Shown: in pieces, positions 1-64,000 of the stretch | How the letters are laid out: every line of letters starts with the position of its first letter | Numbering within the stretch: the first letter of the stretch is position 1 | From: a virus | Taxonomy: Duplodnaviria > Heunggongvirae > Uroviricota > Caudoviricetes | Length of the DNA: 64,000 nucleotides | Strand: one strand, 5' to 3' | Virus record (IMG/VR): IMGVR_UViG_3300032007_000008 | Translations under genes and position numbers: made by a program | The notes under the pieces: model-generated | What the model was told of the DNA's origin: nothing | The model's database searches: none | What the model saw: only the letters and a program-made list of their open reading frames with translations

Positions 1-97
1 TCGCTGCGGCTGACAAGGCTTACGCCGAGGACATGGAACTTGTGAAAAAGGCGAGTTCACAGTCTGCGGAGTAGAAATCAAGGCCGCAGTCTTTGGA

Positions 98-127
98 AAG
101 GGGGCTTTCAAGCCCTCTTTTTTTTTT
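98..127 (+). terminator. Rho-independent terminator (GC hairpin aagggggct/agccctct followed by a T9 run)
   Basis: The hairpin and poly-T are seen directly, just upstream of the first promoter. Confidence 0.6.
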
Positions 128-139
128 GCACTTACCCTC

Positions 140-168
140 TTGACTTCCAAAACCGTTTTTGGTATAAT
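140..168 (+). promoter_or_regulatory. Sigma-70-like promoter: TTGACT, 17 nt spacer, TATAAT with extended TGg
   Basis: ttgact 140-145 and tggtataat 160-168. An RBS aaaggagaaaaag and ATG 191 follow downstream. Confidence 0.6.
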
Positions 169-190
169 TGTCGGCACAAAGGAGAAAAAG

Positions 191-577
191 ATGGACGGAG
201 AAAACAAGACAGAGACGAAAAGGCCGTTTGGAAAGGCGGACTACGAACATCTCGCAACCCATTCCGTGAAGAGGGTCGTGGGAGACATCTGCAACGCGAT
301 TGAGAACGAACTCATCATCTTCGTCCTTAAGAGGAAATTCCTCATCACGGGAGACAACGGAGATTCTTCGCTGATTGCAAAGGAGGCAAACGAGACTTTC
401 ATGCCTGAGAAGCCTCTCGACGGAGAATCGGTTGACCTTCTCGTCTCTACGGTCATGTCCGACGCGGAAAACGGAAAGTTCGGCGGTTCGGTCGTTTCGG
501 GTATGGCCATATCGAAGGGACTTATGCGCTTCTGCCAGAACTTCAAGGAGAATGAAGATGAACAGCAGAATGACTGA
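191..577 (+). CDS. Hypothetical protein (128 aa)
   Basis: A strong AGGAG RBS lies 7 nt upstream of ATG 191. This is the internal start of ORF 140..577. No domain is recognised. Confidence 0.6.
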   Translation: MDGENKTETKRPFGKADYEHLATHSVKRVVGDICNAIENELIIFVLKRKFLITGDNGDSSLIAKEANETFMPEKPLDGESVDLLVSTVMSDAENGKFGGSVVSGMAISKGLMRFCQNFKENEDEQQND

Positions 578-740
578 CAATGGTCACTACACCTACGACA
601 TCGTTCTCGTTGACGAGAACGACCGCATTGTGAAGACCGTCGTGTCTGCGGACAGCGCGATGGAAGCGGTCTGTATGGCGAAAAGGACGTTCGGCAGAGG
701 ATGGAGCGTCCGCAAACTTGAACTTTGTTTCGCAAACTGA
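558..740 (+). CDS. Hypothetical small protein (60 aa)
   Basis: The RBS aaggag at 545-550 is 7 nt before ATG 558. It overlaps the 3' end of the previous gene. Confidence 0.45.
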   Translation: MNSRMTDNGHYTYDIVLVDENDRIVKTVVSADSAMEAVCMAKRTFGRGWSVRKLELCFAN

Positions 741-750
741 CTATTCCCCC

Positions 751-779
751 TTGACTTTTGAATCCTGTTTTGCTATAAT
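751..779 (+). promoter_or_regulatory. Sigma-70-like promoter with a conserved leader (TTGACT-17-TATAAT, then aggcggcgttt)
   Basis: ttgact 751-756 and tataat 774-779. This is a member of the repeated promoter/leader cassette. Confidence 0.65.
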
Positions 780-815
780 AGGCGGCGTTTAAAGGACATC
801 AAAGGAGAAAAGAAA

Positions 816-1100
816 ATGGCAAGCAACAAGAAAACAAGCATCTTCATCGTAATTACGGAAACGAACGAGGATGGAGACACATGGACCGACATTCTCGACG
901 GCAAGTTCTTCTTAGACCGCAACAGCGCACGGAAGGCCATGCGCGACGATTTCCGCAAGAACAAGAAGTCTCTTGAAGATTGTGACATCGGCTTCGACAA
1001 GGACAAGGACGATTGCGTACTGTCCGCGAACTGCGAGTGGTCGAAACGGTGGGTCGTGACGAAACTGACCGGAGATATTCCGCTTGCCAAAAAAGCGTAG
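816..1100 (+). CDS. Hypothetical protein (94 aa)
   Basis: The RBS aaaggagaaaag precedes the ATG, and the promoter is directly upstream. Confidence 0.65.
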   Translation: MASNKKTSIFIVITETNEDGDTWTDILDGKFFLDRNSARKAMRDDFRKNKKSLEDCDIGFDKDKDDCVLSANCEWSKRWVVTKLTGDIPLAKKA

Positions 1101-1482
1101 TGACCGTATGTTCTACGGATGCTGGACAAGCAGGCAGTACCCAAAGTGGTTCTGCAAAAGGCACTTCTCCAGAATAGCAACCATGCAAAGGGGAGGTGCG
1201 CTTCCGCACAAGGTCACGTTCTACCATTGGCGGAGGAATCCGCTCACGCAGGAAATGTTCTACGTTGACAAAGACCACCAAGACCTCGTACTCATGTACG
1301 TCCATCCGGAAAAGTACGAGGAAAAGCACGATGACGAGAACATAAGGTTCAACGAAACCGACATACCGTTCTTCAAGAGGTGGATTGGCAGTTGCTGTTT
1401 CTGCGATGAGATTTCCGTGGAGGATTGGCGCAAACTCGACAAGTTCTGCTTCGAGACGGAAAATCCCATGTCCGAGTATTGA
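1084..1482 (+). CDS. Hypothetical Cys-containing protein (start uncertain; alternative ATG at 1108)
   Basis: The ORF fills the gap between its neighbours. No clear RBS is present. Confidence 0.4.
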   Translation: MPKKRSDRMFYGCWTSRQYPKWFCKRHFSRIATMQRGGALPHKVTFYHWRRNPLTQEMFYVDKDHQDLVLMYVHPEKYEEKHDDENIRFNETDIPFFKRWIGSCCFCDEISVEDWRKLDKFCFETENPMSEY

Positions 1483-1502
1483 CACGTCTAAATAGTGTCA
1501 AT

Positions 1503-1958
1503 ATGGCAAAAACGCTGTTTGACACGCAGATAGACATACTTCTCGAACTTGGTAGCGGACTGAAGTGCGGCCTTACCAAAAGGCAGTTGAACTCATTTTT
1601 TCAAGGCAAGGAGGACACCGTTCTGAAGAACGGAATAGTTCTCGTGTCATACGGAGAGACTGCCGAAACGAAAGACGAGCAGTCAAAGGCTCTTGTCGAA
1701 CTTGCCGAGAAATACCTTACCGACGATGACAGGTTCGTTTTCCAAAACAGAATCAAGGGAAAGACCTGCGTCATAATAGGACGTGCGGCAAGCGAACTGG
1801 CGAAACTGGCCGTATGCGACCCAGACAGCGGAAACAAAGTCAAGTTCAAGGGTTGCAACGAGGAACTGTCCGACATACCCTGTACAATACCGAAGGGAAG
1901 AAAACTTCGCCATTTCGGTAACAGAAGGATAAAAGACCTCATCCCACGCAAAAAATAG
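1503..1958 (+). CDS. Hypothetical protein (151 aa)
   Basis: This is the internal ATG of ORF 1425..1958, after a ttgaca...tcaatat promoter-like stretch. The coding composition is consistent. Confidence 0.5.
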   Translation: MAKTLFDTQIDILLELGSGLKCGLTKRQLNSFFQGKEDTVLKNGIVLVSYGETAETKDEQSKALVELAEKYLTDDDRFVFQNRIKGKTCVIIGRAASELAKLAVCDPDSGNKVKFKGCNEELSDIPCTIPKGRKLRHFGNRRIKDLIPRKK

Positions 1959-2064
1959 CGATTTCCCTCTTGACAAATCTTCTTCTCTGTGGTAGAAAGA
2001 CACGCGCACACGCGCACCTATATAGAAGGATTGAAAAAAATTTTTCAAAATCCTGTTTTCCCCC

Positions 2065-2093
2065 TTGACTTTGAAATCCTGATATGCTATAAT
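2065..2093 (+). promoter_or_regulatory. Sigma-70-like promoter with the conserved leader tataataggcggcgtttt
   Basis: ttgact 2065-2070, a 17 nt spacer, then tataat 2088-2093. The 5' UTR of about 90 nt contains a ccgcc-gagt-ggcgg hairpin. Confidence 0.6.
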
Positions 2094-2183
2094 AGGCGGC
2101 GTTTTGAGGGACAGAAGAGTTCAAGTCCGCCGAGTGGCGGAAACTCCGACGAACCTGCGAAACACAAACAAGGAAACAAAATC

Positions 2184-3221
2184 ATGGCTATCGCAATGAC
2201 AAGCACCGACAAGGGCATCTCCACCGCATCCACCTACTTCACCCACGACGGAAACCTCTCCGAGAAAATCGACTTCGGCGAAGCGCGTTCTCTTCTCGAC
2301 TTCGAGGTCATCACCGAGCCTATCTTCAGGCCGAACGGCGTTGTCGTGAGCAAGGACGGCTCCCACACCTACGAGGTTCACGGCGAGCAGGTTCCCGACA
2401 TCTACAACCTCGTCCGCACCGACACCCACGACATCCTCCCCATCGGCAAGTCCGTTGGCCGCGAGTTCACGCCCGTAAACCATACGGAGATGTTCGACTT
2501 CCTCCGTGACAAGATTCTTCCGGAGATGCCGCAACTCGTCCTTGAGACGGTCGCAACCATGTACGGCGGAGCGTCCTCTCTCATCACCGCCGACTTCGGT
2601 GACGATTTCCACCTTCCGAACGACCAGTCCGGTCATCGCACCCGCATCATCTTCTCCAACCCGATGGGTCGCGGCTCCCTCGTTCTTGGCTTCACGAACA
2701 TCCGCGTGGTGTGCCAGAACACCCTCCGCGCCGCCCGCCGCGAGGTTTCGCAATCCGCTGACGGTTTCAAGGTTCAGCACTCCACGAATGTGCAGGGTCT
2801 CGTCGAAAAGGCTCTCGACTCCATCCACAAGCAGATTGTCGATGCCAAGTCCCTCCGCGAAATGCAGACGGTTCTCGCCACCACGCAGGTCAACTCCGAG
2901 CAGGTGAAGAACATTCTCGATGCGGTCTATCCGCTGACGAAGTACGACAAGGGTTCGACGGGCTTCACCCGCGCCGAGAACGTCCGCGCCGAGGTCATGC
3001 GTCAGTTCGAGGGTGGAGAGACTGCGCAGACGATGAACGGCAAGACGGCATGGTCGCTCTTCAACTCCTTCACCTACCCCATCTTCAACCCGAAGAAGTT
3101 GAGCGCCCGCGTTGACAAGGCGGAACTCGCCTACAGCGGTCTGATTGGCACTCGCGCCGACAAGGTGAGCGGCATCTTCTCCAAGGTCTGGGACGAGGTG
3201 GTTGAGCGCAAGGCGGCATAA
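2184..3221 (+). CDS. Hypothetical protein (345 aa); family not confidently recognised
   Basis: The ORF is long with a coding-like composition. The start was chosen at the ATG after the RBS aaggaaacaaaatc. An antisense 395-aa ORF on the minus strand was judged a shadow ORF. Confidence 0.6.
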   Translation: MAIAMTSTDKGISTASTYFTHDGNLSEKIDFGEARSLLDFEVITEPIFRPNGVVVSKDGSHTYEVHGEQVPDIYNLVRTDTHDILPIGKSVGREFTPVNHTEMFDFLRDKILPEMPQLVLETVATMYGGASSLITADFGDDFHLPNDQSGHRTRIIFSNPMGRGSLVLGFTNIRVVCQNTLRAARREVSQSADGFKVQHSTNVQGLVEKALDSIHKQIVDAKSLREMQTVLATTQVNSEQVKNILDAVYPLTKYDKGSTGFTRAENVRAEVMRQFEGGETAQTMNGKTAWSLFNSFTYPIFNPKKLSARVDKAELAYSGLIGTRADKVSGIFSKVWDEVVERKAA

Positions 3222-3250
3222 GCCGAGCGCACCTTCGACCAAGGAGACGA

Positions 3251-3288
3251 GCCCTGTCCGAAAGGACAGGGCTTTTTCGTCTTTTTTT
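3251..3288 (+). terminator. Rho-independent terminator (gccctgtcc-gaaa-ggacagggc followed by a T-run)
   Basis: A perfect 9-bp stem and a T-rich tail lie directly after the stop codon at 3221. Confidence 0.8.
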
Positions 3289-3362
3289 AAGATGGCGAAC
3301 TCCACCACGGAGAAGTGATTTTGTCAAGGGGAATCTCGCAGAAAAATTTTTTCGATTCCCCC

Positions 3363-3391
3363 TTGACTTTGAAATCCTGATATGATATAAT
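3363..3391 (+). promoter_or_regulatory. Sigma-70-like promoter with a conserved leader
   Basis: ttgact 3363-3368, a 17 nt spacer, tataat 3386-3391, then tggcggcgttt. Confidence 0.65.
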
Positions 3392-3427
3392 TGGCGGCGT
3401 TTAAGGGACATTAAAGGAGAAACCAAA

Positions 3428-3820
3428 ATGAACAAGGTCATACTTACAGAGGACTACTGCACCGAGTGCGACGAAGAGGTGCATCAGGTGTTTGGCGAAA
3501 AGGCGTTTTTCGCCCATCAGGTCGGTCGTGTGCGCTGTCCAACTTGCGGAAGCATCGTCCTTCCGTGCAACGAGTGCGAAGACAATCTCGCCTGCGACAA
3601 TTGTCCTTGGGCTTCCGCTTCCATCGAGAAGTCCATGTCCGACGAAGCCTACATCCGCTTCATTCGCACGGAGGAGACCGACCTCTACGAACTCTTCCGT
3701 AGCGGCAGGAACGGAAACTACTACAAGGACATCATCGAAAAGGTCGAGAAGGAACTGAAGGAGAAAAAGGCGAAAAAGGCTAAGGCGGCGAAGGTCGCGG
3801 AGGTGATTCCATGCGCATGA
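3428..3820 (+). CDS. Hypothetical zinc-ribbon protein (CxxC, CPxC and CNxC pairs) with a Lys-rich C-terminus
   Basis: The RBS aaaggagaaacc precedes the ATG. The Cys pairs are visible in the translation. Confidence 0.65.
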   Translation: MNKVILTEDYCTECDEEVHQVFGEKAFFAHQVGRVRCPTCGSIVLPCNECEDNLACDNCPWASASIEKSMSDEAYIRFIRTEETDLYELFRSGRNGNYYKDIIEKVEKELKEKKAKKAKAAKVAEVIPCA

Positions 3821-4083
3821 AGATGCTCACTCTGGACGAGGTTGCCCGCAAGTTCCACAGGAACGCGCAAAAGCCCGGCGTGGTGATAGCGAGGGAAGCG
3901 GACTACGTTTCCTGCATGGCCGGAACCGACCCAATCACATCCTACAGGCTACATTCGTTCGAGGAAGTGCGGAGGGCGTACAAGGCCAAGGCCATTCAGC
4001 TCGCCCATGCGTCCTACTATGACGTGTCCCTAAAGGCGGAGCGGTCGCAGGTTCCTTTCATAATCCTCTTTTTCGGGGATTGA
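3811..4083 (+). CDS. Hypothetical protein (90 aa)
   Basis: The start overlaps the stop of the previous gene. The RBS is gaggtg. Confidence 0.5.
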   Translation: MRMKMLTLDEVARKFHRNAQKPGVVIAREADYVSCMAGTDPITSYRLHSFEEVRRAYKAKAIQLAHASYYDVSLKAERSQVPFIILFFGD

Positions 4084-4108
4084 CTTTCGGTTTTAGTTTT
4101 GGTATAAT
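4080..4108 (+). promoter_or_regulatory. Sigma-70-like promoter (TTGACT-17-TATAAT with extended TGg)
   Basis: ttgact 4080-4085 and tataat 4103-4108. An RBS and ATG 4133 follow. Confidence 0.6.
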
Positions 4109-4132
4109 AGCGGCATAAAGGAGAAATCAATA

Positions 4133-4402
4133 ATGAAACTGAAGAACATCTACACGGTTGTCGTCCACTCCCTTGCGGGTGACGAGGATTCCACAGTCTC
4201 TTTCGAGCGGTGGGAGGATGCTGTCGGCTACATCACGGGCGAAGAACTCGCTGAAGCAGGCGCGTCAGAAGAGGAAATCGAAGAGTGCAAGGAGTTTCTC
4301 GAAAACGAGAGGAACTACACCTACGGCGATTGGGAGTACACGATATACGACGCAAAACTCGTTCTCGCGCCGACGGAGGGTGACAATGGCAGGGCGTCCT
4401 AA
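4133..4402 (+). CDS. Hypothetical acidic protein (89 aa)
   Basis: The RBS aaaggagaaatc is present, with the promoter upstream. Confidence 0.65.
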   Translation: MKLKNIYTVVVHSLAGDEDSTVSFERWEDAVGYITGEELAEAGASEEEIEECKEFLENERNYTYGDWEYTIYDAKLVLAPTEGDNGRAS

Positions 4403-4709
4403 GTCGAGAAGGGTACTGCTGACAATCCCAGAACGCGCCGTTCTCGACCGCATGGTTGCCATGTTGCAACCGTCGTGGTATGGCGGTTTGACCGTGACGG
4501 TGAAGGACTGTCAGACCTTCACGGAAGTCCGAACATGGGACAAGAACGGCAGGGTGTTCAACATAGCCCTTGACACGGCAATCCGCAGGATGCTGAAGGG
4601 GGTTGACGTTGAGAACATCTACGACAGGCTCGGTAGCGAAGGGCTTGTGATTTGGCGCGACCTCGTTTTAAACAACCTCGGTCTTGCCAAAGCCTACTAC
4701 GGAAAATAA
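4386..4709 (+). CDS. Hypothetical protein (107 aa)
   Basis: The internal ATG of ORF 4158..4709 is preceded by the RBS ggaggg. It is translationally coupled to the upstream gene. Confidence 0.55.
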   Translation: MAGRPKSRRVLLTIPERAVLDRMVAMLQPSWYGGLTVTVKDCQTFTEVRTWDKNGRVFNIALDTAIRRMLKGVDVENIYDRLGSEGLVIWRDLVLNNLGLAKAYYGK

Positions 4710-4733
4710 TCACGATTTTCTTTCAGCCGCCTA

Positions 4734-4762
4734 TTGACATCACAATCCTGTTGTGGTATAAT
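4734..4762 (+). promoter_or_regulatory. Sigma-70-like promoter with the conserved leader (TTGACA-17-TATAATaggcggcgtttt)
   Basis: ttgaca 4734-4739 and tataat 4757-4762. Confidence 0.65.
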
Positions 4763-4796
4763 AGGCGGCGTTTTAGGTCACTAAAGGAGAAACGAC

Positions 4797-5339
4797 ATGA
4801 ACTACAAGGTAAAGGTCACGGAAATCCGTTCCTTGGAAATCGAAGTGGATGCGAAGAACGAGCGGGATGCCATCAACACCGCGCACGACGCATACATGAA
4901 CAGCGATTACCTACAGGAGCAGATGCTTCAGGATTCCGCGCTTGTGAGGGATGCACTGAAGGTCGTGGAAAAGGACGGCTACCGTCTGGATGAAGATGGA
5001 TACGTCATCATTCCGCAGACATTGAAGATTCGGAAGGACGAACTCGCCAAGTGGGAGAAGATGCTTCTGTCGAACGACATCGACTACGACAAGGAGGGTT
5101 TTGCCGACGAAGAGTGCGTTCAGAAGTGGAGCGCAAAATTTCCGGACGGTCGTGAAATGGACCTGCGCGTCTGTACGAACTGCCGCGAGGACAAGGACGT
5201 TTGGAGCGAAGCGATACTTTACGATGCGGATGGAACCGAACTCGCCTTTTCGTCGGTCTGCGACTGCCTGAAGGGTGAATGGAACCTGTTCGACGGGGAC
5301 GAGGGAAAGCACTACCTTCTGAAAGTGATTTCCGAGTAA
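4797..5339 (+). CDS. Hypothetical protein (180 aa)
   Basis: The RBS aaaggagaaacg is present, with the promoter upstream. Confidence 0.65.
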   Translation: MNYKVKVTEIRSLEIEVDAKNERDAINTAHDAYMNSDYLQEQMLQDSALVRDALKVVEKDGYRLDEDGYVIIPQTLKIRKDELAKWEKMLLSNDIDYDKEGFADEECVQKWSAKFPDGREMDLRVCTNCREDKDVWSEAILYDADGTELAFSSVCDCLKGEWNLFDGDEGKHYLLKVISE

Positions 5340-5364
5340 AACTTCAAAAAACAAGGAGAAAACG

Positions 5365-5718
5365 ATGAAAATGGAAAAGGTATATACTGCCCTCGCCATC
5401 TACAGCGGCGAATACGGCGCGGCCTGCGTCGAGTTCAACGAGGTGTTCCGTAGCCGCAAGAAGGCTCTCGACTTCGTGAAGCAGTCAATCGTCCGCGAGT
5501 GCGAGTTCGGTAGCGACTGCAAGGTGAACTGGCCTCTCGCCAATTCCCTTTTGAACAACCTCGACATTCACAACGAGTGCTTCTACGACTTCGGCGACGG
5601 CAACCGTTGGCACTGGTGGGTGGACTGGACGTACACCACCCCAAGCCGTTCTCGGAAGACGACGAAAGCCGCTGTCAAGGCGAAGCCCAAGTCCAAGAAG
5701 CGCAAGGCGAAACGCTAA
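5365..5718 (+). CDS. Hypothetical protein with a basic Lys/Arg-rich C-terminal tail (possible nucleic-acid binder)
   Basis: The RBS is caaggagaaaacg. The C-terminus reads AAVKAKPKSKKRKAKR. Confidence 0.6.
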   Translation: MKMEKVYTALAIYSGEYGAACVEFNEVFRSRKKALDFVKQSIVRECEFGSDCKVNWPLANSLLNNLDIHNECFYDFGDGNRWHWWVDWTYTTPSRSRKTTKAAVKAKPKSKKRKAKR

Positions 5719-5796
5719 GCGCAAGGAGGATTGTATCCAGCCGAGAAACAGCGTGTCTGTATCTCGGTTGGAAACAACGGCTCTAAATAATTCCCG

Positions 5797-6333
5797 ATGC
5801 GTTGCGGCAAGGGAATTACAACAAAAAGAGCGGCTTCTTCCGAACATGGACGCGGTATTCCCGCGCTAGTCCCCTCTTTTGTGAAGGACGACTGCTCAGA
5901 CTGTCCGTCCTTCAAGGGAGCTGTATGGGTCGAAAACGTACCCTATAAGATAGACACTTTGCTGTATGTAGGCTCTCCAAAGGCCATGAAAGCCTACATA
6001 AAACGCAATTTTCGCCAAAAAATCGACGAAAATGCGGTTTCGCTGTCCTCCGTGGACGGTCTGACGGTCGAGTGCGAACGTGGAGACGGCAGTCACTTCA
6101 TAATGATTTGGATGCCGAGGTTTTTCTTCAACGCCCAGAATTTCGGGGTTCTGGTACATGAAATCATCCATGCCACCGTAATGGTTCTGAAACTGTCTGG
6201 GGTACACTCCGTAATCCTCGAAGGGAACTCGCCAGAGTCTGACGACGAAGCCCTTACCCACACGGCAGACCACATGACCGAAGCACTGCTCGGAAAAATG
6301 ATGCGCAAGATTCTTGCTGTCGGCAAACGCTGA
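5797..6333 (+). CDS. Putative HExxH zinc-metallopeptidase-like protein (start uncertain; alternative ATG at 5986)
   Basis: The motif VLVHEIIHATV lies in a roughly 180-aa ORF. It is flanked on both sides by a repeated motif of about 25 nt. Confidence 0.45.
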   Translation: MRCGKGITTKRAASSEHGRGIPALVPSFVKDDCSDCPSFKGAVWVENVPYKIDTLLYVGSPKAMKAYIKRNFRQKIDENAVSLSSVDGLTVECERGDGSHFIMIWMPRFFFNAQNFGVLVHEIIHATVMVLKLSGVHSVILEGNSPESDDEALTHTADHMTEALLGKMMRKILAVGKR

Positions 6334-6388
6334 CGGCTTGGCCGTTTTGTATCTCGCGGAGAAACAACAGGATTGTTGCATTTTACTG

Positions 6389-6417
6389 TTGCGCTTTCCG
6401 TCATGATGTGGTATAAT
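6389..6417 (+). promoter_or_regulatory. Promoter of the TTGCGC-N17-TATAAT class with extended TGtGg
   Basis: ttgcgc 6389-6394 and tataat 6412-6417. Confidence 0.55.
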
Positions 6418-6451
6418 ATGTGGCGTCAAAGGACAAAAAGGAGAAAAGGAA

Positions 6452-6679
6452 ATGACAATCGACAGAGTGAATGGAGTATATGCGGTACACAAGCCCGGCT
6501 CCGGAGTCGTGACGGTCTTCGAGAGCAGCGGAAAGCGGCTCGGCGGAATCTACGTTCCGACCGATGTTGACAGCGTTTCCTCTTCAGGAACGTCGGTCTA
6601 TGTCAACAGGGGAAACACGACCACAATCTACGAATGTTCGACAGGCACTCCCAAGAGGGTCAATTCCTTCAACTACTGA
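6452..6679 (+). CDS. Hypothetical protein (75 aa)
   Basis: The RBS is aaaaggagaaaagg. Confidence 0.65.
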   Translation: MTIDRVNGVYAVHKPGSGVVTVFESSGKRLGGIYVPTDVDSVSSSGTSVYVNRGNTTTIYECSTGTPKRVNSFNY

Positions 6680-6721
6680 CCCAAGTATAATTTACCAAAA
6701 CAACCAAAGGAAAACAATAAC

Positions 6722-7516
6722 ATGACACTAAATCAGTTCTTCGCGAAGCAATCTTCGCATTGGAACGAAATCGCGGGAAACATCCCCGTGCTTCGCGACC
6801 TCGACTACAGCTATGACGACGACCTCTCCGTGTTCGCCACGGTTCGTTCGGACAACCTGAAGTTCGCTCAGGAAAACTCGATTTTCCTGTCCTCGATGGA
6901 CTTCGACGACGATGCGAAGGACATCAACGCGGAAATCGCCGAGAACATCGCGCATCACTCCGACATGAACCTTGTCGTGAAGATTCTCCGCACGAACGGA
7001 GACTACGACATCGTTTCGTGGCGAATCCTTCAGGGCATCAGCAGGGACGACAACCTCACGCAACTGCTCAACCCCAACGCCCTCGTCATCATCTGCGACG
7101 AGCCTAAGACGGTGAAGACGTACCGCAAGCCCGTCCCTCCGCCAAACCCTCCCCGCAACTACGCGAACTGCGACGGTTGCGTGTCGAAGTGGAACACGAA
7201 GTCCGATTGGAAGGCTATGGCAAACACCGAAGAGCTGGACAAGAACATCCAGTCCTACATCGGAGAGGTCGGAGAGAAGTTCAAGGAACTCAAGAAGAAG
7301 GGTGGAAGCTACTCCTTCTCCTACTCCTTTCAGCAGGACGGAGACGGAAAGGCCATCGTCAAGTACAATCTCGGCGACGGAGAAATCGTTTCCCGCACGT
7401 TTGAACCCAAGACTGCCAAGGCCGACGAGAAGGCCGACGAGAGCGACAAGAAGGCCGACGAGCCGAAGTCCCCTCTCTCGAACGCGCTTCAGAGGTTCAA
7501 GAACATAATCGGATAA
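6722..7516 (+). CDS. Hypothetical protein (264 aa); the C-terminus is rich in Lys, Ala, Asp and Glu
   Basis: The RBS is aaaggaaaac. The ORF is long and clean. Confidence 0.65.
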   Translation: MTLNQFFAKQSSHWNEIAGNIPVLRDLDYSYDDDLSVFATVRSDNLKFAQENSIFLSSMDFDDDAKDINAEIAENIAHHSDMNLVVKILRTNGDYDIVSWRILQGISRDDNLTQLLNPNALVIICDEPKTVKTYRKPVPPPNPPRNYANCDGCVSKWNTKSDWKAMANTEELDKNIQSYIGEVGEKFKELKKKGGSYSFSYSFQQDGDGKAIVKYNLGDGEIVSRTFEPKTAKADEKADESDKKADEPKSPLSNALQRFKNIIG

Positions 7517-7533
7517 CAGGGATTTTCTCCTAA

Positions 7534-7600
7534 AACCCTGCGGGTGCGGGGTTTATCCAGCCGGACGGCGACACCATGAGCCTCCGGCTGGGATTTTTTA
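7534..7600 (+). terminator. Tandem rho-independent terminators
   Basis: The first hairpin is aaccctgc...gcggggtt. The second, ccagccgga...tccggctgg, is followed by a T6 run. Confidence 0.7.
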
Positions 7601-7771
7601 TGCCCACAGAACGCCGCACCGAAAACAGGATTTTGTTTTTTTTTTTGAAATACCCCCTTGACAAAAAGACTTCTCCGTGGTCGGATTTTTTAAAGTTTTT
7701 TTCGAATTTCCTCTTGACAAATCCACTTCTCCATGTTCGCGTTTCCGCCAATTTCTCTGCGTTTAAAACCC

Positions 7772-7800
7772 TATGGGAAAACGGCCATCTATGGTATAAT
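7772..7800 (+). promoter_or_regulatory. Extended -10 promoter (TGgTATAAT with a weak -35)
   Basis: tggtataat at 7792-7800. Confidence 0.45.
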
Positions 7801-7895
7801 GGATGCGCAAAAGGGAAATAGGATACATACGAAATGCCTGCCACGACAAACATCAGATTTCGTGAAACGCGAAAGACTCTTGGAGGTTCGCGCAC

Positions 7896-8120
7896 ATGAA
7901 CGCCGTCTGCTGGCTGTTGCTTGGCCTTGGCTCTGCGCTGTTCATAGGGTTCGCCCTGCTGAAGTACGCAAGCATGGACTATGACCCAGATGCCGTGGCG
8001 AACTGCCCCGAATATCCGCCTTATCCGACAAGACCCATAGGTAAATCCAGTTTTTGCGAAATCCGCAGTTCCGGAAACCCAGGGTTTGCACAAGGCGGCA
8101 TTTCGGGAAAGCCCCTGTGA
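7896..8120 (+). CDS. Small membrane protein (N-terminal TM helix)
   Basis: The RBS ggagg is 7 nt before the ATG. The N-terminus is hydrophobic. Confidence 0.5.
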   Translation: MNAVCWLLLGLGSALFIGFALLKYASMDYDPDAVANCPEYPPYPTRPIGKSSFCEIRSSGNPGFAQGGISGKPL

Positions 8121-8165
8121 CGAAAGGGGTGCGTTGCGGAAAAGAAGGATTTGAGAGGAAAACCC

Positions 8166-8360
8166 ATGCTCAACCCAATGCAAGCCACCGAAGAATGGGA
8201 AAAGGCCGCTGTTGCGATTCAGAGGTCTTTCCGCATAGAAGGCGTTAAAGAAAAAGGTGCTTTGCGCAACAGGACTTGTGCAAACCCACCTCCAAAAAGA
8301 AAGGACGATGCGGCGATGAAGAAGGCGATAGACGAATGGTTTAGGGACAACTTCGATTAG
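8166..8360 (+). CDS. Hypothetical protein (64 aa)
   Basis: The RBS gagagg is present. The ORF track starts at a TTG at 8151, so the first ATG was chosen. Confidence 0.45.
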   Translation: MLNPMQATEEWEKAAVAIQRSFRIEGVKEKGALRNRTCANPPPKRKDDAAMKKAIDEWFRDNFD

Positions 8361-8370
8361 GTGAAGGAAG

Positions 8371-8433
8371 GTTTGGCGAAAGCGGGCTCTGACAAACGCT
8401 GATGCAAAATCGGGTTTGGCGAAAACGGGCTCG
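8371..8433. repeat. Two 20-bp direct repeats (ggtttggcgaaaGcgggctc and ggtttggcgaaaAcgggctc) separated by 23 bp
   Basis: The repeats are seen directly in a 280-bp non-coding stretch. Confidence 0.7.
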
Positions 8434-8642
8434 CGTAGCGAAAAGGAGATTTTATGAAAACAGGATTAAAATGTATCTTTGTCAGATACAGGCGAAGCCA
8501 TGAACGGTCCCGCTTATATAAAGTGTAACTTTATGACACAGTGTGACATTTAGCCCCACTTTTCCCCAACCGGGTTGCCGCAACCCGCTTATACCCCCTT
8601 ATTTTCAAAAAACCACCCCTAAAAAATCAAAAAAGGAAACTT

Positions 8643-9152
8643 ATGAAAACCACAACTCCAACAAACCCAACAAGCGGCCAAAAAATCGCCTTGTTCGCCT
8701 CCCTGTTGCTCTTCTTCATAGCGGCGGCTTGGATTTCAATAGGCTTTGTGTTCTCCTCCAATTCTCTTTCCACGTCGAGCAGGCACAGGTCCGAGAGCGG
8801 AAAAGCCTCTTGCCTATCTGCTTCATCCAATGTCTCTACGGATTGGTTTCCGCCTTTTCACGAATGCAGACCTACGGTTGTGGACGTTGGGTCTTCGTCC
8901 TCCTCTCGTTGTATCTCGAAGGGATACGAAGGAGGTGGTGGTGTCTCCATTGAACATCCCTCCTCCCCCTCCTATACTGAAGACGGTTTCAGGAACTGTG
9001 CGGGAAACCGTGTCCATATAGTGAGAGGGCGTACCAACACGATTAGGATTGTGGTTGACGCTGCCACTGGCATGGTAAAGAGGACCGAGCACAAGGTGGA
9101 GAGCAATCCCGAAGGGAAAACCAACACGATTGTGATTACCGTAAGGGAATAA
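8643..9152 (+). CDS. Membrane-anchored protein (N-terminal TM helix; Ser-rich)
   Basis: The RBS is aaaaaggaaac. Residues 15-40 are hydrophobic. Confidence 0.6.
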   Translation: MKTTTPTNPTSGQKIALFASLLLFFIAAAWISIGFVFSSNSLSTSSRHRSESGKASCLSASSNVSTDWFPPFHECRPTVVDVGSSSSSRCISKGYEGGGGVSIEHPSSPSYTEDGFRNCAGNRVHIVRGRTNTIRIVVDAATGMVKRTEHKVESNPEGKTNTIVITVRE

Positions 9153-9156
9153 AGGA

Positions 9157-9420
9157 ATGAACTACGCAAAGGAAGGTCTTGAGAGGGAATCGAACGGGTC
9201 TTACCTGTACCTCGGAGGGAAATACCGCATACGCAACCTCGGATACTGGCCACCTGACGGAAGGAACGCCTGGGAGGCCGTCGAGCTGGAGACTGGCGAG
9301 GGGGTTGCGCACGGCCATACGCTCAGGGAATGCCTTGACGAACTCAAGTCCTCGCTTTTCCCGAACTCCGTGAACGAGCGACCTGGTTTCGCGCTGATGG
9401 GAAACGTCGTGAGAAGATGA
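9157..9420 (+). CDS. Hypothetical protein (87 aa)
   Basis: The RBS is aagggaataaagga. Confidence 0.55.
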   Translation: MNYAKEGLERESNGSYLYLGGKYRIRNLGYWPPDGRNAWEAVELETGEGVAHGHTLRECLDELKSSLFPNSVNERPGFALMGNVVRR

Positions 9421-9456
9421 GCGGACGTGTATGATTTACCTTGAGGATATGTTGAC

Positions 9457-9801
9457 ATGTGTAAAGAAAACGACAATGTTGTTCCAGAGGACAAGATAGC
9501 CCCTTCGATGAGGAACGCGAAGGGGACGGTGAGATATTCAAAAAAAGGCCCTCAGGAGCTTATCGACCTCTACGAAAGCCTGATGGCCGACAAGTCCCTA
9601 ACCTGGGTGAAGAGGCTTGAGACGATAATAGAGTGGAAAAGGAAGAACGAAGGGCTTATAGGATGTCCCCGTCCGTTCGTTGACCCCTTCAAGAGTCCCC
9701 GTCCATCCGTCGAAGACATAGCGCACGACATGTTCATGATGCAGCGTTGCGTTGACAGGGGAGAGGCTCAGGAAGTGGATGTCACCGACCTTGACCTTTG
9801 A
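9457..9801 (+). CDS. Hypothetical protein (114 aa)
   Basis: The ORF is contiguous with its neighbours. Confidence 0.5.
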   Translation: MCKENDNVVPEDKIAPSMRNAKGTVRYSKKGPQELIDLYESLMADKSLTWVKRLETIIEWKRKNEGLIGCPRPFVDPFKSPRPSVEDIAHDMFMMQRCVDRGEAQEVDVTDLDL

Positions 9802-9876
9802 GATTTTTCAGTCTTAAGGGGGTAAATGCAAATTTTTTTCCATAATCCGACCGATTAACCGAAAATTTTCAATCTT

Positions 9877-10179
9877 ATGGTAAAGACCCACAGACATACC
9901 GGAACTCCAAGGCACTACGGAAAGAACCAGAAGAAGCATGCCCGTGAACTGCCAGACTCCGTACTGAAGGGCAAGCGTTGGAGAAAATGGGCAAGGCATC
10001 TAAGCTTCACGAAATGCTGCGACAACTGCACATACTGCGGAAGGGCTTCCGGAAACAGATACGATGGCCGTGGATATTCGATGGGCAGAGCATGCTTCAA
10101 CAGCAACTCGAAACATTACATGCAGATTGTCAACAATTTCTACATGAAATGCGAGCTGTACAAGATTAAACTTGGCTAA
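9877..10179 (+). CDS. Hypothetical basic Cys-rich protein
   Basis: The ORF ends before the bidirectional terminator. No RBS is present. Confidence 0.4.
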   Translation: MVKTHRHTGTPRHYGKNQKKHARELPDSVLKGKRWRKWARHLSFTKCCDNCTYCGRASGNRYDGRGYSMGRACFNSNSKHYMQIVNNFYMKCELYKIKLG

Positions 10180-10233
10180 AGTGTAAATATAATCGGGTTT
10201 GATGTAAAGAAAAGAGCACAAACCGTAAACAAA

Positions 10234-10260
10234 AGACCGCCGCTGACATAGCGACGGTCT
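10234..10260. terminator. Bidirectional hairpin terminator between convergent genes
   Basis: agaccgccg-ctgacatag-cgacggtct. Confidence 0.55.
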
Positions 10261-10288
10261 TTAGCATTTGTCAAGTTTTAAAACTCGG

Positions 10289-11014
10289 TTATCCGTGTTT
10301 CATGCGTCTGACAATCGGCTTCCACCCCTTGAAGTCACAGGTCTTCTGTTCGGACGACTTCTTCTGAACCTCAGGCGACATCATGCCGAGAAGCTCGTCC
10401 TGTTCCTTGGACACGTCGGATTTCTGTTCGCTGCTCTCGCCTTTGCTGTCCGATTCGTCCACGCCATATTCATCTCCTGTGATGTCATAGACCTTGCCGT
10501 CGCGTATCGTGAACAGCTCGACAGGCTCTCCAAAAATTCCCTGTTCCGTGCGGTATTCGCCCCCAAACACCCTTCCTACTATTCCCGGACCGATGTCCTT
10601 CATCTCCTCGTAGGCGAGCTTTGCGGCCTCAAGAGCGTCTTCGAGAGTGTCATATTCCCTTGCGTACTTCATCGGAGTATGCTCTTCCTCGCCCTCTTCG
10701 TCGTAGACCTCTATCGTAAATACTTCTGGCTTGCCCTCGATTTCGCTCTCGTCAACGGAAGATTCCTCGACGTTTGCCGAGTCAGCCTCGACACCGAGAA
10801 TCCTTGCGGTCGCCTTAACGTCAACGAAGTTTGTCCAGCCTGCACGAAAAAGCTCTTCTGCCGCGTCTGTCAAAGTTATGTTGCCGGCCTCAAGGTCCGC
10901 CTTTAGCGAGTTGGTGATGGTTGGGATGTCGAACGCCTTGCTGCTTTCCTTGGATTCGCATATTGTGCGATATGCATCGGATATCTGCCTACGTTCGATG
11001 TGGGAATCTGTCAT
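10289..11014 (-). CDS. Hypothetical highly acidic protein (241 aa)
   Basis: The minus-strand ORF was preferred over the antisense Leu/Arg-rich plus-strand ORF 10268..10906. Confidence 0.55.
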   Translation of the reverse strand: MTDSHIERRQISDAYRTICESKESSKAFDIPTITNSLKADLEAGNITLTDAAEELFRAGWTNFVDVKATARILGVEADSANVEESSVDESEIEGKPEVFTIEVYDEEGEEEHTPMKYAREYDTLEDALEAAKLAYEEMKDIGPGIVGRVFGGEYRTEQGIFGEPVELFTIRDGKVYDITGDEYGVDESDSKGESSEQKSDVSKEQDELLGMMSPEVQKKSSEQKTCDFKGWKPIVRRMKHG

Positions 11015-11144
11015 TTTTTGTTCTCTTTGATGTTGATGGAACTATTTAGGGTTTGCCCACATATTATAGCACATCGGAAAATAACTGTCAACTCCCAAAA
11101 TCACTAAATAGTCGCAACGATATATCACGAAAGACCAACCAAAA

Positions 11145-11648
11145 ATGAGAATGCTTTCCACCACGGAATACCTCAACATATCAAAAGCCTATGGCAACAT
11201 CTACGAAAGCACTGGAAAAACCTGCGATGATGGATGCTGTTCGAATGAAGGAAGCGAAACCAACGAGAATTTCGCGGAGGCTAGGCAGAGCTTCACGGAC
11301 GAAGACATATCTTCTGGAGACCTTGAGACGGCCAAGAACGCTCTTGCATACTTCATGACCGTAAGGAACGCCCCGATGAAAATCGGCGCAAGTCCGACGG
11401 AAGAGGAACTTGATGCCCTTTTCGAAGAGGAACTAAACAGGATTGAGGAAACCATTGCCGGAAAGAGCGGAGAGGCCGAGCTATACGCAGGACAGCTACA
11501 GGCATACCGCACAAGAGGCCGCAAGTCCATAGGCAAAATAGACGAAATGCCAATCATAGCCGCCATGAGACAAGGAGAGGCAAACAGCGGAATCAAATCC
11601 CCCTGGAATTCGAAATATGCGGAATGGGACTCCAAGTTCAGGCACTAA
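11145..11648 (+). CDS. Hypothetical protein (167 aa)
   Basis: The ORF has a clean composition and a terminator downstream. Confidence 0.55.
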   Translation: MRMLSTTEYLNISKAYGNIYESTGKTCDDGCCSNEGSETNENFAEARQSFTDEDISSGDLETAKNALAYFMTVRNAPMKIGASPTEEELDALFEEELNRIEETIAGKSGEAELYAGQLQAYRTRGRKSIGKIDEMPIIAAMRQGEANSGIKSPWNSKYAEWDSKFRH

Positions 11649-11673
11649 GGGAGTTACATCCAAAGTCTCTACG

Positions 11674-11706
11674 GGCGCAGTATTTTTACTGCGCCTTATT
11701 TTTTTG
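11674..11706 (+). terminator. Rho-independent terminator (ggcgcagta-tttt-tactgcgcc followed by a T-run)
   Basis: A perfect 9-bp stem plus ttatttttttg. Confidence 0.8.
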
Positions 11707-11719
11707 TCAAGTTTTAATG

Positions 11720-11748
11720 TTGCGCTACGGCGTTTCATGTGATATAAT
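11720..11748 (+). promoter_or_regulatory. Promoter TTGCGC-N17-TATAAT with extended TGtGa
   Basis: ttgcgc 11720-11725 and tataat 11743-11748. Confidence 0.55.
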
Positions 11749-11760
11749 ATGCGTCAAACA

Positions 11761-11940
11761 ATGAATAGGGATTCTAAACCTTCGGAACGTTGCGGTTCAT
11801 CGTGCCATGGATTGTTCAGCGTATCAAAGCAGCTTCGGCTTGCAACGCGATGCAGAACGATGAGGGCGCGTATACACCGTCTCGAAAACAGGATTGCGCA
11901 GCTTGAATCCGAGCTTGAATCCCTCAAAGAGGAAAAATAG
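11761..11940 (+). CDS. Small protein with a C-terminal coiled-coil/leucine-zipper-like segment (alternative ATG at 11749)
   Basis: The ATG at 11749 abuts the -10 element, so the later ATG was chosen. It is probably a leaderless or short-leader transcript. Confidence 0.4.
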   Translation: MNRDSKPSERCGSSCHGLFSVSKQLRLATRCRTMRARIHRLENRIAQLESELESLKEEK

Positions 11941-11948
11941 GAACATAC

Positions 11949-12128
11949 ATGACTGCATCGAAAAAATTCATGATGAAAGTGTTCGAAAGGTACAAAGGAG
12001 ACGCATTCAGGCTTGAAGGTCTGGTGCAGGAATGCTTTGACGCAATGGATGGCAAGGCGTTCGACGATTTGGCCGGTGAATACGGATGGATTGACGATGA
12101 AATCATGGAGAAGGTACACAAAAGATGA
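11949..12128 (+). CDS. Hypothetical small protein (59 aa)
   Basis: Its stop overlaps the rmlD-like start (agATGa). It is below the ORF-track size cutoff. Confidence 0.4.
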   Translation: MTASKKFMMKVFERYKGDAFRLEGLVQECFDAMDGKAFDDLAGEYGWIDDEIMEKVHKR

Positions 12129-13045
12129 AAAAGGTATTGGTGCTTGGGAGCGAAGGAATGCTCGGACGGTCTCTTTGCGGTCGTCTTGGTAAGATGAAGA
12201 GCTTTGAGCTTGTCAAGGTTCTTCATTCGGAATGCGACATACGAAAACATTCGGAAGTGCTCGAAATCATATGCGACGAAAGTCCAGATGTCGTCGTGAA
12301 TTGCGCGGCTATGACAGCCGTTGACAAATGCGAGGATAGAGTCGAAGAAGCCTTCAAGACTAACGCCCTTGGAGCTTTCAACGTGGCATTGGCCTGCAAG
12401 AAAGCGGGGGCAAAGCTCATACACATCTCAACGGATTACGTACACTCTGGAGATATTTTGTTACAAAACCGCCCAGCCGGATATCGCGAAGATGACGTTT
12501 CGATTCCAAAGAACGTGTATGGAAGCTCAAAGCTTTGTGGAGACCTCTCCATAATGTCCGTTCTCGGAAAGAACGCCCTCATCCTCAGAACCGCGTGGCT
12601 GTTTGGAAGCGGAGGTCCCAGTTTCGTACACAAGATTATGGAGCTTGGCACGACAGGCGACCAGTTTTCAAAGCCGATAAGCGTCGTCTGCGACCAGTCG
12701 GGAAACCCAACCTCTGCGGATTTTCTGTCATATGCCATAGCAAAGCTTCTGAGGCGAAAAACTTTCGTCGGCGGAGTTCTCAACTGCACTTGCAGCGGGT
12801 TTACCTCGTGGTATTCGTTTGCACAGGCGATTCAGAGGATTGCAGGTCCTGAAAGATTCAGAAGGCTTGTCGTTCCGTGCAGTTCAGGCTGGTACAAGAC
12901 CAAGGCAGAACGTCCGGCGAGAACCAAACTCGACCTTGAGAAGCTTGAAAGCCTTGGAATAGACCCTCCATACTGGAAATACGAGCTTGAAAAGTTCATG
13001 AAGAAAGAATTCGGAAAAACATTGAAGACAAAGGCCACTGTATGA
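12125..13045 (+). CDS. rmlD: dTDP-4-dehydrorhamnose reductase (RmlD) family NAD(P)-dependent reductase
   Basis: The Rossmann motif GSEGMLG is present. The matches to RmlD include PDVVVNCAAMTAVDKCE, STDYV, the catalytic YxxxK in NVYGSSKLCGD, RTAWLFGSGGPSFV, and DQSGNPTSADFL. Confidence 0.8.
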   Translation: MKKVLVLGSEGMLGRSLCGRLGKMKSFELVKVLHSECDIRKHSEVLEIICDESPDVVVNCAAMTAVDKCEDRVEEAFKTNALGAFNVALACKKAGAKLIHISTDYVHSGDILLQNRPAGYREDDVSIPKNVYGSSKLCGDLSIMSVLGKNALILRTAWLFGSGGPSFVHKIMELGTTGDQFSKPISVVCDQSGNPTSADFLSYAIAKLLRRKTFVGGVLNCTCSGFTSWYSFAQAIQRIAGPERFRRLVVPCSSGWYKTKAERPARTKLDLEKLESLGIDPPYWKYELEKFMKKEFGKTLKTKATV

Positions 13046-13911
13046 CAATACGGACGAACGAAGAGCACGACAAGCTGAACACCAAGCATTATCAGAATTT
13101 CGGAAAATACCTTCCGGTATCGATGGCATATCTCATGCCGCTTTTGTTCAGGAAGGTATGCGATACAGGCAGACTCAACAGCGAATGGGGATGCAAAGAG
13201 GAGATTCGCGTCGTTCAGATGTTCCTCGACAACAACTTCGAGACGATGGCGACAGGTTTTCCCAAAACGGACAAAGACGGAAAGGTGTTTGTTCTCCACA
13301 GGTGCAAGCTCGAATACCACCCAAACATCAGGACGTTCTGCGAGGCGAACAGCGGAATAGAGGGCAAGCCTTCAATCGGAATCTCTTTCAAGGACGCGGA
13401 CGATTCGTACAACGATTGGGTGTGGGTTGCGGTTGATGTGATACTCAGCTACAGGTTCGACCAAGGCTCAAGAGAGACCCTATGCACTGACGAAATGAAG
13501 CGGATGTTCGACTGCATAATGAACATTGGAGATGTCAATGCGCATGGAGACGACGAGCGCATTGCATCGGAATACGGATACCGTGAAACGATTGAGAAGG
13601 AAAAGAATGACCGATGGACCTCGCCATACATGGAAAAAGCGATAAACTCGTTCAAGTACGGGTTCTCGGACTACTGCACAATAATCAGGTCGTGGTGGGA
13701 CGGAGATGGATTAGACAAATTCGTGGCAATGATAATCGTCTCCATGACGGCAGCGGTAGCTGCCACGGTCTTTGTAGTCGCATGCTCGCTGTTCGTGATT
13801 GCTTTCACATGTCCGCTCAAGCTGATATTCGCCGTTCTCGGAATATACGCGCTATATCGAATCACCAAATGGCTTGCTTCGAACGGAGGGGACTCTACAT
13901 GCTTCGGATGA
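13042..13911 (+). CDS. Hypothetical protein with C-terminal TM helices
   Basis: The C-terminus has two hydrophobic segments. Confidence 0.55.
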   Translation: MTIRTNEEHDKLNTKHYQNFGKYLPVSMAYLMPLLFRKVCDTGRLNSEWGCKEEIRVVQMFLDNNFETMATGFPKTDKDGKVFVLHRCKLEYHPNIRTFCEANSGIEGKPSIGISFKDADDSYNDWVWVAVDVILSYRFDQGSRETLCTDEMKRMFDCIMNIGDVNAHGDDERIASEYGYRETIEKEKNDRWTSPYMEKAINSFKYGFSDYCTIIRSWWDGDGLDKFVAMIIVSMTAAVAATVFVVACSLFVIAFTCPLKLIFAVLGIYALYRITKWLASNGGDSTCFG

Positions 13912-14147
13912 TAGAGAAACTCAGGATAAAGATGCTTGGAAACACGGAGGGATACAGCTTCAACATGATGGACTGGTATCCCGAAGAGCTTGCGGACAAG
14001 ATTCTTGTTGGCGAACAGCTAACTAAGGCCGAGGCGCATGCCAAGGCGTTTCTCGAACAGGTTGGATATACCACAATGCTGTGGGACATTGCCAAGATGG
14101 AAGAGGAAGATAGAAAACGAAAGGAGGCTGAAGAGAAAAATGGATAA
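13899..14147 (+). CDS. Hypothetical protein (82 aa)
   Basis: The RBS ggagggg lies before the internal ATG of ORF 13614..14147. Confidence 0.5.
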   Translation: MLRMIEKLRIKMLGNTEGYSFNMMDWYPEELADKILVGEQLTKAEAHAKAFLEQVGYTTMLWDIAKMEEEDRKRKEAEEKNG

Positions 14148-14451
14148 AACGAAACGCTATACGATAAATGGACTGCTGAAGTTCTTCAAAACGCTGTCAA
14201 GCCTGAAGGAAAAGGCATATGAAATCGCCCCCTTATGCACGAACATCACAAGCCGTGAGGAAATTACCGGAATATGGTTCGACGAGGATGTAAACGACCC
14301 CATGGTCGGAATAGGAGTCTGGAGCCAGGACTGCGGAAACGACGCCTATTGGATTCCTCTTGAATACTTTACCATGACCGTCGATGAAATTGAAGAAGCC
14401 ATGCGGAAAAAGTCAAAGAGACAAAAGAGACGGATTAAACGAAGAACATGA
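14140..14451 (+). CDS. Hypothetical protein with a basic C-terminal tail
   Basis: The ATG overlaps the upstream stop (atggataa). Confidence 0.5.
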   Translation: MDKTKRYTINGLLKFFKTLSSLKEKAYEIAPLCTNITSREEITGIWFDEDVNDPMVGIGVWSQDCGNDAYWIPLEYFTMTVDEIEEAMRKKSKRQKRRIKRRT

Positions 14452-14894
14452 AAAACTACGTTCTCAAAAAATGGTATAAGGGAAAAGACCACAGAAAGTT
14501 CGCATATCCCAAAGACGTGGATGCGGAACTCGTTCCAATGCTCGACGTGTTCAACAACATACCTGGAGTTCGAACGATATATTCGTGCAGCGGCCATGGA
14601 TATCCGGGATGGTACTTGGATATCAGAACTACCTCGAACTTCATGTTCAGCATCCTATGCACGTACTTCACAAAAAAGGGCGACGGCTTCGGACTGTTCA
14701 CGGACGTTGACTTCAAAGTCCAGACTGCCGACGCATCGTTGCTCAACATGGTGCCGGAAAAGAGGATTACAGTATACTGCGACGAGCTTGGAATGATGAA
14801 ATCCGAAGACCGTCGAAGACAGTACATGAAGATTTGCGAATTCTTCTCTCGCTTCTCGCCCGACAGCGATTGGAAGACCGTGCATGAGTTTTAG
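14448..14894 (+). CDS. Hypothetical protein (148 aa)
   Basis: There is an ATGA start/stop overlap. Confidence 0.55.
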   Translation: MKNYVLKKWYKGKDHRKFAYPKDVDAELVPMLDVFNNIPGVRTIYSCSGHGYPGWYLDIRTTSNFMFSILCTYFTKKGDGFGLFTDVDFKVQTADASLLNMVPEKRITVYCDELGMMKSEDRRRQYMKICEFFSRFSPDSDWKTVHEF

Positions 14895-14915
14895 GAAAAG
14901 CGTCAACTTAAACGG

Positions 14916-14944
14916 TTGACATGATGGCGATGATGTGATATACT
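14916..14944 (+). promoter_or_regulatory. Promoter TTGACA-N17-TATACT with extended TGtGa
   Basis: ttgaca 14916-14921 and tatact 14939-14944. Confidence 0.6.
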
Positions 14945-14967
14945 ATACGGCATCAAGAGAGAAAACC

Positions 14968-15363
14968 ATGAAGATTATTTCAGCCCTTACGGAAACGGAA
15001 TATTCGGAGAAAGACATAACGTTCTTCCCCGAAGGATTGACAGATTGCGAGAAACGCGCAGAGATTGACAGAATCGGACTCGAAAACGACTGTGGAGCAA
15101 TCATTCTCGAAAACCTATCATATCCGAAGGGTATGGTCGGCTACATACTCTCCAAAGAAGATGGCAGGAACACTCTTCGGGTCGTGTACGAGCGCGAACG
15201 GATGGTGGAGGACATCATGGACGCGAACGATTGCAGCGAAACCGAGGCTTGGGATTGGTATTCGTACAACACTGAGCGAGGATGCCCATACTGCTATACC
15301 AGCGAAGCACCGTGTCCGGAAATCATTTTCTACGAAGAGGATAACGCTGAGGTGGAGAATTGA
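14968..15363 (+). CDS. Hypothetical acidic Cys-containing protein
   Basis: The RBS is agagagaaaacc. Confidence 0.55.
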   Translation: MKIISALTETEYSEKDITFFPEGLTDCEKRAEIDRIGLENDCGAIILENLSYPKGMVGYILSKEDGRNTLRVVYERERMVEDIMDANDCSETEAWDWYSYNTERGCPYCYTSEAPCPEIIFYEEDNAEVEN

Positions 15364-15366
15364 TAG

Positions 15367-16557
15367 ATGAGCAAAGCACTTTTCTACAAACTCTCGAAAT
15401 CTCTCATACCCTGTCTGCTGATAACCCTTGCGATAGGGTTCACCTACGCTTTCAGCCTCTTCGTTCCGCATATAGCCGCCGCGCTGTGCGTTTCCGTCAA
15501 GGTTGTGCAGTTCGCGTTCTGCCTCAACATATTCTGGCTTGGTCTTGGTGCCGCTCTGTTCGGAAAGCTCATAGAGCACAGGATAAAGATTGCGGCTGTT
15601 CTTTCCACCACGCTCATGCTTCTTGGGCTTTGCCTGAGCGGTCTTGGCATGGTCATGCACAGCATATGGATGCTCTACATAGGCTTCGGTTTTCTCTGCG
15701 GAGTTGCCGAGGGCATAGGATACGTGTGTCCGGTTCTGAACAACATACTTTGGTTCGGAAGGGGGAAGTTCAAGGGTCTTGTGGCGGCGTTGTCAATCGT
15801 CAGCTTCGGATTGGGTTCTACGCTGTGCTCCATGCTGTTCGGATATTTCCTTCCCATATTCGGTATAACCTACATCTTCTTTGCGTATGCGGCTCTGTAC
15901 GCCGTGATGATGGGAACAGGCTCGATTCTGATAGGCAAGCCGAAGTACGTAAAGTTCCGCAAGCCGTCCAAGAAAGATGAATTCTCCTACAGCGAATTCT
16001 TCTCTGACAGCTATGCGAGGAAGTCTTGGCTGTACATGTTTCTCAACATTTCGATGGGGCTGATTCTTATAGGCTCTTGCGCAAGCATATTGGCGGAAAT
16101 CAGCCTATCCTCAAGCGTCATAATAGTCGTCATGATGCTCTGTGGTCTGTTCAATGGAGCCGGTCGTCTCGTGTTCCCGCTTCTCAGCGACTTCATGAAA
16201 AAGAGAAGCGTCATGCTCATGGTGATTCTCGGAATAGAAATAGCCATAATTTTCCCGTCCATATTCGCCTACAGCTTCATACCTCTGTCGATAATCATAA
16301 TAAATGCGACATACGGAAGCTTCTTCGCCATGCTGCCTTCAATTCTGTCAGACCACTACGGAAACGCGAACCTAAGCATACGCCACTCGGCAATACTGAG
16401 CAGTTGGGGATTTGCAAGCCTATTCGCATACGTATGCACATTCCTGATTTCCACATTCTGCGAAGGATACTGGTTCTTGACGATAGTCCTCGCTGTCGTA
16501 TATGCAATCAACATGCTGGTTGTGGGTTCTCTTGACAAGAAAGGAAAGGTACAATAA
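15367..16557 (+). CDS. Major-facilitator-superfamily-like transporter (about 12 TM helices)
   Basis: There are twelve hydrophobic segments. An MFS-like loop motif GKLIEHRIKIAA follows TM2. Confidence 0.6.
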   Translation: MSKALFYKLSKSLIPCLLITLAIGFTYAFSLFVPHIAAALCVSVKVVQFAFCLNIFWLGLGAALFGKLIEHRIKIAAVLSTTLMLLGLCLSGLGMVMHSIWMLYIGFGFLCGVAEGIGYVCPVLNNILWFGRGKFKGLVAALSIVSFGLGSTLCSMLFGYFLPIFGITYIFFAYAALYAVMMGTGSILIGKPKYVKFRKPSKKDEFSYSEFFSDSYARKSWLYMFLNISMGLILIGSCASILAEISLSSSVIIVVMMLCGLFNGAGRLVFPLLSDFMKKRSVMLMVILGIEIAIIFPSIFAYSFIPLSIIIINATYGSFFAMLPSILSDHYGNANLSIRHSAILSSWGFASLFAYVCTFLISTFCEGYWFLTIVLAVVYAINMLVVGSLDKKGKVQ

Positions 16558-16558
16558 C

Positions 16559-16711
16559 ATGAAAATGCCAACGCCACAGAATCTCGTCGTAATGCTTGTA
16601 GCGGCAATACTGACAGTATTTCTGCTTTGGACCGGAACGGAAATGCTGAAAATGCAGTTTTCCGATGATTCGGATGTAATCAAGCCTAACGCCGTGGAGA
16701 TTTCACGATGA
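16559..16711 (+). CDS. Small membrane protein (50 aa)
   Basis: The ATG is 2 nt after the transporter stop, and there is one TM helix. Confidence 0.4.
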   Translation: MKMPTPQNLVVMLVAAILTVFLLWTGTEMLKMQFSDDSDVIKPNAVEISR

Positions 16712-17046
16712 AAGAACAGAAAAGCATCCATAACGCAATTATAGATGAAATAGGGTTGTATTTCACACCACACTACAACAGCATGACGATTCACATCGAA
16801 CTGCACGGAAACGGCTGGTCAAAAAGCGCGGAGATGCACGTCGGAAACGTCAGCAAGCTCGTAAGATGCGTGTTGACAAGCGACAACGACGAAGCCGTAG
16901 AGGACGGACTCTACATACACGAGCTTGAAAATACATGTGTCAAGGCCATGTTCGACGGCAAGAACCCCTGTTCCAGCAAACTCATTGCGATAGGCGGAAT
17001 TCTTGCAGATGCAGATGATGAAGACGATTTCGTGGAGATGATTTGA
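16708..17046 (+). CDS. Hypothetical protein (112 aa)
   Basis: There is an ATGA overlap. Confidence 0.5.
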   Translation: MKEQKSIHNAIIDEIGLYFTPHYNSMTIHIELHGNGWSKSAEMHVGNVSKLVRCVLTSDNDEAVEDGLYIHELENTCVKAMFDGKNPCSSKLIAIGGILADADDEDDFVEMI

Positions 17047-17047
17047 C

Positions 17048-17410
17048 ATGAGTGACGAATGCTTGGAGAAAAAGAAGAAATCCCGCAATAGAAGGGTGTA
17101 TGATTGCGAGCATTTCGAATTCGAGTACGACGATTGGGGAAAATACGCATGGTGCCACTGCATGGACAATCCAGACCGCGAGTGCATGGTTGAGTGGAAG
17201 ACCTGCATTGACCTCTGTCCGTTCTATAAGAAGAAAAAAGGTTCATATAGAATGTTCGAATACACGAAAACAGACGAGTATCTCAGAAAAGAGTTCAAGG
17301 AGAAGCTTGCAGACAAGTTCAATGAGGTGGAACGCAGATTCGCATCCCTCACAAACGAGCTGAAGCGATACACGAACGCCGTTGCAAGCTACAGAAAGGC
17401 TTTGAAATGA
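17048..17410 (+). CDS. Hypothetical Cys-rich protein
   Basis: The ORF is contiguous with its neighbours. Confidence 0.5.
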   Translation: MSDECLEKKKKSRNRRVYDCEHFEFEYDDWGKYAWCHCMDNPDRECMVEWKTCIDLCPFYKKKKGSYRMFEYTKTDEYLRKEFKEKLADKFNEVERRFASLTNELKRYTNAVASYRKALK

Positions 17411-17751
17411 GCGATTGCATGGGAGATGTTGCAAAGATTATGGAAAGGGTAATGATGGTCTTAAAGTCTGTACTCATAGGTGTGCCTGTGCTGTTTCTAA
17501 TAACGGCTGGTGCGTTCGGTGCATGGAACCTTACGAACAGGCACTATGAAATCCACCCTGAGAGGTACAAAACCGAGATAATCGTGGATGATTCCGCAAA
17601 AATACCGTTCGCCGTGTCAAACGTCCTTGACCGTGTATTGTCAAAAGGATTCATACTGACATCCCTAAAGGTGGAGAAGGACGGATTGAACGGAAATTTC
17701 AAGGTGAAATGCTATGGTTCGGAACTTGCCGACATTCTGAGTCTCGAATAG
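17407..17751 (+). CDS. Membrane protein (one TM helix)
   Basis: There is an ATGA overlap and a hydrophobic segment. Confidence 0.5.
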   Translation: MSDCMGDVAKIMERVMMVLKSVLIGVPVLFLITAGAFGAWNLTNRHYEIHPERYKTEIIVDDSAKIPFAVSNVLDRVLSKGFILTSLKVEKDGLNGNFKVKCYGSELADILSLE

Positions 17752-17760
17752 GTGCGCGTC

Positions 17761-17928
17761 ATGTGTCTTACCATGAGAAAGAGAATTGACGGAAGATGGT
17801 GCCTTCTACTGAACGCCACCGAATATGCTACATCCACGGTCGTTCTTCGAGTATTCGAAACTCAGCACGAGGCGTGGAAATATGGATTCCAATATGCATG
17901 CTTTAAATACATTCCTTTTCACTATTAA
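17761..17928 (+). CDS. Hypothetical small protein (55 aa)
   Basis: The RBS-like aggtg is 7 nt upstream. It fills a gap in the gene array. Confidence 0.3.
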   Translation: MCLTMRKRIDGRWCLLLNATEYATSTVVLRVFETQHEAWKYGFQYACFKYIPFHY

Positions 17929-17941
17929 AATGGAGATTTAA

Positions 17942-18463
17942 ATGAGACGTGTTTTCATCATACGAAAAGACCTTAATCTTAGTCCAGGAAAACTTGCGGC
18001 AATGGTTGGGCATTGTGCGGAGGCTTATTGGACGAACCTTTTAAAAAAGGCGTCTGTTGACAATACGGCAAACGTTGTTGACAAACCCTATAAAACACTT
18101 GAGCTTAAGCTGGACATTCCGTTCAACGTATGGACTGAATATGCCCTTGGGACATTCACGAAGACGATATGCGAAGCCAAGAACCTCAATCATCTTCTAA
18201 AGGTCAGGGACTACATAGACGAATTCAATGCAGAAGCACCATGTGGCAAAGACCAGCTTCTAAAAGAGGGAATCGACTATGGGTTCATAAACGACATGTG
18301 CCTTACCGAGCTTAAGCCTGAGAATGCGGATGGAAGCACGACGGTCGGCGTGTGGTTTGCTCCGAAGCCAGATTGGATTGCGTTTAGGTTCAGCAAAAAA
18401 TACAAGCTGTACGGTGTTTTTGACAAGGAAAAATCCTCCAATGAAAATCAAAACGCAGGTTGA
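17942..18463 (+). CDS. Peptidyl-tRNA hydrolase, PTH2 family-like
   Basis: VFIIRKDLNLSPGKLAAMVGHCAEAY matches the PTH2 core VVRTDLxMGKGKIAAQCSHAA. A later segment, DGSTTVGVWFAPKP, resembles the PTH2 C-terminal motif. Confidence 0.6.
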   Translation: MRRVFIIRKDLNLSPGKLAAMVGHCAEAYWTNLLKKASVDNTANVVDKPYKTLELKLDIPFNVWTEYALGTFTKTICEAKNLNHLLKVRDYIDEFNAEAPCGKDQLLKEGIDYGFINDMCLTELKPENADGSTTVGVWFAPKPDWIAFRFSKKYKLYGVFDKEKSSNENQNAG

Positions 18464-18653
18464 GATAGAAATACCGGATTCGGAAATCCTGTCAACGATA
18501 ATCGACCAAATGTTCCTTTCCAACAGGACAGGCGACGATGGATGGGTATGCTGGAGCAAAAAAGAGGATTATGTCGCATATCTATATAACGCGGCTAAGG
18601 AAAAGAGGAAAATCTCGACCAGGGTCGTCATGAACGAATTCGTAAACGATTAG
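18441..18653 (+). CDS. Hypothetical protein (70 aa)
   Basis: The internal ATG with the RBS aaggaaaaa was chosen. It overlaps the upstream gene. Confidence 0.45.
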   Translation: MKIKTQVEIEIPDSEILSTIIDQMFLSNRTGDDGWVCWSKKEDYVAYLYNAAKEKRKISTRVVMNEFVND

Positions 18654-18660
18654 CAAACAC

Positions 18661-19302
18661 ATGGGCGAATACACGACAACGCGAAGTAAGGACATTCTGA
18701 TAGAAAAAGCGGCAGCGTCTTTTCTCGACGAATATTTCTACTCTAAAGCCGCACTTGCGTCTGGTGTCGAATTTCGAAGGACATCCGACAAGGATGAACA
18801 GCTTAGGGGCGTGGATGTCGTATATGGAAAATTCAAACTGGATGAAAAGGTTAAGATAAAGGGATATATCAACAGGATTCTTGAATATCCGTCATTCGAG
18901 CTGTCGTTCGTCAACAGAAGCGGTCGCGTTCAGGTCGGTTGGGTTGCCGACAAAAACCGAGAGACGGACTACTATGTGTTCATAGCGGTTTTTGCGGACA
19001 TAGAGGATGAATATCAGCTTACAAAAGACAGCATAAAGAAACTCAATCTTCTGTTCGTAAAAAAGGAAGACCTCTTCATGCACATCGCAAACAGCAAAAG
19101 CAAGGTGTGGGAGGATTCTCTACGGCTTAGAAAATCTAGCTTCATAGACAGGATTGACTACCCGCACGACGAGTTCTACCTGAAAATGTCTCGGAAATTT
19201 TCCGAGTCGCCCATAAACATAGTGTACAGAAGATACGTATTAAAGGGTTTCGAACACACCAAAGAAGTTGAAGTGACAAGAGAAGGATACAGAATAATAT
19301 GA
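18661..19302 (+). CDS. Hypothetical protein (213 aa)
   Basis: The ORF is clean. Confidence 0.55.
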   Translation: MGEYTTTRSKDILIEKAAASFLDEYFYSKAALASGVEFRRTSDKDEQLRGVDVVYGKFKLDEKVKIKGYINRILEYPSFELSFVNRSGRVQVGWVADKNRETDYYVFIAVFADIEDEYQLTKDSIKKLNLLFVKKEDLFMHIANSKSKVWEDSLRLRKSSFIDRIDYPHDEFYLKMSRKFSESPINIVYRRYVLKGFEHTKEVEVTREGYRII

Positions 19303-19703
19303 AAACAGACAAGAATGGAATCACTACTGTAGCTATCGTAGCAGCATTCGCAGCTGCTCTGATATGCGGATGCGCATCACCGCAGAATCAGACATACGAT
19401 GTAAATGTCTACATACAGAACGTCGAACGAAACGGAGTTGCCGTATATGAGAATTGGCGCAATGACAGCTTTTGGAATGGGAACGACAGTGGAGACCACT
19501 ATGTCATATGGTATGAACATTCCCCAAACGGAGGAAAGACCGTTGGATTGCACTTCGTAGGCGGAAAATACGACAAGGATAACGCCGTGAGAGGTGTAAG
19601 CTGTCTATTGCGAAACATAGTAAACGGCGGAAACAACTCACACAACATACACCGTCTGTACGTTACTGATACGGAACGACTTACAACTCTTCGATTGAAA
19701 TAA
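19299..19703 (+). CDS. Lipoprotein (signal peptide followed by the lipobox LICGC)
   Basis: The N-terminus reads MKTDKNGITTVAIVAAFAAALICGCAS. Confidence 0.6.
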   Translation: MKTDKNGITTVAIVAAFAAALICGCASPQNQTYDVNVYIQNVERNGVAVYENWRNDSFWNGNDSGDHYVIWYEHSPNGGKTVGLHFVGGKYDKDNAVRGVSCLLRNIVNGGNNSHNIHRLYVTDTERLTTLRLK

Positions 19704-19707
19704 ACAA

Positions 19708-19738
19708 AGGCTCGCGGTTTCCGCGAGCCTCTTTTATC
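19708..19738. terminator. Bidirectional rho-independent terminator (ggctcgcgg-ttt-ccgcgagcc followed by a T-run)
   Basis: A perfect 9-bp stem lies between convergent genes. Confidence 0.8.
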
Positions 19739-19756
19739 AGAATTGATAATGAACGC

Positions 19757-20140
19757 TTAGTTCCAGTCGCTCACTATCTCTTCACCCTCGAAACGCCCCT
19801 CGTCAACTTTCGTTCCATCATCGTCTTCCGCATCTGGGTCGTATGTGAATCCTGTTGTCTGTATAAACAAGAAATCATATCCTCCGTCGGTGTTCTGCTG
19901 TGGTTCGGTTACGCACCAACCGCTCTCCCATTCAAGCGGAGCGTATTCGCGCTTGACATATGCATTTGCCTCTGAAGCGGATTCGAAGCTCTTTCTCAAA
20001 ATCTCTTCACGGTCAACCTCTTCTCCGTTTTCATCTTCGTATACTCGGCTTACAACTATGGAAAAATCAGGCTTCCCCATGGATTCGTATGCCTCGCATA
20101 TCTTTCTGCGTTCTTCTAGTGTCATATTTGTTGATTGCAA
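19757..20140 (-). CDS. Hypothetical acidic protein (127 aa)
   Basis: A minus-strand ORF lies between the terminator and the divergent promoter region. Confidence 0.55.
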   Translation of the reverse strand: MQSTNMTLEERRKICEAYESMGKPDFSIVVSRVYEDENGEEVDREEILRKSFESASEANAYVKREYAPLEWESGWCVTEPQQNTDGGYDFLFIQTTGFTYDPDAEDDDGTKVDEGRFEGEEIVSDWN

Positions 20141-20201
20141 TTGTGTTGCTACTATTTAGTCCTTCCCAATGGGATAAATATGTAGTATAATTTACATCGC
20201 T

Positions 20202-20405
20202 ATGAGAATCATAATCGACATCGAAGACGACAAGCCTGGCAACTATGAATATACGTGGCCGAAACAGCAGATTCAAAGGGACAATGGTTGGGTAAACGGA
20301 TATGACCCGTGCGAAAACTGCCCAAACAACGTCAAAAATGGTGGTAGTGGCATATGCCACTGCGCACTTCCTGCAATGTACGGTCCTTGGAGAGTCACCT
20401 GCTAA
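20202..20405 (+). CDS. Hypothetical Cys-containing small protein
   Basis: A tagtataat -10 element lies 12 nt upstream of the ATG, so the leader is short. Confidence 0.45.
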   Translation: MRIIIDIEDDKPGNYEYTWPKQQIQRDNGWVNGYDPCENCPNNVKNGGSGICHCALPAMYGPWRVTC

Positions 20406-20413
20406 ATAGCTGC

Positions 20414-20713
20414 ATGGACTCAGAAAATACCGACAAAAGGCAAAATCCCGACGCTCTGGACGACCTGTCCTTCTGGTCTCTTCTGAAAAATGACGACCAG
20501 GATGCATTGCAAAAGCTGTACCCGCCGTTACCTGACGGTTATTTCGACGGAAAGGGCGACATTTTCGAAAAGGAAAAGAACATTTTCGAAAAATACAGAG
20601 ACGCTAAGGTCAAGCCATATTTCACAACCAGGGATTTTGGCCGAAAGGTTGGCGAAGACGGAAAGAGCAGACCTGTTGTCGGTTATGAAATAGGAATAAA
20701 AATAAGTTTTTAG
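20414..20713 (+). CDS. Hypothetical protein (99 aa)
   Basis: This is the internal ATG of ORF 20354..20713. Confidence 0.4.
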   Translation: MDSENTDKRQNPDALDDLSFWSLLKNDDQDALQKLYPPLPDGYFDGKGDIFEKEKNIFEKYRDAKVKPYFTTRDFGRKVGEDGKSRPVVGYEIGIKISF

Positions 20714-20716
20714 CCA

Positions 20717-20745
20717 TTCCCAAACAGCTATGTTTGTGGTATAAT
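20717..20745 (+). promoter_or_regulatory. Promoter TTCCCA-N17-TATAAT with extended TGtGg
   Basis: tgtggtataat ends at 20745. The same -35/-10 pair drives pncB on the minus strand. Confidence 0.5.
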
Positions 20746-20768
20746 GGTGAGCAAAAGGAGATACCACA

Positions 20769-21701
20769 ATGAGCGAACACAATTGGGACAAAAGATTCAT
20801 TGAACTCGCGCAGTTCATATCATCATGGAGCAAAGACCCCTCCAGTAAGATTGGAGCGGTCATTGTCGATGAAAATCGACGCATAATATCTACAGGCTAC
20901 AACGGATTCGCACGTTGGGTTGCAGACCATGAGCATCGCTACGAAAACAGGGAGCTTAAATACAAGATGGTTCTCCATGCAGAGGAGAACGCAATACTGT
21001 TTGCAAAGCAGAATCTCGACGGATGTTCAATCTACATAAATGTCATGCCGCCATGCTCACATTGCGCAGCACTCATAATACAGAGTGGAATCGCGAATGT
21101 CTTCGTTCCGAAATGCCCGATTCCGGATAGGTGGAAGGACAGCATCGAACTTACGGAGCAGATGTTCTACGAGGCCGGAGTCACTCTGCATTTCGTGGAT
21201 ATGGGATGTGATGGCCCTACTGAGAAAGAAAGGCTTAACGAAGAGAACGAACGGTTCTCGTCCCTTTCGCAAAACGAGCAGAAACAGATTCGAGAGAATT
21301 CTGTTTCGGAGATTAACGAAAAGTATTCGGGTAAATCCCTCGGCGAGATAGAAACCGAAATCAAGGAGAACCGTCGGAAGAACCCTGAAATGATTTCAAA
21401 GAGCATCCAAAGCCGCAGAACGAAAATGCTTACCGTGAGAAAGCTAATCGATTACCTCAAGACGCAGAATCCAGATGCATGCGTCATGGGGTATGAGCCG
21501 AATTCGTTCGGATTCATAGAACAGCTTCCAGACCTGCCAAACAAGTCAATCTGCACCGTGAAAGAGGACAGGGAGAGGGAAAGACAGTTTCTCCTTGGAC
21601 AGTGGTACAGAAACTCCGCAGATGCCGAAAAGAAATGCGAAGACGACATTGCTGAAACATACAGATACTGCAATGATGACGACGTAATCATACGCTTCTG
21701 A
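20769..21701 (+). CDS. dCMP/cytidine deaminase-family zinc enzyme with a C-terminal extension of about 150 aa of unknown function
   Basis: The zinc-binding motifs HAEENAI and PCSHCAALIIQSGI are present. The RBS is aaaaggagatacc. Confidence 0.75.
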   Translation: MSEHNWDKRFIELAQFISSWSKDPSSKIGAVIVDENRRIISTGYNGFARWVADHEHRYENRELKYKMVLHAEENAILFAKQNLDGCSIYINVMPPCSHCAALIIQSGIANVFVPKCPIPDRWKDSIELTEQMFYEAGVTLHFVDMGCDGPTEKERLNEENERFSSLSQNEQKQIRENSVSEINEKYSGKSLGEIETEIKENRRKNPEMISKSIQSRRTKMLTVRKLIDYLKTQNPDACVMGYEPNSFGFIEQLPDLPNKSICTVKEDRERERQFLLGQWYRNSADAEKKCEDDIAETYRYCNDDDVIIRF

Positions 21702-21717
21702 CGAAAGGAATGCTGAA

Positions 21718-22290
21718 ATGGTAGAGGTTAATTTTGATGAGGTTATAGCGTTCGTGGAGGCGAACGGAGGAGCTGGCGTTTCGAAAATTCGACAGTTGTG
21801 CGACCACCTTGACGGAATAATTCAGGATTACAAGGACATGCACTATATCCGAGTGGAAATCAACAACAGAAAAGGTCGCGTCGTTGACGAAATACGAAAA
21901 AGGTTCCCGCAGTTCACGTCTTGGTGGAGGGGTGACGAAAACACAATCGGAACAAACTATGTTCTAGTTCCGGCTTCCATGTGGAACGACGAAACGAAAA
22001 ACGAGCTTTCTAAATTCGACTCATTCGTCGGCCATCACATAGAATCCCACAAGGAGTGGCGCGTTAAAAAAGACGCGAAGCTTTCCACATACTACACGGC
22101 CAACCGTGACCGCTGGACCGACAGGGAGCTATTCAACCGCGAACACAATGAACACCCAGACTGGTTCGAAGAGGTTGAAGTCGTTACATCGGAATGGACT
22201 GCGGAACTCAGGGTGATAGACTCTAGGGAATACACCAAGGACTATAGCTCAAAAGGACAGATTTTCAGATTGGAAGAAAACCGTTCGTAA
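21718..22290 (+). CDS. Hypothetical protein (190 aa)
   Basis: The ORF is clean. Confidence 0.55.
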   Translation: MVEVNFDEVIAFVEANGGAGVSKIRQLCDHLDGIIQDYKDMHYIRVEINNRKGRVVDEIRKRFPQFTSWWRGDENTIGTNYVLVPASMWNDETKNELSKFDSFVGHHIESHKEWRVKKDAKLSTYYTANRDRWTDRELFNREHNEHPDWFEEVEVVTSEWTAELRVIDSREYTKDYSSKGQIFRLEENRS

Positions 22291-22329
22291 AGAGCGATAT
22301 TCCAAAAGGAGACTAATAAAGGGCGTACA

Positions 22330-22605
22330 ATGGACAGAAATGCAAGACTTGAATATGTGAATTCCATTAGGAACAACATCGAAAACTGCGTACATGGCGA
22401 AGAAAGCCTGTATGACTTCTTCGAAGGGTCGATATATGGAGAGGATTCAGACGGGAACTACATCATCGGATATGGTGTTTCCGGAAGCTCGAACGTCGTT
22501 CTGTCCACGGAGTGTGTCATGTTCGGAGACGTGGAATCAGAACCGTTCTCTGAGGAAACGTCATTCGCACTTAAAGAATTTAAAGACAGCTTGGACAACT
22601 GCTGA
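22330..22605 (+). CDS. Hypothetical protein (91 aa)
   Basis: The RBS is aaagggcgtacaatg. Confidence 0.5.
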   Translation: MDRNARLEYVNSIRNNIENCVHGEESLYDFFEGSIYGEDSDGNYIIGYGVSGSSNVVLSTECVMFGDVESEPFSEETSFALKEFKDSLDNC

Positions 22606-22871
22606 TGATAAACGCCGTTATGATAGTGTCATATTTCGGAGTGATGTTGCTGCTCATTCTATTCGCGTTCTGTGTGCATTTCACAGTTCGATATCGCGAT
22701 ATGCTGGTGCTATATTTCGTCAGGTCGAACGGCTTTGTGGATGATTGGAAAACTGTATCTGAAACGGTTAGAAGGATTGACGGAAACCCGTTTCCCGAAA
22801 TGACGCAGGATATATATGAAAACGAACGCAGGAAATACATCGAACGACTTAGAGGAGAATCCAATAGTTGA
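22605..22871 (+). CDS. Small membrane protein
   Basis: The N-terminus is hydrophobic, and there is an ATGA overlap. Confidence 0.5.
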   Translation: MINAVMIVSYFGVMLLLILFAFCVHFTVRYRDMLVLYFVRSNGFVDDWKTVSETVRRIDGNPFPEMTQDIYENERRKYIERLRGESNS

Positions 22872-22996
22872 ATTCGACTCTTGCTCATTCGCATCCATGG
22901 GGGAATGGATGCGAATAAACTGGATTTTGTCAAAGATGGATTCAGAAAAAGCCGCTAAGATAGCTAAACGCCACAACTGGAAGATTGTGAGAAAGA

Positions 22997-23389
22997 ATGA
23001 AGACGAAAGTTAGCATAACCGATTTCCTAAAGCTCGTGAAATACAAGCCAAAGCATATCGGCGGGAGCCTTCTCGGAGTTAGAATCGTAGAATTTCGCGG
23101 ACGTGGGCGCAAAAAGGCGCACCTAGAATACGAAGAAGAGTACGACGAATGTGTCGAACCTGGGGGAAGCAGCGGTCAAAACAAAGGCTTCTACATATAT
23201 TTTGAAATATTGGACCTCAGCGGCTACAAAGATGGAGATGTCATACCGCTTAAGTCGGATATACGGTCGTCCGTAGTGTGGACATACTGCAAAACCCCTT
23301 CCGACTACGAAAATGCTGCGGCTCAGATAAACACCGCCCTTGGGTCATTGTACAGAAGAAAAACCATTGACATACCGCCATCTATTTGA
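22997..23389 (+). CDS. Hypothetical protein (130 aa)
   Basis: The RBS is gagaaag. Confidence 0.5.
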   Translation: MKTKVSITDFLKLVKYKPKHIGGSLLGVRIVEFRGRGRKKAHLEYEEEYDECVEPGGSSGQNKGFYIYFEILDLSGYKDGDVIPLKSDIRSSVVWTYCKTPSDYENAAAQINTALGSLYRRKTIDIPPSI

Positions 23390-23395
23390 TATCAT
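23367..23395 (+). promoter_or_regulatory. Promoter TTGACA-N17-TATCAT with extended TGa
   Basis: ttgaca 23367-23372 and tatcat 23390-23395. Confidence 0.5.
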
Positions 23396-23427
23396 AGTTG
23401 GCGTATCAAAGACCTAAAGGAGAACCG

Positions 23428-23892
23428 ATGGAAACGAAAAACAGCGAATACAGCTCAATTCTCGGCACGATGGAGAAGAGCGGAGTAATAGACACAACCC
23501 CAAATCCGCTGACCGGCGAGGAAGAGGACAACAAGCGTGTAGTTGACCTCCATGACAGAAAAGAGCTTGAACCGCATCTTGCGCACTTCATGCAGCATTC
23601 TGTGGCTAGGAACATACAGCCAACTCTTGAAGTCGTGCTAGACTACCTGTATAGCAAAAAGACTTACAGCGAACGTGACGATTTCGTTAGAATAGAGCGC
23701 ATGATTGAGCTTATCAAGGAAGGAAACATGTATCCAGACCTAACGGTCGAAGTCCTCGAATATGCCCTCTCCGTGGAGAAAGCCGCAATCTCGGTCTTGA
23801 AGGAAAATATGGATAAGGTTGATGCATCTGAAAGCCTGAAGCGTCTTCAGTCTGCACTCGCATTGAGGCTTGAGGAAGAAAAGGACATATGA
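23428..23892 (+). CDS. Hypothetical protein (154 aa)
   Basis: The RBS aaaggagaacc is 5 nt before the ATG. Confidence 0.6.
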   Translation: METKNSEYSSILGTMEKSGVIDTTPNPLTGEEEDNKRVVDLHDRKELEPHLAHFMQHSVARNIQPTLEVVLDYLYSKKTYSERDDFVRIERMIELIKEGNMYPDLTVEVLEYALSVEKAAISVLKENMDKVDASESLKRLQSALALRLEEEKDI

Positions 23893-24320
23893 CAAAATAC
23901 GAATTTCTAAAAAACGAGAAGGTTGGCAAGTACATATACCAAAATGCGCTTGTAAGAAATATTGACGTAGTTTCAGACGGAATTCATGGAGGATTTACGT
24001 CAATGGTCGAGTTTCAATGCGATGAAACTCCAAAAGGCGAATTCAACTGCAAACCCTACAATATTCAAGTTACGATTCCATTCAAGCGACTCGGAGATTT
24101 CCTAGCGGTGTTTAACGAATACAATACAGAACGCGGAAAATTCGATATTGTTTCGAAGGTACACAACTCACTATCGTCCATAGTCGGATGCTATGCGCGT
24201 CTTTGTATATATGAGGTTCCAGATGAGGAGATGCACCAGCTTTCGGACAAATACGAGCTTGTTGCAATCAGAAACATAGTCTTCAACAGAGATTCGCAAA
24301 CATACGTTTTGGACAGATGA
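23889..24320 (+). CDS. Hypothetical protein (143 aa)
   Basis: There is an ATGA overlap. Confidence 0.55.
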   Translation: MTKYEFLKNEKVGKYIYQNALVRNIDVVSDGIHGGFTSMVEFQCDETPKGEFNCKPYNIQVTIPFKRLGDFLAVFNEYNTERGKFDIVSKVHNSLSSIVGCYARLCIYEVPDEEMHQLSDKYELVAIRNIVFNRDSQTYVLDR

Positions 24321-24724
24321 ACATACAATCACCATTCGGAAGCAATTCCACAGAAGGATTTTTCACTCCGTTTTCGCCGGACACCCCTCCTTCGGAAATG
24401 AAGATTCCAGAAGCGAAGCCGTTCATACAGACGAAGGGCGAGGCACTGCATACCGTAGATACTGCGAAAAACCCAAACGGAGCGTTTTCATCTCTAATCG
24501 ACAGGCTTAATGCCATTCCTACAAAGGGACTTACTCCGTTCGCCGCACAGAGAGACGGAAACACGATAACGATAGGCAGGATGAAAAGCATACCTGCGGA
24601 GGATGCCGAACGGATTGTTGGAGAAGAAGAACGTAAGCGCAAAGAGCAGATGATACACAAACTCAAGAGCAGCGGAATACTGCCGGAATCCAAATTGAAG
24701 GACGAGCATGAGAATATGGACTAG
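24317..24724 (+). CDS. Hypothetical protein (135 aa)
   Basis: There is an ATGA overlap. Confidence 0.55.
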   Translation: MNIQSPFGSNSTEGFFTPFSPDTPPSEMKIPEAKPFIQTKGEALHTVDTAKNPNGAFSSLIDRLNAIPTKGLTPFAAQRDGNTITIGRMKSIPAEDAERIVGEEERKRKEQMIHKLKSSGILPESKLKDEHENMD

Positions 24725-25160
24725 CTATTTCGGAAACAGAAAGCTTCCGAACGAACTTCCGAAAATTTCAATAGCCGGGAAACCCCCCAGCGGATGGAGG
24801 GAAAGCGGAAGGCCGGAATATAAGAAACTCGCACCAAAATACACTTGGTGGAAACAATGGCACGACAACCACCTATCTGAATCATGGTACATAGGGCAGT
24901 ACAGCGATACCGTTTTAAAGGGGCTTTCCGTTCCAGAAGTCGTGGAAGAGCTAAAGGCACTTGCAGGAGGCTCTGACGAGTTCTGTCTTCTATGTTATGA
25001 AAAGCCCTCCGACAACTGGTTTTGCCACAGGCAGATAGTTCGTGGATGGATTAACGACTACTACAGGTCTCAGATGATGCGTGGATGGATGTCTTATGAA
25101 TGGAAAGAAGATTTTAAGGAAGGAGAGAAGCCGACATTTGTACAAATGGAGCTTCTGTAG
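24708..25160 (+). CDS. Hypothetical protein (150 aa)
   Basis: The ATG overlaps the end of the upstream gene. Confidence 0.5.
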   Translation: MRIWTSYFGNRKLPNELPKISIAGKPPSGWRESGRPEYKKLAPKYTWWKQWHDNHLSESWYIGQYSDTVLKGLSVPEVVEELKALAGGSDEFCLLCYEKPSDNWFCHRQIVRGWINDYYRSQMMRGWMSYEWKEDFKEGEKPTFVQMELL

Positions 25161-25169
25161 AATTTAACC

Positions 25170-25496
25170 ATGGAACACAGTGAAGACAAAAAGATAACGT
25201 TTTTCGACAGATGCGAAAATGTCGGAAGGTCCATTCTCGGAGATTCGTTCAAGGGTGTGGAGTTTCCAGACAATCAGCCGATAGTCGTACTTCGCTCGAC
25301 GGACGACAGCAAGACGGTCGCAATGGGGGACAACATGATAGAATGCCTGTGGAAGGCACTAAATGCCGAGAACGACATGAGCGAATGGGAAAAGCGCATG
25401 GTGTGCAACTGGTATCTCGAATCAGACGGAGATTTCGCAAACACGCTGTATGGTCTTGTACGTCCGAAGCTGTTTCCGTTCGAAAAGAAGATTTAG
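25170..25496 (+). CDS. Hypothetical protein (108 aa)
   Basis: The ORF is contiguous with its neighbours. Confidence 0.5.
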   Translation: MEHSEDKKITFFDRCENVGRSILGDSFKGVEFPDNQPIVVLRSTDDSKTVAMGDNMIECLWKALNAENDMSEWEKRMVCNWYLESDGDFANTLYGLVRPKLFPFEKKI

Positions 25497-25509
25497 AGGA
25501 AACATAACC

Positions 25510-25974
25510 ATGACAACAAACAAAGAGCATGAATGGCTTGAGGCCACCTACAACACCGACGCCAACGACTACGACAACAGGAATAACAATCAGACCGTAA
25601 AGTTCCGAATGACCATAACCGATGATACGTTTATAGACGACATTATCGACGCGGCATATAAAGCGATACCTGGCGGTACAGACCTTGACGAATATCCAAA
25701 CCTGGAAATACTCCAAATAGTGGACGAGGATGGTGCTCGAATCGTCGGAGAGGATGAGAAGACTGCAATCAAGATTCTGAAGGAGACATGTACGGAATTC
25801 AGGGTTTTTCCGTGCGCAAAATACACACTCACTCCTCAGGCCATACTCATGGCCGTGTTCGATGACAACAACGTTTCTGTAAGCTGGGAGAAGACACAGA
25901 AGATTTTTGAAGAGTTCATGCGCATGATGGAAAAGCACGGATATGTGAAGAAGCGCGAAGAATCGGAGGATTGA
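25510..25974 (+). CDS. Hypothetical protein (154 aa)
   Basis: The RBS agaggaaac is present. This is the internal ATG of ORF 25450..25974. Confidence 0.55.
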   Translation: MTTNKEHEWLEATYNTDANDYDNRNNNQTVKFRMTITDDTFIDDIIDAAYKAIPGGTDLDEYPNLEILQIVDEDGARIVGEDEKTAIKILKETCTEFRVFPCAKYTLTPQAILMAVFDDNNVSVSWEKTQKIFEEFMRMMEKHGYVKKREESED

Positions 25975-26564
25975 GCATGTTTGTTCTCAACGTGACATCC
26001 GAAGGGATTAACGAAGAACCGTTCATATTGCAGAGATTTTATTCAAATCTTCACAATGCGATATGCGATTTCAGAAAAATGGTTCGGAACATACCGCAGT
26101 TTAGAGAATTGTCAGATTCGTCAATAGGAAACCTTGAACTAGGATATTCTAGGAATTTCGACAGGTTCTGGTTTTCACTGTCTGAAATACCTGTGACTGC
26201 ACCGACATACGGCAAAGATGAAGACGAAGAGGATTTCAGTCCGCTGTGGTTTTCTAAGAAGGAACTCAGGAAAATAGAAGATAGCGTCTCAGAAAACATC
26301 CAAAAAAGCGGATTCAAGTTAGAGATTCTCTCGGCAGAAGAAATGGAAAGGCGCGACAGAGAAGCTAGAGTGGATGAAAGCAGAATGTCGGAGTGGCAGT
26401 GTCCAAAATGCCGCCACAGGGTTGTAAACGCGCAGATTCCCACGATTGACGGAATGGAGGCTTGGGGATGTTCAAGGTTCTGCGATACGCATAACAGCAG
26501 CTATTTCAATGGTCACGCCTGCAAGCTCTTCGAAAATGGAGATTGTTTCATGGTATGGCCATGA
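25971..26564 (+). CDS. Hypothetical protein with a C-terminal zinc-ribbon (CPKC...C...C)
   Basis: There is an ATGA overlap. Confidence 0.55.
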   Translation: MSMFVLNVTSEGINEEPFILQRFYSNLHNAICDFRKMVRNIPQFRELSDSSIGNLELGYSRNFDRFWFSLSEIPVTAPTYGKDEDEEDFSPLWFSKKELRKIEDSVSENIQKSGFKLEILSAEEMERRDREARVDESRMSEWQCPKCRHRVVNAQIPTIDGMEAWGCSRFCDTHNSSYFNGHACKLFENGDCFMVWP

Positions 26565-26577
26565 GAAAGGAAAAACT

Positions 26578-26910
26578 ATGGAAAACGAAAAAGTAAAATT
26601 GATAAGGACTATTAGTGGAGAGTATTTGCTTGGTCTGTCTAGTCAAGCTTCGTCAATAGACGGTAAGATTAAGCTAAAGAGCGTGAGGAAGCTGTCCATG
26701 GCGATGACCATAAGCGGAGAAGCTTCTGTGGCTCTTGTCCCTCTATGCCCATTCTCGATAAAGAAGCAGGACGATTTGGAAATCAAAGACGATTTCGTTC
26801 TGTTTCAGCTAAACGAGGACGAGCTTCAAAAAGAGCTTGTAACGTCATACCGCTCCGAGATAAGCGGTATATCGTTGGTATCCAGCGGACCGACAAACCT
26901 CATAGTCTAA
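26578..26910 (+). CDS. Hypothetical protein (110 aa)
   Basis: The RBS gaaaggaaaaac is present. Confidence 0.55.
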   Translation: MENEKVKLIRTISGEYLLGLSSQASSIDGKIKLKSVRKLSMAMTISGEASVALVPLCPFSIKKQDDLEIKDDFVLFQLNEDELQKELVTSYRSEISGISLVSSGPTNLIV

Positions 26911-26941
26911 GATGACCTACAAAGAAGCAAAAAAGGAGATA

Positions 26942-27091
26942 ATGTTCATGGAGATGAACCTCGACTACAAAAATCCGAACGTCGAGGTTCTCAAAATGTC
27001 ATTGTCTAGGATAAAGGATTACATATTGGAGAGTCACAATGGGCGAAACAATAGACTTCAAGAACGCTCAGAAAAAGCGCGAAGGCGATAA
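26942..27091 (+). CDS. Hypothetical small protein (49 aa) with a very strong RBS
   Basis: The RBS aaaaggagataatg is present. It overlaps the next gene by 53 nt in another frame. Confidence 0.35.
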   Translation: MFMEMNLDYKNPNVEVLKMSLSRIKDYILESHNGRNNRLQERSEKARRR

Positions 27092-27260
27092 CCCCTTCGG
27101 TCTTCCGTGGAGGTTCGGCGCGATACCTGACGAAAACAACACTTGGCATGGATGGATTTTCGACTGTAACGGAAACCCTCTGTTTGCAGACACCGAAGCT
27201 GTCAAGTTCATAATAGAATCGGTAAATACTCAAAATGGATACGCCACAGAAAGAGATTGA
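27039..27260 (+). CDS. Hypothetical protein (73 aa)
   Basis: The RBS ggagag is present. Confidence 0.45.
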   Translation: MGETIDFKNAQKKREGDNPFGLPWRFGAIPDENNTWHGWIFDCNGNPLFADTEAVKFIIESVNTQNGYATERD

Positions 27261-27822
27261 ATCGCTTAAAAGCGAAAACGAACGACTTAAGATGTACCTT
27301 ATGGACATCTTTTGCTATGCTTCGATTGGAGGACTCATCGAACATGACAAGATTTGGGAAATAGTTTGTGACGGAATAGCAGACATACTGAAGAAGGACG
27401 GCGTGATGAATCCTGAAACGGACTCTCGAAAAGAGGCCGAAATCCAAATTGGAGAACTGTCAGATGGATATCACACGTTCAACGAACTGTACGAACACAG
27501 AACTGCACTGTTTGCCCTTCTTGCCAACACCTACCCATACTGCAACACCGCATGGAAAAGTAGAAAACACAACGATGGCACTTCATATGATGGTTATTTC
27601 ATATGCGGAATAGACCTACCATGCATAGGCAAAACGGTAACATACCACATAAACGACAAGTACTGGGATTTCTTCGAGAACATCAAGACTCTTGAACAGG
27701 CACCAGCATGGGACGGTCATACTCCATCCGATGTCGTCATCAGGTTATTAGCGGAAAGCACTGTCGCATATTCGCATTCGAAGGAGATGGAAGACAACGT
27801 GAAAAACGGGAGAGACGCATGA
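27235..27822 (+). CDS. Hypothetical protein (195 aa)
   Basis: The ORF is contiguous with its neighbours. No RBS is present. Confidence 0.45.
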   Translation: MDTPQKEIESLKSENERLKMYLMDIFCYASIGGLIEHDKIWEIVCDGIADILKKDGVMNPETDSRKEAEIQIGELSDGYHTFNELYEHRTALFALLANTYPYCNTAWKSRKHNDGTSYDGYFICGIDLPCIGKTVTYHINDKYWDFFENIKTLEQAPAWDGHTPSDVVIRLLAESTVAYSHSKEMEDNVKNGRDA

Positions 27823-28286
27823 ACAAAATTGTGTTTCTCGACATAGACGGTGTTCTTACGACACGAGATACTAGCTATCTCACCCGAAACTATTCTCTCA
27901 ACATGGAAAATGTCGAAAGGGCTAAACGACTTCTCGACAGCACAGGCGCCAAGCTCGTGTGGTCTACCAACTGGCGCGGAATAAAAGATGGCGTGTGGGT
28001 TCATGATGGAATAGAAACCAAAAGCTTATTCCCAATCGCAAAACAGCTTTTCAAAGACTATGAGTTCGAAGTTCCGATGAAGAGAAATCACGGATACCGA
28101 AAATACGTTGACATCATCGAATGGCTAAGGGAAAACATGTGGGCATGGAGCGACTTTGCCATAATAGACGACCAGGGAAATCAGCTTCTCGAACGGTTCG
28201 GAGAAAACTTTTTTAGGACTGATTTCGATGTTGGTCTTACTGACGCAGATGTTTTCAGTATAGAACAATACCTCAAGGAAGAATGA
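27819..28286 (+). CDS. HAD-superfamily phosphatase-like protein
   Basis: Motif I is IVFLDIDGVLTT (DxDG). A Ser/Thr motif (LVWSTNW), a Lys and a DD motif (AIIDDQG) follow. The RBS is gggagag. Confidence 0.6.
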   Translation: MNKIVFLDIDGVLTTRDTSYLTRNYSLNMENVERAKRLLDSTGAKLVWSTNWRGIKDGVWVHDGIETKSLFPIAKQLFKDYEFEVPMKRNHGYRKYVDIIEWLRENMWAWSDFAIIDDQGNQLLERFGENFFRTDFDVGLTDADVFSIEQYLKEE

Positions 28287-28549
28287 CATACCTGAAATGC
28301 GACAGATACGACATAGGCGGAAACCATGTCGAGACTCTATACGTAAAGAAGTTCAGTGACAAGTTTGAAGCCGTCGATTTCGTTGACAAAAACTATCTCG
28401 TTGGTCTTGGAATGCGAAACAGGAAACGGATAGAGCTTTGCAGGAGATGGAAAATGTTTTTCTCGTATCCTGTTGGATATCTCGGTGAACTGGAACCGGC
28501 CGGTGTGATAGGCTTCAGGATTTATTCAAGAGAAAAGGGGTGCAAGTGA
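28283..28549 (+). CDS. Hypothetical protein (88 aa)
   Basis: There is an ATGA overlap. This is the last gene of the plus-strand block. Confidence 0.5.
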   Translation: MTYLKCDRYDIGGNHVETLYVKKFSDKFEAVDFVDKNYLVGLGMRNRKRIELCRRWKMFFSYPVGYLGELEPAGVIGFRIYSREKGCK

Positions 28550-28566
28550 TGCACCCCTCTTCGTTA
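28536..28566 (+). terminator. Hairpin terminator (aggggtgca-agtga-tgcacccct) spanning the stop codon
   Basis: A perfect 9-bp stem, but a weak U-tail. Confidence 0.5.
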
Positions 28567-28578
28567 CCCCAAATTGCG

Positions 28579-29934
28579 TTAGAACAACTGGAATGTTAGG
28601 TCATATCTGCACATCGGGTCTTCAACGGTGCCAGCCGCATGCGCAATTATCTGTCCGTTCAGCTTGATATTCTTTCCAAAGTTATTTCTATACTTTGCAT
28701 CAAACTGCCATGCCTTGGATTTTCCGTCAAGGGAATACCCATGCTGGTAGTAGCTATCGTTTCTCGCACCGAAGTTCACGTTCATGCCCATTTCGGATGA
28801 AAGAATTTCGAATACTCGATGTATCGGCTCCCAGTATACGTCCTTGAAAAGTCCCTTTATCACTGGAAGTATGTTGTCGTATATGTAATTCTGCGCCGCC
28901 CGTATTGTCTTGCGCTTTGCCAATCCGTCACATGGAATTGGATATTCCTCTGTTTCCGCGCCATCGAAATTCTCAGAAACGCCATTCGATTTTTCGCTTG
29001 CAGCGGCAACCTTCTTCTCGTCGTCTACGGCATCCTTTACATCCTTCGCGGCAAGAGCTGCATCTATACCCAATGAAACCGCAGTGCCAGCCCCTGGGAT
29101 GCATCCAGCTATCCCGGAACCAAGCTCGCCCACCGAGCCTAGAAAATCTCCCTTTCGTGCTCTGTCAAAGGCATATTTTGCTCCAACCCCAAGACTGACA
29201 AATGGCACTTTCTTCAAAACGGTCTTGCCAACTGCCTTTGCCGCCGCCTTCGTTGCGGCTTTGGTAGCTGCCTTCGCAACAACTTTAGCACCGGCCTTTT
29301 TTGCAGCAAATTTCTGGCCGACCTTTATACCGTGCTTGATTCCATCCTTTACTCCACCCTTTAGCGTCGCCTTTCCGCCTGTCTTCTGGAGAAACTTGTC
29401 CTTGTTGTAGTTGACAGCCTGCTTTAGGCTGGAATCGGAGCTATCGTCATCCGTGGATTCTCCTGACGACTCGGACACGCACTCAAGAAGATTTCCATAC
29501 GAATCTACCTGCTTTATGCTTAGACCCTGTACGCCGCAGTGGTTTGAAAATATGTACAGCGCGTTGTTTGCAGCGTCTGGGTTTAGATATACTACAGCAT
29601 TGTCACCGAGCGGAGCAAAGCTTCTGTGGCCGTTCTTGAACGATATAACGTTTCCGTTTCTGTCCGATATCACATATCCAGCCATACTTTCCTGAATATT
29701 AGTCTTGGTGGACTCATCAAATACAACTTCGTCAAGCCAATTCTGTACATCCTCCCAAGAGCTGAATCCTCCTGAAGGAAATGTTCCATATTCGCTGTTG
29801 AAAACAATGTAACCCCCTTCAGGGTCTGAATCTATGTCGTCATAGTCATATCCATGAGAGCGCATCTCTTCCTTTATTCTCTCTATATTGTCGTCAACAA
29901 CCCATTCGTTAACGGCGGTTATACGGTTTTCCAT
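28579..29934 (-). CDS. Hypothetical protein (451 aa) with an internal Lys/Ala/Gly-rich low-complexity region
   Basis: The ORF is long and clean. The low-complexity region reads KAATKAATKAAAKAVGK. Confidence 0.65.
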   Translation of the reverse strand: MENRITAVNEWVVDDNIERIKEEMRSHGYDYDDIDSDPEGGYIVFNSEYGTFPSGGFSSWEDVQNWLDEVVFDESTKTNIQESMAGYVISDRNGNVISFKNGHRSFAPLGDNAVVYLNPDAANNALYIFSNHCGVQGLSIKQVDSYGNLLECVSESSGESTDDDSSDSSLKQAVNYNKDKFLQKTGGKATLKGGVKDGIKHGIKVGQKFAAKKAGAKVVAKAATKAATKAAAKAVGKTVLKKVPFVSLGVGAKYAFDRARKGDFLGSVGELGSGIAGCIPGAGTAVSLGIDAALAAKDVKDAVDDEKKVAAASEKSNGVSENFDGAETEEYPIPCDGLAKRKTIRAAQNYIYDNILPVIKGLFKDVYWEPIHRVFEILSSEMGMNVNFGARNDSYYQHGYSLDGKSKAWQFDAKYRNNFGKNIKLNGQIIAHAAGTVEDPMCRYDLTFQLF

Positions 29935-29982
29935 ATCTCTAATAGTAAAAAATGATGTTAATACTATTTAGTGTATTTCGCC

Positions 29983-30019
29983 AAATAAAGATAAAAGGAC
30001 ACGGCTTATCCGTGTCCTT
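29983..30019 (-). terminator. Rho-independent terminator (minus strand)
   Basis: The hairpin is ggacacgg-ctta-ccgtgtcc with a T-rich tail on the minus strand. Confidence 0.7.
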
Positions 30020-30045
30020 TTCCATGCTCCAGCTTTGTACTGTTC

Positions 30046-31317
30046 TTACTTGACCCTCTTCTGAACCGTAGCCTTCTTTGGCGCAGGTGTCACCTCTGGA
30101 GCGGGTGTGACGGCAGCTTCTGGCGACTTTACGGAATCCTCACCGATAAGTTCAAGTGCAATAGCCGCATTCTTGAGCTGGAAGAAGGTGTTCAGCGCAC
30201 TCTCTGCTCCGCTCGAACCGTTTCCGGATGCCATGACCGTCGGGAGCTTGAGCTTGCCGATACCCTCAGCATAAGCCTTAGCCACGCCAATCTTCGTCTC
30301 CTTCTCGATTTCAAGCTTTACGCGCTCCTGCTCGGTGATTGCACCGGACAGCTCGATTTCCTTCTTCTTGGCCTCTGCGGTCGCAACCTTCTGCTCAGCC
30401 TGAAGCTTGATTGCTTCGAGATTCTCAGCCTCGGTTCTCTTCTGAACCTCTGCGACCACAAAGAGCTTCTCAGCCTCGACCTTTGCAACCTCCTTCTGAC
30501 GCTCGACCTCGATGACGGCCTTCTCCTTCTCAAGCTTGGCGACCTCGACAGCCTTAGCAGCCTCAATCTCAGCCATCTTCTTCTCGCGCTCCTTGGACTG
30601 AACGTCCTTCGCCATCTGAGCCTCGGCCTGACCCTTCTGCTCGGCAATCTGCATCTGGTAATTTGCCTCGACCTTCAGCTTCTCCGCTTCGAGCTTGACC
30701 TTCTCCGCTTCCGCGAGACGCTTTGCCAAATCAGCATCCTTCTGCTTGGAGAACTGTGCCTCAGTCTCCTTGTCGTACTTAGGAAGACCCGCACAGGTAA
30801 AGCTAACAACGTCGATACCATCCTTTAGAAGCTCGGCCTCGTGAATGATTGCATCGTGAATCTTCTTTGCGAATTCTGGAAACTTCTCGACCGACTCCGA
30901 AGGCGTGTACTGAGAAGCGACACACTGCGCCACGGTCTGCAAGCTCGTTCGAACCTTCTGCCAAATCTTCTCGTCCGAACCCTCAACCTGCTGGTGGAGG
31001 CGAATAACCGTCTCGTCATTGGTGGAGTCGATTCGATAACCAATCTGACAGTTGAGACGAGCAGTAGTCTTGTTAGAAAACTGCATCACGATTGCGTCGC
31101 GGTCCGCTTCGGAACAGATATCGACAGACGCCTTTGGATACTCCCAGATGCGAGGGAAGAACCTCGGATACCATCCGCCATCCCTGCGAATCTCGATACT
31201 TCCGTTGACATTCTGAATAATCTGAATCTTGTCAACGTTGTTGCAGTGAAACATCTGCAAGAACAGAATCAGAACTGCGACGGCGCAAACGCCCATCATG
31301 AATAGATACTTACCCAT
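30046..31317 (-). CDS. SPFH/Band-7 (flotillin-like) membrane protein with a long Glu/Ala/Lys coiled-coil
   Basis: An N-terminal TM helix is followed by a Band-7-like core (NCQIGYRIDSTNDETVIRL; DGIDVVSFTCAGLPKYDKETEAQF). An EA-repeat-like coiled-coil follows, AEAEKVKLEAEKLKVEA... Confidence 0.6.
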   Translation of the reverse strand: MGKYLFMMGVCAVAVLILFLQMFHCNNVDKIQIIQNVNGSIEIRRDGGWYPRFFPRIWEYPKASVDICSEADRDAIVMQFSNKTTARLNCQIGYRIDSTNDETVIRLHQQVEGSDEKIWQKVRTSLQTVAQCVASQYTPSESVEKFPEFAKKIHDAIIHEAELLKDGIDVVSFTCAGLPKYDKETEAQFSKQKDADLAKRLAEAEKVKLEAEKLKVEANYQMQIAEQKGQAEAQMAKDVQSKEREKKMAEIEAAKAVEVAKLEKEKAVIEVERQKEVAKVEAEKLFVVAEVQKRTEAENLEAIKLQAEQKVATAEAKKKEIELSGAITEQERVKLEIEKETKIGVAKAYAEGIGKLKLPTVMASGNGSSGAESALNTFFQLKNAAIALELIGEDSVKSPEAAVTPAPEVTPAPKKATVQKRVK

Positions 31318-31330
31318 TTTAGTTTTCCTT

Positions 31331-31504
31331 TTAGTTGTTTGTTTTCTTGTTTTTGTTGTTTTTGGTTGTTTCCTCAGTAGTGGAGCATTGCTTTTTTCTA
31401 CTGAAAAATTCGCGTGTTCCTAGATATACGACCTGAGCCGTGAACCATACGAATCCACATGCAAGGGTGAATACCAGAATACAGAATAGAAGTTTGATTC
31501 CCAT
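31331..31504 (-). CDS. Small membrane protein (57 aa) immediately upstream of the SPFH gene
   Basis: An internal ATG with the RBS aaaggacaaaaaag was chosen. There is a TM helix followed by a basic tail. Confidence 0.45.
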   Translation of the reverse strand: MGIKLLFCILVFTLACGFVWFTAQVVYLGTREFFSRKKQCSTTEETTKNNKNKKTNN

Positions 31505-31569
31505 TTTCTTTTTTGTCCTTTGATGGCTGCAATTATACCACACCAATGGTTTTATCGCAACTGTTTATT

Positions 31570-32748
31570 TTAAGACTTTTTCGAAAGAGCCTCAAGGTAT
31601 GCGAGAGACTTGCACTTGAAGTGGATGCAGGTGTTAATCTCCCTAGTGTACGTTCCTCCGTTCTCAAGCGTCTCCGTAATGACGTTCTTGTGTATCGGAG
31701 CGTTGATTACAATGCCTTCTCCGAAATCGAGAGGCTTGTCGCGATACTCTTCGAGAAGTTCCTTCGTGAGGATTGCCGTGCCGAGAATTGGAACGGTTTT
31801 TATCTCCTCTCCACAAAGCTCTTTGATTTGCTTGTTGATTTCAAGAAAATGGTAAGGCGTTCCATATACTCCATTCTTCTCCGCAAAATCGGATGCGTCT
31901 GGGAACATCACCCCATATAGGTTGAATGTAGGCTCCGGAACGTCTTTGTCCTTGTTGAAAGAGAACTTCTGCAAATTGGGAGCTACGCACTCTCCACGAA
32001 GAGCAATGCACTTGTTGTTGGCCTTAGCCCATGCAAGTCCCAATGGAATGACCTTTTTGGCGCACCTGTTCCAAATGTTATCACAGCTTACGTTCAGGTC
32101 GTTAGAACGGGAGCATACGTGGTAATCGCCATTCGGCAGGCAGATTATGGTAGTGGACGCTCCATCGAGCTTCTTCGTAAGCAGAACCTCGACCCCGAAT
32201 GGAAGCTCCTGCGGCCTGATGTTCTGGTAGTTCTCCTCGTCGGACTTGGGGATTCCGGCTGGAAGTCCTCCACGCGCCTCAATGTTCCCCATCTTCGGAA
32301 GAGGCGCAGTCCAGTGTCCAACACCGTACTTCCCCTGCAACAGAGAGCCTGGGAACTCGGAACGAAGAATCTCGTCATCCTTTTTCCAGTCTTTTCCGCT
32401 ATCCTGCTTAAACCTCGCGTAGAGCTTTGTCAGAGGTACGATAATGCCAGACGAATACTCTCCGCGAAGCTTGATTGTCTTGACGCGACCGCCTCCTCCG
32501 AGATACTTGATTAAAGGCTCCTGCCATGGATATTTCCACTCGTAGCCGGAAGTGTCTGACAGTCCCTTAACGCTGTCATACTCAAGCAGCTTTGCGTCAT
32601 CGCGAATGTAAAATACCACCTCGCCTTCGGAAATCTCGCCCTTTCCGCAAATGACTTGATAGCCTGACACGATAGCTATGTCGAGCTTGTCTGCTCCAGG
32701 GTGGGGAAATACCTTCTCCACCCTCTCGAAAGTTGCATCCAATGCCAT
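31570..32748 (-). CDS. ATP-dependent RNA ligase-like nucleotidyltransferase with an N-terminal tRNA-binding (OB-fold)-like domain
   Basis: The N-terminus (FPHPGADKLDIAIVSGYQVICGKGEISEGEVVFYI ... KTIKLRGEYSSGIIV) resembles the MetRS-C/Trbp111/CsaA tRNA-binding domain. The ligase core has motif I TKKLDGAST (KxDG), motif IV GEGIVIN and motif V HFKCK. Confidence 0.65.
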   Translation of the reverse strand: MALDATFERVEKVFPHPGADKLDIAIVSGYQVICGKGEISEGEVVFYIRDDAKLLEYDSVKGLSDTSGYEWKYPWQEPLIKYLGGGGRVKTIKLRGEYSSGIIVPLTKLYARFKQDSGKDWKKDDEILRSEFPGSLLQGKYGVGHWTAPLPKMGNIEARGGLPAGIPKSDEENYQNIRPQELPFGVEVLLTKKLDGASTTIICLPNGDYHVCSRSNDLNVSCDNIWNRCAKKVIPLGLAWAKANNKCIALRGECVAPNLQKFSFNKDKDVPEPTFNLYGVMFPDASDFAEKNGVYGTPYHFLEINKQIKELCGEEIKTVPILGTAILTKELLEEYRDKPLDFGEGIVINAPIHKNVITETLENGGTYTREINTCIHFKCKSLAYLEALSKKS

Positions 32749-32763
32749 GTTGTTTTCCTCCTA

Positions 32764-33903
32764 TCAGAAGAAAAGGTTTCCGTACATTCCGTTGCTGGAC
32801 CACGTGTGCGGGGTAAGCACGAGCTTCGTAACCTTCGGCTTGCGGCTCTCGTCCTCCGAACGGGCGTCCTCCTTGGTGTAGCGTCCAAACGGCCTCTCAA
32901 GGGAAGTCCAGCGAATTCCGTTCTCGTTGATGATGAGATTTCCGGTGCCGCGGTCTATGCGCCCCTGCGTCATGTCGAAGCACACCTCGATGTTCGGGTG
33001 GTTCGAACCCTCGCAAGTCAGATACTCAACATCATCGTCGTCATCGACACAAATCCACTGCGCATTGGCGGTAAGCTCGATTCCGTCGATTACGGTCTTG
33101 ATGTCATAGCACTTGCGCTCCTCGGAAATATCGATGTTAAGGTCGTTCACGGACTCCTTCAGTGAATAACCATTGTTAAGCTCGTTAACGATTGCCGCGA
33201 GAATGTCGTAGTTGATGTCGTGAAACTTCGCGATGAGAACGAGCTTCTCAATGTCGTCGCCTCCATTCTTGAGATTGTCGATAGCATACTCGCGAACCTC
33301 TTCCTCTGCAAGATAGTTGAACTTGAAGTGGTAGTAGAAGCGGCCTGGGCGGTTGATGAAGAACTCCGAAAGCTTGTGGCAGCTGTTGATTGCCACCATG
33401 AACAGCTTCTTTCCGCTGTCGGTTCCGTCAAAGAGAGAAAGGAACTGAGTCTGACCGCCCTGCTCGTCTCCGTCGTGCATACCGTCCTTGAGAAAATTCT
33501 TCTCAAACTCGTCGAAGAGGACGACGCACTCCTGGTCGATTTTTCCGAGAAAATCGGCAAGACCCGGAATGTCACCCGAAACAACGATGACCGGCAGACC
33601 ACGCTCGATTGCCTTCTCAGCGGTATACCGCATAAAGACGCTCTTTCCCATGCCCTTGTCTCCGCTCAAAAGAATTCCAAGGTTCTTCGAGCGATTATCG
33701 AACGTCTTGAAAATCTTCTCCACACGACGCGGAGTATTTCCGTAAATCTTGAAATTCCCAGTCACAAGCTCCTTTCGCTCAGAGAGCCAGGTGCCGAACA
33801 TCTGGCTGAAGTTGATTGTGTAGACTTTCGGAGGAAGATTGGAAATGATTTTGGTTCCACCGTCCACCACCCTATAGTTAATGCCATTGTTAGAATACTG
33901 CAT
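32764..33903 (-). CDS. Classic AAA ATPase
   Basis: Walker A is GDKGMGKS and Walker B is VVLFDEFE. Sensor-1 is AINS. The second-region-of-homology arginines are in NRPGRF. Confidence 0.75.
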   Translation of the reverse strand: MQYSNNGINYRVVDGGTKIISNLPPKVYTINFSQMFGTWLSERKELVTGNFKIYGNTPRRVEKIFKTFDNRSKNLGILLSGDKGMGKSVFMRYTAEKAIERGLPVIVVSGDIPGLADFLGKIDQECVVLFDEFEKNFLKDGMHDGDEQGGQTQFLSLFDGTDSGKKLFMVAINSCHKLSEFFINRPGRFYYHFKFNYLAEEEVREYAIDNLKNGGDDIEKLVLIAKFHDINYDILAAIVNELNNGYSLKESVNDLNIDISEERKCYDIKTVIDGIELTANAQWICVDDDDDVEYLTCEGSNHPNIEVCFDMTQGRIDRGTGNLIINENGIRWTSLERPFGRYTKEDARSEDESRKPKVTKLVLTPHTWSSNGMYGNLFF

Positions 33904-33932
33904 GATTACTCCTTTGTGATTTGATGCCGCCT

Positions 33933-33961
33933 ATTATAGCACAAAACTTGACAGTTCGCAA
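33933..33961 (-). promoter_or_regulatory. Promoter (minus strand) TTGCGA-N17-TATAATaggcggc driving the AAA gene
   Basis: The reverse complement reads ttgcgaactgtcaagttttgtgctataataggcggc. Confidence 0.55.
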
Positions 33962-33997
33962 CAAAAAATCTCAGCAAGTTTTCAACTGCTGAGATTT
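33962..33997 (-). terminator. Rho-independent terminator (minus strand) downstream of the vWA gene
   Basis: aaatctcagca...tgctgagattt, followed by T6 on the minus strand. Confidence 0.65.
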
Positions 33998-34026
33998 CTG
34001 TGCGGCTCTATGGCCTATGCGTTCTA

Positions 34027-35607
34027 TCAACCGGCAAGTGCCTCCGCCACAGGCTCGTATCGAGCCGAGTTCAGCTTCTTGACGAGAATTGCATGGGGGT
34101 CGAGTTCGTTCGACATAACCATATCCACGTTGTTGGAGCTGAAGCCCGAGATGAGGGCAACGCCGGACTTGGACTGCTGCAACGGCACGGTGCCGGTGCG
34201 GCTGTTAAGGTTCCAGAAGACAAGCTTCGGCATTACATAGCCGTTGGCCTCGAACTTGCGAGAAATGCCGTCAAACAAGGTCTTGCCCTTAGCATCCCAA
34301 TTGCCGCGTCCGTAATATCCGTCGCCAATCGAAGGTGCGTAGCACTGAGCGTCGAACTCGCAATCGCTGAAGATGAGAACCGTCGAAGGAATCTCGTTCT
34401 GCGACATGTGGTTGTCCACGGCAGTCTTGAGGATAAGGTCGAAAACGGCCTCGATATCCGTGTTGTCGTACAGCGACTTCGCAAAGGCAAGCTGCAAGCG
34501 GTCCTTGAGGGACTTGCAGTTCGTCATGTCAACGAACGATGGCTTTGACGAGAACGTGATGTACTTGTCCTTGAACTCGCCGTTGCAGTGCTGCGCAAAG
34601 TAGAAGCCAAGCGCGTGTGCGACTTCCCATGCGCTGACGTTCGTGCCTCCGATTGTGGAGGTCATCGAACCGCTTGAGTCAACGACGCACATTACGCCTC
34701 CGTCGGAGTCCTTCAGCTTGTTCGGCATGGCGTTCCACATCGCCTCGACAGTCGGGTCGTCCGGAATCTGACACTTTCTGTTGCCATAGCCCCAGCTGCT
34801 CTTCGCTTGCGAGTAGAGCTTGTGGAGAATGTCGTGCGGGAATACGGCCTCGGAAGCGTTGATTTTCGCCTCGCCGCTCTTTACGGAATCAAGGTAAGCA
34901 TTGCGACGAGCTTCATCATGCTTCTTGAATGCATCCTTGTAGAGCAGGTTTGCGCGTGACGGAACGTGCTCGTAGTCGATTTCGGAGAAGTTCTTTGCGG
35001 ACATCTTCACTTCAACAACGTCGATGTACTTGCGCAACGCCGAGAGGGTCTTGCGATACTTGCGAGGAGACACCTCAAGGGCTGTAATCCACCTACGGGC
35101 AAGAGACTTCGTGCTCTCGGAAGATGTGTTCTCGGACGGCATCCACTTCGCAAGAAGCGAAACGGACTTGCCCTCGCGCATCTTCTCAACGTCATCGGAG
35201 AGCTGTCCGGCGACAATTTCGATGACATCGTTGCGAAGCTTCGAGTCGATAAGCATGACAAGGTTGTCCCAACGGGTGTATTCCGGTACGAGACGAATGA
35301 CCTTCTTTGCGATATCGTTCTTGTTCGAGACAAGCCAGTCCATGCAGACGCGGAACGTGCGACGCTCTCCACATCCGCCACGAATGTCGCCGATGAAAAA
35401 CAGGAACTTGACGGCAAGGCTCGGGTCTTCGAAGTACACCTTCGCAAACCTTTCAGCGATGGACGAATCCGTCTCGTTTCGGAGAGAGGACAGCATGAAA
35501 TTCATGGTAAGAATCTCCGAACCTGCGGATGCATATCCAATCGCTCCGTTCTCGGTGATGGAGATTTCGTTGTTGAGGGTCTTCTGCATTGCGTTAGCGA
35601 ATGACAT
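34027..35607 (-). CDS. vWA-domain (MIDAS) protein, 526 aa; possibly Ro60/TROVE-like or DUF2828-like
   Basis: The MIDAS motif VMCVVDSSGSM (DxSxS) sits in the C-terminal half. The N-terminal 300 aa or so is unassigned. The Ro60/DUF2828 attribution is inference only. Confidence 0.55.
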   Translation of the reverse strand: MSFANAMQKTLNNEISITENGAIGYASAGSEILTMNFMLSSLRNETDSSIAERFAKVYFEDPSLAVKFLFFIGDIRGGCGERRTFRVCMDWLVSNKNDIAKKVIRLVPEYTRWDNLVMLIDSKLRNDVIEIVAGQLSDDVEKMREGKSVSLLAKWMPSENTSSESTKSLARRWITALEVSPRKYRKTLSALRKYIDVVEVKMSAKNFSEIDYEHVPSRANLLYKDAFKKHDEARRNAYLDSVKSGEAKINASEAVFPHDILHKLYSQAKSSWGYGNRKCQIPDDPTVEAMWNAMPNKLKDSDGGVMCVVDSSGSMTSTIGGTNVSAWEVAHALGFYFAQHCNGEFKDKYITFSSKPSFVDMTNCKSLKDRLQLAFAKSLYDNTDIEAVFDLILKTAVDNHMSQNEIPSTVLIFSDCEFDAQCYAPSIGDGYYGRGNWDAKGKTLFDGISRKFEANGYVMPKLVFWNLNSRTGTVPLQQSKSGVALISGFSSNNVDMVMSNELDPHAILVKKLNSARYEPVAEALAG

Positions 35608-35663
35608 AATTGTTTCCTTTTTTTTGTGTTTGAATTAAGTTTTTTGTTGTTTTTGAAAGAACA

Positions 35664-35906
35664 TCAGCGATGGCGGTACTTCTTGCATCCATCCGTCTTG
35701 CGAGCCTTGTATTCTCCGCTCGCCTTGCATCGGCCTGGATGGTTTGTGAAAGATGCACAAGTGCAGCATTTTCCGTCGTTCAGCTTTGTCCCCTTAGCTT
35801 TCGTGGTCTTTGCCGATTCCTTGGCTTCCTTCGGAATTTTTGGCACCTTAGAGGACTTCTTCGATGTGACGTTTGTCTTTTGTTTAGTCTCAGTCTTCTT
35901 GCTCAT
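35664..35906 (-). CDS. Small, very basic, Cys-containing protein (80 aa)
   Basis: The RBS aaaaggaaaac is present. The composition is rich in Lys, Thr and Ser. Confidence 0.5.
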   Translation of the reverse strand: MSKKTETKQKTNVTSKKSSKVPKIPKEAKESAKTTKAKGTKLNDGKCCTCASFTNHPGRCKASGEYKARKTDGCKKYRHR

Positions 35907-35944
35907 GTTTTCCTTTTGTTTTCTGTTTCACTCAAACGCCGCCT

Positions 35945-35973
35945 ATTATACCACAGAAACATAAACGGCGCAA
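35945..35973 (-). promoter_or_regulatory. Promoter (minus strand) TTGCGC-N17-TATAATaggcggcgtttgag (conserved leader)
   Basis: The reverse complement reads gtttctgtggtataataggcggcgtttgag. Confidence 0.6.
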
Positions 35974-35991
35974 CACTTTTTCGTAAAAATT

Positions 35992-37200
35992 TTAGAAGAA
36001 GAAACCAGCATATTTCATCATAAGGTCTTCATGCCTCTTTAACGAGGCATCCCAGTCGGGATTCGAATAGTCTTCCTTTTCTACCTCCCACGTCTTCGTG
36101 TTAACGAACACGTTTGGAGACCAATCCCCTCCGTTCTTCTTGTATTGCCCATGTTTGCAATATCCAAGCGGATTCATGACACATAAGCAGTTTCCAATCT
36201 TGAAGCTGCTTCTGTGGTGAACATGGCCGCAGACCCAGCATTTTATCTGTGGATGAGATATTATGAAATCGTCAAGCTCCGACACGTAAGAGGCGTTCAT
36301 GGAGTCGTTAACGTATTCATCGCTTATGCACTTGGAGCTTGGGCAGTGATGCGTCATCACAACGATGTCTTTCGACGGATTCTCTTCAACGATTCTCTTT
36401 ATCTCGGAAAACGTCCGTTCGAAAAACCTCAGGTAATTTTCAGGTGTAAGGTAGAACTTGTCCGAATCATCCCATGGTTCGCGCTTGTAGGTGCCTTCTC
36501 TGGTTTTTCCGAAGTTGAAGTCGTTCATGCCACCGCCAGACATCTTTGGCGTTGCCATACGCATGTTTAACGCCTTGAAAGAATCGCCCTTGGACAGAGG
36601 ATAATCTATCGGAAACTCATAGTTCGTATAAAGAGTTGAACATACGAACAGTATGCCATCAACCTCTTTCGACATGACACCAACCGATTGGTCGAGAAAC
36701 GATATGTCGCCGCTTTCAGGAAACTCCTTGTGGTAATCCTCCTTAAGCTCCTCTATGGTTTTACCGTCGCGATTGTATACTATGTGGTTTCCGGCTATGA
36801 AAATTCCCTTGGATATATTGTTCCTAATCCAATCTGACGAAGATGAACGTGTTATTGTTATGGTATCTCCGTTTTTTGCCATGTCTAGGTTCCTTATGCG
36901 GATGCCGAGGTTCAGAAGAGATACCCTCTTTCCATCCGAATCCACCCAATGGCCAACATTCTTGCCATCTTCCGTCTTGTAAGTGATTTTCATAGAACCG
37001 GTCTCGAAATGCTCCATGATTTCCCCGTCAGACTCTATTCTCGGCTGAACAAGAACGTTTGACGATTCCACGGACACGAGTTTTCTCTCTCCGCTTATAT
37101 CGCCCGCAATCAAAGTGAACACTCCGTCCTTTTTCAGCGACAGTGGGTAGTCGTAGTTGTAGTCTATGTGAAGGTCGCTTATTACTCTGAACTTTTCCAT
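35992..37200 (-). CDS. Calcineurin-like metallophosphoesterase
   Basis: The motifs are ISDLHID (DxH), AGDIS (GD), IAGNHIVY (GNH) and VCGHVHH (GHxH). Confidence 0.75.
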   Translation of the reverse strand: MEKFRVISDLHIDYNYDYPLSLKKDGVFTLIAGDISGERKLVSVESSNVLVQPRIESDGEIMEHFETGSMKITYKTEDGKNVGHWVDSDGKRVSLLNLGIRIRNLDMAKNGDTITITRSSSSDWIRNNISKGIFIAGNHIVYNRDGKTIEELKEDYHKEFPESGDISFLDQSVGVMSKEVDGILFVCSTLYTNYEFPIDYPLSKGDSFKALNMRMATPKMSGGGMNDFNFGKTREGTYKREPWDDSDKFYLTPENYLRFFERTFSEIKRIVEENPSKDIVVMTHHCPSSKCISDEYVNDSMNASYVSELDDFIISHPQIKCWVCGHVHHRSSFKIGNCLCVMNPLGYCKHGQYKKNGGDWSPNVFVNTKTWEVEKEDYSNPDWDASLKRHEDLMMKYAGFFF

Positions 37201-37207
37201 GCCGTAA

Positions 37208-37236
37208 AGTATACCATATTATCCGAATTTCCGCAA
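37208..37236 (-). promoter_or_regulatory. Promoter (minus strand) TTGCGG-N17-TATACT. The ATG is only 7 nt downstream, so the mRNA is probably leaderless.
   Basis: The reverse complement reads ttgcggaaattcggataatatggtatactttacggcATG. Confidence 0.5.
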
Positions 37237-37265
37237 TAATAAAAAAGGCCGGCAAAATGCCGGCC
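37235..37265 (-). terminator. Rho-independent terminator (ggccggca-aaa-tgccggcc followed by a T-run on the minus strand)
   Basis: A perfect 8-bp stem with A/T runs on both sides. Confidence 0.8.
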
Positions 37266-37293
37266 AATACATACCAAGAAATTCAGTTCTCGA

Positions 37294-37821
37294 TTACTTG
37301 GAGGTCTTCTTGGCGGTACGCCTGCGAGTCTTCGACTTCGCGGTGAGAGAAGCCTTCACGACCTTGCAGTCCTTGCAGTCGTCCTTACCCTTTGCGGCAT
37401 GGAGCTTGTCTGCGTAAACGCCAACCTTCTCAATAATCTTGTGAATCTGACGGTTGAAGTTCTTGCCGAAGCTGAACTTGAGAATAGCCCATGCAACCGC
37501 AGTCGCCTCGTCGTACTTGTCGTTCTCCGAGCGAACGACGGAAACCTTCTCTCCGCCGTCGAAGATTACGATTGTCTCGTCCCCCTTGAACACGACCTTG
37601 CGCACAGCCGCCGCGCCAACGGCGACAGGAAGGAAGTTCATTGGAACGCTGTCAGGCGAAATGCGCTTCACAACCCTGAACCCATCGTCGCCTACGAGAG
37701 TCGCGACGGTAGGCATACCAAGGCCGCTCATGAAGCTCTTGCGTGAATTTACGGAGTAGGGAAAACGCGCCTCCTTGCGGAAACTGTCCTTTGTACGTCC
37801 GTTAGTCTTTGTCTTAGCCAT
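37294..37821 (-). CDS. Hypothetical protein with basic N- and C-termini
   Basis: An internal ATG with the RBS aaaggaaaaaag was chosen over the longer ORF to 37917. Confidence 0.5.
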   Translation of the reverse strand: MAKTKTNGRTKDSFRKEARFPYSVNSRKSFMSGLGMPTVATLVGDDGFRVVKRISPDSVPMNFLPVAVGAAAVRKVVFKGDETIVIFDGGEKVSVVRSENDKYDEATAVAWAILKFSFGKNFNRQIHKIIEKVGVYADKLHAAKGKDDCKDCKVVKASLTAKSKTRRRTAKKTSK

Positions 37822-37852
37822 TTCTTTTTTCCTTTTACTGTTTCTTGGTTTG

Positions 37853-38170
37853 TTAAGCGATATCGAACTTTGACTTGAAATTCCTTGAAAAGTCGCGAGC
37901 GTCGCTGCGAGTTCCAAATCCGAGTGTTGCCATCGGAACGGACTGGTTCGAGATTACAACAGTCCAGTCCTCTCCACGCGAATGCGAATGCTCAGTGGTG
38001 GTCGATTTGACATCACCATGCTTCCACAACGAAGTGTACGAAAAATCGCCAGACTTCGCCTTTACGCTGATTCCGCTCTTACGGCGGCTGAACTTCATCG
38101 TAGTCTTTCCGTGAGTAACCTTTACGGTATCCTTGCGGAAAGTCGCCATGTTCTTTGTATTCTTTTTCAT
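37853..38170 (-). CDS. Hypothetical basic protein (105 aa)
   Basis: The RBS is gaggaacaag. Confidence 0.5.
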   Translation of the reverse strand: MKKNTKNMATFRKDTVKVTHGKTTMKFSRRKSGISVKAKSGDFSYTSLWKHGDVKSTTTEHSHSRGEDWTVVISNQSVPMATLGFGTRSDARDFSRNFKSKFDIA

Positions 38171-38182
38171 TTTACTTGTTCC

Positions 38183-38953
38183 TCAATAATTTCGGAATGA
38201 ACTTCTGAATGTCCTTTTCCTCGTGTTCGGCGAATAGTATATCACATTATCACTATTTCCGCAACAGCTTTTCTTTTCTTTTTTGTCGGAATCTTCTAGC
38301 CAGTCGTTTTCATATGCAACAAAGGCGAACACCGCGCCTGCCATTAGAAAACTCCATGCAATCCAAAATATCATCGTAGCATGAGAAGTTGTTTCGTATT
38401 CGTACACCTCAGGAATAGTCTTTTCGTAATATACCGGAGTGTCGTCTGATATTGTCTTGTCCTTAAGCTCGGAAAATATAGTGCAGTTGAATGTTCGTGG
38501 GCGAGTCTCGAAGATTATCCTCTTGTGGTGTCCATTCGAAACGGTTTTCGATGAATACGGCACGGAGCTAAAGTTAAATTTTGATACGGGTAAACGGATT
38601 CCGATAAACTTGCAGCTCGTGGCCTTATCCCTCTCCACGGAATACGTATCCCAAGTCCAGTAATGCTCCAACCGTGTTCGGTGTACACGGTGTTTTCCGC
38701 TCCCTGTTGTATAGTGTACTACCCGTGTGTGCATCTGATACTTCTGGTATGTCCTTACTATCTCAAGATGCTTACCATCAATCCTATCGTCGGACACGGC
38801 ATCCTCGGTGAAGAAGTTTCCGTATGCAAATGTATATCCAAGGTCTGTTCTCATCGCATGGGAAAACTCATCGCTGGACTCAGAAATCTGAGCTGCCTGT
38901 CGGTATTTTAACGTGCTCTGATTCACAGAATGCTCTATTGAGGTAGATATCAA
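38183..38953 (-). CDS. Hypothetical protein with a C-terminal TM helix (the start is uncertain; the ORF begins at TTG)
   Basis: This is the longest ORF. No convincing ATG/RBS pair was found. Confidence 0.4.
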   Translation of the reverse strand: MISTSIEHSVNQSTLKYRQAAQISESSDEFSHAMRTDLGYTFAYGNFFTEDAVSDDRIDGKHLEIVRTYQKYQMHTRVVHYTTGSGKHRVHRTRLEHYWTWDTYSVERDKATSCKFIGIRLPVSKFNFSSVPYSSKTVSNGHHKRIIFETRPRTFNCTIFSELKDKTISDDTPVYYEKTIPEVYEYETTSHATMIFWIAWSFLMAGAVFAFVAYENDWLEDSDKKEKKSCCGNSDNVIYYSPNTRKRTFRSSFRNY

Positions 38954-39093
38954 AAACCAACCAAAAACAGAAGCGATGCTATTGTGACAGAAAATATCGC
39001 CTCTCTAAGCGTTATTTCAACATTCCCTATGTATATGCTGTACATGTTGACGTTTTATCCGTTCCTTAAGAAGCTCGAATTGACAACTCGCCT

Positions 39094-39474
39094 CTATTTT
39101 GTTGCCGTGACACAAGGGGTCTTCTCCCTTTTCTTGGCCTCGAAGTTCGAATAGATGGAGCAGATGTTGAAGTTGTCATTCCAGAATCTACACTTTGACT
39201 TGTCCATAGGACAGTCTCCATAGTCGTAATTATCTTTCTTCATCGCTTTTATCGCCTTCTGGTACGGAAGTTTCCACGTCACCTCATCGCTATCCCTTCT
39301 TCCGAAGAACCTTCTCTTTTTGTGCTCCTTGCCGCATAGATAGAGAAGGTCGTAGTCCAGAAGAATGACCTTTCCGTCCTCCCTTGTCCAGAATCCGTGG
39401 TTCAGATGGTTCTCCAGAAGTTCTTGCCCATCCTCGACTACAATCGTACCGTCCGGCTCCCTGTACCAGCTCAT
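39094..39474 (-). CDS. Hypothetical protein, paralog of 40125..40466 (shared N-terminus MS[W/L]YREPDGT)
   Basis: The ATG was chosen by homology to the paralog. The first 45 nt are nearly identical between the two copies. Confidence 0.5.
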   Translation of the reverse strand: MSWYREPDGTIVVEDGQELLENHLNHGFWTREDGKVILLDYDLLYLCGKEHKKRRFFGRRDSDEVTWKLPYQKAIKAMKKDNYDYGDCPMDKSKCRFWNDNFNICSIYSNFEAKKREKTPCVTATK

Positions 39475-39490
39475 AATGTCTATTTGCTTT

Positions 39491-39838
39491 TTAAACAATC
39501 TTTTCTGTTACTGTTTCATAGATATGGTGACAACATCCACCACATGGGTCTGACAGTTCATCCCAATCGTCATTGATTAGCTTAGGACATCTGTAGTGAT
39601 ATCCGTTCTCCTTGGTCTCGTTGTCGCAATATATGTGCTTTGTCTTTTCAACGTCGATGAGCCTTACTCTAATCTCTTTCTCCCAGTCCGCAACGCATAT
39701 TCCGCTGAACCTTATTTCAACACCATTTGGAAGAATAATGGTAATGGGCTTGTTCTTGCCGTTTGAATACAGTTCCATCTCCTTTTCTATTTCGGAAATG
39801 AAGTCCTTTGCCCCATTAATCTTTACTTCTTCGCCCAT
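39491..39838 (-). CDS. Hypothetical Cys-containing protein (115 aa)
   Basis: The ORF is clean. Confidence 0.5.
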   Translation of the reverse strand: MGEEVKINGAKDFISEIEKEMELYSNGKNKPITIILPNGVEIRFSGICVADWEKEIRVRLIDVEKTKHIYCDNETKENGYHYRCPKLINDDWDELSDPCGGCCHHIYETVTEKIV

Positions 39839-39892
39839 TTTTCTTTTCCATATTAAACTTCTTGCATTTCTTGATTATATCGTAGATGCCTG

Positions 39893-40105
39893 TCATTTGC
39901 TGAGTCTCTTTATGGCTTCGTTGATGGCAGCATACCCTTCGCCGATTTCTTGATTGGAGATAAATTCGTCTGAATCAATCTGAATGTTTGAAAGGCATTC
40001 ACAAAGTTCCGCATTTGTCAGTTCCTCGGGCTTCAACAAAACCCACTTGTCGTTTCTGTTGACTTCAATCTTCATAACGTCTTCGGGTCTTTCCGTATTC
40101 GACAT
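39893..40105 (-). CDS. Hypothetical protein (70 aa)
   Basis: A small ORF in the gene array. Confidence 0.45.
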   Translation of the reverse strand: MSNTERPEDVMKIEVNRNDKWVLLKPEELTNAELCECLSNIQIDSDEFISNQEIGEGYAAINEAIKRLSK

Positions 40106-40124
40106 AGTGTGATATGCCTCGTCG

Positions 40125-40466
40125 TCAATAAGTCCCTACACCAAAGTTGTCGTGTCCAGAAATCACTGCGGAAATCCCGATTGGTGAGCCGTTGTGGAAA
40201 TTGGTTATGAGCCTCACGCAAAGTTTGTCAATGTTCTTCTTCTCCCAGTCAAGAAATTCGTCTCTCGCAGCAAGGTACTTTTTCTGGACGGACCAGTATT
40301 TATTCGCCTGTGCGTCGTAGATGAACAGATTCTTGGCTTTATCGTTGAGATTGAGAACCTTCTCGTACCTCTTCTTTGCCTCTTCAAGCAGCTTGTCGTA
40401 GTCAATTGTCATGTCAATATTCATATGGATTACTTTCGTACCGTCCGGTTCTCTATACAAGCTCAT
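40125..40466 (-). CDS. Hypothetical protein, paralog of 39094..39474
   Basis: The start is an ATG, and the N-terminus MSLYREPDGT is shared. Confidence 0.5.
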   Translation of the reverse strand: MSLYREPDGTKVIHMNIDMTIDYDKLLEEAKKRYEKVLNLNDKAKNLFIYDAQANKYWSVQKKYLAARDEFLDWEKKNIDKLCVRLITNFHNGSPIGISAVISGHDNFGVGTY

Positions 40467-40513
40467 AATGTCAATTCTGCGTTATTTTTCCTTTTCGCAT
40501 CGGAAAAATGCCG

Positions 40514-41056
40514 TCAAAACAGCTTCATCGGCTTGGTGTCGTTCATCGACTCATCAGCTCGATAATACTCAAATTTGATAAAATCGTATCCTACGATTGA
40601 CAGAAACAGACTCGTGGGAAACTTCCTGCAATATCTGTTATAGTCTCTGACATATTCATTAAACGCCTTCTTGTGCTGAGCAAGATGGTTCTCTACAATC
40701 GAAATCTCTTCCATCAGCATCTTGTAATTAGCCTGAGAACGCAGTTCTGGATACCTCTCCTCGACACGGCTAAATGCGGCAAGGCACTCCTTGACCTCCT
40801 TGCCGTTCATGTTCTTTCCACGTGCGGCAATTGTGTCTGTCAGTGTGCGGTATTCATGGGCATCATAATTCTTTACGCATTCTGCAAGTTCGGTAAGCTT
40901 GTTGAATCGATTCGCAAGCTGAACGTCAATCCCAGATTGAGCCGTTTTAACAGACTCTTCGAGACTTATAGCTCCATTTTGCGAAGACATGACGCAACAT
41001 AGGCCGATGAGAAAAATTCCGGCAATTGCCGAAAGAACGATTACTGTTAATTTCAT
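40514..41056 (-). CDS. LemA-family membrane protein
   Basis: An N-terminal TM helix is followed by matches to the LemA consensus: VQLANRFN, RYPELRSQANYKMLMEEISIVENHLAQHKKAFNEYVRDYNRYCRKFPTSL. Confidence 0.6.
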   Translation of the reverse strand: MKLTVIVLSAIAGIFLIGLCCVMSSQNGAISLEESVKTAQSGIDVQLANRFNKLTELAECVKNYDAHEYRTLTDTIAARGKNMNGKEVKECLAAFSRVEERYPELRSQANYKMLMEEISIVENHLAQHKKAFNEYVRDYNRYCRKFPTSLFLSIVGYDFIKFEYYRADESMNDTKPMKLF

Positions 41057-41116
41057 TTGTTGTGCTCCGTTGTGTTGATGGCGTATATAATACCATAAAA
41101 CAGCAAAATGCGCAAC

Positions 41117-41144
41117 AATAAAAAAGGAGCCTTTTCAGGCTCCC
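41117..41144 (-). terminator. Rho-independent terminator (minus strand) after the SprT-like gene
   Basis: ggagcc-ttttca-ggctcc, followed by a T6 run on the minus strand. Confidence 0.6.
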
Positions 41145-41148
41145 ATCT

Positions 41149-42147
41149 TTAGGTATGGTAAATGTTTATTGTCTTGAACGGAAATTCATCGAAATACCAT
41201 TTGTTGAACTTCTGCTTGAAATCATCTTCGGTATCGCATCTCCATCCACGAAGTCTGGTTCTGCAACTCCTCTGAGAGTTGAACCAGTCGCTGTGCGCTT
41301 TATAGCAGTCTATCCTAGTAAGTCCATTTGCCCTGAAATACGACCAATACTGCTCTATATGAGCTAGAAGGCTGTTCAATGCCTCCATGTCGGTCTTCAC
41401 AATAAACTTGTGATTTGTATAGACTAGAACCGCAGCAACCGCATTTGACATTCGGTTGTTGAGTATCTCTCTATTATGAGCAGAAATCTGTGAAGCGGCC
41501 TTCTCTTCCTGGCTTACATATTTCTGAATCTCCCAGCCGTCCTTCTTGAGACGCTCAGCCTCTTTCAAGAAAAACACAGGACCGTGGGCATCATATGCTC
41601 GACGGCTCACTTTTCTTCCGTTGTATATGAAATGCTCAGGATGGAAAACGTAATCCGCTATGTGAATCATCTCATGGAGAAGTGTCGTCTTCTTGATGTT
41701 TTCTGGAGATTCGTTATAGTTTGACAGCGTAATTTTAAAGTTAAAAAGAGGCCCCTGACACCATCCATTTCTTCTGCTGAAGCTATATGACGCCCGTCCC
41801 CACGTCCTCGACGAATTATTTGTCTCGAATGCTATGTTTTTTGGAAGCTGTGAATCCCAGTACTTTGCGTTGAAAATGTCATACCACTTCCGCATCCATG
41901 CTTCGTCCACAATCATCTTTTCGTCAGACTGCGAGTTCGAATCTGTCTGCTGTACACCGCTGGAAGGCTCGGTCTCTGAAGATGGAGACGAAGGAGCTGC
42001 CGTCTGTTGCGGCGATGGCTGCTCTTCCGTATTAGGCTCCGTCTCTGGTGTTGATGGTACGTTCGCAGTGGAAGATTGCCGCTCTTTGTACATACTGAGT
42101 ATTTCATCAGGTGACATCACTTCCGTTATAGGCGAAATTCTGCTCAT
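41149..42147 (-). CDS. SprT-like HExxH zinc metalloprotease with an N-terminal Pro/Ser/Thr/Glu-rich low-complexity region
   Basis: The TTLLHEMIHIADY motif is present. The N-terminal region reads PSTPETEPNTEEQPSPQQTAAPSSPSSETEPSS. Confidence 0.6.
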   Translation of the reverse strand: MSRISPITEVMSPDEILSMYKERQSSTANVPSTPETEPNTEEQPSPQQTAAPSSPSSETEPSSGVQQTDSNSQSDEKMIVDEAWMRKWYDIFNAKYWDSQLPKNIAFETNNSSRTWGRASYSFSRRNGWCQGPLFNFKITLSNYNESPENIKKTTLLHEMIHIADYVFHPEHFIYNGRKVSRRAYDAHGPVFFLKEAERLKKDGWEIQKYVSQEEKAASQISAHNREILNNRMSNAVAAVLVYTNHKFIVKTDMEALNSLLAHIEQYWSYFRANGLTRIDCYKAHSDWFNSQRSCRTRLRGWRCDTEDDFKQKFNKWYFDEFPFKTINIYHT

Positions 42148-42196
42148 TGTGGTGCTGTTTTAATATTATTTAGGGTACAGCACCGATTGCCAAAAT

Positions 42197-42622
42197 TCAC
42201 CAATCTGCTATTTTTCCAACAGATTCTTTCAGAAATTCTAAAAATCCATTTTTAGGAACAAGTTCCTCGCGTCTTTTCCAATTGCTGCACGGTTCATTTT
42301 TCTCGTCAATAAGCCTAATGAAATTCGGATTTACCGTGCATGACAACGTGTATTTGTGAGTTGTCATTATGCAATAATTTTTGCAATATTCGCAATCCGA
42401 GCATTTATAGAACCTTTTTCGTATAAATGCCGATATTTTTAGCATAACAATCAGGAAAAACGTTGCAGGCCATATTACAGACAACCCTCCGACAAAAATA
42501 GATTCTCCCGGTTCACCTACGCCTCCAGCCAAATCGTCAAGCTTCCACAGAAGAAACATGGCGCACAGTATGTAACCGCCAAGCCAAATGAAGAAATACG
42601 TAAGCATCGATAAATCCGTCAA
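42197..42622 (-). CDS. Membrane protein (two TM helices) with a Cys-rich C-terminus
   Basis: The N-terminus has hydrophobic segments. The Cys cluster is CSDCEYCKNYC. Confidence 0.5.
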   Translation of the reverse strand: MTDLSMLTYFFIWLGGYILCAMFLLWKLDDLAGGVGEPGESIFVGGLSVIWPATFFLIVMLKISAFIRKRFYKCSDCEYCKNYCIMTTHKYTLSCTVNPNFIRLIDEKNEPCSNWKRREELVPKNGFLEFLKESVGKIADW

Positions 42623-43167
42623 TGGCCGCCGGTGCTTCCGAAACCACCGGCTCCTCGGTCGGTATCGTCAAGCTTATCAACCTCTACTATCGAAGATTGA
42701 ATGACAGGCACGACCTCACACTGTGCGACACGTTCTCCGTCCGTAACTAGCACCGAATAGGTAGGCGACGTGTTGTATAGACACACCATCACCTCTCCAC
42801 GATAGCCGCTGTCGATTATTCCTGTCGAATTTGACAGTATAAGCCCCTTCTTGATTCCTGTAGAAGACCTCACATGAACTTTGATTCCATAGCCTTCATC
42901 AGGCTGAAACGTAAGACCCGTATGAAGAAGAACCGATTCATGTGGGCCTATTCTGACGGCAAATTTTCCATATTGCTCCTTGGAGGATTCAAGCTCCGTC
43001 GCGTTAAACTCTCCACCTTCGACAAGCATTGGTGCGTTCACTCCGTCGTCAATAAGAACCCCAAGGTCGAAACAGATGTCGCCATCATGCTTGTATCCAT
43101 GTATTTCCGCACGGTTGCAAACCTTCTTGACGCGAACCGTTGGAATCGCTTTTTCGTCACTGCCCAT
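42619..43167 (-). CDS. dut: dUTP pyrophosphatase (dUTPase)
   Basis: Motif III is IDSGYRGEV and motif V is RGAGGFGSTG. An internal ATG with the RBS ggaggagg was chosen. Confidence 0.8.
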   Translation of the reverse strand: MGSDEKAIPTVRVKKVCNRAEIHGYKHDGDICFDLGVLIDDGVNAPMLVEGGEFNATELESSKEQYGKFAVRIGPHESVLLHTGLTFQPDEGYGIKVHVRSSTGIKKGLILSNSTGIIDSGYRGEVMVCLYNTSPTYSVLVTDGERVAQCEVVPVIQSSIVEVDKLDDTDRGAGGFGSTGGH

Positions 43168-44005
43168 CGTCGGATTCCTCCTCCATGAGGGACATGTACT
43201 TTTCGCGAAGAATCTCTGACCGTATGCTGTCGCAATGCTTGTTCTCCGCTTCGGCTGTAGCCTGCATGTCAACCTTGTCCTTGGCTTCGTCAGACTGAGC
43301 CTTCAATTTCTTCGTCTGAATCTGTACAAGCTTGGCGAAATCGGTTGACTTTATTCCAGACGGATTCGTTTCCTTGTCATACTGTAGCATCTTCGGAACT
43401 TCAAATTCGAAGATTGTCTCCTTTATCTCGCGCTTCTTGTCGTTTATCTGCTTTTGAATGTTGCAGGCCGACTCGAACACTTCGTTCAGCGTAGTATGTA
43501 TGGCATCGTTAGAAAACACGTCGGACACGTCTTCGAGTTTCCTATAGGACAGCTTCACTCCAAGCTTGTCAAGCTCCGTCTCAAGTTCGGAATGTCCGAG
43601 GTACTTGAGCATAGCGGCAACGTTGGAAAGTCTGCTGACTAGCTGTGAAAGCTTTTTCGAAATCTTCACGCTTACGCCGTCATCGTCGAGAGAATCCTCC
43701 TCGTCTATGAAAATCATCTCCTTGACCTGCTTGTACTGTGACGACGTATTTTTCTTAAATGCGGCAAGCAGTTCGTTTTCCGCAGGAGTCCTGTCCTTTT
43801 TCTTCTTGTCAAGTATGCTCTGTATGTCGTTTCGGCTTCTAAGCATAATATCGTAGAAAATCTCATAGTTTGAGCGGTTGCTGCTTTTGAGCGTTCCGTC
43901 AATCTCTATGTTTCGCTCGCTTCCACTTGAAAGTGCGCGTTCAAAATCATCCGAGCATATAAGCTTTTTCTGCTCGGCAACTAATGCTGAATCGTTATTT
44001 GCCAT
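43157..44005 (-). CDS. Hypothetical protein (282 aa)
   Basis: The ORF is clean. Its 3' end overlaps the dut start. Confidence 0.55.
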   Translation of the reverse strand: MANNDSALVAEQKKLICSDDFERALSSGSERNIEIDGTLKSSNRSNYEIFYDIMLRSRNDIQSILDKKKKDRTPAENELLAAFKKNTSSQYKQVKEMIFIDEEDSLDDDGVSVKISKKLSQLVSRLSNVAAMLKYLGHSELETELDKLGVKLSYRKLEDVSDVFSNDAIHTTLNEVFESACNIQKQINDKKREIKETIFEFEVPKMLQYDKETNPSGIKSTDFAKLVQIQTKKLKAQSDEAKDKVDMQATAEAENKHCDSIRSEILREKYMSLMEEESDDGQ

Positions 44006-44009
44006 ATAT

Positions 44010-44261
44010 CTATCCGTTATTTTTTGAAATTTTTCTGATTACTATGAACTTGGAATACGAGCCATAGTCCACAATCCACTCTCCGCTATTCCTCATCACG
44101 GTTCTATAGTATCTTTTCGTGGATGAATCCGTGCAATACGCAATGTCAAGCATGGTGTTCATTGCATCTCCACGGGTGTCAAAAGGACCGTATACGATTC
44201 CTGTCGGAACATCGTCTCCGTTGGAGAAAAATCCCTCGAATTTGTCGTTTTCGTCATCCAT
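44010..44261 (-). CDS. Hypothetical protein (83 aa)
   Basis: The RBS is aagggg. Confidence 0.5.
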   Translation of the reverse strand: MDDENDKFEGFFSNGDDVPTGIVYGPFDTRGDAMNTMLDIAYCTDSSTKRYYRTVMRNSGEWIVDYGSYSKFIVIRKISKNNG

Positions 44262-44504
44262 ATAAAGGTTGCCCCTTACGGGGGCAGGTCGGGTTTGAAG
44301 TTTTCCTTCTTCGAAACACGGAAACGGCCTTCTAAATCTTGACTGTTAATTCTTCATTCTTGATTTTTTACTGTCTAAGATATGAATCTTGAAGCCGATG
44401 GCTTTTGTCGATGTCAGTATCTGTTTCAATTCACTGATGTTCAGTGACGTTGTGGCAGTATTCAAGACGAATACTAACTTTGGCCGAACCGCGTCTCAGA
44501 CAAA

Positions 44505-45023
44505 TCAGTCCGGTATTTCAACGAACGTCTTCGCGTTATATTCGTCGATTTCGTCCTGCAAGGTGTTAACCCTGTCGCTGTAAGCCTTTTGAGTTTCAAG
44601 GAAAAACTCCGTATCAAGCGCATAGTGGTTTATCAGCATGTTGCGCTCGCTACCGTAAGGCTCTACAGTGTTACGGCCTGTATGGAACGAACCAATCTCC
44701 GAAAGGGCCGACTTCGCTTCCGTCAGTGAGACGAGAAGCTCGGCTGCACCCGCGTTGGCCTTTGTGATGGCCGTCTTGATTGCGACCAGACGCTCCTTCA
44801 TGGACTCGTATACACGGAAAAGGCTGAGCGGGTCTGTGTTTCCTCTCTCCTTTGCGGCTATTTCAGCCACGTAGTCTTTCGAAATCTCGCTTGTGTTCGA
44901 GCCTTCCGAAACCGTAATCACCTTTCTTACAAGATTGTGGTCGTTGAATATGCTCCGTATTCGGTTGATTTCACCGATAAGGCGGTTCTTTTCCTTGAGA
45001 GCACGTGCCAATGTTACTCGCAT
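44505..45023 (-). CDS. Hypothetical protein (172 aa), distal gene of the NAD-salvage operon
   Basis: The ORF is 17 nt downstream of pncA. Confidence 0.5.
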   Translation of the reverse strand: MRVTLARALKEKNRLIGEINRIRSIFNDHNLVRKVITVSEGSNTSEISKDYVAEIAAKERGNTDPLSLFRVYESMKERLVAIKTAITKANAGAAELLVSLTEAKSALSEIGSFHTGRNTVEPYGSERNMLINHYALDTEFFLETQKAYSDRVNTLQDEIDEYNAKTFVEIPD

Positions 45024-45039
45024 GTTTGCTTCCTTTCTG

Positions 45040-45627
45040 TTATTGCTGAATGCTTACGATGTCTATGTGGCAGTTTTTGGCCACGGTTAATGCGGCAGAA
45101 TGGGACTCGTCGTTGATGTCGCCGCAAAGATTTTCGACGATTGTAATCTTGACGTTAGGATAGAACGCACGGAGGATTAGCGCGTTGCTGATTACGCATA
45201 TCGAAGTGCAGAACCCGCAGATTCTGATTTCCTCAAGCTTCTCCTTGCAGCCGCCAAGGTTCGTGTCCGCGTTTCCGAAATCGTGACCGAAACGACCGAG
45301 CATGTCAAGAGAGCCGAATGTGCGCTTCTGTATGATATGCCCCTGAGGTACGATTACGTCTCCATTCTCGTCCTTTACAAGCCCATCTACGATACGCCAT
45401 CCCTCACTTCCCTCGATGCAGTGCTTCGTCGGCAGCTTCTGTCCCTCAAGAGAACTGCCGTAGGTCGCATCCTTATGCGTATCCATAGTCGCATATATCG
45501 AGAATCCCTTCGAACGGCACTCCTTTGCGTACTCGATAATGCGGGGTGCTGTCTTTCTCGCCCATTCGGAACCTAAAGTTCCCGAAACGAAATCGTTTTG
45601 AACGTCAACCAATAGTAATGCTTTCAT
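45040..45627 (-). CDS. pncA: Nicotinamidase / isochorismatase-family cysteine hydrolase (PncA-like)
   Basis: The N-terminal motif is LLLVDVQNDF. A catalytic-Cys region, ICGFCTSICV, is present. Confidence 0.7.
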   Translation of the reverse strand: MKALLLVDVQNDFVSGTLGSEWARKTAPRIIEYAKECRSKGFSIYATMDTHKDATYGSSLEGQKLPTKHCIEGSEGWRIVDGLVKDENGDVIVPQGHIIQKRTFGSLDMLGRFGHDFGNADTNLGGCKEKLEEIRICGFCTSICVISNALILRAFYPNVKITIVENLCGDINDESHSAALTVAKNCHIDIVSIQQ

Positions 45628-45652
45628 TTGTTTTTTGTTCCTTTATAAGATG

Positions 45653-46480
45653 CTATTGCTGAATCTCGCCAACTTCCCGCACTAGACTGCGCTTCAGCAC
45701 AAAATTTTCAAAATTGTGGAATTTTGGTCCTGGTATGACAACCATTCTCGTCTTGAACTTGTTCTTCTCAAATAGCGAATCGACACGGCACTTGAACTCG
45801 TCGTCTCCCTCGTTTAGGCGAATGTACCTGTCAAGTCTCTTGTATGTGAATCCAAGCCTCTCCTCGTCGCTCTGCGGCTGTAATCCGTCAACAGGCGTCT
45901 TGTGGACAAGATGCCATGGAAGACCGAGCCAATCCCCAAGTTGCAGTATCTCCGTTACTGTAAGACCCTGAAGCGGAGCATAAGAGCCTGCATTGTCACC
46001 AAAAAGAGTTGCATATCCACAAACGTCTTCAGACAGGTTGCAGGTATTCAATACGATTCCGTCAATCGTCTGCGCAATCGCATAGAGAGTCGTCATTCTG
46101 AGACGAGCTGGCATGTTGATTACGGCATCGGTAGAAATCTTAACACCGTGTATACCGTCAATCCACTCTTTTAGAGAATCGAATGCTTCTCCAATGTCAA
46201 CAGTATAACTGGAAATCTCAAGGGCATTCACGACATCGAACGAATCGTCAATGTCCTTCTGACCGTTGCATGGCATAAGAACACCAATCACACGGTCTTT
46301 GCCGAAAATCCTAGATGCAAGAGCAGCCACAACGGTGGAGTCCTTGCCGCCGCTGATTCCAACGACGAACTTCTTGCTTCCGAAGTTCAGTTCGTCGCAC
46401 CACTTAGTCCAGTCTCGCCTAATCTCCTCAAACGCGACTTCCGCGTCAAACTTGTAGTCGTTTTCCATAACGCCAATCAT
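45653..46480 (-). CDS. nadE: NH3-dependent NAD+ synthetase (NadE)
   Basis: The PP-loop VVGISGGKDST (SGGxDS) is present. The length is about 275 aa. Confidence 0.75.
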   Translation of the reverse strand: MIGVMENDYKFDAEVAFEEIRRDWTKWCDELNFGSKKFVVGISGGKDSTVVAALASRIFGKDRVIGVLMPCNGQKDIDDSFDVVNALEISSYTVDIGEAFDSLKEWIDGIHGVKISTDAVINMPARLRMTTLYAIAQTIDGIVLNTCNLSEDVCGYATLFGDNAGSYAPLQGLTVTEILQLGDWLGLPWHLVHKTPVDGLQPQSDEERLGFTYKRLDRYIRLNEGDDEFKCRVDSLFEKNKFKTRMVVIPGPKFHNFENFVLKRSLVREVGEIQQ

Positions 46481-46492
46481 TATATCACATGT

Positions 46493-47080
46493 TCAGTTTT
46501 TGCGCAACAACAAAGATTCGCCATTTTTGCAAAAAATCTGCAAAAGTCCGCTTGCCGACAAACGGAGATAGGCACCAGCCATCAAAGACGAACCCTTTCC
46601 GTTCATAAAGTCTTGAAACATCTCCATTTTGTCCTTCCAATATACCTCAAGCTTTTCATGCAAATCTGGATGTGGAATGCCTTCTTTGTAGTTTTCATCC
46701 CCCAAAAGTCTAAGATTCACATAGAAATAGTGCATGTGGTTCGTCATGAACGCCGGATTTGCCGCGAAACAACCAAGATATTTCAAATGCTTCGCATCAA
46801 TCTGGTATCCAGTCTCCTCATAAAGCTCCCTGACTGCCGCATCTACTGGAGATTCGCCGTCCTCAACCATTCCGCAGGGAAATTCCTCGAATTTCTCCAT
46901 AATTCCATATCGCAACTGCTTCACGGCAAGATAGTTTGAATTTTGCTCGACTATGACGCTAACCCAATCCGAAGACGATACCACCGTCGGATTGAATCCT
47001 ATGCTGAAATCGTAGTCTATCCTCGTACCTACGTCAAATATTGGCGTTTTAAGAAGAGATGTTATAGTTTCATGTTTCAT
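46493..47080 (-). CDS. Nudix hydrolase (ADP-ribose pyrophosphatase-like)
   Basis: The Nudix box is GMVEDGESPVDAAVRELYEETGY. An internal ATG immediately after the upstream stop was chosen. Confidence 0.65.
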   Translation of the reverse strand: MKHETITSLLKTPIFDVGTRIDYDFSIGFNPTVVSSSDWVSVIVEQNSNYLAVKQLRYGIMEKFEEFPCGMVEDGESPVDAAVRELYEETGYQIDAKHLKYLGCFAANPAFMTNHMHYFYVNLRLLGDENYKEGIPHPDLHEKLEVYWKDKMEMFQDFMNGKGSSLMAGAYLRLSASGLLQIFCKNGESLLLRKN

Positions 47081-47081
47081 A

Positions 47082-47759
47082 TCAGTATTTCTCAAGTATA
47101 TAATCAAGGAGCATTTCGAAGCCGTCATCGTGCTCGGCAAAAACTTCACGAACCCTAGATGCAGAAACGTCGGAAAACGCATCTCCCAATGTTATTGTTC
47201 TGTCTATCGGTATGTCCGACGGAACGTTTGTGCCGCTTCGTCCTCCAACAACAATTATCTTCGTGTTGTTTATGATGTCATCATAATGGTACCAACTTCT
47301 AAGCTTCTCAGCACTGTCGCTTCCTATCGCAGTATACACTTCGGTTGTTTTTGGATAGCTTACCTTTATTCCGAGAAGAGTATCTATGAATCTCCTGCCT
47401 GAGATAAGCTCGTTCGCAACGCCAGTGCTGTTTTGCGACTCAAGTAGCATTTCGCGAAATCTGAGTTCCCTGTCATCTATCAGAATTCTTGTTGCACAAC
47501 CATCCTTTCCGTATGGTGTGTTGCTGCAATAAGGACTGAATCCGCTTACGGAATAACCATGCTTGTACAGAGCCGCCCGTATGCATTCCGTCTTCTGAAA
47601 ATCGCTTAGCCATGGCTTCTTTCCGTTTCTATGGTAATTCACAATCGTAGGCACCACATGGATGAACGAGAATTCGTCTAGCTCATAAAGCTTATCTATT
47701 ATTTGCTGGTGGCTTATCGTCCACGGGTCGAACGTGCCTCCAAATACGCAGATTTTCAT
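47082..47759 (-). CDS. nadD: Nicotinate/nicotinamide mononucleotide adenylyltransferase (NadD/NMNAT-like cytidylyltransferase fold)
   Basis: The N-terminus is FGGTFDPWTISH ((T/H)xGH-type). A C-terminal SxxxxR-type motif, SDVSASRVRE, is present. Confidence 0.65.
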   Translation of the reverse strand: MKICVFGGTFDPWTISHQQIIDKLYELDEFSFIHVVPTIVNYHRNGKKPWLSDFQKTECIRAALYKHGYSVSGFSPYCSNTPYGKDGCATRILIDDRELRFREMLLESQNSTGVANELISGRRFIDTLLGIKVSYPKTTEVYTAIGSDSAEKLRSWYHYDDIINNTKIIVVGGRSGTNVPSDIPIDRTITLGDAFSDVSASRVREVFAEHDDGFEMLLDYILEKY

Positions 47760-47806
47760 TTGCAGTGCCTACAGTTAGGGATATGACCGACCTGAATTCC
47801 ACGCCA

Positions 47807-49099
47807 TTACCGTCCATGCATAAGCCGCCAGTCTATGCAACGCTGAAGATACTTGACATATTCTTCGTCTTTGCACATGCCCTTTCCTGGCGTGTTCGAC
47901 AACTTTGCAACAGGCGAACCGTTGCATTCGGTCATCTTAAATACAATGTTCAGTGAATCTTCAAACGGACAGCTGAGATACGTTCCGATTCCGAATGCGA
48001 CCTTTGCGCGTCCCTCGAAGTGTTTCTGAATCTTCGAAGCCTTTTCGAAATTAAGGCTGTCGCTAAACAGTAGAGTCTTCTCAGACGGGTCGAATCCGAG
48101 ATTCTTGTAGTGCGAAATCATCATCTCGCCCCATTCGTAGGGGTCTCCGCTGTCATGGCGAACGCCACTGAACAACTTTGCGTATGTCTTCGTGAAATCC
48201 TTGAGGAACACGGACGTTCCAAGGGTATCGGTAAGAGCGATACCAAGGTCAGTCTCGTATTCCTTTACCCAATACTGCAACGCGAACTTGTTCGAATATG
48301 CAGGATTAAGCTCGAAATCCCCCTGAAACGCCATGAAATATTCATGTGCCTGCGTTCCAACGGCCTTGACGTTGTATTTCTTGGCGAGGTACACGTTCGA
48401 CGTTCCGACAAATCCGCCAAGGTTCCTGCTCAATATGTATCCGATTAGCCAATCCTGCATTTTCGCGGAATAGCGACGACGCATCCCAAACTCGGAGAAT
48501 GTGAATGGAGAATAGTGCGTCTTCGCGTACTCATCGAGCTTGTCGATGAAAACAGGCGTACCGTTGTAAGCAGATGTAATCCTATCGACTTCATCTTGGC
48601 TTTCGAAAAGACTGAACTTCTCTATTGTCTTAGCCTTGAATTCATCGTCACGCGCAGAGATTCCGTACTTAAATGCGAAATAGACCTCGTTCACGATTGC
48701 CAAAATCGCAATCTCGTACATGGATGTGTTCAGCCAAGTTCCACGAGCCTCAATAGCGAGTCCGCAGTCGTTATATGCCACCATTCCTGGTTCATTAACG
48801 TGGATTTCGTCAATGAACGGGTGCCACAAACGGAGAAAATCTATATAATCCGAGTGAATCCACGGAAGTTTCTCCTTAAGCCACTTAAGCTCATGCTCGG
48901 TAAACTTCAACGTGCAGTAGTGGGCTATCTGAGCCTTTATCTCATCAACCATTTCCTGCGTGAACTTGACCTTCGCGTTTCGGCACTTGAAAGACCATGT
49001 AGTTGTATATCTGCTGAAGTTGTGGAATACCACCTGTCCCATGGAGAACTTGTAGGCATCCGTCTCAAGAAGAGAAACTATGATTGGGCTTAATTTCAT
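47807..49099 (-). CDS. pncB: Nicotinate phosphoribosyltransferase (PncB, type II PRTase)
   Basis: The N-terminal segment LLETDAYKFSMGQVVFHNF ... SFKCRN closely matches E. coli PncB (LLDTDAYKLHMQQAVFHHY ... EFRCRG). The start was set at the ATG after the promoter. Confidence 0.75.
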   Translation of the reverse strand: MKLSPIIVSLLETDAYKFSMGQVVFHNFSRYTTTWSFKCRNAKVKFTQEMVDEIKAQIAHYCTLKFTEHELKWLKEKLPWIHSDYIDFLRLWHPFIDEIHVNEPGMVAYNDCGLAIEARGTWLNTSMYEIAILAIVNEVYFAFKYGISARDDEFKAKTIEKFSLFESQDEVDRITSAYNGTPVFIDKLDEYAKTHYSPFTFSEFGMRRRYSAKMQDWLIGYILSRNLGGFVGTSNVYLAKKYNVKAVGTQAHEYFMAFQGDFELNPAYSNKFALQYWVKEYETDLGIALTDTLGTSVFLKDFTKTYAKLFSGVRHDSGDPYEWGEMMISHYKNLGFDPSEKTLLFSDSLNFEKASKIQKHFEGRAKVAFGIGTYLSCPFEDSLNIVFKMTECNGSPVAKLSNTPGKGMCKDEEYVKYLQRCIDWRLMHGR

Positions 49100-49109
49100 A
49101 ACGCACAAC

Positions 49110-49138
49110 ATTATACCACAGCGTACTAGTTTTGGGAA
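49110..49138 (-). promoter_or_regulatory. Promoter (minus strand) TTCCCA-N17-TATAAT with extended TGtGg. The ATG is 12 nt downstream, so the leader is short or absent.
   Basis: The reverse complement reads ttcccaaaactagtacgctgtggtataatgttgtgcgttATG. Confidence 0.55.
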
Positions 49139-49338
49139 GAGGTAAATAGTTCTTTTGAAATCAAATAGTTTAGCATTATGCACTCTTGCAAAATTCGAGA
49201 CCTGAGAGTCTCGAACTGCGTCAAGTCAGCTCCGCTAGGCGGATTTACCATATGAACTATCCGCTGTATTTCCGCAAAACTTCCATCTATCTTCGAAAGA
49301 AGTTTCAAGTCATCCATGGTTTTTATGTTCATGCTCAA
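49126..49338 (-). CDS. Hypothetical protein (70 aa)
   Basis: An ORF in a tightly packed minus-strand array. Confidence 0.4.
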   Translation of the reverse strand: MSMNIKTMDDLKLLSKIDGSFAEIQRIVHMVNPPSGADLTQFETLRSRILQECIMLNYLISKELFTSSQN

Positions 49339-49778
49339 TTGTTCTTGTAGTAATCAGCCACAGCATTCTCAAGCTTTTCCTTCTTGTCGGCTGCATTTTC
49401 AAAAAGAGTACGCCATTCAGGAATTTCTACACGAATCTTGTTGTTTCCATCTATGTAGCTGACGGTTATTTTCGTCACGCTGTGCAAATCAGCAAAATCC
49501 GGTGTGATTGGAAGGCGACAGTCATCCCAACGAATGTCATCGTAGTCGTCGTTGCAGAAAAATTTCCAATCTTCACTGTCCTCAAAATGATGCCCATTCG
49601 ATTGCAAAAACGAAATGAAATACAATAAGAGGTCTGTGTTCTCGAACTTGTCCACTGAGATGCAGTTAGTTCTGCTAACATAGTCAGCGTCATTCCAATC
49701 CCCCTCTATAAACACCTCATAATGGGGAGATGATGTCGCACCTGCAACCTTTTTGAACTTTTTTGCCAATTCAGTCAT
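49335..49778 (-). CDS. Hypothetical protein (147 aa)
   Basis: The ORF is clean, with an ATGA overlap. Confidence 0.5.
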   Translation of the reverse strand: MTELAKKFKKVAGATSSPHYEVFIEGDWNDADYVSRTNCISVDKFENTDLLLYFISFLQSNGHHFEDSEDWKFFCNDDYDDIRWDDCRLPITPDFADLHSVTKITVSYIDGNNKIRVEIPEWRTLFENAADKKEKLENAVADYYKNN

Positions 49779-50025
49779 TGTTGTTTCCTTTCTCGTTGTT
49801 CTCTTTCTCGTTGTCGTGTTTCAAGTTTCTACAGTCTACATACGAAATTCCATGAATGCTGTCAAGTGCCGACGACAGGTATGAAAAGCATTCGGATGGA
49901 CTTTCAGGCTGGTGATGAAGAGCACCTATGGCCATGTTTTCTATGTCCCTGAGCTTTTTTCGCAACAGCTCATTCGCTGATTCAATATCCGAAATTCCTT
50001 CTCCGCAATCTTTCATGAAAATCAA
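49771..50025 (-). CDS. Hypothetical protein (84 aa)
   Basis: An ORF in the array. Confidence 0.45.
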   Translation of the reverse strand: MIFMKDCGEGISDIESANELLRKKLRDIENMAIGALHHQPESPSECFSYLSSALDSIHGISYVDCRNLKHDNEKENNEKGNNND

Positions 50026-50339
50026 TTCCTTTTCTTTGGTTTTCTCGTGACATCAAACGGATAGCATATCGTGTCCACAACAGCTTCGCAGCAGTCGTCC
50101 GCAAAGACTACAAGCCCCAACGGAATCGTCAGAACGTTGTACCATTCCAAATCGTTACCTCCGCTTGGTTTCATGCATTGAGGAAAAGCCGTCACTATTG
50201 TCCACAGGTACATCTCGCCTGTTGACTGGTAGGTATCCTCTATCCGTCTGTCGGTGATTGGATTGCGAACATACATGTTCATGCATCCGCTCAACATAAC
50301 CACCGACAAAATAAGTATTGCGCATCTAAAAAAATTCAT
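50022..50339 (-). CDS. Lipoprotein (signal peptide followed by the lipobox LSGC)
   Basis: An internal ATG with the RBS ggagcgag was chosen. The N-terminus reads MNFFRCAILILSVVMLSGC. Confidence 0.5.
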   Translation of the reverse strand: MNFFRCAILILSVVMLSGCMNMYVRNPITDRRIEDTYQSTGEMYLWTIVTAFPQCMKPSGGNDLEWYNVLTIPLGLVVFADDCCEAVVDTICYPFDVTRKPKKRN

Positions 50340-50352
50340 ACTCGCTCCATTT

Positions 50353-51168
50353 TCAATTGGCTTTGACATCATCGAGACCGTCTCGAATCTTTCCATCGTT
50401 CTGTGATTCACCGCATAGCTGCGTGAACTCGCTCGCTATCTCACGACGGTAGTAGAACCTGCATCCTTCATACTTTTCGGATAGAACTTGCAAAAACGTC
50501 CGTCCGTGGAGCTTATGATATGCTCCACAGTCTAGCGTGTAATCTTTCATCGTCTCAAGTACGTCCTTGTCCTCGAAGAGAAACGCAATCTTCTTCGGTT
50601 TAGCCTCATTACCCTCCCCCTCCGATTCTTTGGACATCAGTGCTGGGATAGACTGCTCTATCTCACGAATGGCATCCCATGGAGCCTGTCTAATTCTCCT
50701 AGACCAATAGTCTCCATTTCCGTTAATGCATATAATCTCATAATCCCTCAGAAAATCAGTACTTGCTGCCCCCTTGAGAAATCTCAACGCCTCATCCCGA
50801 AATTCATATCTGTTCACACTTATCGGTGCTTCTCCGCTACACTGCTCCTTCGCCTCTTTAAACGACTTCAGTAGATTCGAAAGAACATCTTCTCCATCGT
50901 CGCGATACGAACAATCGAGATTCTTGACAAGACCGTACAAAAGAACTTTTATAGAATCAAGCCGAGCGGCAAGCTCATCCACAGTTTCACCATCGTGGTT
51001 GCTCGAAAGGTTTCTCGAATAGCATCCATACGAGCATACGTTTCTGATGCATTCTCTGAGAACCATCAAGTCCTTTGCAATAGTCGAAGCCCATCCGGAC
51101 TCCCATTCAAGAGTCATGCGAAGCGTTTCTTTTTCGCTCGCTCCTATAGTACAGCATCCTGCTCCCAT
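50353..51168 (-). CDS. Hypothetical protein (271 aa)
   Basis: The ORF is clean. Confidence 0.5.
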   Translation of the reverse strand: MGAGCCTIGASEKETLRMTLEWESGWASTIAKDLMVLRECIRNVCSYGCYSRNLSSNHDGETVDELAARLDSIKVLLYGLVKNLDCSYRDDGEDVLSNLLKSFKEAKEQCSGEAPISVNRYEFRDEALRFLKGAASTDFLRDYEIICINGNGDYWSRRIRQAPWDAIREIEQSIPALMSKESEGEGNEAKPKKIAFLFEDKDVLETMKDYTLDCGAYHKLHGRTFLQVLSEKYEGCRFYYRREIASEFTQLCGESQNDGKIRDGLDDVKAN

Positions 51169-51193
51169 TTATATTCCTCGTTTCATTGTTTCG

Positions 51194-51406
51194 TTAAATT
51201 TCATTTGATATCGTCTTGCATAGCTTCGCCGCGCAATCGTCGCATAATCTATGCTGATGGTTTCCTATAGCAAAGCTTATCGTTGCTGAATTGGCGCACG
51301 TCTCGCAGCTGTCTTCATTCGGCTTCATGTGGCGAACTTCAAAATCCCTCAGAACAGAAGTCGCAACTTCGGGAAATGGTATATGTGGCATGTCTTCGTA
51401 TCGCAT
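51194..51406 (-). CDS. Small zinc-finger-like protein (CxxC...CxxC)
   Basis: The Cys pairs CETC and CDDC are visible. Confidence 0.45.
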   Translation of the reverse strand: MRYEDMPHIPFPEVATSVLRDFEVRHMKPNEDSCETCANSATISFAIGNHQHRLCDDCAAKLCKTISNEI

Positions 51407-51479
51407 GTTCTCTCCAATCCATTTGTCACGCGGAAACAGCCCCTTGAGCGATTTCTTCGTCGTCTAGGCGTTTCCCCAC

Positions 51480-51866
51480 TCAATCGCTTCCTTCGTCCTT
51501 TTTGGCCAATCTATCTTCTATGTAAGCCGCTTCAGTTACTATGTCCTCATTTATTTTCAGATTATCCAGAGTAACCATCATGGATGGATTTGGAGACCAC
51601 TTTCCACAATGCCAAAGTTCGTTTACACGAATCCCAAGCTCAAGACATCCCATGGACGGAGACACCACACCATAGTTTGCCACATTTCCAAGTTCCGAAA
51701 AATGTCTGCAAGTCTTGCATACCTCAAGAAGCTGAGGCGTGTTAAGAGCAATGTTTCTGCGGCATCTGTCGAGCTTGTCCTCAAACTTGTCCCCAAGATG
51801 CTTCCTCAGATAAGAAAGCTCGTCCTTGCGCATTGCTGCCTTTGTTTCCCAATCGCTGTAGTTCAT
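51480..51866 (-). CDS. Hypothetical Cys-containing protein (128 aa)
   Basis: An ORF in the array. Confidence 0.45.
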   Translation of the reverse strand: MNYSDWETKAAMRKDELSYLRKHLGDKFEDKLDRCRRNIALNTPQLLEVCKTCRHFSELGNVANYGVVSPSMGCLELGIRVNELWHCGKWSPNPSMMVTLDNLKINEDIVTEAAYIEDRLAKKDEGSD

Positions 51867-51878
51867 GTTAAACCTCCG

Positions 51879-52172
51879 CTATGATGATATTGGAGAATAC
51901 AGCCATTGCGCGAACATGCTGCACATACGCATGCACTTTCCCTCATTCGTATACGCGACGGAATCGGGATGCGGTATCGCATCCTCTTTCAGCCACGCAT
52001 CATATGCCGTGTCCCAATCCTCAAACCGCTCACAATTAAGCTTTTTTTCGGACAACGCCAAATGGCATATTCCGGCAATGTCTATTGAGTTTATGCCGCC
52101 CTCGCCATCTTTGGAGGCAATTTCAAATATTCTCGAAAGGGCGCGTTCCATGGCCTTATGTCTGCTTGTCAT
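51879..52172 (-). CDS. Hypothetical protein (97 aa)
   Basis: An ORF in the array. Confidence 0.45.
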   Translation of the reverse strand: MTSRHKAMERALSRIFEIASKDGEGGINSIDIAGICHLALSEKKLNCERFEDWDTAYDAWLKEDAIPHPDSVAYTNEGKCMRMCSMFAQWLYSPISS

Positions 52173-52983
52173 CGTCTTTTACCGTAGGTGATTTTGACTG
52201 TGCATTCTTCCATTCAATGAATTTGGAGTAATCCCATCTTTCATGAAACACGTTTTCCTTGAACTTTTCCATGAACATCCTGCACCAAAGGTCGTTCAAT
52301 GCCATTTTGCTGAGAGCTGACGATATGAGATTCTCCATCTTAGTCACGTATTCGGCAACGTTTGCCCTCGTAAAGAACTCCATTGGCTTAAGATTTACCC
52401 GTTCCAGTATTTTCATTCCGCGATGATACATGCCTTCTGCGGCGTTTAGGTCGTGGGAATACGACGAGAAGCACAGCAGAGGGTAACGATTTTCCTCGTC
52501 AACGGTCGCTTTTATGTAATCGTCATACTCTTCAACCATTTTCCATTCGGCATCTGCATTCGCTCGGCATATTTTATACGCCCTTTCGAACGTTTTCTTC
52601 CAATAAGATATGATTACGGGAATCCTCTGCTTGAAACCATATGCCGTGGATATCTCACCGCTCCACGAGGCGGAATCCGTTATCGCATCCACTATGACAG
52701 CGTAGTAGTATTTCGCAAGCTCGTCGATTTCGTCTTTATACGCCTTTAGCTTTGCGTCAAGATTTGGAAAGCTGAAGTATCTGTCCCTTGCATAGCTATT
52801 CGTATGCTCAAATCCGAACGTTTCCATCACCGCGTCATGGTATCCCTTTCTCTTCGAGTCTTTTGCGGCAGGATTTTCGCCTTCCGAATAGCCCTCGGAC
52901 TCGTTCATGAGAAAAGACAGGTAGTTCATAAGGGATTCTTTTGCAAAATCGTATGATGGTATGGTATTGACTTTATCGCTCAT
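52156..52983 (-). CDS. Hypothetical protein (275 aa)
   Basis: The ORF is clean. Confidence 0.5.
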   Translation of the reverse strand: MSDKVNTIPSYDFAKESLMNYLSFLMNESEGYSEGENPAAKDSKRKGYHDAVMETFGFEHTNSYARDRYFSFPNLDAKLKAYKDEIDELAKYYYAVIVDAITDSASWSGEISTAYGFKQRIPVIISYWKKTFERAYKICRANADAEWKMVEEYDDYIKATVDEENRYPLLCFSSYSHDLNAAEGMYHRGMKILERVNLKPMEFFTRANVAEYVTKMENLISSALSKMALNDLWCRMFMEKFKENVFHERWDYSKFIEWKNAQSKSPTVKDDDKQT

Positions 52984-53027
52984 TCTAAAATCCTATAAAT
53001 TCGATAGACAAAAATGATTATAGCACA

Positions 53028-53303
53028 TCATTCCGATTTTAGCAAGCCATTTTCTTTCAAAAGATATTCATATGCACGATTTACGCATGTTCTCATGGAG
53101 TCTGACGGGTTTTCGCATGTTCTCTCAGCCGAAAACCAGTGTTTGCACCCATAGCACAATCCTCTGTCCCACAGCAAATCATCCATGACGCAACGAAAAT
53201 CCTCGTCATTGTGCAGGCTAAACGTCTCATCATCAAGAAGCTCTGGCGAATACCGTCTGATATCCTCCATGAGAAGTGGTATTAGTTGTTTTTTAGTTGC
53301 CAT
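53028..53303 (-). CDS. Hypothetical Cys-containing protein (91 aa)
   Basis: An ORF in the array. Confidence 0.45.
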   Translation of the reverse strand: MATKKQLIPLLMEDIRRYSPELLDDETFSLHNDEDFRCVMDDLLWDRGLCYGCKHWFSAERTCENPSDSMRTCVNRAYEYLLKENGLLKSE

Positions 53304-53321
53304 ATCATACTACAATTCTAT

Positions 53322-53744
53322 CTACTTAGATTCGATTTGAATAATGTTAGAACTTTTCGACAGCCATTTCTCCTCCTGCTGCCGCTCCCACTCATCAAAT
53401 GGAATCGCAACAAGGGTGGCACCCTCATATACAAGCTTAAACTTTCTGCCCTCTACGGTAGAGAGTATGTCGCCCTTACGTACTCTTCGGCAATGAACGC
53501 CACGGGCGGATTCGACATCATCCGTAGTCTGAAACTGGCACCAATTTCCGCAATAAATTCTGCGGGACAGGTCGCATCCACGGCATTCGGAACGTTCTTT
53601 TGCCATAGTTCTTACGAACCAGCATACACGACCGTTTGTATATTCATTCATTACCCTTACGCCACTGCAATCTCCTATCACTTTAGTGATATGCTTCGGC
53701 CTTCTGAGGCTGTCAACCCACGACTTCATCTCTATTGCTCCCAT
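53322..53744 (-). CDS. Hypothetical Cys-rich protein (140 aa)
   Basis: An ORF in the array. Confidence 0.45.
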   Translation of the reverse strand: MGAIEMKSWVDSLRRPKHITKVIGDCSGVRVMNEYTNGRVCWFVRTMAKERSECRGCDLSRRIYCGNWCQFQTTDDVESARGVHCRRVRKGDILSTVEGRKFKLVYEGATLVAIPFDEWERQQEEKWLSKSSNIIQIESK

Positions 53745-54015
53745 TCCCCTTATTATGTTCGTCGATTTTCCTAAAGGCTTTCAGCCAATCTTTCCATGCA
53801 TTGCAAAGTATATGCGAACCCCTCTGCCAGTTGTCGCATACTGAACTAGATATATCATACCACAAGTTCATGAGAATTCTAGGCACATCGACAGCAAGCT
53901 CATACGCGAATGCCATAGGCCACAATACAGCAGTAATGATAATAAACGGCAGAAACACCAAAATCGCCCACCGTCTTGGGTTTTTGTTCTTGACGTTATG
54001 CAACAGTTTTTTCAT
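53713..54015 (-). CDS. Small membrane protein (100 aa)
   Basis: A hydrophobic segment, IITAVLWPMAFAY, is present. Confidence 0.45.
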   Translation of the reverse strand: MKKLLHNVKNKNPRRWAILVFLPFIIITAVLWPMAFAYELAVDVPRILMNLWYDISSSVCDNWQRGSHILCNAWKDWLKAFRKIDEHNKGNGSNRDEVVG

Positions 54016-54385
54016 CTTTGCTCTTTCCCTCGGCCATCTTCTTCGCCTCAGCTTCTTCCAGCATCTTTATTGAATCCCTCACAAGAGGCTTGAACATCCT
54101 GTCGGTCAGATACAAATTTGTACTGTCAACCATGTTATCGAGCCACAGACAGTCGAAACGGCTTATATGGTACAGTTCCGCTATCTTAAGATGCATTTCG
54201 TGTAGGTTTCCGTCTATGGACTTCCAGTATTCAGGAGACTGGGACACATCTCGCGGCATGTAATGCCAATCTACACCTATGGCATCCACAAGAGTTGCGA
54301 GCCTTATAGTAAGGTATTCCTCGACGAGCTGCTCTCTCGTAAAGTCCTTGTATCTGTCATCTTCGTATGACGCTGAACCCTTCAT
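53996..54385 (-). CDS. Hypothetical protein (129 aa)
   Basis: An ORF in the array. Confidence 0.45.
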   Translation of the reverse strand: MKGSASYEDDRYKDFTREQLVEEYLTIRLATLVDAIGVDWHYMPRDVSQSPEYWKSIDGNLHEMHLKIAELYHISRFDCLWLDNMVDSTNLYLTDRMFKPLVRDSIKMLEEAEAKKMAEGKSKDEKTVA

Positions 54386-54386
54386 G

Positions 54387-54719
54387 TTAGTCCCTCGAAC
54401 AATTTTTCCAATATTTCTTGTCGCATATGTAGTCCACGACGAGACGACCGTCGAACGGATTGTCGCGGCATCTTACAATTTCGACTATCTCTCCTCTATT
54501 GTCGTCTAGGAATTCTCTAAGAGAATCGAGCAGAGGAACGACCTCGCTCCCATAGCCGCAGTATCGAAGCGTGTGGAGCTTTCCTTCTTCGCGAGCCTTG
54601 CTCCTCTTCTTTTCAGAGATGTACCTGTCGAAAGAGGCTTTCCTGAAAAACGATATTCCGTCAACCTCCGCATACGGAGCGAATATTGACTTTATGAAAT
54701 CAATAATGATGTTTTTCAT
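54387..54719 (-). CDS. Hypothetical protein (start moved to an internal ATG with the RBS ggagac)
   Basis: The full ORF would overlap the upstream gene by 110 nt. Confidence 0.4.
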   Translation of the reverse strand: MKNIIIDFIKSIFAPYAEVDGISFFRKASFDRYISEKKRSKAREEGKLHTLRYCGYGSEVVPLLDSLREFLDDNRGEIVEIVRCRDNPFDGRLVVDYICDKKYWKNCSRD

Positions 54720-55206
54720 CGATATTGTCTCCATTGTCGTCATATCTTTCGAAACATTCAAGCTCGGATTTTTCAAACCATATCTTTTTATATCCATGCG
54801 GATATACAACTCCGATAAGAGTATAGCAACCGTCAGTCGTACAGGTGTTTACGGTCTCTATCTCAAGAAGAATCCTGTTAAGAAGTCCGTCGTATCCGAT
54901 GACCTCTCCGCGCTTGTGTCGATATCTCGGATTTGGATTAGACAGCTTTACCTTAGCAAACGTCTTACCGGCGCGTTCTCGCTTAATCCTTTCCATGCGC
55001 TGTTCGTCCGTCTCGTTACGAACGACAGGAATGTAGTTGCAAAGTACAATTTCACTTCCTGAACCATTTTCGAACTTTCTGAACCCTAGAAGCACGGATT
55101 CTTTACCTTTGGAGTCCCTTACCTTCAAAACCCCGTCTTCAGACTTAATAACGTCCTTCTTGTCCATATGCCATTCGTCGCGAAACAGTTCCTCGTCTGT
55201 CTTCAT
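54700..55206 (-). CDS. Hypothetical protein (168 aa)
   Basis: The ORF is clean. Confidence 0.5.
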   Translation of the reverse strand: MKTDEELFRDEWHMDKKDVIKSEDGVLKVRDSKGKESVLLGFRKFENGSGSEIVLCNYIPVVRNETDEQRMERIKRERAGKTFAKVKLSNPNPRYRHKRGEVIGYDGLLNRILLEIETVNTCTTDGCYTLIGVVYPHGYKKIWFEKSELECFERYDDNGDNIDEKHHY

Positions 55207-55454
55207 AGAGTAGCACCTCCGTCCATCGGACAGTATGCATCGTCGAAAAATGACATCAGAGACTTAGTGTTCTCCACGGCACCCCATTTATCCCTCGGAG
55301 GCGTGTGGCCGCGATAGACTTCCAGAGAGCCGTCGTTCATGAATATGCACAATCCCGCCTTGTTCATGTCTCGAAGAAGTCTATCTATCCTGCGGTGAAT
55401 GCTTTCCTCATCCTTTGTAATGTCCGTATTGATGTCAATCATAGCGTCCTCCAT
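55203..55454 (-). CDS. Hypothetical protein (83 aa)
   Basis: An ORF in the array. Confidence 0.45.
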   Translation of the reverse strand: MEDAMIDINTDITKDEESIHRRIDRLLRDMNKAGLCIFMNDGSLEVYRGHTPPRDKWGAVENTKSLMSFFDDAYCPMDGGATL

Positions 55455-55740
55455 CCTTCATGTCTTTTAGCTTTTGAAATTCGTTTGTGATTGTCGATGC
55501 ACATTTCGCAAGAGTCTGTTCGAACCTTTCCGCATACGGGTCGGTCGGAATCGGCAGGTTGTCCGTAATGTGCCTCGTTTCCGAAGGCTTGAGTCCATAC
55601 AGAGCTGCAAGCTCCCTGTGCAGCTCTACGCGCTCCTCGTCGTCACGCCCATGAATTACGGCGTAGACATACTCTACGGCCTTGTCATACAACGAACAGT
55701 GTCCGTTTACGGAATATGAGCCTTTCTTCCAATCTTCCAT
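55435..55740 (-). CDS. Hypothetical protein (101 aa)
   Basis: An ORF in the array. Confidence 0.45.
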   Translation of the reverse strand: MEDWKKGSYSVNGHCSLYDKAVEYVYAVIHGRDDEERVELHRELAALYGLKPSETRHITDNLPIPTDPYAERFEQTLAKCASTITNEFQKLKDMKDGGRYD

Positions 55741-55763
55741 TGTAGCTTCCTAGTGCATTCATT

Positions 55764-55964
55764 CTACTGCTTCTTCGTGCAGCTTACCGTATAATGGTCG
55801 AACAGCCATTGTGCGAACCGTTGGAATGACGTAGAATACGGCGGTTCGAGACCGGCACGGTTGCACATGTCGAGATATTCGTCTATGAGACTATTCTTCA
55901 GTTCCCTCTGCATAAACATTCGAACGGATGGGTCTTTATCGAAATCCTCAGGACGCCTCGGCAT
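55764..55964 (-). CDS. Hypothetical protein (66 aa)
   Basis: An ORF in the array. Confidence 0.4.
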   Translation of the reverse strand: MPRRPEDFDKDPSVRMFMQRELKNSLIDEYLDMCNRAGLEPPYSTSFQRFAQWLFDHYTVSCTKKQ

Positions 55965-56322
55965 TCTTCACCATCCTCTGCATTTCGGCAATCCACTCGT
56001 TCATAAGCTTGCAGTATTCGGCCTTGGCCTTGTCGAGAGACTCGAAAAACCCAACCCATGACCAATCGGAGGTTATAGTGTCGATGTAGCCTTTTAATGT
56101 CGTTTCCTTGTGAAACGGGTCGCATTCGTCTGACTCGACATATATTCCCTCCTTGTAAGCTACGGCTCGTACTATGTTCACCTCCTTGAAGACTACCTGG
56201 TTCTTCTTCGGTTCCCATGGTTTAAAGCGAAAAGCGCAAACCCACATTCTGTCCAGCACAGGTGCGTATAGCTCCTTGAGCGACATCTTCCTTTTTTTCG
56301 AAAATAATCCAAACAGACCCAT
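55948..56322 (-). CDS. Hypothetical protein (internal ATG with the RBS aggagg)
   Basis: The strong RBS aggagg lies 7 nt upstream of ATG 56322. Confidence 0.5.
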   Translation of the reverse strand: MGLFGLFSKKRKMSLKELYAPVLDRMWVCAFRFKPWEPKKNQVVFKEVNIVRAVAYKEGIYVESDECDPFHKETTLKGYIDTITSDWSWVGFFESLDKAKAEYCKLMNEWIAEMQRMVKNAEAS

Positions 56323-56332
56323 GTCAATCCTC

Positions 56333-56620
56333 CTATTTCTCGAACGTCTGAAGGCGAGAACGGTCAACGCCTCCGCACGTCACCATAAACTTATTGTTGA
56401 ACGAGCGGTGAAGCACCCTAACTTGAACAACCTCGAAATTTCTACGGCGAACGTCAGCCACCGCATTTGAAATGGCTTCGTCAATCTTGCTGTATGAATC
56501 GACCGTAATCGATTTTTCATATTGCGGATTGAGCTGGCAGAACGATGTCTTGAATACGACAAAAGCCATTATCACAATTATCGAAATTACCGTAACGCTA
56601 GTTATTATCGTCTCTTTCAT
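56333..56620 (-). CDS. Small membrane protein
   Basis: An N-terminal TM helix is present. Confidence 0.45.
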   Translation of the reverse strand: MKETIITSVTVISIIVIMAFVVFKTSFCQLNPQYEKSITVDSYSKIDEAISNAVADVRRRNFEVVQVRVLHRSFNNKFMVTCGGVDRSRLQTFEK

Positions 56621-56632
56621 GTCTTTTTGCCA

Positions 56633-56923
56633 CTATTCGTTCGTAAGCTTCACATTGCAAAGATGCGTATAGATTGCCCGTCCGTCCGGCAATACGACCT
56701 GAACGGAATCGGAATTGTCCCAATCCTTCCATGCGACAATTCTATGCTTTTCGAACTTCCCTCCATCTGCCATGATGTACGCGGTATTGAATCGCGTCTT
56801 CATGTCTATGAACTGCTTGTTTCCGTAAATGTTGTTCTTGAATACGCTCCAGCCAACCAAGGCCGAAAACAGAACAACAACCGCGACTATTGCTCCGCAT
56901 CCCATCTTCATTTCGTCATCCAT
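56633..56923 (-). CDS. Small membrane protein
   Basis: An N-terminal TM helix is present. Confidence 0.45.
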   Translation of the reverse strand: MDDEMKMGCGAIVAVVVLFSALVGWSVFKNNIYGNKQFIDMKTRFNTAYIMADGGKFEKHRIVAWKDWDNSDSVQVVLPDGRAIYTHLCNVKLTNE

Positions 56924-56944
56924 TTTTCTTATCCTTTCTGTTTG

Positions 56945-57262
56945 TCATGAAACCCACCAGTTACGAGGTGTGTTCTTTAATTCCACGTGGAAGCAGCTGT
57001 AGCGTCCATCGTGGGTAAACTTGATTATGTCGCTGAACCACGCCGTCCGCGTATATACTTCACCGTCTTCGGTCATAGGAGTATCAAACGGAATCATCTT
57101 GAAGCTGCTCTTCTCGCAGTCCTTTTCATTAATCTTGACTTCGACTATTATGCCCCAGGTCTCGCACTCGTTGTGGTATCCCGTCTTTATGCAGACAACA
57201 TCGCCAACGTCGTATACCACTACGGTCTTTTCAGTGACTATCTTCTTAGTGACCTTCTTCAT
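56945..57262 (-). CDS. Hypothetical protein (105 aa)
   Basis: An ORF in the array. Confidence 0.45.
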   Translation of the reverse strand: MKKVTKKIVTEKTVVVYDVGDVVCIKTGYHNECETWGIIVEVKINEKDCEKSSFKMIPFDTPMTEDGEVYTRTAWFSDIIKFTHDGRYSCFHVELKNTPRNWWVS

Positions 57263-57659
57263 TCAGACCTCCAACCATCGACGTGCTTACTTCTTTTCCG
57301 TCCTTCAACATCCAGAATATTGCGTTGAAAGCACCATCCATGCGATAAGTATCCTCGCATCCATCGCCAAGGAACTTCTTGTACTCGGAATATGCACGGT
57401 CGCAGTCATCGTACACGTCGCAATTCCGCGTACCGATACGGGCTGCATTGCCAATCTCGCGCCTAATTTCGTCGAGCCTGTCGGCCATCGAAAGAAGAAA
57501 CGCGCACATATGCTCCCAATCCTCGTAGGTCTTGGATAGCTGGTTGTTGTGGCAATAGTCCGCCTTTTGTCTGATTTCAGATATTGTATTCGTCAGGGTC
57601 TCCATGTCAATCTTTGCTTCCATTCTCTTCATCCTTCCATTCAATTTCATTATCGCCAA
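57246..57659 (-). CDS. Hypothetical protein (137 aa)
   Basis: An ORF in the array. Confidence 0.45.
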   Translation of the reverse strand: MAIMKLNGRMKRMEAKIDMETLTNTISEIRQKADYCHNNQLSKTYEDWEHMCAFLLSMADRLDEIRREIGNAARIGTRNCDVYDDCDRAYSEYKKFLGDGCEDTYRMDGAFNAIFWMLKDGKEVSTSMVGGLNEEGH

Positions 57660-58059
57660 GATAAGCTTTCATCGCGGAGTCCACGCGAGCCTTCTCCATT
57701 GGGTCGTCCGAATCCAGCCTGAGAACGAAATAGGACTTGCCCTTCAAAGGAGTTCCATCCGCATGAGAAATGACATATTTCCTGTATATGCCGATGCTTC
57801 CCGCTCCATACATCCTCTTGGAAACACGCTCAATCTTCTCAAGCTTCTCCTTGAGACGCTCTATTTCGTCGCACAGCAATTTCGCAGTGTCGAATTTCGA
57901 GCCTCTCCATGTGTCCTCCATCTGGAAGCTTCGTCCAATCTTGAGAATATCTTCCGTTGACAGACCCGTGTCAACACGATAGTCCTTATCGCTGAAATAG
58001 CTCATTTCGTGCATGTCCCCTTTGGATACTTTCCACCATCGAAACTGGTATGTGCGCAA
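57607..58059 (-). CDS. Hypothetical protein (start uncertain; an internal ATG near 58014 is possible)
   Basis: An ORF in the array. Confidence 0.4.
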   Translation of the reverse strand: MRTYQFRWWKVSKGDMHEMSYFSDKDYRVDTGLSTEDILKIGRSFQMEDTWRGSKFDTAKLLCDEIERLKEKLEKIERVSKRMYGAGSIGIYRKYVISHADGTPLKGKSYFVLRLDSDDPMEKARVDSAMKAYLGDNEIEWKDEENGSKD

Positions 58060-58358
58060 AATGCAATCGCTTCCTGTCCGTCTATGTATGCACTTCCGCT
58101 TGTCAGAGCAATTCCAAATGGCGCAACGCTGTCGTCAACCGAAAGAAACACGGGAATGTTTCCAAACAACTTATAAAGCTTGTTCACGCCTCTTGCGAAA
58201 TCCTTCAATCCTGTATATGTCGGAAGACCGCCATTTTCCGTCATTTTCCTCTGCATATCAAATTTTCCCATCTTCTCAGAATGGAAGGTCGTCGGAATAA
58301 CAGTCGCATTTCTGTTTCTTCCATCTCTGTATGAAATGGTTTGCCGTTGACACGGCAT
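58002..58358 (-). CDS. Hypothetical protein (start uncertain)
   Basis: An ORF in the array. Confidence 0.35.
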   Translation of the reverse strand: MPCQRQTISYRDGRNRNATVIPTTFHSEKMGKFDMQRKMTENGGLPTYTGLKDFARGVNKLYKLFGNIPVFLSVDDSVAPFGIALTSGSAYIDGQEAIAFCAHTSFDGGKYPKGTCTK

Positions 58359-58644
58359 TGCATGCCGTGGGCATGCCGTCTTCTCCTTCGGCGCATGCGT
58401 CCCTCATGTCGCAGTGCATGCAGCTCCCATCTACAACTTCTCCCATGGCTCCGGCGACAGCATCCGCAAAATCCGAAAATGCATCTTCAAGAAGCTTCGC
58501 ATAGGTGCGTCCGACATAAAACGGGTCTACAACGTCGCAGTCCGCTCCGCCGCTTCTGCAACGCTCGCTTAACCGCTGAGGGTCTTTCATTTCGGAAAGA
58601 ATTCCGAAGAGCCTCTCAGCACTCGCCGACAACTCTGCTTCCAT
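58276..58644 (-). CDS. Hypothetical Cys-rich protein (start at the internal ATG after the RBS aaaaggaga)
   Basis: The RBS spacing favours ATG 58644. Confidence 0.45.
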   Translation of the reverse strand: MEAELSASAERLFGILSEMKDPQRLSERCRSGGADCDVVDPFYVGRTYAKLLEDAFSDFADAVAGAMGEVVDGSCMHCDMRDACAEGEDGMPTACNAVSTANHFIQRWKKQKCDCYSDDLPF

Positions 58645-59032
58645 CGTCTTCATTCTCCTTTTCTGTTGAAATTTCAGTAGAACTAAAATCGCCAAGAACC
58701 TTTCGGCATCGTCCTATCAAAGTCTGACATAGCGAAAGGGAACTTCCAACGCTCTGTAGCCAACAATCAAGATTTTCCATGGAAGAACGAACGCTTTCGA
58801 ACAAAGAGCCAAGCTCGCTTACCTTTTCCGCGACATATCTCGATTCGTTCGAAAGGTTCTTTTCCCTTCGATAAGCCGCCTCGATTCGGTTTGCATCTTC
58901 CTCAAGTTCCTTTGCTATTGCATACATCCCCTCGTTCGGAGTACCTCCACCTTTTGAAATGGAATCCTGTATCGCACGAATGCCACTTGCCGTCTTTAGC
59001 TTTTCGTTTACTATGTCCATTATTAGTTCCAT
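58616..59032 (-). CDS. Hypothetical protein (138 aa)
   Basis: An ORF in the array. Confidence 0.45.
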   Translation of the reverse strand: MELIMDIVNEKLKTASGIRAIQDSISKGGGTPNEGMYAIAKELEEDANRIEAAYRREKNLSNESRYVAEKVSELGSLFESVRSSMENLDCWLQSVGSSLSLCQTLIGRCRKVLGDFSSTEISTEKENEDDGSRVVGEC

Positions 59033-59044
59033 TGTTATCGCTCC

Positions 59045-59287
59045 TTACAGTTCTGCGTTGCTTTCACACTCTATTATGACATCCATCGCATTTCTGCACA
59101 AATCGGCAAGAGTATCGACAGACCTGGCATGCGCAAGACGTATTCTCAAGAGAATACTTTCAAGATAGTCACAATCGACAGAAATAGTCTTCGAGACGGA
59201 CTCGCGCTTATGCTGTAGAATTACACCTTCCAATTCCGCAACAGCTTCATAAAAACTTTCATTGCAATCATGTTTGGCAGTTCCCAT
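59045..59287 (-). CDS. Hypothetical protein (80 aa), first gene of the minus-strand block
   Basis: The RBS ggagga lies 10 nt upstream, with the AT-rich promoter region beyond. Confidence 0.5.
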   Translation of the reverse strand: MGTAKHDCNESFYEAVAELEGVILQHKRESVSKTISVDCDYLESILLRIRLAHARSVDTLADLCRNAMDVIIECESNAEL

Positions 59288-59672
59288 TTATCGAATATCC
59301 TCCAATAGCCATCTATACAGACAACAATAGAAGTTGCATCCACCAGACATTTCCATTATGCAACTATTTTTCAAGCTACAATTTCTTGTAGCCGTTCGTT
59401 TTACTTTGACTGCTTCGTTGTTCTGTTTTGACTTCACGCCGAACATTATATCATAACGAATGATTTTTGGGAATATCAAATGTTGACATTTTAAATGTTG
59501 CCGTATTGATTCTTCATATTTCTATCTATAGCATATATTTTATATCTCAATTCACATATAATGCAAAATTTGATTATTTCTTTCTCGAATTTACTTTAAC
59601 ACTAAATAATATAAACAAGAAAGATGCAAATTGTGCAAAAATTCCGCATAATATGCGTTAGGTAAAATAGAT

Positions 59673-60266
59673 ATGATTATAGGTGGAAAACAGAATTTTG
59701 GCATTACGTCTTATTCAGGAAAACAAGGATTTGATGCTGTTTTATACAATACAGATAGTTCTAATCACTTTTCCCTTGATAGAACGTATGAAACTACGGA
59801 TTTAGTATCCAATAGATATGTGTTTGATTGTTATGCTTCAATGTTTTGCGATAATCAGCCAAACAACAATGTGACTGTTTCTTATGGAGGATATACGATT
59901 GCAGTTTCAAATTACAAAGCACTAAACTACTATTGCCAAATGTATGTTATACGTAACAAAAGTTACCATTTTAGAGGGAAAATAGATGATAATCTTGCGG
60001 TAAAAATTGATGATACTTTAATTTGTACAGGTGGTTCTACCTTTGCGGATGGTACATTTATTCCTTCAAAATCAGGATTGGTAGAACTGAAAATATATAC
60101 CTCAAACAATGCTGGTGGTTATGGAAACTGGGGGTCTGGTGATGTCTACTATAAAGATGACAATACTCTAAAAAACAGTAACTGTCTTAAATTGTCAATA
60201 AACGATGGAGATTTTAAAACTCTTACAGTGGATAATTTTCCTAGAACGTTTTTTCTTCATAAGTAA
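59673..60266 (+). CDS. Hypothetical protein (197 aa), Asn/Tyr/Gly-rich with low GC; possibly a secreted or carbohydrate-binding beta-rich protein
   Basis: The ORF is isolated on the plus strand. Its composition is markedly more AT-rich than its neighbours, and it is followed by a strong terminator. Confidence 0.5.
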   Translation: MIIGGKQNFGITSYSGKQGFDAVLYNTDSSNHFSLDRTYETTDLVSNRYVFDCYASMFCDNQPNNNVTVSYGGYTIAVSNYKALNYYCQMYVIRNKSYHFRGKIDDNLAVKIDDTLICTGGSTFADGTFIPSKSGLVELKIYTSNNAGGYGNWGSGDVYYKDDNTLKNSNCLKLSINDGDFKTLTVDNFPRTFFLHK

Positions 60267-60287
60267 AAATAAAATAAAATAAATCAA

Positions 60288-60320
60288 ATGCGCAGTGGTA
60301 TACACTGCGCATTTGTTTAT
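60288..60320. terminator. Bidirectional rho-independent terminator (12-bp perfect stem aaatgcgcagtg / cactgcgcattt)
   Basis: A/T runs lie on both sides, between convergent genes. Confidence 0.85.
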
Positions 60321-60353
60321 CTATAATTAAACAGACCGATTATAAAGTTAAAG

Positions 60354-60848
60354 TTAATCCCTGATGATGCATCTCATCAGCATCATTTCAAGGTCTTTAC
60401 GCTCAATTCCGATTACATCTACCAACGCTTTCTTTCCCTCTATGAACTGAGGATTGTCGGAGCTGAAATCCTGAGCTGCAAGAAACAAATCCATCAACCC
60501 ATTTTCCTCAATCCACGCTTTGACAACATTCCATTTGTCTATCTGCATAAGTTCAGAAATGCATCTCATTTTAGAATATTTGAAGATTTTTCTTGAAGGA
60601 TTTGGCATGTTTTTGACAAGTTCGTATACACGCTCAATCGTGTCGGTTTTGTCATTCCATCCCTTTGCCACTGCCGTATACCCGGTCTTGGATGGAGGAT
60701 TATCAATGATTTCCTTCCACCCCACCTTGATATACAGTTCCTTGGTTGGATTTAGGAACAGTATTCCATCTATATTCAGAGATACGGGCGCATACCTGAT
60801 GGTATTGTCCGTTTTTATCAATTTTCCATATTTGCTGTTAGTGTTCAT
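60354..60848 (-). CDS. Hypothetical protein (164 aa), downstream of the tail-fibre-like genes
   Basis: The ORF is clean. Confidence 0.5.
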   Translation of the reverse strand: MNTNSKYGKLIKTDNTIRYAPVSLNIDGILFLNPTKELYIKVGWKEIIDNPPSKTGYTAVAKGWNDKTDTIERVYELVKNMPNPSRKIFKYSKMRCISELMQIDKWNVVKAWIEENGLMDLFLAAQDFSSDNPQFIEGKKALVDVIGIERKDLEMMLMRCIIRD

Positions 60849-60884
60849 TTTGAGATTTTCCTTTTGTATTGCCTATAACTCTAT

Positions 60885-62492
60885 TTATGGTATTGGAACA
60901 GATGGTGTAAATACAATATCTGATAAATACAATCCGCGATGATAACTGGTATTAGAAGTTCTTGTATATACTCTAATATCAAAAACAGTGGACGACGGCA
61001 ATTCTTTTGCAATACTCTGCCATGTTGTAAGATTACCGGAACCAGAATTATTATACGTCACAAATTTAGTATCCTTACCATCAATCGAATACCAAGCGTC
61101 CAGCTGTATGTAATAATAAGCAGTATATGTCCCATCTCCTCTGTATGAAAAAGAAATATTTCCATCGACAGATGCAACGAAAGATAGCCTTGGCGTAGTA
61201 CCATAACTTGATGCCGCACGAGCCAACACGTTCACTCCATCCTTTCCATACGTTGAATAATTTGCAGTAGAAATGCCAGTTCCGCCGCCATTAATATACC
61301 ACATTGCAATATTTCCTGAAAATTTCAGAATGTCTGCCACTGATATAATATGCCCAACTTCAAATAGCACGTCTCCAATCGTTATATCATCTGCGATAAC
61401 GTCACCAGTATCAAGCTGTGATGCCTGTTTTGCAATCTTGGTAGATGTAATTTGAAAGCTGTCATACTGTTCATATTGACTGAACAAATCTACCATTTCT
61501 TCAGTTATTATCTGTAACGCTTCGCAAACTAAAACACTAGCGTCTGCTTCAGAATCATAACAATATATATTGGAAAGAGCCAAACTGCCTATATGCTCAT
61601 CAGTCAACTCATAATAGTCATCAACTGTTGATTTATCGAATACCAAGCATTCAGCATCTATCGAAGTGTTTTTTAGATAAAGGGCATTCACTGATGCATT
61701 CAAAAATTCAATTGGCGAAGTGCTGGTATTATAGGGTATCCAATGCGCGTACACAATAAAATCTCTTATTGGTACTCGGCTCGACATATTAAGTCCGATT
61801 TTGAAATCGACTATAGTTTCGCCCGTCTCGTCATCTGTATGTTCTGAATACCAGCCATCAAAAACGTAGCCGCTTCGAACAGGTATTGGAAGTCCAAAGT
61901 CGCTGTATGGTTCATATGGAGCATATTCTCTACTTGCCGTATCACATGTGCCGCCCATTGGATTAAACGTCACCATAGTTCCGCTTATCATGAAATGGGC
62001 ATATAAATCCGTTACGGTGTCGTCAATTTCGGATGTTTCGTATATGCGTATATTATGTTCAACATGCTCTTCGTTTGCATACCATCCTGCAAAGAAATTA
62101 CTCCCTTTGGTCGGAGCAGGAAGAGAGTTCCATTTCATGTCGTTATTCATGTCAGCTTCCGCGTAATGGTCGCTTGACGAAATAACACCTCCATCGAGAT
62201 TAAGTTTTACCCAATGTGCATACAATATTTTCGCGTTTATATCCGCTGCATCCGAAACAAGAACTTTTCTGCCGTGTCCATGCTCCTTTTCCGTAAACCA
62301 GCCTGTAAACTTATATCCATCTCTTGTCGGAATTGGAAGAGAATCGTATGCGCTTTCTGGAAAATAATAATCCTTTTCTATAGAATCGCATATTCCGCCA
62401 TTCGCATCAAACACAACAAAAAAATGCATGTTCGAAACTTTTTTTATGACATTTAACGTAGAATTATGTTTATTTGAAATTATTCTTGACAT
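60885..62492 (-). CDS. Tail fibre / receptor-binding-like protein with three Listeria-Bacteroides (InlB B-type) repeats
   Basis: Three repeat units of the pattern FDANGG...GYKFTGWFTE...LYAHW are present (VVFDANGG..., LNLDGG...FFAGWY...LYAHF, VTFNPMGG...FDGWYSE...VYAHW). Confidence 0.6.
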   Translation of the reverse strand: MSRIISNKHNSTLNVIKKVSNMHFFVVFDANGGICDSIEKDYYFPESAYDSLPIPTRDGYKFTGWFTEKEHGHGRKVLVSDAADINAKILYAHWVKLNLDGGVISSSDHYAEADMNNDMKWNSLPAPTKGSNFFAGWYANEEHVEHNIRIYETSEIDDTVTDLYAHFMISGTMVTFNPMGGTCDTASREYAPYEPYSDFGLPIPVRSGYVFDGWYSEHTDDETGETIVDFKIGLNMSSRVPIRDFIVYAHWIPYNTSTSPIEFLNASVNALYLKNTSIDAECLVFDKSTVDDYYELTDEHIGSLALSNIYCYDSEADASVLVCEALQIITEEMVDLFSQYEQYDSFQITSTKIAKQASQLDTGDVIADDITIGDVLFEVGHIISVADILKFSGNIAMWYINGGGTGISTANYSTYGKDGVNVLARAASSYGTTPRLSFVASVDGNISFSYRGDGTYTAYYYIQLDAWYSIDGKDTKFVTYNNSGSGNLTTWQSIAKELPSSTVFDIRVYTRTSNTSYHRGLYLSDIVFTPSVPIP

Positions 62493-62508
62493 ATTATACC
62501 GTCTTTCA

Positions 62509-63672
62509 TTATTCTGATGGAACCCATCTTACGTTGCTAAATCTAGCTTCTCCCCCCGCATAAGCATATGTTGATACATTGCAGAATATTATCAAATGCT
62601 CTCCCTCTGGTATGGAAATATTTTCCACATGTAAAGATGTAGCATCATATGTAATATCCCCAGTATCTTCATCATAGTTCTCATTGGCCCATCCTATTTC
62701 CGCAATACATACATGATACGAATCCCAATCAGAATAATCATATCCAACAAAGTCACACAAATAATTCGCATAATCATCACCGCTCCAATTGAACGAATTA
62801 TCCCCATAATAGTCAAAAATATCAACGGCACGTTGAATAAAATCTCTATTTCTGTCGATTCTATCCATTCCTTCTATATCACGGTCAACAATCATCATTG
62901 CGTGGCCAATGCCTGGACCGCCTTCATAATAATATCTCATATCAACAGATAATTGTCCAGGTCCTACAACAGTGGTTTTAAATCCTGTATATACTGGCGT
63001 AGCGTTTTGTTCTCCATTCCAGAACCTCCACCGCTCAGAGTCAAATCGTGATTCTACATAACCAAGCCCGTCTGTTCTGCCAGCATCATCCGGAATCCAT
63101 TCATAATTATCAGTAAGATGCTCAAAATAAAGGTTTTTCGTAGGACATATTATTCTTCCTATAGAATCACCATATTCCACAAAAACTCCGTAATACGTAG
63201 TTTCCTCAGATGGTACTATGCTATCTTTTGTTATTTTTCCAGTACTTCCATCAGAAGAAAGGTACCATGCATCCAAATCCTTAGTGCTTCCGCTTCCTGT
63301 TGCACCTGGAAGAATTCCAAATGGGTGACCTGGATAATAGAAATGGGTAGTATCCCAGTTTTCGTCATCAAGAGTACCTCCATTCTCCGTGGCATTCCAA
63401 TGTATAGCAACAGGGTCTGTCCAATGTGCATATAGAACTCTCGTATTTCCACTTGCCAAAGTATCTTCTGTAACCTTTAGTCCACCTACGGCTTCCGTAT
63501 ACCAACCCTCGAAAAACTTATTTCCAAAAACAGGAACTGGGAGACTTCCCACCTTTTCTCCATCGACAACGTTAATTGCATAAATGTCAGAAATTCCCCC
63601 CATAGGATTTAGAGTCATGCTAAACTGAAATGCTGTAGACAATTTAGAAACCCAAAAAATACTATTATTCAT
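62509..63672 (-). CDS. Tail fibre / receptor-binding-like protein with a Listeria-Bacteroides repeat and a C-terminal domain shared with the next gene
   Basis: The N-terminal repeat is LNPMGG...FFEGWYTE...VLYAHW. The C-terminal segment SIPEGEHLIIF...AGGEARFSNVRWVPSE is paralogous to the C-terminus of 63685..64000. The RBS is aaagga. Confidence 0.55.
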   Translation of the reverse strand: MNNSIFWVSKLSTAFQFSMTLNPMGGISDIYAINVVDGEKVGSLPVPVFGNKFFEGWYTEAVGGLKVTEDTLASGNTRVLYAHWTDPVAIHWNATENGGTLDDENWDTTHFYYPGHPFGILPGATGSGSTKDLDAWYLSSDGSTGKITKDSIVPSEETTYYGVFVEYGDSIGRIICPTKNLYFEHLTDNYEWIPDDAGRTDGLGYVESRFDSERWRFWNGEQNATPVYTGFKTTVVGPGQLSVDMRYYYEGGPGIGHAMMIVDRDIEGMDRIDRNRDFIQRAVDIFDYYGDNSFNWSGDDYANYLCDFVGYDYSDWDSYHVCIAEIGWANENYDEDTGDITYDATSLHVENISIPEGEHLIIFCNVSTYAYAGGEARFSNVRWVPSE

Positions 63673-63684
63673 ATCACAAATCCT

Positions 63685-64000
63685 TTATGTTGAAATCCAA
63701 CTAACTCCGCTAAGCCATACCTTGTTTTCGCCGCCAGACCCGCCAGCATCTCTTACATATAGCAAGTATAAAGTATGCTCGCCCTCTGGAATTGACAAAC
63801 TCTGCAAAGACCAACCCATGCCCCCATATGCAAAACCACCATATACATATGGCTGGTTATTCCTTTCCCCATTAACATAACTCATGGCCATATCGCATAA
63901 TTCCCACTTGTCAGTAATAGAGTCCATAAAAAATACCATACCATCCCATTCACCTTCAGTAGAAGCCATTGCATAAAACGAAAACGTGCCAGGCCCTGTC
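63685..64000 (-). CDS. 3' end of a gene truncated by the window edge; its C-terminal domain is paralogous to that of 62509..63672
   Basis: The ORF runs off the window. Its C-terminal segment reads SIPEGEHTLYLLYVRDAGGSGGENKVWLSGVSWIST. Confidence 0.5.
   Translation of the reverse strand, partial: TGPGTFSFYAMASTEGEWDGMVFFMDSITDKWELCDMAMSYVNGERNNQPYVYGGFAYGGMGWSLQSLSIPEGEHTLYLLYVRDAGGSGGENKVWLSGVSWIST

What the first reader, a model, noticed from the sequence alone, without database searches (positions are those of the whole stretch)
31570..37236. Candidate RNA/tRNA-repair or RNA-surveillance module: tRNA-binding-domain RNA ligase, classic AAA ATPase, vWA/MIDAS (Ro60- or DUF2828-like) protein and a metallophosphoesterase
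Four same-strand neighbours, each with its own promoter, make up the module.
- (i) A 392-aa protein has an N-terminal segment that strongly resembles the MetRS-C/Trbp111/CsaA tRNA-binding OB domain (HPGADKL..., KLRGEYSSG). This is fused to a covalent nucleotidyltransferase ligase core, with KxDG in TKKLDGAST, EGxVxN in GEGIVIN, and KxK in HFKCK.
- (ii) A bona fide classic AAA ATPase carries Walker A and B motifs plus the RPGRF second-region arginines.
- (iii) A 526-aa protein has a C-terminal vWA domain with a DSSGSM MIDAS motif. That layout is seen in Ro60/TROVE-vWA and DUF2828-type proteins.
- (iv) A calcineurin-like phosphoesterase carries all four metal-binding motifs.

In bacteria, Ro60 (Rsr) operons often carry RNA ligases. 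Pnkp-type RNA-repair enzymes combine a phosphoesterase with a ligase. AAA plus vWA pairs form chaperone-like remodellers. Elsewhere in the window the element also encodes a PTH2-type peptidyl-tRNA hydrolase and a HAD phosphatase.

Taken together this looks like a phage-borne system for repairing or quality-controlling tRNA or other RNA, plausibly as a counter-measure to host tRNA/anticodon nucleases. That is a host-defence mechanism for which only T4 Pnkp/Rnl1 is a classic phage counter-measure. This particular gene combination is not a described system to my knowledge.
Basis: partly seen in the sequence, partly recalled or inferred. Interest (0 to 1): 0.85.

Follow-up and report, generated by a model that had tools for sequence, protein, structure and literature searches.

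The report
Phage Ro60-like RNA repair gene island
A large gut or rumen phage carries a co-regulated gene cluster (a Ro60-like RNA-binding ring protein, a nick-sealing RNA ligase, a phosphoesterase, a protein-remodelling ATPase and a membrane scaffold) that most likely repairs or quality-controls tRNA during infection; this kind of system has been predicted by comparative genomics but never tested in this form.

Summary
Three details need correcting:
- The ligase is an ordinary Rnl5-family (DraRnl/NgrRnl) nick-sealing RNA ligase. Its N-terminal OB domain is intrinsic to that family, not a tRNA-binding fusion.
- There are four promoters of one class for six genes. The Ro60-like gene and the ligase have no promoter of their own.
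- The island is larger. It includes an 80-aa basic Cys-rich protein, an SPFH/Band-7 protein and, convergently, a HAD_SAK_2 "RNA-repair" phosphatase.

The 526-aa DUF2828/vWA protein models as a full-length Ro60-like ring with an invariant MIDAS.

The grouping is more than chance. Across 39 phage lineages, the commonest protein-coding neighbour of DUF2828 is an ATP-dependent RNA ligase (9 lineages). Metallophosphoesterases, polynucleotide kinases, RlaP, this AAA family, SPFH and PTH2 follow. In 31 of 48 loci, tRNA genes lie within 10 kb on the same strand. The AAA family is itself embedded in tRNA arrays elsewhere.

RNA repair or tRNA quality control is therefore the best-supported reading, by association only. 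No kinase, tRNA or Y-RNA was found in the window. I class it as a new variant of a known kind, related to Ro60–RtcB operons and the TROVE/SPFH repair systems predicted by Aravind's group.

The parts
37208..37236 (-). Promoter (TTGCGG-N17-TGGTATACT) upstream of the phosphoesterase gene. It directly follows the terminator hairpin at 37247-37265.
35992..37200 (-). Calcineurin-like metallophosphoesterase, 402 aa. All metal-binding motifs are intact. It carries a ~100-aa insertion between motifs II and III.
   Evidence: Pfam Metallophos 8.4e-5 and phrog_1649 3.6e-31. TIGR03729 1.9e-9. Motifs located. Orthologues lie upstream of DUF2828 in L081 and L082.
35945..35973 (-). Promoter (TTGCGC-N17-TGGTATAAT) for the 80-aa ORF plus the Ro60-like gene.
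35664..35906 (-). 80-aa very basic protein (20 Lys, 4 Arg) with a C-terminal Cys-rich motif. It is co-transcribed with the Ro60-like gene and matches no known family.
   Evidence: An 84-aa gene occupies the same position in L081, and an identical 80-aa product (tblastn, 100%) is encoded in L007.
34027..35607 (-). Ro60-like ring protein, 526 aa. DUF2828 helical-repeat region plus DUF7788 vWA domain, with MIDAS D310/S312/S314/D415.
   Evidence: Pfam and PHROG hits. AF2 model pLDDT 81, pTM 0.80. The nine best Foldseek PDB hits are all Ro60/Rsr, E 3e-7 to 8e-6, TM 0.39-0.56 over the full length. MIDAS residues are invariant in 50 homologues.
33962..33997 (-). Hairpin plus T-run (intrinsic-terminator-like) directly after the Ro60-like gene.
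   Evidence: Sequence; fold.
33933..33961 (-). Promoter (TTGCGA-N17-TGCTATAAT) for AAA plus ligase.
32764..33903 (-). Classic-clade AAA ATPase, 379 aa. Walker A 81-88, pore-loop-like DFLG 117-120, Walker B 127-132, RPGRF 185-189. It has an N-terminal beta domain and a C-terminal beta-rich domain.
   Evidence: AF2 model pLDDT 83.6. Foldseek top hits are Bcs1, B. subtilis YjoB, FtsH/Ycf2, Rpt and p97.
31570..32748 (-). [quoted passage not shown] N-terminal OB domain plus nucleotidyltransferase domain, with K193 as the predicted adenylylation site.
   Evidence: PF09414 and PF21189. NgrRnl 5cot 1.7e-13. TIGR02306 2e-25. Motifs located.
31532..31560 (-). Promoter (TTGCGA-N17-TGGTATAAT) for the small membrane ORF plus the SPFH gene.
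31331..31504 (-). Possible 57-aa single-pass membrane protein (MGIKLLFCILVFTLACGFVWF...) with an RBS, upstream of the SPFH gene.
   Evidence: It was not called as a gene on the public contig, so it is tentative.
30046..31317 (-). SPFH/Band-7-like membrane protein, 423 aa. N-terminal TM helix followed by a long A/E/K-rich coiled coil.
   Evidence: The protein has no Pfam hit of its own. Its 70%-identical orthologue in L082 passes Band_7 (25.9 bits against a 23.6 cutoff, 1.1e-5). phrog_200 5e-12. SPFH genes lie beside DUF2828 in L088 and L048.
29993..30021 (-). Strong intrinsic terminator (12-bp stem plus T-run) that ends the SPFH transcription unit.
   Evidence: z = -5.4.
27819..28286 (+). HAD_SAK_2 phosphatase ('HAD domain in Swiss Army Knife RNA repair proteins'). 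It is convergent with the island and probably part of the same functional neighbourhood.
   Evidence: Pfam 8e-21. The same family lies next to the AAA and/or ligase in L081, L093, L095 and L096.

Best explanation
This is an RNA repair and quality-control island of a large phage, most probably acting on tRNA and built around a Ro60-like RNA-binding ring.

Shown by computation:
- Protein identities, intact catalytic and MIDAS motifs, and the Ro60-like and Bcs1-like folds.
- A shared sigma-70-type promoter class for all four transcription units.
- The recurrent genomic association of these families with each other and with tRNA arrays.

Inferred mechanism:
1. Early in infection, host RNA polymerase transcribes the four units.
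2. The Ro60-like protein captures damaged or misfolded structured RNAs, such as tRNAs nicked by host defence nucleases. By analogy with Ro60, the single-stranded 3' end would thread through the ring.
3. The metallophosphoesterase, and the neighbouring HAD_SAK_2 phosphatase, remove 2',3'-cyclic or 3'-phosphate ends.
4. The Rnl5 ligase seals the resulting 3'-OH/5'-PO4 nick. The two halves of a broken tRNA stay base-paired, which gives the ligase the nicked-duplex substrate that Rnl5 enzymes need.
5. The classic-clade AAA ATPase acts as a protein remodeller. It may recycle the Ro60-like RNP or strip bound proteins, possibly docking through the vWA MIDAS.
6. The SPFH protein would give the assembly a membrane-associated platform.

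No 5' kinase is encoded in the window. Either the breaks repaired already carry a 5'-phosphate (metal-dependent nucleases), or the kinase lies elsewhere in the ~290-kb genome.
For: Identities:
- Rnl5 ligase.
- Ro60-like fold with invariant MIDAS.
- AAA with Bcs1/YjoB/FtsH-like fold.
- Metallophosphoesterase with all motifs.
- HAD_SAK_2 next door.

Co-regulation:
- Four of the window's eight TTGCG-N18-TGnTATAMT promoters drive this island; 0.18 are expected by chance.

The grouping recurs with shuffled order and with substituted parts:
- L082 (DUF2828 55% identical): MPE-DUF2828-AAA-Rnl5-...-Band_7.
- L081: MPE-DUF2828-Rnl5, with HAD_SAK_2 convergent.
- L093: HAD_SAK_2-x-AAA-x-Rnl5.
- L096: DUF2828...HAD_SAK_2-x-AAA, with Rnl5 on the other strand.
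- L095: AAA beside HAD_SAK_2 and Tpt1/KptA.
- Aeromonas phage LAh_9: AAA-(HNH)-DUF2828-SPFH-...-Rnl2, a different ligase family.
- Pectobacterium phage CBB: Rnl5-(HNH)-DUF2828, with a CCA-adding enzyme and YqeY nearby.
- L043: DUF2828, then an RNA ligase, then a T4-type Pnkp.
- L040 and L056: kinase-MPE-DUF2828-(HNH)-RlaP-...-Rnl5-MPE.

Unbiased tallies:
- Among 296 same-strand neighbour ORFs in 38 lineages, RNA_ligase is the top Pfam family in both halves of the set. Metallophos, PHA02142, AAA_33, AAA, Band_7, PTH2, YqeY and cREC are also recurrent.
- Nine of 39 DUF2828 lineages have a PF09414 ligase within about 6 kb. Only 289 of 50,697 phage records hold any Rnl5-like gene.
- DUF2828 is reciprocally the commonest neighbour of this AAA family, in 4 of 16 lineages.

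tRNA link:
- 31 of 48 DUF2828 loci have tRNAs within 10 kb, all on the same strand and often within 100-500 nt.
- Felixounavirus HY02 has 25 tRNAs starting 166 nt after the gene.
- The AAA gene is flanked on both sides by tRNAs in L011, L020, L022 and L027.

Literature:
- Ro60 is encoded with the RtcB ligase in an operon induced by cleaved tRNAs (PMC7790460).
- TROVE proteins have been proposed as RNA-repair platforms in jumbo phages (PMC7824862).
- Rnl5 enzymes seal 3'-OH RNA nicks (PMC7261155, PMC5397189).
Against: - All functional evidence is guilt by association. tRNA arrays and their surroundings are known hotspots for accessory genes, so proximity is weaker evidence than it looks.
- The window has no tRNA, no Rfam hit including Y/YrlA-type RNAs, and no room for one. 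The intergenic gaps are filled by promoters and terminators.
- No polynucleotide kinase, RtcB, RlaP or CCA-adding enzyme was seen in the window, so a full heal-and-seal pathway is incomplete.
- Most DUF2828 lineages (about 30 of 39) have no ligase within 6 kb. Most AAA lineages (12 of 16) have no DUF2828 nearby.
- The AAA is missing from the close relative L081.
- This metallophosphoesterase family is not adjacent to DUF2828 in GAP32/CBB-like phages that have both.
- The physiological role of Rnl5 is uncharted, and the only genetics points to DNA repair after irradiation (PMC5397189).
- The NgrRnl ATP-contact residues Lys121 and Arg149 align to His and Asn here (alignment; depends on the alignment).
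- The one experimental datum on a probable family member, Bas63 gp130, is a counter-defence phenotype against a predicted DNA-targeting system, not RNA repair (bioRxiv 10.1101/2024.10.10.617714).
- In several siphoviruses DUF2828 sits between the terminase genes.
Confidence: 0.5

Rival explanations
1. The Ro60-like protein handles or protects the phage's tRNA, or acts directly against host defence, without break repair. It would chaperone or quality-control phage pre-tRNAs, hijack host PNPase or other RNases as phiLo phiRo60 does, or sequester a host defence factor. The AAA would assist it. The ligase and phosphoesterase would be separate accessory enzymes.
For: - The strongest and most general association of DUF2828 is with tRNA arrays, not with ligases (31 of 48 loci against 9 of 39 lineages).
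- The AAA family is also embedded in tRNA arrays.
- Thermus phage phiRo60 binds Y-like RNAs and host PNPase and attenuates it (PMC12135203).
- Bas63 gp130 is Ro60-like, sits upstream of the tRNA array, and counters the ppl defence (bioRxiv 10.1101/2024.10.10.617714). Felixounaviruses carry a DUF2828 homologue in exactly that position.
Against: - This window has no tRNA or Y-like RNA next to the gene.
- It does not explain why ligases of different families (Rnl5, Rnl2, NTase-only), Pnkp, RlaP and phosphoesterases are the commonest protein-coding neighbours.
Confidence: 0.2
2. There is no functional module. The genes are independent accessory genes that accumulate in the same variable, early-transcribed region of large phages. 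Their juxtaposition here reflects inherited synteny within one phage clade.
For: - The surrounding genes are also syntenic in L081 and L082 (dUTPase, a 282-aa protein, a SprT-like protein), so conserved order within the clade is not specific to the module.
- The AAA is dispensable in L081.
- Most DUF2828 and AAA lineages lack the other partners within 6-10 kb.
- The same promoter class also drives genes outside the island.
- The region is rich in unrelated auxiliary functions, such as NAD salvage and dCMP deaminase.
Against: - The same families recur together in unrelated phage groups: Aeromonas LAh_9, Pectobacterium CBB, and L040, L043, L054, L056. Gene order differs and ligases or phosphoesterases are replaced by non-orthologous ones.
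- The top-neighbour relation is reciprocal.
- Ligase hits are concentrated within about 5.4 kb of DUF2828: 11 loci, representing the nine lineages, against 1 locus at 5.4-10 kb.
Confidence: 0.2
3. The island serves DNA transactions. The Rnl5 ligase would seal DNA nicks that carry 3'-ribonucleotides, such as primer remnants or damage. The metallophosphoesterase would act as a nuclease or end-cleaning phosphatase. The AAA and the ring/vWA protein would act on DNA ends in a Ku-like manner.
For: - Deleting DraRnl delays genome reassembly after irradiation, and the authors leave open whether Rnl5 and Rnl2 are DNA or RNA repair enzymes (PMC5397189).
- RtcB, Rsr and Y RNAs have also been discussed in DNA repair (PMC7790460).
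- DUF2828 sits next to terminase genes in several phages.
- Two DUF2828 loci have an NAD-dependent DNA ligase nearby.
- Ku80 vWA domains appear among weak structural hits.
Against: - The full-length fold matches are to Ro60 only (E about 1e-7). The Ku hits are to the vWA domain only, at E about 0.06.
- The neighbourhood is dominated by RNA and translation functions: tRNAs, PTH2, YqeY, CCA-adding enzyme, RlaP, HAD_SAK_2, Tpt1 and T4-type Pnkp.
Confidence: 0.1

Closest known systems
Bacterial rsr-yrlBA-rtcBA RNA repair operon (Salmonella Typhimurium; Ro60 orthologue Rsr, Y RNAs, RtcB ligase, RtcA cyclase)
   Same: A Ro60-type ring/vWA protein is encoded together with an RNA ligase and an RNA 3'-end-modifying enzyme. 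That operon is linked to cleaved tRNAs (PMC7790460).
   Different: - The ring protein here is DUF2828/DUF7788, with no TROVE Pfam hit.
- The ligase is an ATP-dependent Rnl5, needing 3'-OH/5'-PO4 ends, not the GTP-dependent RtcB, which uses 3'-P/5'-OH ends.
- A metallophosphoesterase replaces the RtcA cyclase.
- No adjacent Y RNA was found, and there is no RtcR regulator.
- AAA and SPFH genes are added.
- The system is encoded by a phage.
Comparative-genomic 'RNA repair system' syntax of Burroughs & Aravind 2016, applied to jumbo phages in PMC7824862: a ligase, end-healing enzymes, and a scaffold (ROT/TROVE or SPFH/Band-7 with a tRNA-like RNA)
   Same: - The parts match: ligase, calcineurin-like and HAD (Swiss-army-knife) phosphatases, and both a TROVE-like and an SPFH scaffold.
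[quoted passage not shown]
   Different: - The 2016 paper is not in the library, so I could not check which architectures it lists. What I say about it rests on my memory of its abstract and on citations.
- In PMC7824862 I found no mention of the classic-clade AAA partner, the Rnl5 pairing, or the systematic placement of DUF2828 at tRNA arrays. The text searches were limited to four terms.
Phage T4 Pnkp plus Rnl1, and bacterial Pnkp/Hen1: heal-and-seal tRNA repair against anticodon nucleases
   Same: The concept is the same: a phage-encoded phosphoesterase plus an RNA ligase that restores broken tRNA. Some DUF2828 loci carry a true T4-type Pnkp next to the ligase (L043).
   Different: - The window has no polynucleotide kinase.
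- The ligase is Rnl5, a duplex nick sealer, not Rnl1.
- The phosphoesterase is a free-standing calcineurin-type enzyme.
- A Ro60-like protein, an AAA and an SPFH protein are added.
Rnl5 ligases DraRnl and NgrRnl
   Same: The domain order is the same (N-terminal OB plus C-terminal NTase). The motif I Lys, motif III Glu, motif IV Glu and motif V Lys are present. Sequence matches support homology.
   Different: - The protein is 392 aa against about 340 aa, with an insertion between the OB and NTase domains (alignment).
- NgrRnl Lys121 and Arg149 are not conserved in the alignment.
- Activity is untested.
Phage Ro60 homologues with data: Thermus phage phiLo phiRo60 (binds Yrl1/2 and host PNPase) and Bas63 gp130 (counters the ppl defence)
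   Same: All are phage-encoded Ro60-like ring/vWA proteins. Bas63 gp130 lies directly upstream of the tRNA array, as DUF2828 does in Felixounavirus HY02 (bioRxiv 10.1101/2024.10.10.617714; PMC12135203).
   Different: - In the window there are no adjacent Y-like RNAs or tRNAs. The neighbours are instead a ligase, an AAA and a phosphoesterase.
- That Bas63 gp130 belongs to the DUF2828 family is inferred from its genus and position. Its own sequence was not tested.
AAA+ / vWA-MIDAS remodeller pairs (MoxR-vWA, RavA-ViaA, CbbQ-CbbO, Rea1/Mdn1 MIDAS)
   Same: An ATPase gene sits next to a gene for a vWA protein with a complete MIDAS. Rea1 MIDAS appears among the structural hits to the vWA part.
   Different: - The ATPase is a classic-clade AAA (PF00004; Bcs1/YjoB/FtsH-like fold), not a MoxR-type AAA+.
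- The pairing is seen in only 4 of 16 AAA lineages and is lost in L081.

Membership tests
Rnl5 (DraRnl/NgrRnl) RNA ligase family | N-terminal OB module followed by a C-terminal nucleotidyltransferase domain, with no C-terminal appendage | tested here: met
   PF21189 at residues 5-106 and PF09414 at 187-349. Aligns to NgrRnl 5cot over residues 5-322, E 1.7e-13. TIGR02306 2e-25, below the equivalog cutoff of 151 bits.
Rnl5 (DraRnl/NgrRnl) RNA ligase family | Covalent nucleotidyltransferase motifs: I (KxDG Lys), III (Glu), IV (EG), V (KxK) | tested here: met
   K193-L-D-G, R251-G-E253, E344-G-I-V and K378-C-K380. K193, D195 and E253 align to NgrRnl Lys170, Asp172 and Glu227 (PMC7261155).
Rnl5 (DraRnl/NgrRnl) RNA ligase family | OB and NTase residues that contact the ATP gamma-phosphate (Arg4, Asp53, Lys121, Arg149 in NgrRnl) | tested here: inconclusive
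   Asp53 is conserved (D51). Lys121 aligns to His and Arg149 to Asn in the HMMER alignment. Arg4 lies outside the alignment. The gamma-phosphate contacts are reported as functionally redundant (PMC7261155).
Rnl5 (DraRnl/NgrRnl) RNA ligase family | Mn-dependent sealing of 3'-OH/5'-PO4 nicks whose 3'-OH strand is RNA | not testable with these tools
   Requires biochemistry.
Ro60 / TROVE (Rsr) family | Ring of helical (HEAT-like) repeats closed by a vWA domain | tested here: met
   AF2 model pLDDT 81, pTM 0.80. The top nine Foldseek PDB hits are Xenopus and human Ro60 and D. radiodurans Rsr over about 550-600 aligned columns, TM 0.39-0.56.
Ro60 / TROVE (Rsr) family | MIDAS motif in the vWA domain | tested here: met
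   D310-x-S312-x-S314, T383 and D415 are invariant in 50 homologues.
Ro60 / TROVE (Rsr) family | Sequence membership in the TROVE domain family | tested here: not met
   Pfam gives only DUF2828 and DUF7788 at E<=0.01. phmmer against PDB sequences finds no Ro60. The relationship is at fold level only, so this is 'Ro60-like', not a Ro60 orthologue.
Ro60 / TROVE (Rsr) family | Partner Y RNA or YrlA-type tRNA-like RNA encoded next to the gene | tested here: not met
   No tRNA. No Rfam family at gathering threshold, and none at E<=5 in 27.5-39.5 kb apart from chance-level hits. The intergenic gaps are occupied by promoters and terminators. An unrecognised RNA elsewhere in the genome cannot be excluded.
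Classic-clade AAA ATPase | Walker A, Walker B, second region of homology with Arg fingers, and the AAA fold | tested here: met
   GDKGMGKS 81-88, VVLFDE 127-132 and RPGRF 185-189. PF00004 2.9e-8. Foldseek hits to Bcs1, YjoB, FtsH, Rpt and p97 at E 6e-10 to 2e-7.
MoxR-vWA type chaperone pair | ATPase of the MoxR/AAA_3/AAA_5 class paired with a vWA protein | tested here: not met
   No MoxR-type Pfam hit was found. The best folds are classic-clade AAA. Only the analogy 'AAA next to a vWA-MIDAS protein' holds.
Calcineurin-like metallophosphoesterase | Motifs DxH, GD, GNH(D/E), H, GHxH | tested here: met
   D9xH11, G33D34, G137N138H139, H284/285 and G325H326xH328. PF00149 23.5 bits against a 21.5 cutoff.
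Heal-and-seal RNA repair (T4 Pnkp/Rnl1, Pnkp/Hen1 type) | 5'-OH polynucleotide kinase activity encoded with the ligase | tested here: not met
   No AAA_33/PNK-type kinase appears among the precomputed Pfam hits for genes across about 5-63 kb of the window, nor in my own scans. Many small ORFs have no hit, so a novel kinase is not excluded.
Heal-and-seal RNA repair (T4 Pnkp/Rnl1, Pnkp/Hen1 type) | 3'-end healing phosphoesterase encoded with the ligase | tested here: inconclusive
   A metallophosphoesterase and HAD_SAK_2 are present, but their substrates are unknown.
SPFH / Band-7 | SPFH domain after an N-terminal membrane anchor, followed by a coiled coil | tested here: inconclusive
   The window protein has no Band_7 hit of its own. 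Its 70%-identical orthologue in L082 passes the Pfam threshold. A TM-like N-terminus and an A/E/K/Q-rich segment (98 of 155 residues) are present.

The most novel reading that the evidence does not exclude
The classic-clade AAA ATPase (phrog_2376) and the Ro60-like DUF2828/vWA protein form an ATP-driven ribonucleoprotein remodeller dedicated to tRNA. The AAA would engage the invariant MIDAS of the ring protein. It would load, unload or strip proteins from damaged or immature tRNAs, which the Rnl5 ligase and phosphoesterases then mend on an SPFH-organised membrane platform. This would give the first function for the MIDAS of a Ro60-type protein. It would also define a widespread phage 'tRNA repairosome' that counters tRNA-targeting immunity.
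Probability: 0.2. Interest if true: 0.8.

Novelty: new variant of a known kind. Interest (0 to 1): 0.6.

Why it matters
tRNA-cleaving defences (PrrC, RloC, VapC-like toxins, PARIS, retrons and others) are a major arm of bacterial immunity. The only well-understood phage repair answer is T4 Pnkp/Rnl1.

The DUF2828 Ro60-like family is very common in phages. It appears in 710 GenBank phage records, including Felix O1, KVP40, Listeria, Staphylococcus and Enterococcus phages and mycobacteriophages, and in thousands of metagenomic proteins. It has essentially no experimental characterisation.

The family sits systematically at tRNA arrays and next to ligases, kinases, phosphoesterases and RlaP. This makes two open questions directly testable in tractable phages:
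- What do bacterial and phage Ro60-type proteins and their MIDAS do?
- What is the physiological role of Rnl5 ligases, which the literature calls 'uncharted' (PMC5397189)?

The AAA link, if real, adds an unexpected energy-dependent step.

Tried and rejected
- **Nucleotide search:** Megablast of 31-38 kb against GenBank phages found no match, so no close cultured relative exists.
- **PDB sequence searches:** The Ro60-like protein, the AAA and the phosphoesterase gave nothing useful. Only structure prediction plus Foldseek resolved the first two.
- **Partner RNA:** ARAGORN and Rfam, at gathering and permissive thresholds, found no tRNA, Y or YrlA-like RNA. Folding the intergenic regions showed only terminator hairpins and promoters.
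- **Defence systems:** PADLOC models gave no meaningful hit, so this is not a known defence system.
- **SPFH comparison:** Direct BLAST of the 423-aa protein against the LAh_9 SPFH protein was not significant. SPFH assignment rests on the L082 orthologue.
- **L093 candidate:** The 516-aa protein upstream in L093 was suspected to be a divergent DUF2828. It is not.
- **tRNA control:** I meant the AAA-only loci to serve as a neutral control for tRNA proximity. They are not neutral, because the AAA gene is itself embedded in tRNA arrays. The tRNA enrichment therefore has only a rough back-of-envelope baseline.
- **Phosphoesterase neighbours:** tblastn of the phosphoesterase showed that its homologues in GAP32/CBB-like jumbo phages are not next to DUF2828. 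This particular phosphoesterase family is not a conserved partner. Other metallophosphoesterase families fill that place elsewhere.
- **Papers not held:** Burroughs & Aravind 2016 (NAR) and the NgrRnl structure paper (PNAS 2015) could not be read. A full-text search for 'DUF2828' found only unrelated plant and tardigrade papers.
- **Failed look-up:** One look-up of encoding contigs failed because the start codon I chose differed from the called gene.

Full report
**What is in the sequence**

Six minus-strand genes lie between 37.2 and 30.0 kb:
- a 402-aa metallophosphoesterase (35992-37200);
- an 80-aa very basic, Cys-rich ORF (35664-35906);
- a 526-aa DUF2828/DUF7788 protein (34027-35607);
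- a 379-aa AAA ATPase (32764-33903);
- a 392-aa RNA ligase (31570-32748);

Pfam, PHROG and NCBIfam confirm the four named families. The upper coordinate of the finding, 37236, is the -35 element of the phosphoesterase promoter.

**Transcription**

A promoter of the form TTGCG-N18-TGnTATAMT (extended -10) occurs eight times in the 64-kb window against 0.18 expected. Four copies lie in this island:
- before the phosphoesterase;
- before the 80-aa ORF plus DUF2828;
- before AAA plus ligase;
- before a possible 57-aa membrane ORF plus the 423-aa gene.

Terminator-like hairpins lie before the first promoter (37265-37247), after DUF2828 (about 33997-33962) and after the 423-aa gene (30021-29993). 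There are thus four transcription units of one sigma-70-like promoter class. That fits co-expression by host RNA polymerase. It does not fit 'each gene with its own promoter': the ligase starts 15 nt after the AAA, and DUF2828 starts 56 nt after the small ORF.

**Identities**

*Ligase.* It is a member of the Rnl5 clade.
- It matches the Naegleria gruberi RNA ligase structure sequence (E 1.7e-13, residues 5-322) and TIGR02306 RNA_lig_DRB0094 (2e-25).
- It has the clade's signature order: N-terminal OB domain (PF21189) plus NTase domain (PF09414).
Raymond & Shuman already likened this module to the PheRS-beta B2 OB fold (PMC1807946).
- In NgrRnl, however, the OB domain acts in lysine adenylylation through contacts to the ATP gamma-phosphate (PMC7261155). 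It is therefore not evidence for tRNA specificity, and Pfam tRNA_bind did not hit.
- Motif I K193, D195, motif III E253, motif IV E344 and motif V K378/K380 are intact. NgrRnl Lys121 and Arg149 align to His and Asn, which is a caveat.

*Ro60-like protein.* Sequence searches of the PDB found nothing for the 526-aa protein.
- An AlphaFold model built on 50 homologues (pLDDT 81, pTM 0.80) has Ro60/Rsr structures as its nine best Foldseek matches, over the full length (E 3e-7 to 8e-6; TM 0.53-0.56 for the eight Ro60 chains and 0.39 for Rsr). Isolated vWA domains come only after these.
- The MIDAS residues D310, S312, S314 and D415 are invariant.
- It is therefore Ro60-like at fold level, but it is not a TROVE-family member by sequence.

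*AAA ATPase.* The AAA model (pLDDT 83.6) is closest to Bcs1, B. subtilis YjoB, FtsH/Ycf2, proteasomal Rpt subunits and p97. This marks it as a classic-clade protein remodeller, not a MoxR-type AAA+.

*The 423-aa protein.* It has no Pfam hit itself. Its 70%-identical orthologue in a related contig passes the Band_7 threshold.

*Nearby genes on the other strand.* HAD_SAK_2 ('HAD domain in Swiss Army Knife RNA repair proteins', 8e-21) lies convergent with the island. A WDGH-domain protein and DUF488-N3a precede it, and PTH2 lies at 17.9 kb.

**Is the grouping more than chance?**

*Within the phage's own clade,* order is partly conserved and partly shuffled.
- L082 (DUF2828 55% identical): MPE-DUF2828-AAA-Rnl5-...-Band_7.
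- L081 (73% identical): MPE-DUF2828-Rnl5 without the AAA or SPFH, with HAD_SAK_2 and DUF488-N3a convergent.
- L093/L094 (281-kb contigs): HAD_SAK_2-x-AAA-x-Rnl5.
- L096: DUF2828 about 6 kb upstream (5.8 kb between the genes), HAD_SAK_2-x-AAA, and Rnl5 on the other strand.
- L095: the AAA beside HAD_SAK_2 and an RNA 2'-phosphotransferase.

*In unrelated phages* the same themes recur with different parts.
- Aeromonas phage LAh_9: AAA-(HNH)-DUF2828-SPFH, with an Rnl2-type ligase 3.7 kb downstream.
- Pectobacterium phage CBB: Rnl5-(HNH)-DUF2828, with a CCA-adding enzyme and YqeY nearby.
- L043: DUF2828, then an RNA ligase with overlapping stop and start, then a T4-type Pnkp.
- L040 and L056: kinase-MPE-DUF2828-(HNH)-RlaP-DUF5662-x-Rnl5-MPE.
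- L054: MPE-ligase-x-DUF2828-tRNA(CUA)-PTH2.

*Tallies.*
- I clustered ORFs within 6 kb of DUF2828 in 39 lineages (less than 70% identity to each other). The Rnl5-like ligase was the most frequent neighbour cluster. A ~200-aa metallophosphoesterase, this AAA family, YqeY and an AAA_33 kinase followed.
- An independent Pfam tally over 296 same-strand neighbour ORFs put RNA_ligase first in both halves of the set.
- With sensitive local searches, 9 of 39 lineages have a PF09414 ligase within about 6 kb. Only 289 of 50,697 phage records have any Rnl5-like gene.
- Reciprocally, DUF2828 is the commonest neighbour of the AAA family, in 4 of 16 lineages.

**The tRNA connection**

- In 31 of 48 metagenomic DUF2828 loci, tRNA genes lie within 10 kb. 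All are on the same strand, and in at least 13 loci a tRNA is within a few hundred bases of the gene.
- The same holds in Enterococcus VRE9_4, Bacillus vB_BcoS-136, Staphylococcus 6ec and Felixounavirus HY02. In HY02, 25 tRNAs start 166 nt after the stop codon.
- I scanned AAA-only loci as a control and found that the AAA gene is itself flanked on both sides by tRNAs in four lineages. That spoils the control, but it ties the AAA independently to tRNA arrays.
- The window itself has no tRNA and no recognisable Y-like RNA.

**Most likely mechanism**

I commit to a tRNA/RNA repair and quality-control island at about 50% confidence.
1. The Ro60-like ring captures damaged or misfolded structured RNA.
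2. The phosphoesterases clean the 3' ends.
3. The Rnl5 ligase seals nicks in the still base-paired RNA.
4. The AAA remodels or recycles the complex, possibly through the MIDAS.
5. The SPFH protein provides a platform.

The steps shown here are the identities, the motifs, the folds, the promoter sharing and the associations. All biochemical steps are inferred from family knowledge: Ro60 structures, NgrRnl/DraRnl biochemistry, and the heal-and-seal logic of T4 Pnkp/Rnl1.

Weak points:
- no kinase in the window;
- the AAA is dispensable in one relative;
- the role of Rnl5 in vivo is uncharted and may concern DNA (PMC5397189);
- tRNA arrays are accessory-gene hotspots;
- the single phenotype for a probable family member, Bas63 gp130, is defence countering, not repair (bioRxiv 10.1101/2024.10.10.617714).

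**Comparison with what is known**

- The closest experimentally studied system is the Salmonella rsr-yrlBA-rtcBA operon, in which a Ro60 orthologue is co-expressed with an RNA ligase in response to cleaved tRNAs (PMC7790460).
- The closest conceptual description is the RNA-repair 'syntax' of Burroughs & Aravind, applied to jumbo phages by Iyer et al. They note ROT/TROVE proteins as repair platforms, plus calcineurin-like and Swiss-army-knife HAD phosphatases (PMC7824862).
- The window differs in several ways. It uses a DUF2828-type ring, an Rnl5 ligase instead of RtcB, and a metallophosphoesterase instead of RtcA. It adds a classic AAA and an SPFH protein, and it lacks an adjacent partner RNA.
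- I therefore class it as a new variant of a known kind, not a categorically new system.
- The AAA/Ro60-like pairing and the tRNA-array embedding of both families are the parts I could not find described.

**Caveats on the statistics**

- Loci extend only 10 kb to each side.
- Lineages were dereplicated at 70% identity of the anchor protein, but some may still share ancestry of the whole region. For L040/L056 this is likely, since all their neighbour genes fall in shared clusters in the same order. For L006/L082 it is shown by the synteny of the surrounding genes.
- ORFs were called mechanically.
- No permutation test on complete genomes was possible.
- The enrichment estimates are therefore rough.

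Noticed in passing
L033-L080 (IMG/VR loci), L001, L003, L091, L092: Phage DUF2828 (Ro60-like) genes are systematically placed at tRNA gene arrays. In 31 of 48 loci tRNAs lie within 10 kb, always on the same strand, and often 100-500 nt from the gene. In Felixounavirus HY02 25 tRNAs follow directly.
   Followed up: partly
L011 9888-11322; L020 9756-11246; L022 9370-11220; L027 9871-11653: The AAA family of the window (phrog_2376) is embedded inside tRNA arrays in phages that have no DUF2828 nearby, with a tRNA on each side within about 30-450 nt on the same strand. L095 has a tmRNA gene 2.9 kb from the AAA.
   Followed up: partly
window 45040-49099 (-): A five-gene NAD+ salvage and synthesis cluster lies upstream of the island: NAPRTase, an NMNAT-like CTP_transf_like protein, Nudix, NAD synthase and an isochorismatase-family nicotinamidase. 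It is a likely counter to NAD+-depleting host defences.
   Followed up: no
window 160-4754 (+), compared with 6409, 11740, 31540-38244 and 46487: Two sub-classes of extended -10 promoters exist. One has a -35 of TTGACT/TTGACA and is clustered at 0.1-4.8 kb. The other has a -35 of (G)TTGCG and drives the repair island and a few other genes. Many share an AGGCGGC discriminator. This may reflect temporal or strength classes.
   Followed up: partly
window 35664-35906 (-): An 80-aa protein has 24 basic residues and a CCxC...C...C tail and is co-transcribed with the Ro60-like gene. An 84-aa gene occupies the same position in the related contig L081. It could be a small zinc-binding nucleic-acid-binding partner. 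It matches no known family.
   Followed up: no
window 31331-31504 (-): A possible 57-aa single-pass membrane protein has its own RBS between the promoter and the SPFH-like gene. This recalls the small membrane partners (NfeD-like) often paired with SPFH genes. It was not called as a gene on the public contig.
   Followed up: no
L091 (Staphylococcus phage 6ec) 6202-12986; L092 (HY02) 4308-12001; L003; L036, L037, L062: In several phages DUF2828 lies between the small and large terminase genes, in the order TerS - DUF2828 - tRNA(s) - TerL, or next to Terminase_2. This placement is unexplained and bears on the DNA-related rival.
   Followed up: no
L053 4918-4991; L054 11595-11668; also L044, L052, L063, L066, L011, L027: tRNAs with a CUA anticodon (amber suppressors, labelled tRNA-Pyl by ARAGORN) occur in many of these loci. 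In L053 and L054 one lies immediately after DUF2828. L024 has a UUA-anticodon tRNA. This suggests stop-codon-recoding phages among the carriers.
   Followed up: no
L024 9068-9943; L026 8179-9141; L029 7846-8721: A homologous ~300-aa protein lies directly upstream of the AAA gene in three lineages. The L026 member, the only one scanned, carries HD-phosphohydrolase and ExoX-like_C domains. This would be another phosphoesterase-AAA pairing.
   Followed up: no
window 24708-25160 and 27235-27822 (+): DUF488-N3a ('active DUF488-N3 subclade') and a WDGH-domain protein lie in the block that converges on the island, next to HAD_SAK_2. DUF488-N3a is also kept near the island in L081.
   Followed up: no
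L093/L094 4714-5871; L096 4587-5738: A full-length DnaJ (J domain, Cys-rich domain and C-terminal domain) is encoded 2-3 kb upstream of the AAA in two related jumbo-phage contigs.
   Followed up: no
L083-L086 (Lachnospiraceae-type contigs), about 12.8-21.2 kb in L083: Downstream of a DUF2828 gene lie a ThiF-like protein, a reverse transcriptase (RVT_1), RNase H and a KTI12/AAA_33 kinase. Unannotated gaps of 450-700 nt flank the DUF2828 gene and could hold non-coding RNAs.
   Followed up: no

Follow-up and report, generated by a model that had tools for sequence, protein, structure and literature searches.

Does a phage carry a complete route from nicotinamide to NAD+, and if so, for what purpose? 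This question is raised by six closely spaced open reading frames (ORFs) at positions 44505-49138 of the 64,000-nucleotide stretch of DNA analyzed here (the window), arranged on the minus strand in the order pncB, a nadD-like gene, a Nudix gene, nadE, pncA and a gene for a 172-aa protein (Table 1). All six ORFs described in an earlier note on this DNA are present, their refined coordinates agree with those called on L008, a contig of identical sequence, and the intergenic gaps in this order are 47, 1, 24, 25 and 16 nt. Very probably, the cluster is an NAD+ salvage module of the Preiss-Handler type, carried by a jumbo phage whose host is probably one of the Bacillota, and would maintain NAD+ in infection.

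Table 1. Features of the NAD+ salvage cluster and its borders, in window coordinates
Feature	Position	Strand	Evidence
P1, sigma-70-type promoter-like site TTCCCA-N17-TG-g-TATAAT	49110..49138	-	before pncB; conserved in L003 (closest relative)
pncB, type I nicotinate phosphoribosyltransferase, 430 aa	47807..49099	-	NCBIfam, Pfam and PDB matches
Divergent NadD-type (NaMN-preferring type) adenylyltransferase (predicted), 225 aa	47082..47759	-	motifs GGTFDPWTISH, VSASRVRE
Nudix hydrolase, ADP-ribose-pyrophosphatase-like, 195 aa	46493..47080	-	canonical box GMVEDGESPVDAAVRELYEETGY; NUDIX 56 bits
P2, internal promoter-like site TTGCGC-N17-TG-a-TATAAT	46479..46507	-	directly before nadE
nadE, single-domain NH3-dependent-type NAD+ synthetase, 271 aa	45653..46468	-	TIGR00552, PP-loop SGGKDS
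pncA, nicotinamidase, 195 aa	45040..45627	-	Isochorismatase 83 bits (Pfam)
172-aa helical protein, DIP1984-like fold, function unassigned	44505..45023	-	AF2 model, fold match
Terminator-like GC-rich hairpin TGCCCC-cgtaa-GGGGCA, weak U-tract	44270..44286	-	in 243-nt gap ending cluster

The source is a large uncultured gut phage (jumbo phage) with a contig of up to 292 kb. A nadD-like copy identical to that of the window was found on contigs of up to 291,652 bp, and at least seven more large phage-like contigs have the cassette (L003, L004, L009, L010, L095, L096 and a GCA_016648615.1 contig). Relatives lie on phage-like contigs of 240-290 kb. In L010 the cassette adjoins phiKZ_IP-like genes, and in L095 a phage-type topoisomerase II. 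RNA-repair genes of a conflict type lie elsewhere in the window, which also encodes an NAD(P)H-dependent RmlD scoring above its equivalog cut-off, and in relatives the conflict-type NADAR is found next to pncB. That the locus is instead bacterial chromosomal DNA, i.e., a host pncA-pncB-nadE operon, is barely credible, even though the window itself holds no capsid, portal or terminase genes and such clusters do occur in Lachnospiraceae genomes. The chromosomal operon of Lachnospiraceae encodes the same pathway and the closest cellular homologs (PncB 53%-57%, NadE 45%-52% and PncA 33%-43% identical), with the pncA homolog directly upstream of pncB, but its gene order differs and neither a phage-type NadD nor a Nudix gene is adjacent. 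Moreover, the 80 nearest cellular PncB sequences, all genome-derived and with pncA-pncB(-nadE) synteny lacking the phage-type NadD, form an exclusive Lachnospiraceae/Clostridia clade apart from the group to which the window belongs. The surroundings are also phage-like, consisting of ORFans and phage-family genes in long same-strand blocks, with no tRNA, rRNA or housekeeping genes in the window. The DNA is thus phage-like and not host chromosome, the latter being an outcome that the earlier note had named as fatal to its proposal, as were inactivating substitutions; the catalytic motifs of the enzymes are intact.

Type I nicotinate phosphoribosyltransferases convert nicotinate (NA) and PRPP to NaMN in an ATP-coupled reaction. 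Assignment of PncB to this family is supported by Pfam (NAPRTase, 236 bits; NAPRTase_N, 108 bits), by NCBIfam scores above the cut-offs (equivalog TIGR01514, 406.6 against 269.55; NF003704, 465 against 379), and by matches to PDB entries 1yir and 3os4 (E 1e-81), while the histidine of GTQAHE is invariant across 20 relatives. Its description as very close to Escherichia coli PncB was overstated, as the two are 37% identical and the nearest cellular relatives are those of Lachnospiraceae. The host is probably a member of the Bacillota, and perhaps of the Lachnospiraceae.

Nicotinamidases hydrolyze nicotinamide to NA and NH3. The earlier assignment of the pncA product to this family, with a catalytic cysteine, is borne out by its Pfam match, and its best PDB match is Pyrococcus horikoshii PncA (1im5). 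Asp8, Lys101, the cysteine of CTSICV and the metal ligands (D49, H51 and the histidine of KHC) are invariant in phage and Lachnospiraceae homologs.

The adenylyltransferase is divergent. It scores 37 bits against CTP_transf_like (Pfam) and at most 55 bits against the NCBIfam NadD models, under their cut-offs. Nonetheless, sequence profiles and structure models predict that it is of the NadD type and not of the NadM type found in NatV: the best 17 matches in a family-profile search of the PDB were NadD without exception, neither NadM nor NadR being among them, and the top 50 matches of a fold search were likewise NadD throughout, although the query model had a pLDDT of only 67. Where H/T-x-G-H is the canonical motif, the window protein reads T-I-S-H, which counts against the assignment. 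The NadD-like family comprises 64 representatives at E<1e-30, and among 10 long members scanned, seven were fused to Nudix and three to NadE. In L004, L010 and GCA_016648615.1, NadD and Nudix domains reside in one protein of 401-430 aa.

This architecture matches that of NatV (NadM-Nudix), and the earlier note had feared that the two genes would prove to be a NatV-type NMNAT-Nudix pair, making the locus a variant of NARP2. An adenylyltransferase fused to Nudix does exist in relatives, but we consider a NARP2 variant very unlikely. Besides the absence of NadM and NadR among the profile and fold matches, a tblastn search with the adenylyltransferase against 50,697 phage records returned no match at E<0.01, NadV is absent (the phosphoribosyltransferase exceeds the NaPRTase equivalog cut-off), and NARP2 has no place for NadE or PncA. 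Hence, because the fusion partner is from a different adenylyltransferase family and PncB, NadE and PncA are present alongside it, the cassette falls outside NARP2.

NAD+ synthetases amidate NaAD to NAD+, using ATP and NH3. The nadE product was correctly recognized as the NH3-dependent form with an SGGKDS PP-loop, scoring 163 against TIGR00552 (cut-off 63.65). Its PDB matches are led by P. horikoshii NADS (2e18, 113 bits), followed by Francisella tularensis NadE (3fiu, 108 bits) and the Bacillus subtilis 1nsy group (70 bits). Because the Francisella enzyme, an NMN synthetase, ranks second among the solved relatives, the order of reactions could differ, with NadE converting NaMN to NMN and the adenylyltransferase then converting NMN to NAD+. 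Francisella pairs its NMN synthetase with an NMNAT-Nudix fusion (PMC3376133), its route likewise combines a phosphoribosyltransferase, a short NadE and a Nudix-linked adenylyltransferase, and a NadD-NadE fusion would fit either order. We regard this order as unlikely, given that the top NadE match is the P. horikoshii NADS and that the Francisella enzyme goes with NadM (PMC3376133), whereas the adenylyltransferase of the cassette is NadD-type by sequence profile and fold. The latter argues for the classical order, NaMN to NaAD to NAD+.

The Nudix gene begins 1 nt past the nadD stop codon (TGAtATG), and its product, which carries the canonical Nudix box previously reported, corresponds in alignments to the C-terminal domain of the NadD-Nudix fusions in L004 and L010. 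The best PDB matches are ADPR pyrophosphatases, namely Thermus thermophilus Ndx4 (1v8i, 51 bits) and NUDT5, and Ndx4 has its downstream proline at the aligned position. It is improbable that the enzyme acts on another target, such as NADH, NAD-capped RNA or an immune signal derived from ADPR. Reading Nudix specificity from sequence is difficult, and the score against TIGR00052 (YffH/AdpP) is under the cut-off of this ADPRase family (43.5 against 79.55). However, the closest solved relatives act on ADPR or ADP-sugars, the score against NudC is only 17 bits, and the recurrent fusion to an NAD+ adenylyltransferase parallels the known NadM-ADPRase fusion. As the NadD, Nudix and PncA proteins score under NCBIfam equivalog cut-offs, we infer their specificities, as we do the Nudix substrate, the timing of expression and the purpose of the cassette.

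With five enzymes assigned and their motifs intact, all steps from nicotinamide to NAD+ claimed in the earlier note are represented, together with an ADPR-pyrophosphatase-like Nudix protein. In the proposed route, PncA would deamidate nicotinamide to nicotinate, PncB would combine nicotinate with PRPP to form NaMN, the NadD-type enzyme would adenylate NaMN to NaAD, and NadE would amidate NaAD with ammonia to yield NAD+. ADPR would most likely be cleaved by the Nudix enzyme to AMP and ribose-5-phosphate, which host enzymes could remake into ATP and PRPP. In this way, nicotinamide and ADPR, the two products of an NADase, would both return to NAD+.

Expression was previously attributed to a single promoter. 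The site before pncB is real and conserved in L003, but this account is too simple, as nadE is immediately preceded by another such site, and TGnTATAAT occurs at the equivalent position in L003 and L004. A generic scan found no excess of promoter-like sites in the region (10 versus 8.1 ± 2.5); in the window as a whole, the extended -10 motif TGnTATAAT occurs far more often than in shuffles (19 sites, the one before pncB included, versus 2.6), and the ATG-anchored pattern occurs at 10 sites versus 1.07 expected. The pncB and nadE start codons each lie 10 nt past the -10 hexamer, so that pncB mRNA would have almost no leader. The genes would be driven by two extended -10 promoters of the host sigma-70 type with near-leaderless starts, suggesting transcription by the host polymerase. 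The sixth ORF is likewise real, but does not belong to the conserved module: it follows pncA only in the close relatives L003 and L008, and homologs occur on other contigs of huge phages, where NAD genes are lacking. Its product had no match in Pfam, PHROG or NCBIfam, and the AF2 model (pLDDT 92) best matched 3KDQ (TM 0.60-0.67). It is probably a co-transcribed neighbor outside the pathway.

The cassette is distinct from all three of NARP1, NARP2 and NARP3. NARP1 (Adps + Namat) would similarly reuse both NADase products, but ligates ADPR-PP directly to nicotinamide, whereas here ADPR would be broken down to AMP and ribose-5-phosphate and re-enter only once the host has made PRPP and ATP from these; the cluster has neither a PRPS-like nor a NAMPT-like gene. 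NARP2, represented by KVP40 NadV and NatV, also starts from nicotinamide, occurs in large phages and couples the final adenylyltransferase to a Nudix ADPRase-like domain, as in the fusions of the cassette's relatives. It takes two amidated steps through NMN (NAMPT and NadM-type NMNAT), unlike the four steps via nicotinate, NaMN and NaAD predicted here with PncA, NaPRTase, NadD-type enzyme and NadE. The ATP cost of the latter would be higher than that of NARP1 or NARP2. NARP3 (PnuC + NadR), the third experimentally shown pathway (Sci Adv 2026, PMC13464706), is likewise a bacterial salvage route copied by phages, for which NAD+ restoration is proposed or shown, but it imports nicotinamide riboside and uses NadR (PMC13464706); the cassette has no PnuC or NadR, and its precursor would be an intracellular NADase product.

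The view that the operon is a third, distinct solution holds as to its difference from NARP1 and NARP2, but not as to novelty. Complete Preiss-Handler pncB-nadD-nadE clusters (e.g., Kuafu_71) were already described in gut "NAD-jumbo phages" and explicitly proposed to counter Sir2-type NAD+ depletion (Li et al. 2024, Microbiome 12:268, PMC11662467), so that our interpretation is new only in part. Those phages share with ours a gut-type metagenomic jumbo phage setting, clustered genes and a complete route. The main text of that paper contains no occurrence of Nudix, no NadD-Nudix or NadD-NadE fusions and no promoter structure, and has pncA only twice, not listed in a cluster (PMC11662467). The Kuafu clade was assigned Bacteroidota hosts there, whereas in the window phage the promoters and Shine-Dalgarno sites are of the Firmicutes style and PncB resembles that of Lachnospiraceae.

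What the module is for may be read in two ways. Nothing in our data directly links the cassette to a defense system. The same biochemistry could serve metabolic augmentation, an auxiliary module providing NAD+ for phage NAD-dependent enzymes and a host with weak salvage, and we give this reading serious weight while leaning slightly away from it. Li et al. emphasize phage enzymes that consume NAD and the complementing of host pathways (PMC11662467), RmlD is one NAD(P)H-dependent enzyme of the window, and the cluster lacks a defense-specific partner gene. On the other hand, a pncA entry and an ADPRase-like Nudix fit the two NADase products, the RNA-repair and NADAR genes are of the conflict type, and NARP1, NARP2 and NARP3 make NAD+ rebuilding a proven anti-defense strategy. 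An anti-defense role is hence plausible, and the two roles are compatible: the cassette may keep NAD+ available in infection, including under NAD+-depleting abortive-infection systems.

All six minus-strand open reading frames described in an earlier note on this DNA are present, and the same calls, with refined starts, were obtained on an identical public contig (L008). The genes pncB, nadD, and nadE are clustered on one strand within 3.5 kb, and successive genes from pncB to the sixth are separated by 47, 1, 24, 25, and 16 nt, respectively.

Features of the NAD+ cassette and of other loci in the window
Feature	Coordinates	Strand	Remarks
pncB	47807-49099	-	430 aa
nadD-like gene	47082-47759	-	225 aa
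Nudix gene	46493-47080	-	195 aa
nadE	45653-46468	-	271 aa
pncA	45040-45627	-	195 aa
Sixth gene	44505-45023	-	172 aa
GC-rich hairpin	44286-44270		in 243-nt gap after sixth gene
Promoter-like site P1	49138-49110		before pncB
Promoter-like site P2	46507-46479		before nadE
TGnTATAAT, examples	160-168, 771-779, 2085-2093, 3383-3391, 4754-4762	+
TGnTATAAT, examples	35953-35945, 33941-33933, 31540-31532	-
RmlD (dTDP-4-dehydrorhamnose reductase)	12125-13045	+	equivalog 250.7 vs 224, above cut-off
MFS transporter	15367-16557	+	lactate/oxalate-formate (monocarboxylate) type; SfMCT model 160 bits, below cut-off
HAD_SAK_2	27708-28286	+
ATP-dependent RNA ligase	31570-32748	-
AAA ATPase phrog_2376	32764-33903	-
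TROVE/DUF2828 "RNA-binding protein"	34027-35607	-
Metallophosphoesterase	35992-37200	-
LemA-family protein	40514-41056	-	just downstream of NAD cluster
SprT-like protein	41149-42147	-	just downstream of NAD cluster
dUTPase	42619-43167	-	just downstream of NAD cluster
Listeria-Bacteroides repeat (Flg_new) proteins, two, large	60885-62492, 62509-63672	-

PncB scored above threshold against the NCBI curated equivalog for nicotinate phosphoribosyltransferase (TIGR01514; 406.6 versus a cut-off of 269.55) and aligned over its full length with type I NaPRTases of solved structure, with the histidine of its GTQAHE (phospho-histidine) motif invariant in 20 relatives. Its identity to E. coli PncB is only 37%, so the previous description of the two as very close was wrong. 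NadE likewise exceeded its threshold (TIGR00552; 163 versus 63.65) and is a single-domain protein with an SGGKDS PP-loop and without a glutaminase domain. PncA has an isochorismatase fold, with the P. horikoshii nicotinamidase (1im5) as its best solved relative. It scored below the threshold of the curated PncA equivalog (NF008623; 27 bits versus 174), and its assignment is based on the active site, together with pncA-pncB synteny in Lachnospiraceae; the Asp-Lys-Cys triad and Asp/His/His metal ligands are invariant in an alignment of 1im5 with 12 phage and Lachnospiraceae homologs. The Nudix protein has a canonical Nudix box. Among solved structures it is closest to ADP-ribose or ADP-sugar pyrophosphatases, but its score is below the cut-off of the ADPRase family TIGR00052 (43.5 versus 79.55).

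The adenylyltransferase is divergent, forming a clade of its own, and is clearly NadD-type. The best NadD models gave 55 bits (cut-offs, 112-315), which is below the curated NadD equivalog threshold. When a profile of its family was compared with the PDB, the best 17 matches were all NadD; NadM and NadR were absent from the profile matches, the weaker of which were mostly PPAT with a few NadD. The 50 best fold matches of its AF2 model were also all NadD, a result of little weight at a pLDDT of only 67. The motifs GGTFDPWTISH and VSASRVRE are kept in the family, with T-x-[GSAT]-H, and contain both (H/T)xxH and SxxxxR. Moreover, a check for inactivating substitutions found catalytic motifs intact in PncB, the NadD-type enzyme, the Nudix protein, NadE, and PncA.

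From these assignments, PncA would convert nicotinamide (Nam) to nicotinate (NA), PncB would join NA and PRPP to form NaMN, the NadD-type enzyme would convert NaMN to NaAD, and NadE would use NH3 to produce NAD+. The predicted preference of the NadD-type enzyme for NaMN over NMN has indirect support from the co-occurrence and fusion with NadE. Because NadE resembles 3fiu, we also considered the order used by Francisella, in which NaMN would be converted to NMN and then to NAD+. This is a minority alternative, as the Francisella adaptation goes with NadM, not NadD (PMC3376133), and Nam to NA to NaMN to NaAD to NAD+ is the most likely order. The Nudix enzyme would split ADP-ribose (ADPR) into AMP and R5P, for re-entry via host PRPP/ATP synthesis. 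Overall, this biochemical reading of the cassette is well supported, and we consider it highly probable.

Gene content and relatives strongly indicate that the DNA belongs to a phage, short of proof because no capsid, terminase, or other virion gene is found within the window. The window is made up of long blocks of genes on the same strand, either ORFans or members of phage families, the latter including an RNA ligase, a TROVE/DUF2828 protein (a type known from 710 phage records), the phrog_2376 ATPase, dCMP deaminase, dUTPase, DUF932, HAD_SAK_2, and an endolysin-like peptidase. The window contains no tRNA (tRNA scan), Rfam family (at gathering score), or housekeeping gene. An identical NadD (P0121; 100%) is encoded on public contigs of up to 291,652 bp, placing the genome above 200 kb. 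The locus had no Megablast match among 50,697 phage records, the NadD-like protein had no tblastn hit in phage records at E <0.01, and a PncB search of IMG/VR viral contigs recovered no relative.

Comparison with related contigs shows a wide distribution of the module among uncultured large phages. Thousands of database sequences are related to PncB; the 120 best of these derive from metagenomes and share 58-88% identity with it. Every relative context inspected was phage-like and module-bearing. The closest relative (L003; PncB 88% identical) has the gene order of the window, and four further contigs (L004, L005, L006, and L010) carry pncB, a fused NadD-Nudix gene, nadE, and pncA. In L010 (246 kb), the module adjoins phiKZ_IP-like genes. 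The module is also carried by a 162-kb contig of GCA_016648615.1, and its genes are dispersed in L009, where NadE is 613 aa. A 239-kb contig (L095) has split NadD and Nudix genes with a phage-type topoisomerase II nearby, and a resolvase plus IS605 OrfB/TnpB element is inserted between its Nudix gene and nadE (13676-15704). Within the stretch inspected, contig L096 has only pncB, a neighboring NADAR gene, and a gene for a 363-aa Nudix protein. NADAR genes (132 bits) adjoin pncB in L096 (423-959) and lie ~4 kb upstream of pncB on the GCA_016648615.1 contig, neighbors in two lineages that link the cassette to ADP-ribose conflict genes. In a human fecal phage fragment (L001, MT835946.1; 20-920), the 3' end of pncB (67% identical) is directly followed by a nadE-like gene, a third way in which the module is arranged.

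In an exhaustive profile search, the phage NadD clade had 64 representatives at E <1e-30, and half of them are 370-530 aa long. Ten long members comprised seven NadD-Nudix and three NadD-NadE fusions, and the two fusion types together provide Rosetta-stone evidence for joint action of the three activities.

The nearest cellular PncB sequences are from Lachnospiraceae and other Clostridia (53-57% identity), whose loci comprise pncA-pncB, often with nadE next, without a phage-type NadD or Nudix gene. In a neighbor-joining PncB tree, 80 genome-derived sequences formed an exclusive clade apart from the metagenomic/phage group; with E. coli as the only outgroup, the tree backs the separation of the bacterial clade and not a direction of transfer. 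Judging from the PncB affinity, the bacterial loci without NadD or Nudix, and the separate bacterial clade, the cassette appears to be a Clostridia salvage operon that was captured long ago and gained a phage-specific NadD(-Nudix).

The promoter-like sequence TTCCCA-N17-TGgTATAAT reported previously is present before pncB (P1) and conserved in the nearest relative. It had been taken for a single promoter of the operon; instead there are two sites, the second (P2) preceding nadE and conserved in both L003 and the more distant L004. A generic promoter scan gave no excess of promoter-like sites in the cluster region. The window contains 19 copies of the extended -10 motif TGnTATAAT versus 2.6 in shuffles, and nearly all of them are preceded by TTGAC(T), TTGCG, or TTCCCA at a distance of 17 nt and followed by a conserved GGCGGCGTT-like box. 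This strong sigma-70-type promoter family suggests Firmicutes-style expression driven by host RNAP and a Firmicutes-type host. An AAAGGAG ribosome-binding site usually follows the motif, and such sites occur at genes of the window other than those of the NAD sites. At both NAD sites, the ATG lies 10 nt past the -10 hexamer, a spacing that points to nearly leaderless mRNAs. Rfam gave only a chance-level match in the locus, and hence no NAD riboswitch there.

The 172-aa protein encoded after pncA has a confident helical model (pLDDT 92), whose sole meaningful fold match is 3KDQ, an uncharacterized C. diphtheriae protein. The gene occupies this position in close relatives only. We rejected it as a pathway member since more distant cassettes lack it and its homologs are found in other huge-phage contigs that carry no NAD genes, which makes it a neighbor and not a conserved part of the pathway. 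A role of the MFS transporter as a NiaP-type niacin importer found no support, as the protein matches lactate/oxalate-formate families below their cut-offs, although nicotinate is itself a monocarboxylate. On the GCA_016648615.1 contig, an MFS_1 gene and a solute-binding protein gene lie ~1 kb downstream of pncA.

Elsewhere in the window, RmlD is a phage-encoded NAD(P)H-dependent sugar-nucleotide enzyme, and the five genes from HAD_SAK_2 to the metallophosphoesterase (27708-37200) form an RNA-repair-like set that may act against tRNA- or RNA-cleaving defenses. The dUTPase gene and its 282-aa neighbor are syntenic in L003. Sequences weakly matching the Flg_new proteins occur in Listeria phage fragments and in Prevotella Lak megaphages.

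Among the strategies of abortive infection in bacteria, NAD+ depletion is one of the most common. Three NAD+-rebuilding phage routes have been demonstrated experimentally, and the cassette differs from each. Its six genes lack the Adps (PRPS-like) and Namat (NAMPT-like) domains of NARP1. Whereas NARP2 and NatV combine a NadV-type NAMPT with a NadM-type NMNAT(-Nudix), the PRTase here is a NaPRTase equivalog and the adenylyltransferase has no match to NadM or in phage records, which argues against a NatV-type fusion already covered by NARP2, a possibility raised in the earlier note. NARP3 consists of PnuC and NadR (PMC13464706); both are absent from the cluster, and the sole transporter among the scanned window ORFs is the MFS protein. 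PncA, PncB, and NadE are unmentioned in the papers on NARP1/NARP2 (bioRxiv 10.1101/2024.02.11.579819) and NARP3 (PMC13464706), and Iyer et al. 2022 described NadV, NadM-Nudix, and NadR only. The recoded ("code 15") gut phage Phass-1 (L002, OQ749652.1; 8001-12439) carries pncA, a PRPS/PRTase-like gene, a 532-aa NAMPT/NAPRTase-family gene, a 139-aa ORF, and an unannotated NadE (NAD_synthase, 153 bits). Here, nicotinamidase and NAD synthetase flank a NARP1-looking pair, and the locus may be a deamidated NARP1 variant (perhaps nicotinate + ADPR-PP to NaAD to NAD+).

The cassette had been proposed as a third, distinct solution; systems like it, and the hypothesis itself, have already been published by Li et al. 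2024 (PMC11662467), who reported complete salvage or Preiss-Handler routes in 174 of 668 gut jumbo phages. As described there, the NAD-jumbo phage cluster shares with the cassette a >200-kb genome and clustered pncB/nadD/nadE. Relative to the clusters in the main text of that paper, what is added here is pncA and the Nudix gene as members, the NadD-type nature of the adenylyltransferase, the fusions, an affinity to Lachnospiraceae, and the arrangement of the promoters. Among the papers searched, none challenged a defense system with a Preiss-Handler cassette.

Anti-defense is a plausible candidate purpose, unproven and compatible with plain metabolic support. We tentatively put forward, with less than even confidence, a fuller account in which the cassette would be a fourth, deamidated, NAD+ reconstitution pathway that beats NADase immunity, recovering Nam via PncA-PncB-NadD-NadE and ADPR via a Nudix ADPRase that is physically coupled, or fused, to a NadD clade specific to phages. 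In this account, host-type promoters would express the cassette as nearly leaderless mRNAs, with NadD-Nudix and NadD-NadE as new bifunctional enzymes. With five genes in 4.1 kb and intact motifs, the cassette is a compact test object for asking whether a deamidated route serves as counter-defense, whether the linked Nudix enzyme recycles ADPR, and what role the phage-specific fusions play. If the account is true, both NADase cleavage products, Nam and ADPR, would be recycled by a phage cassette.
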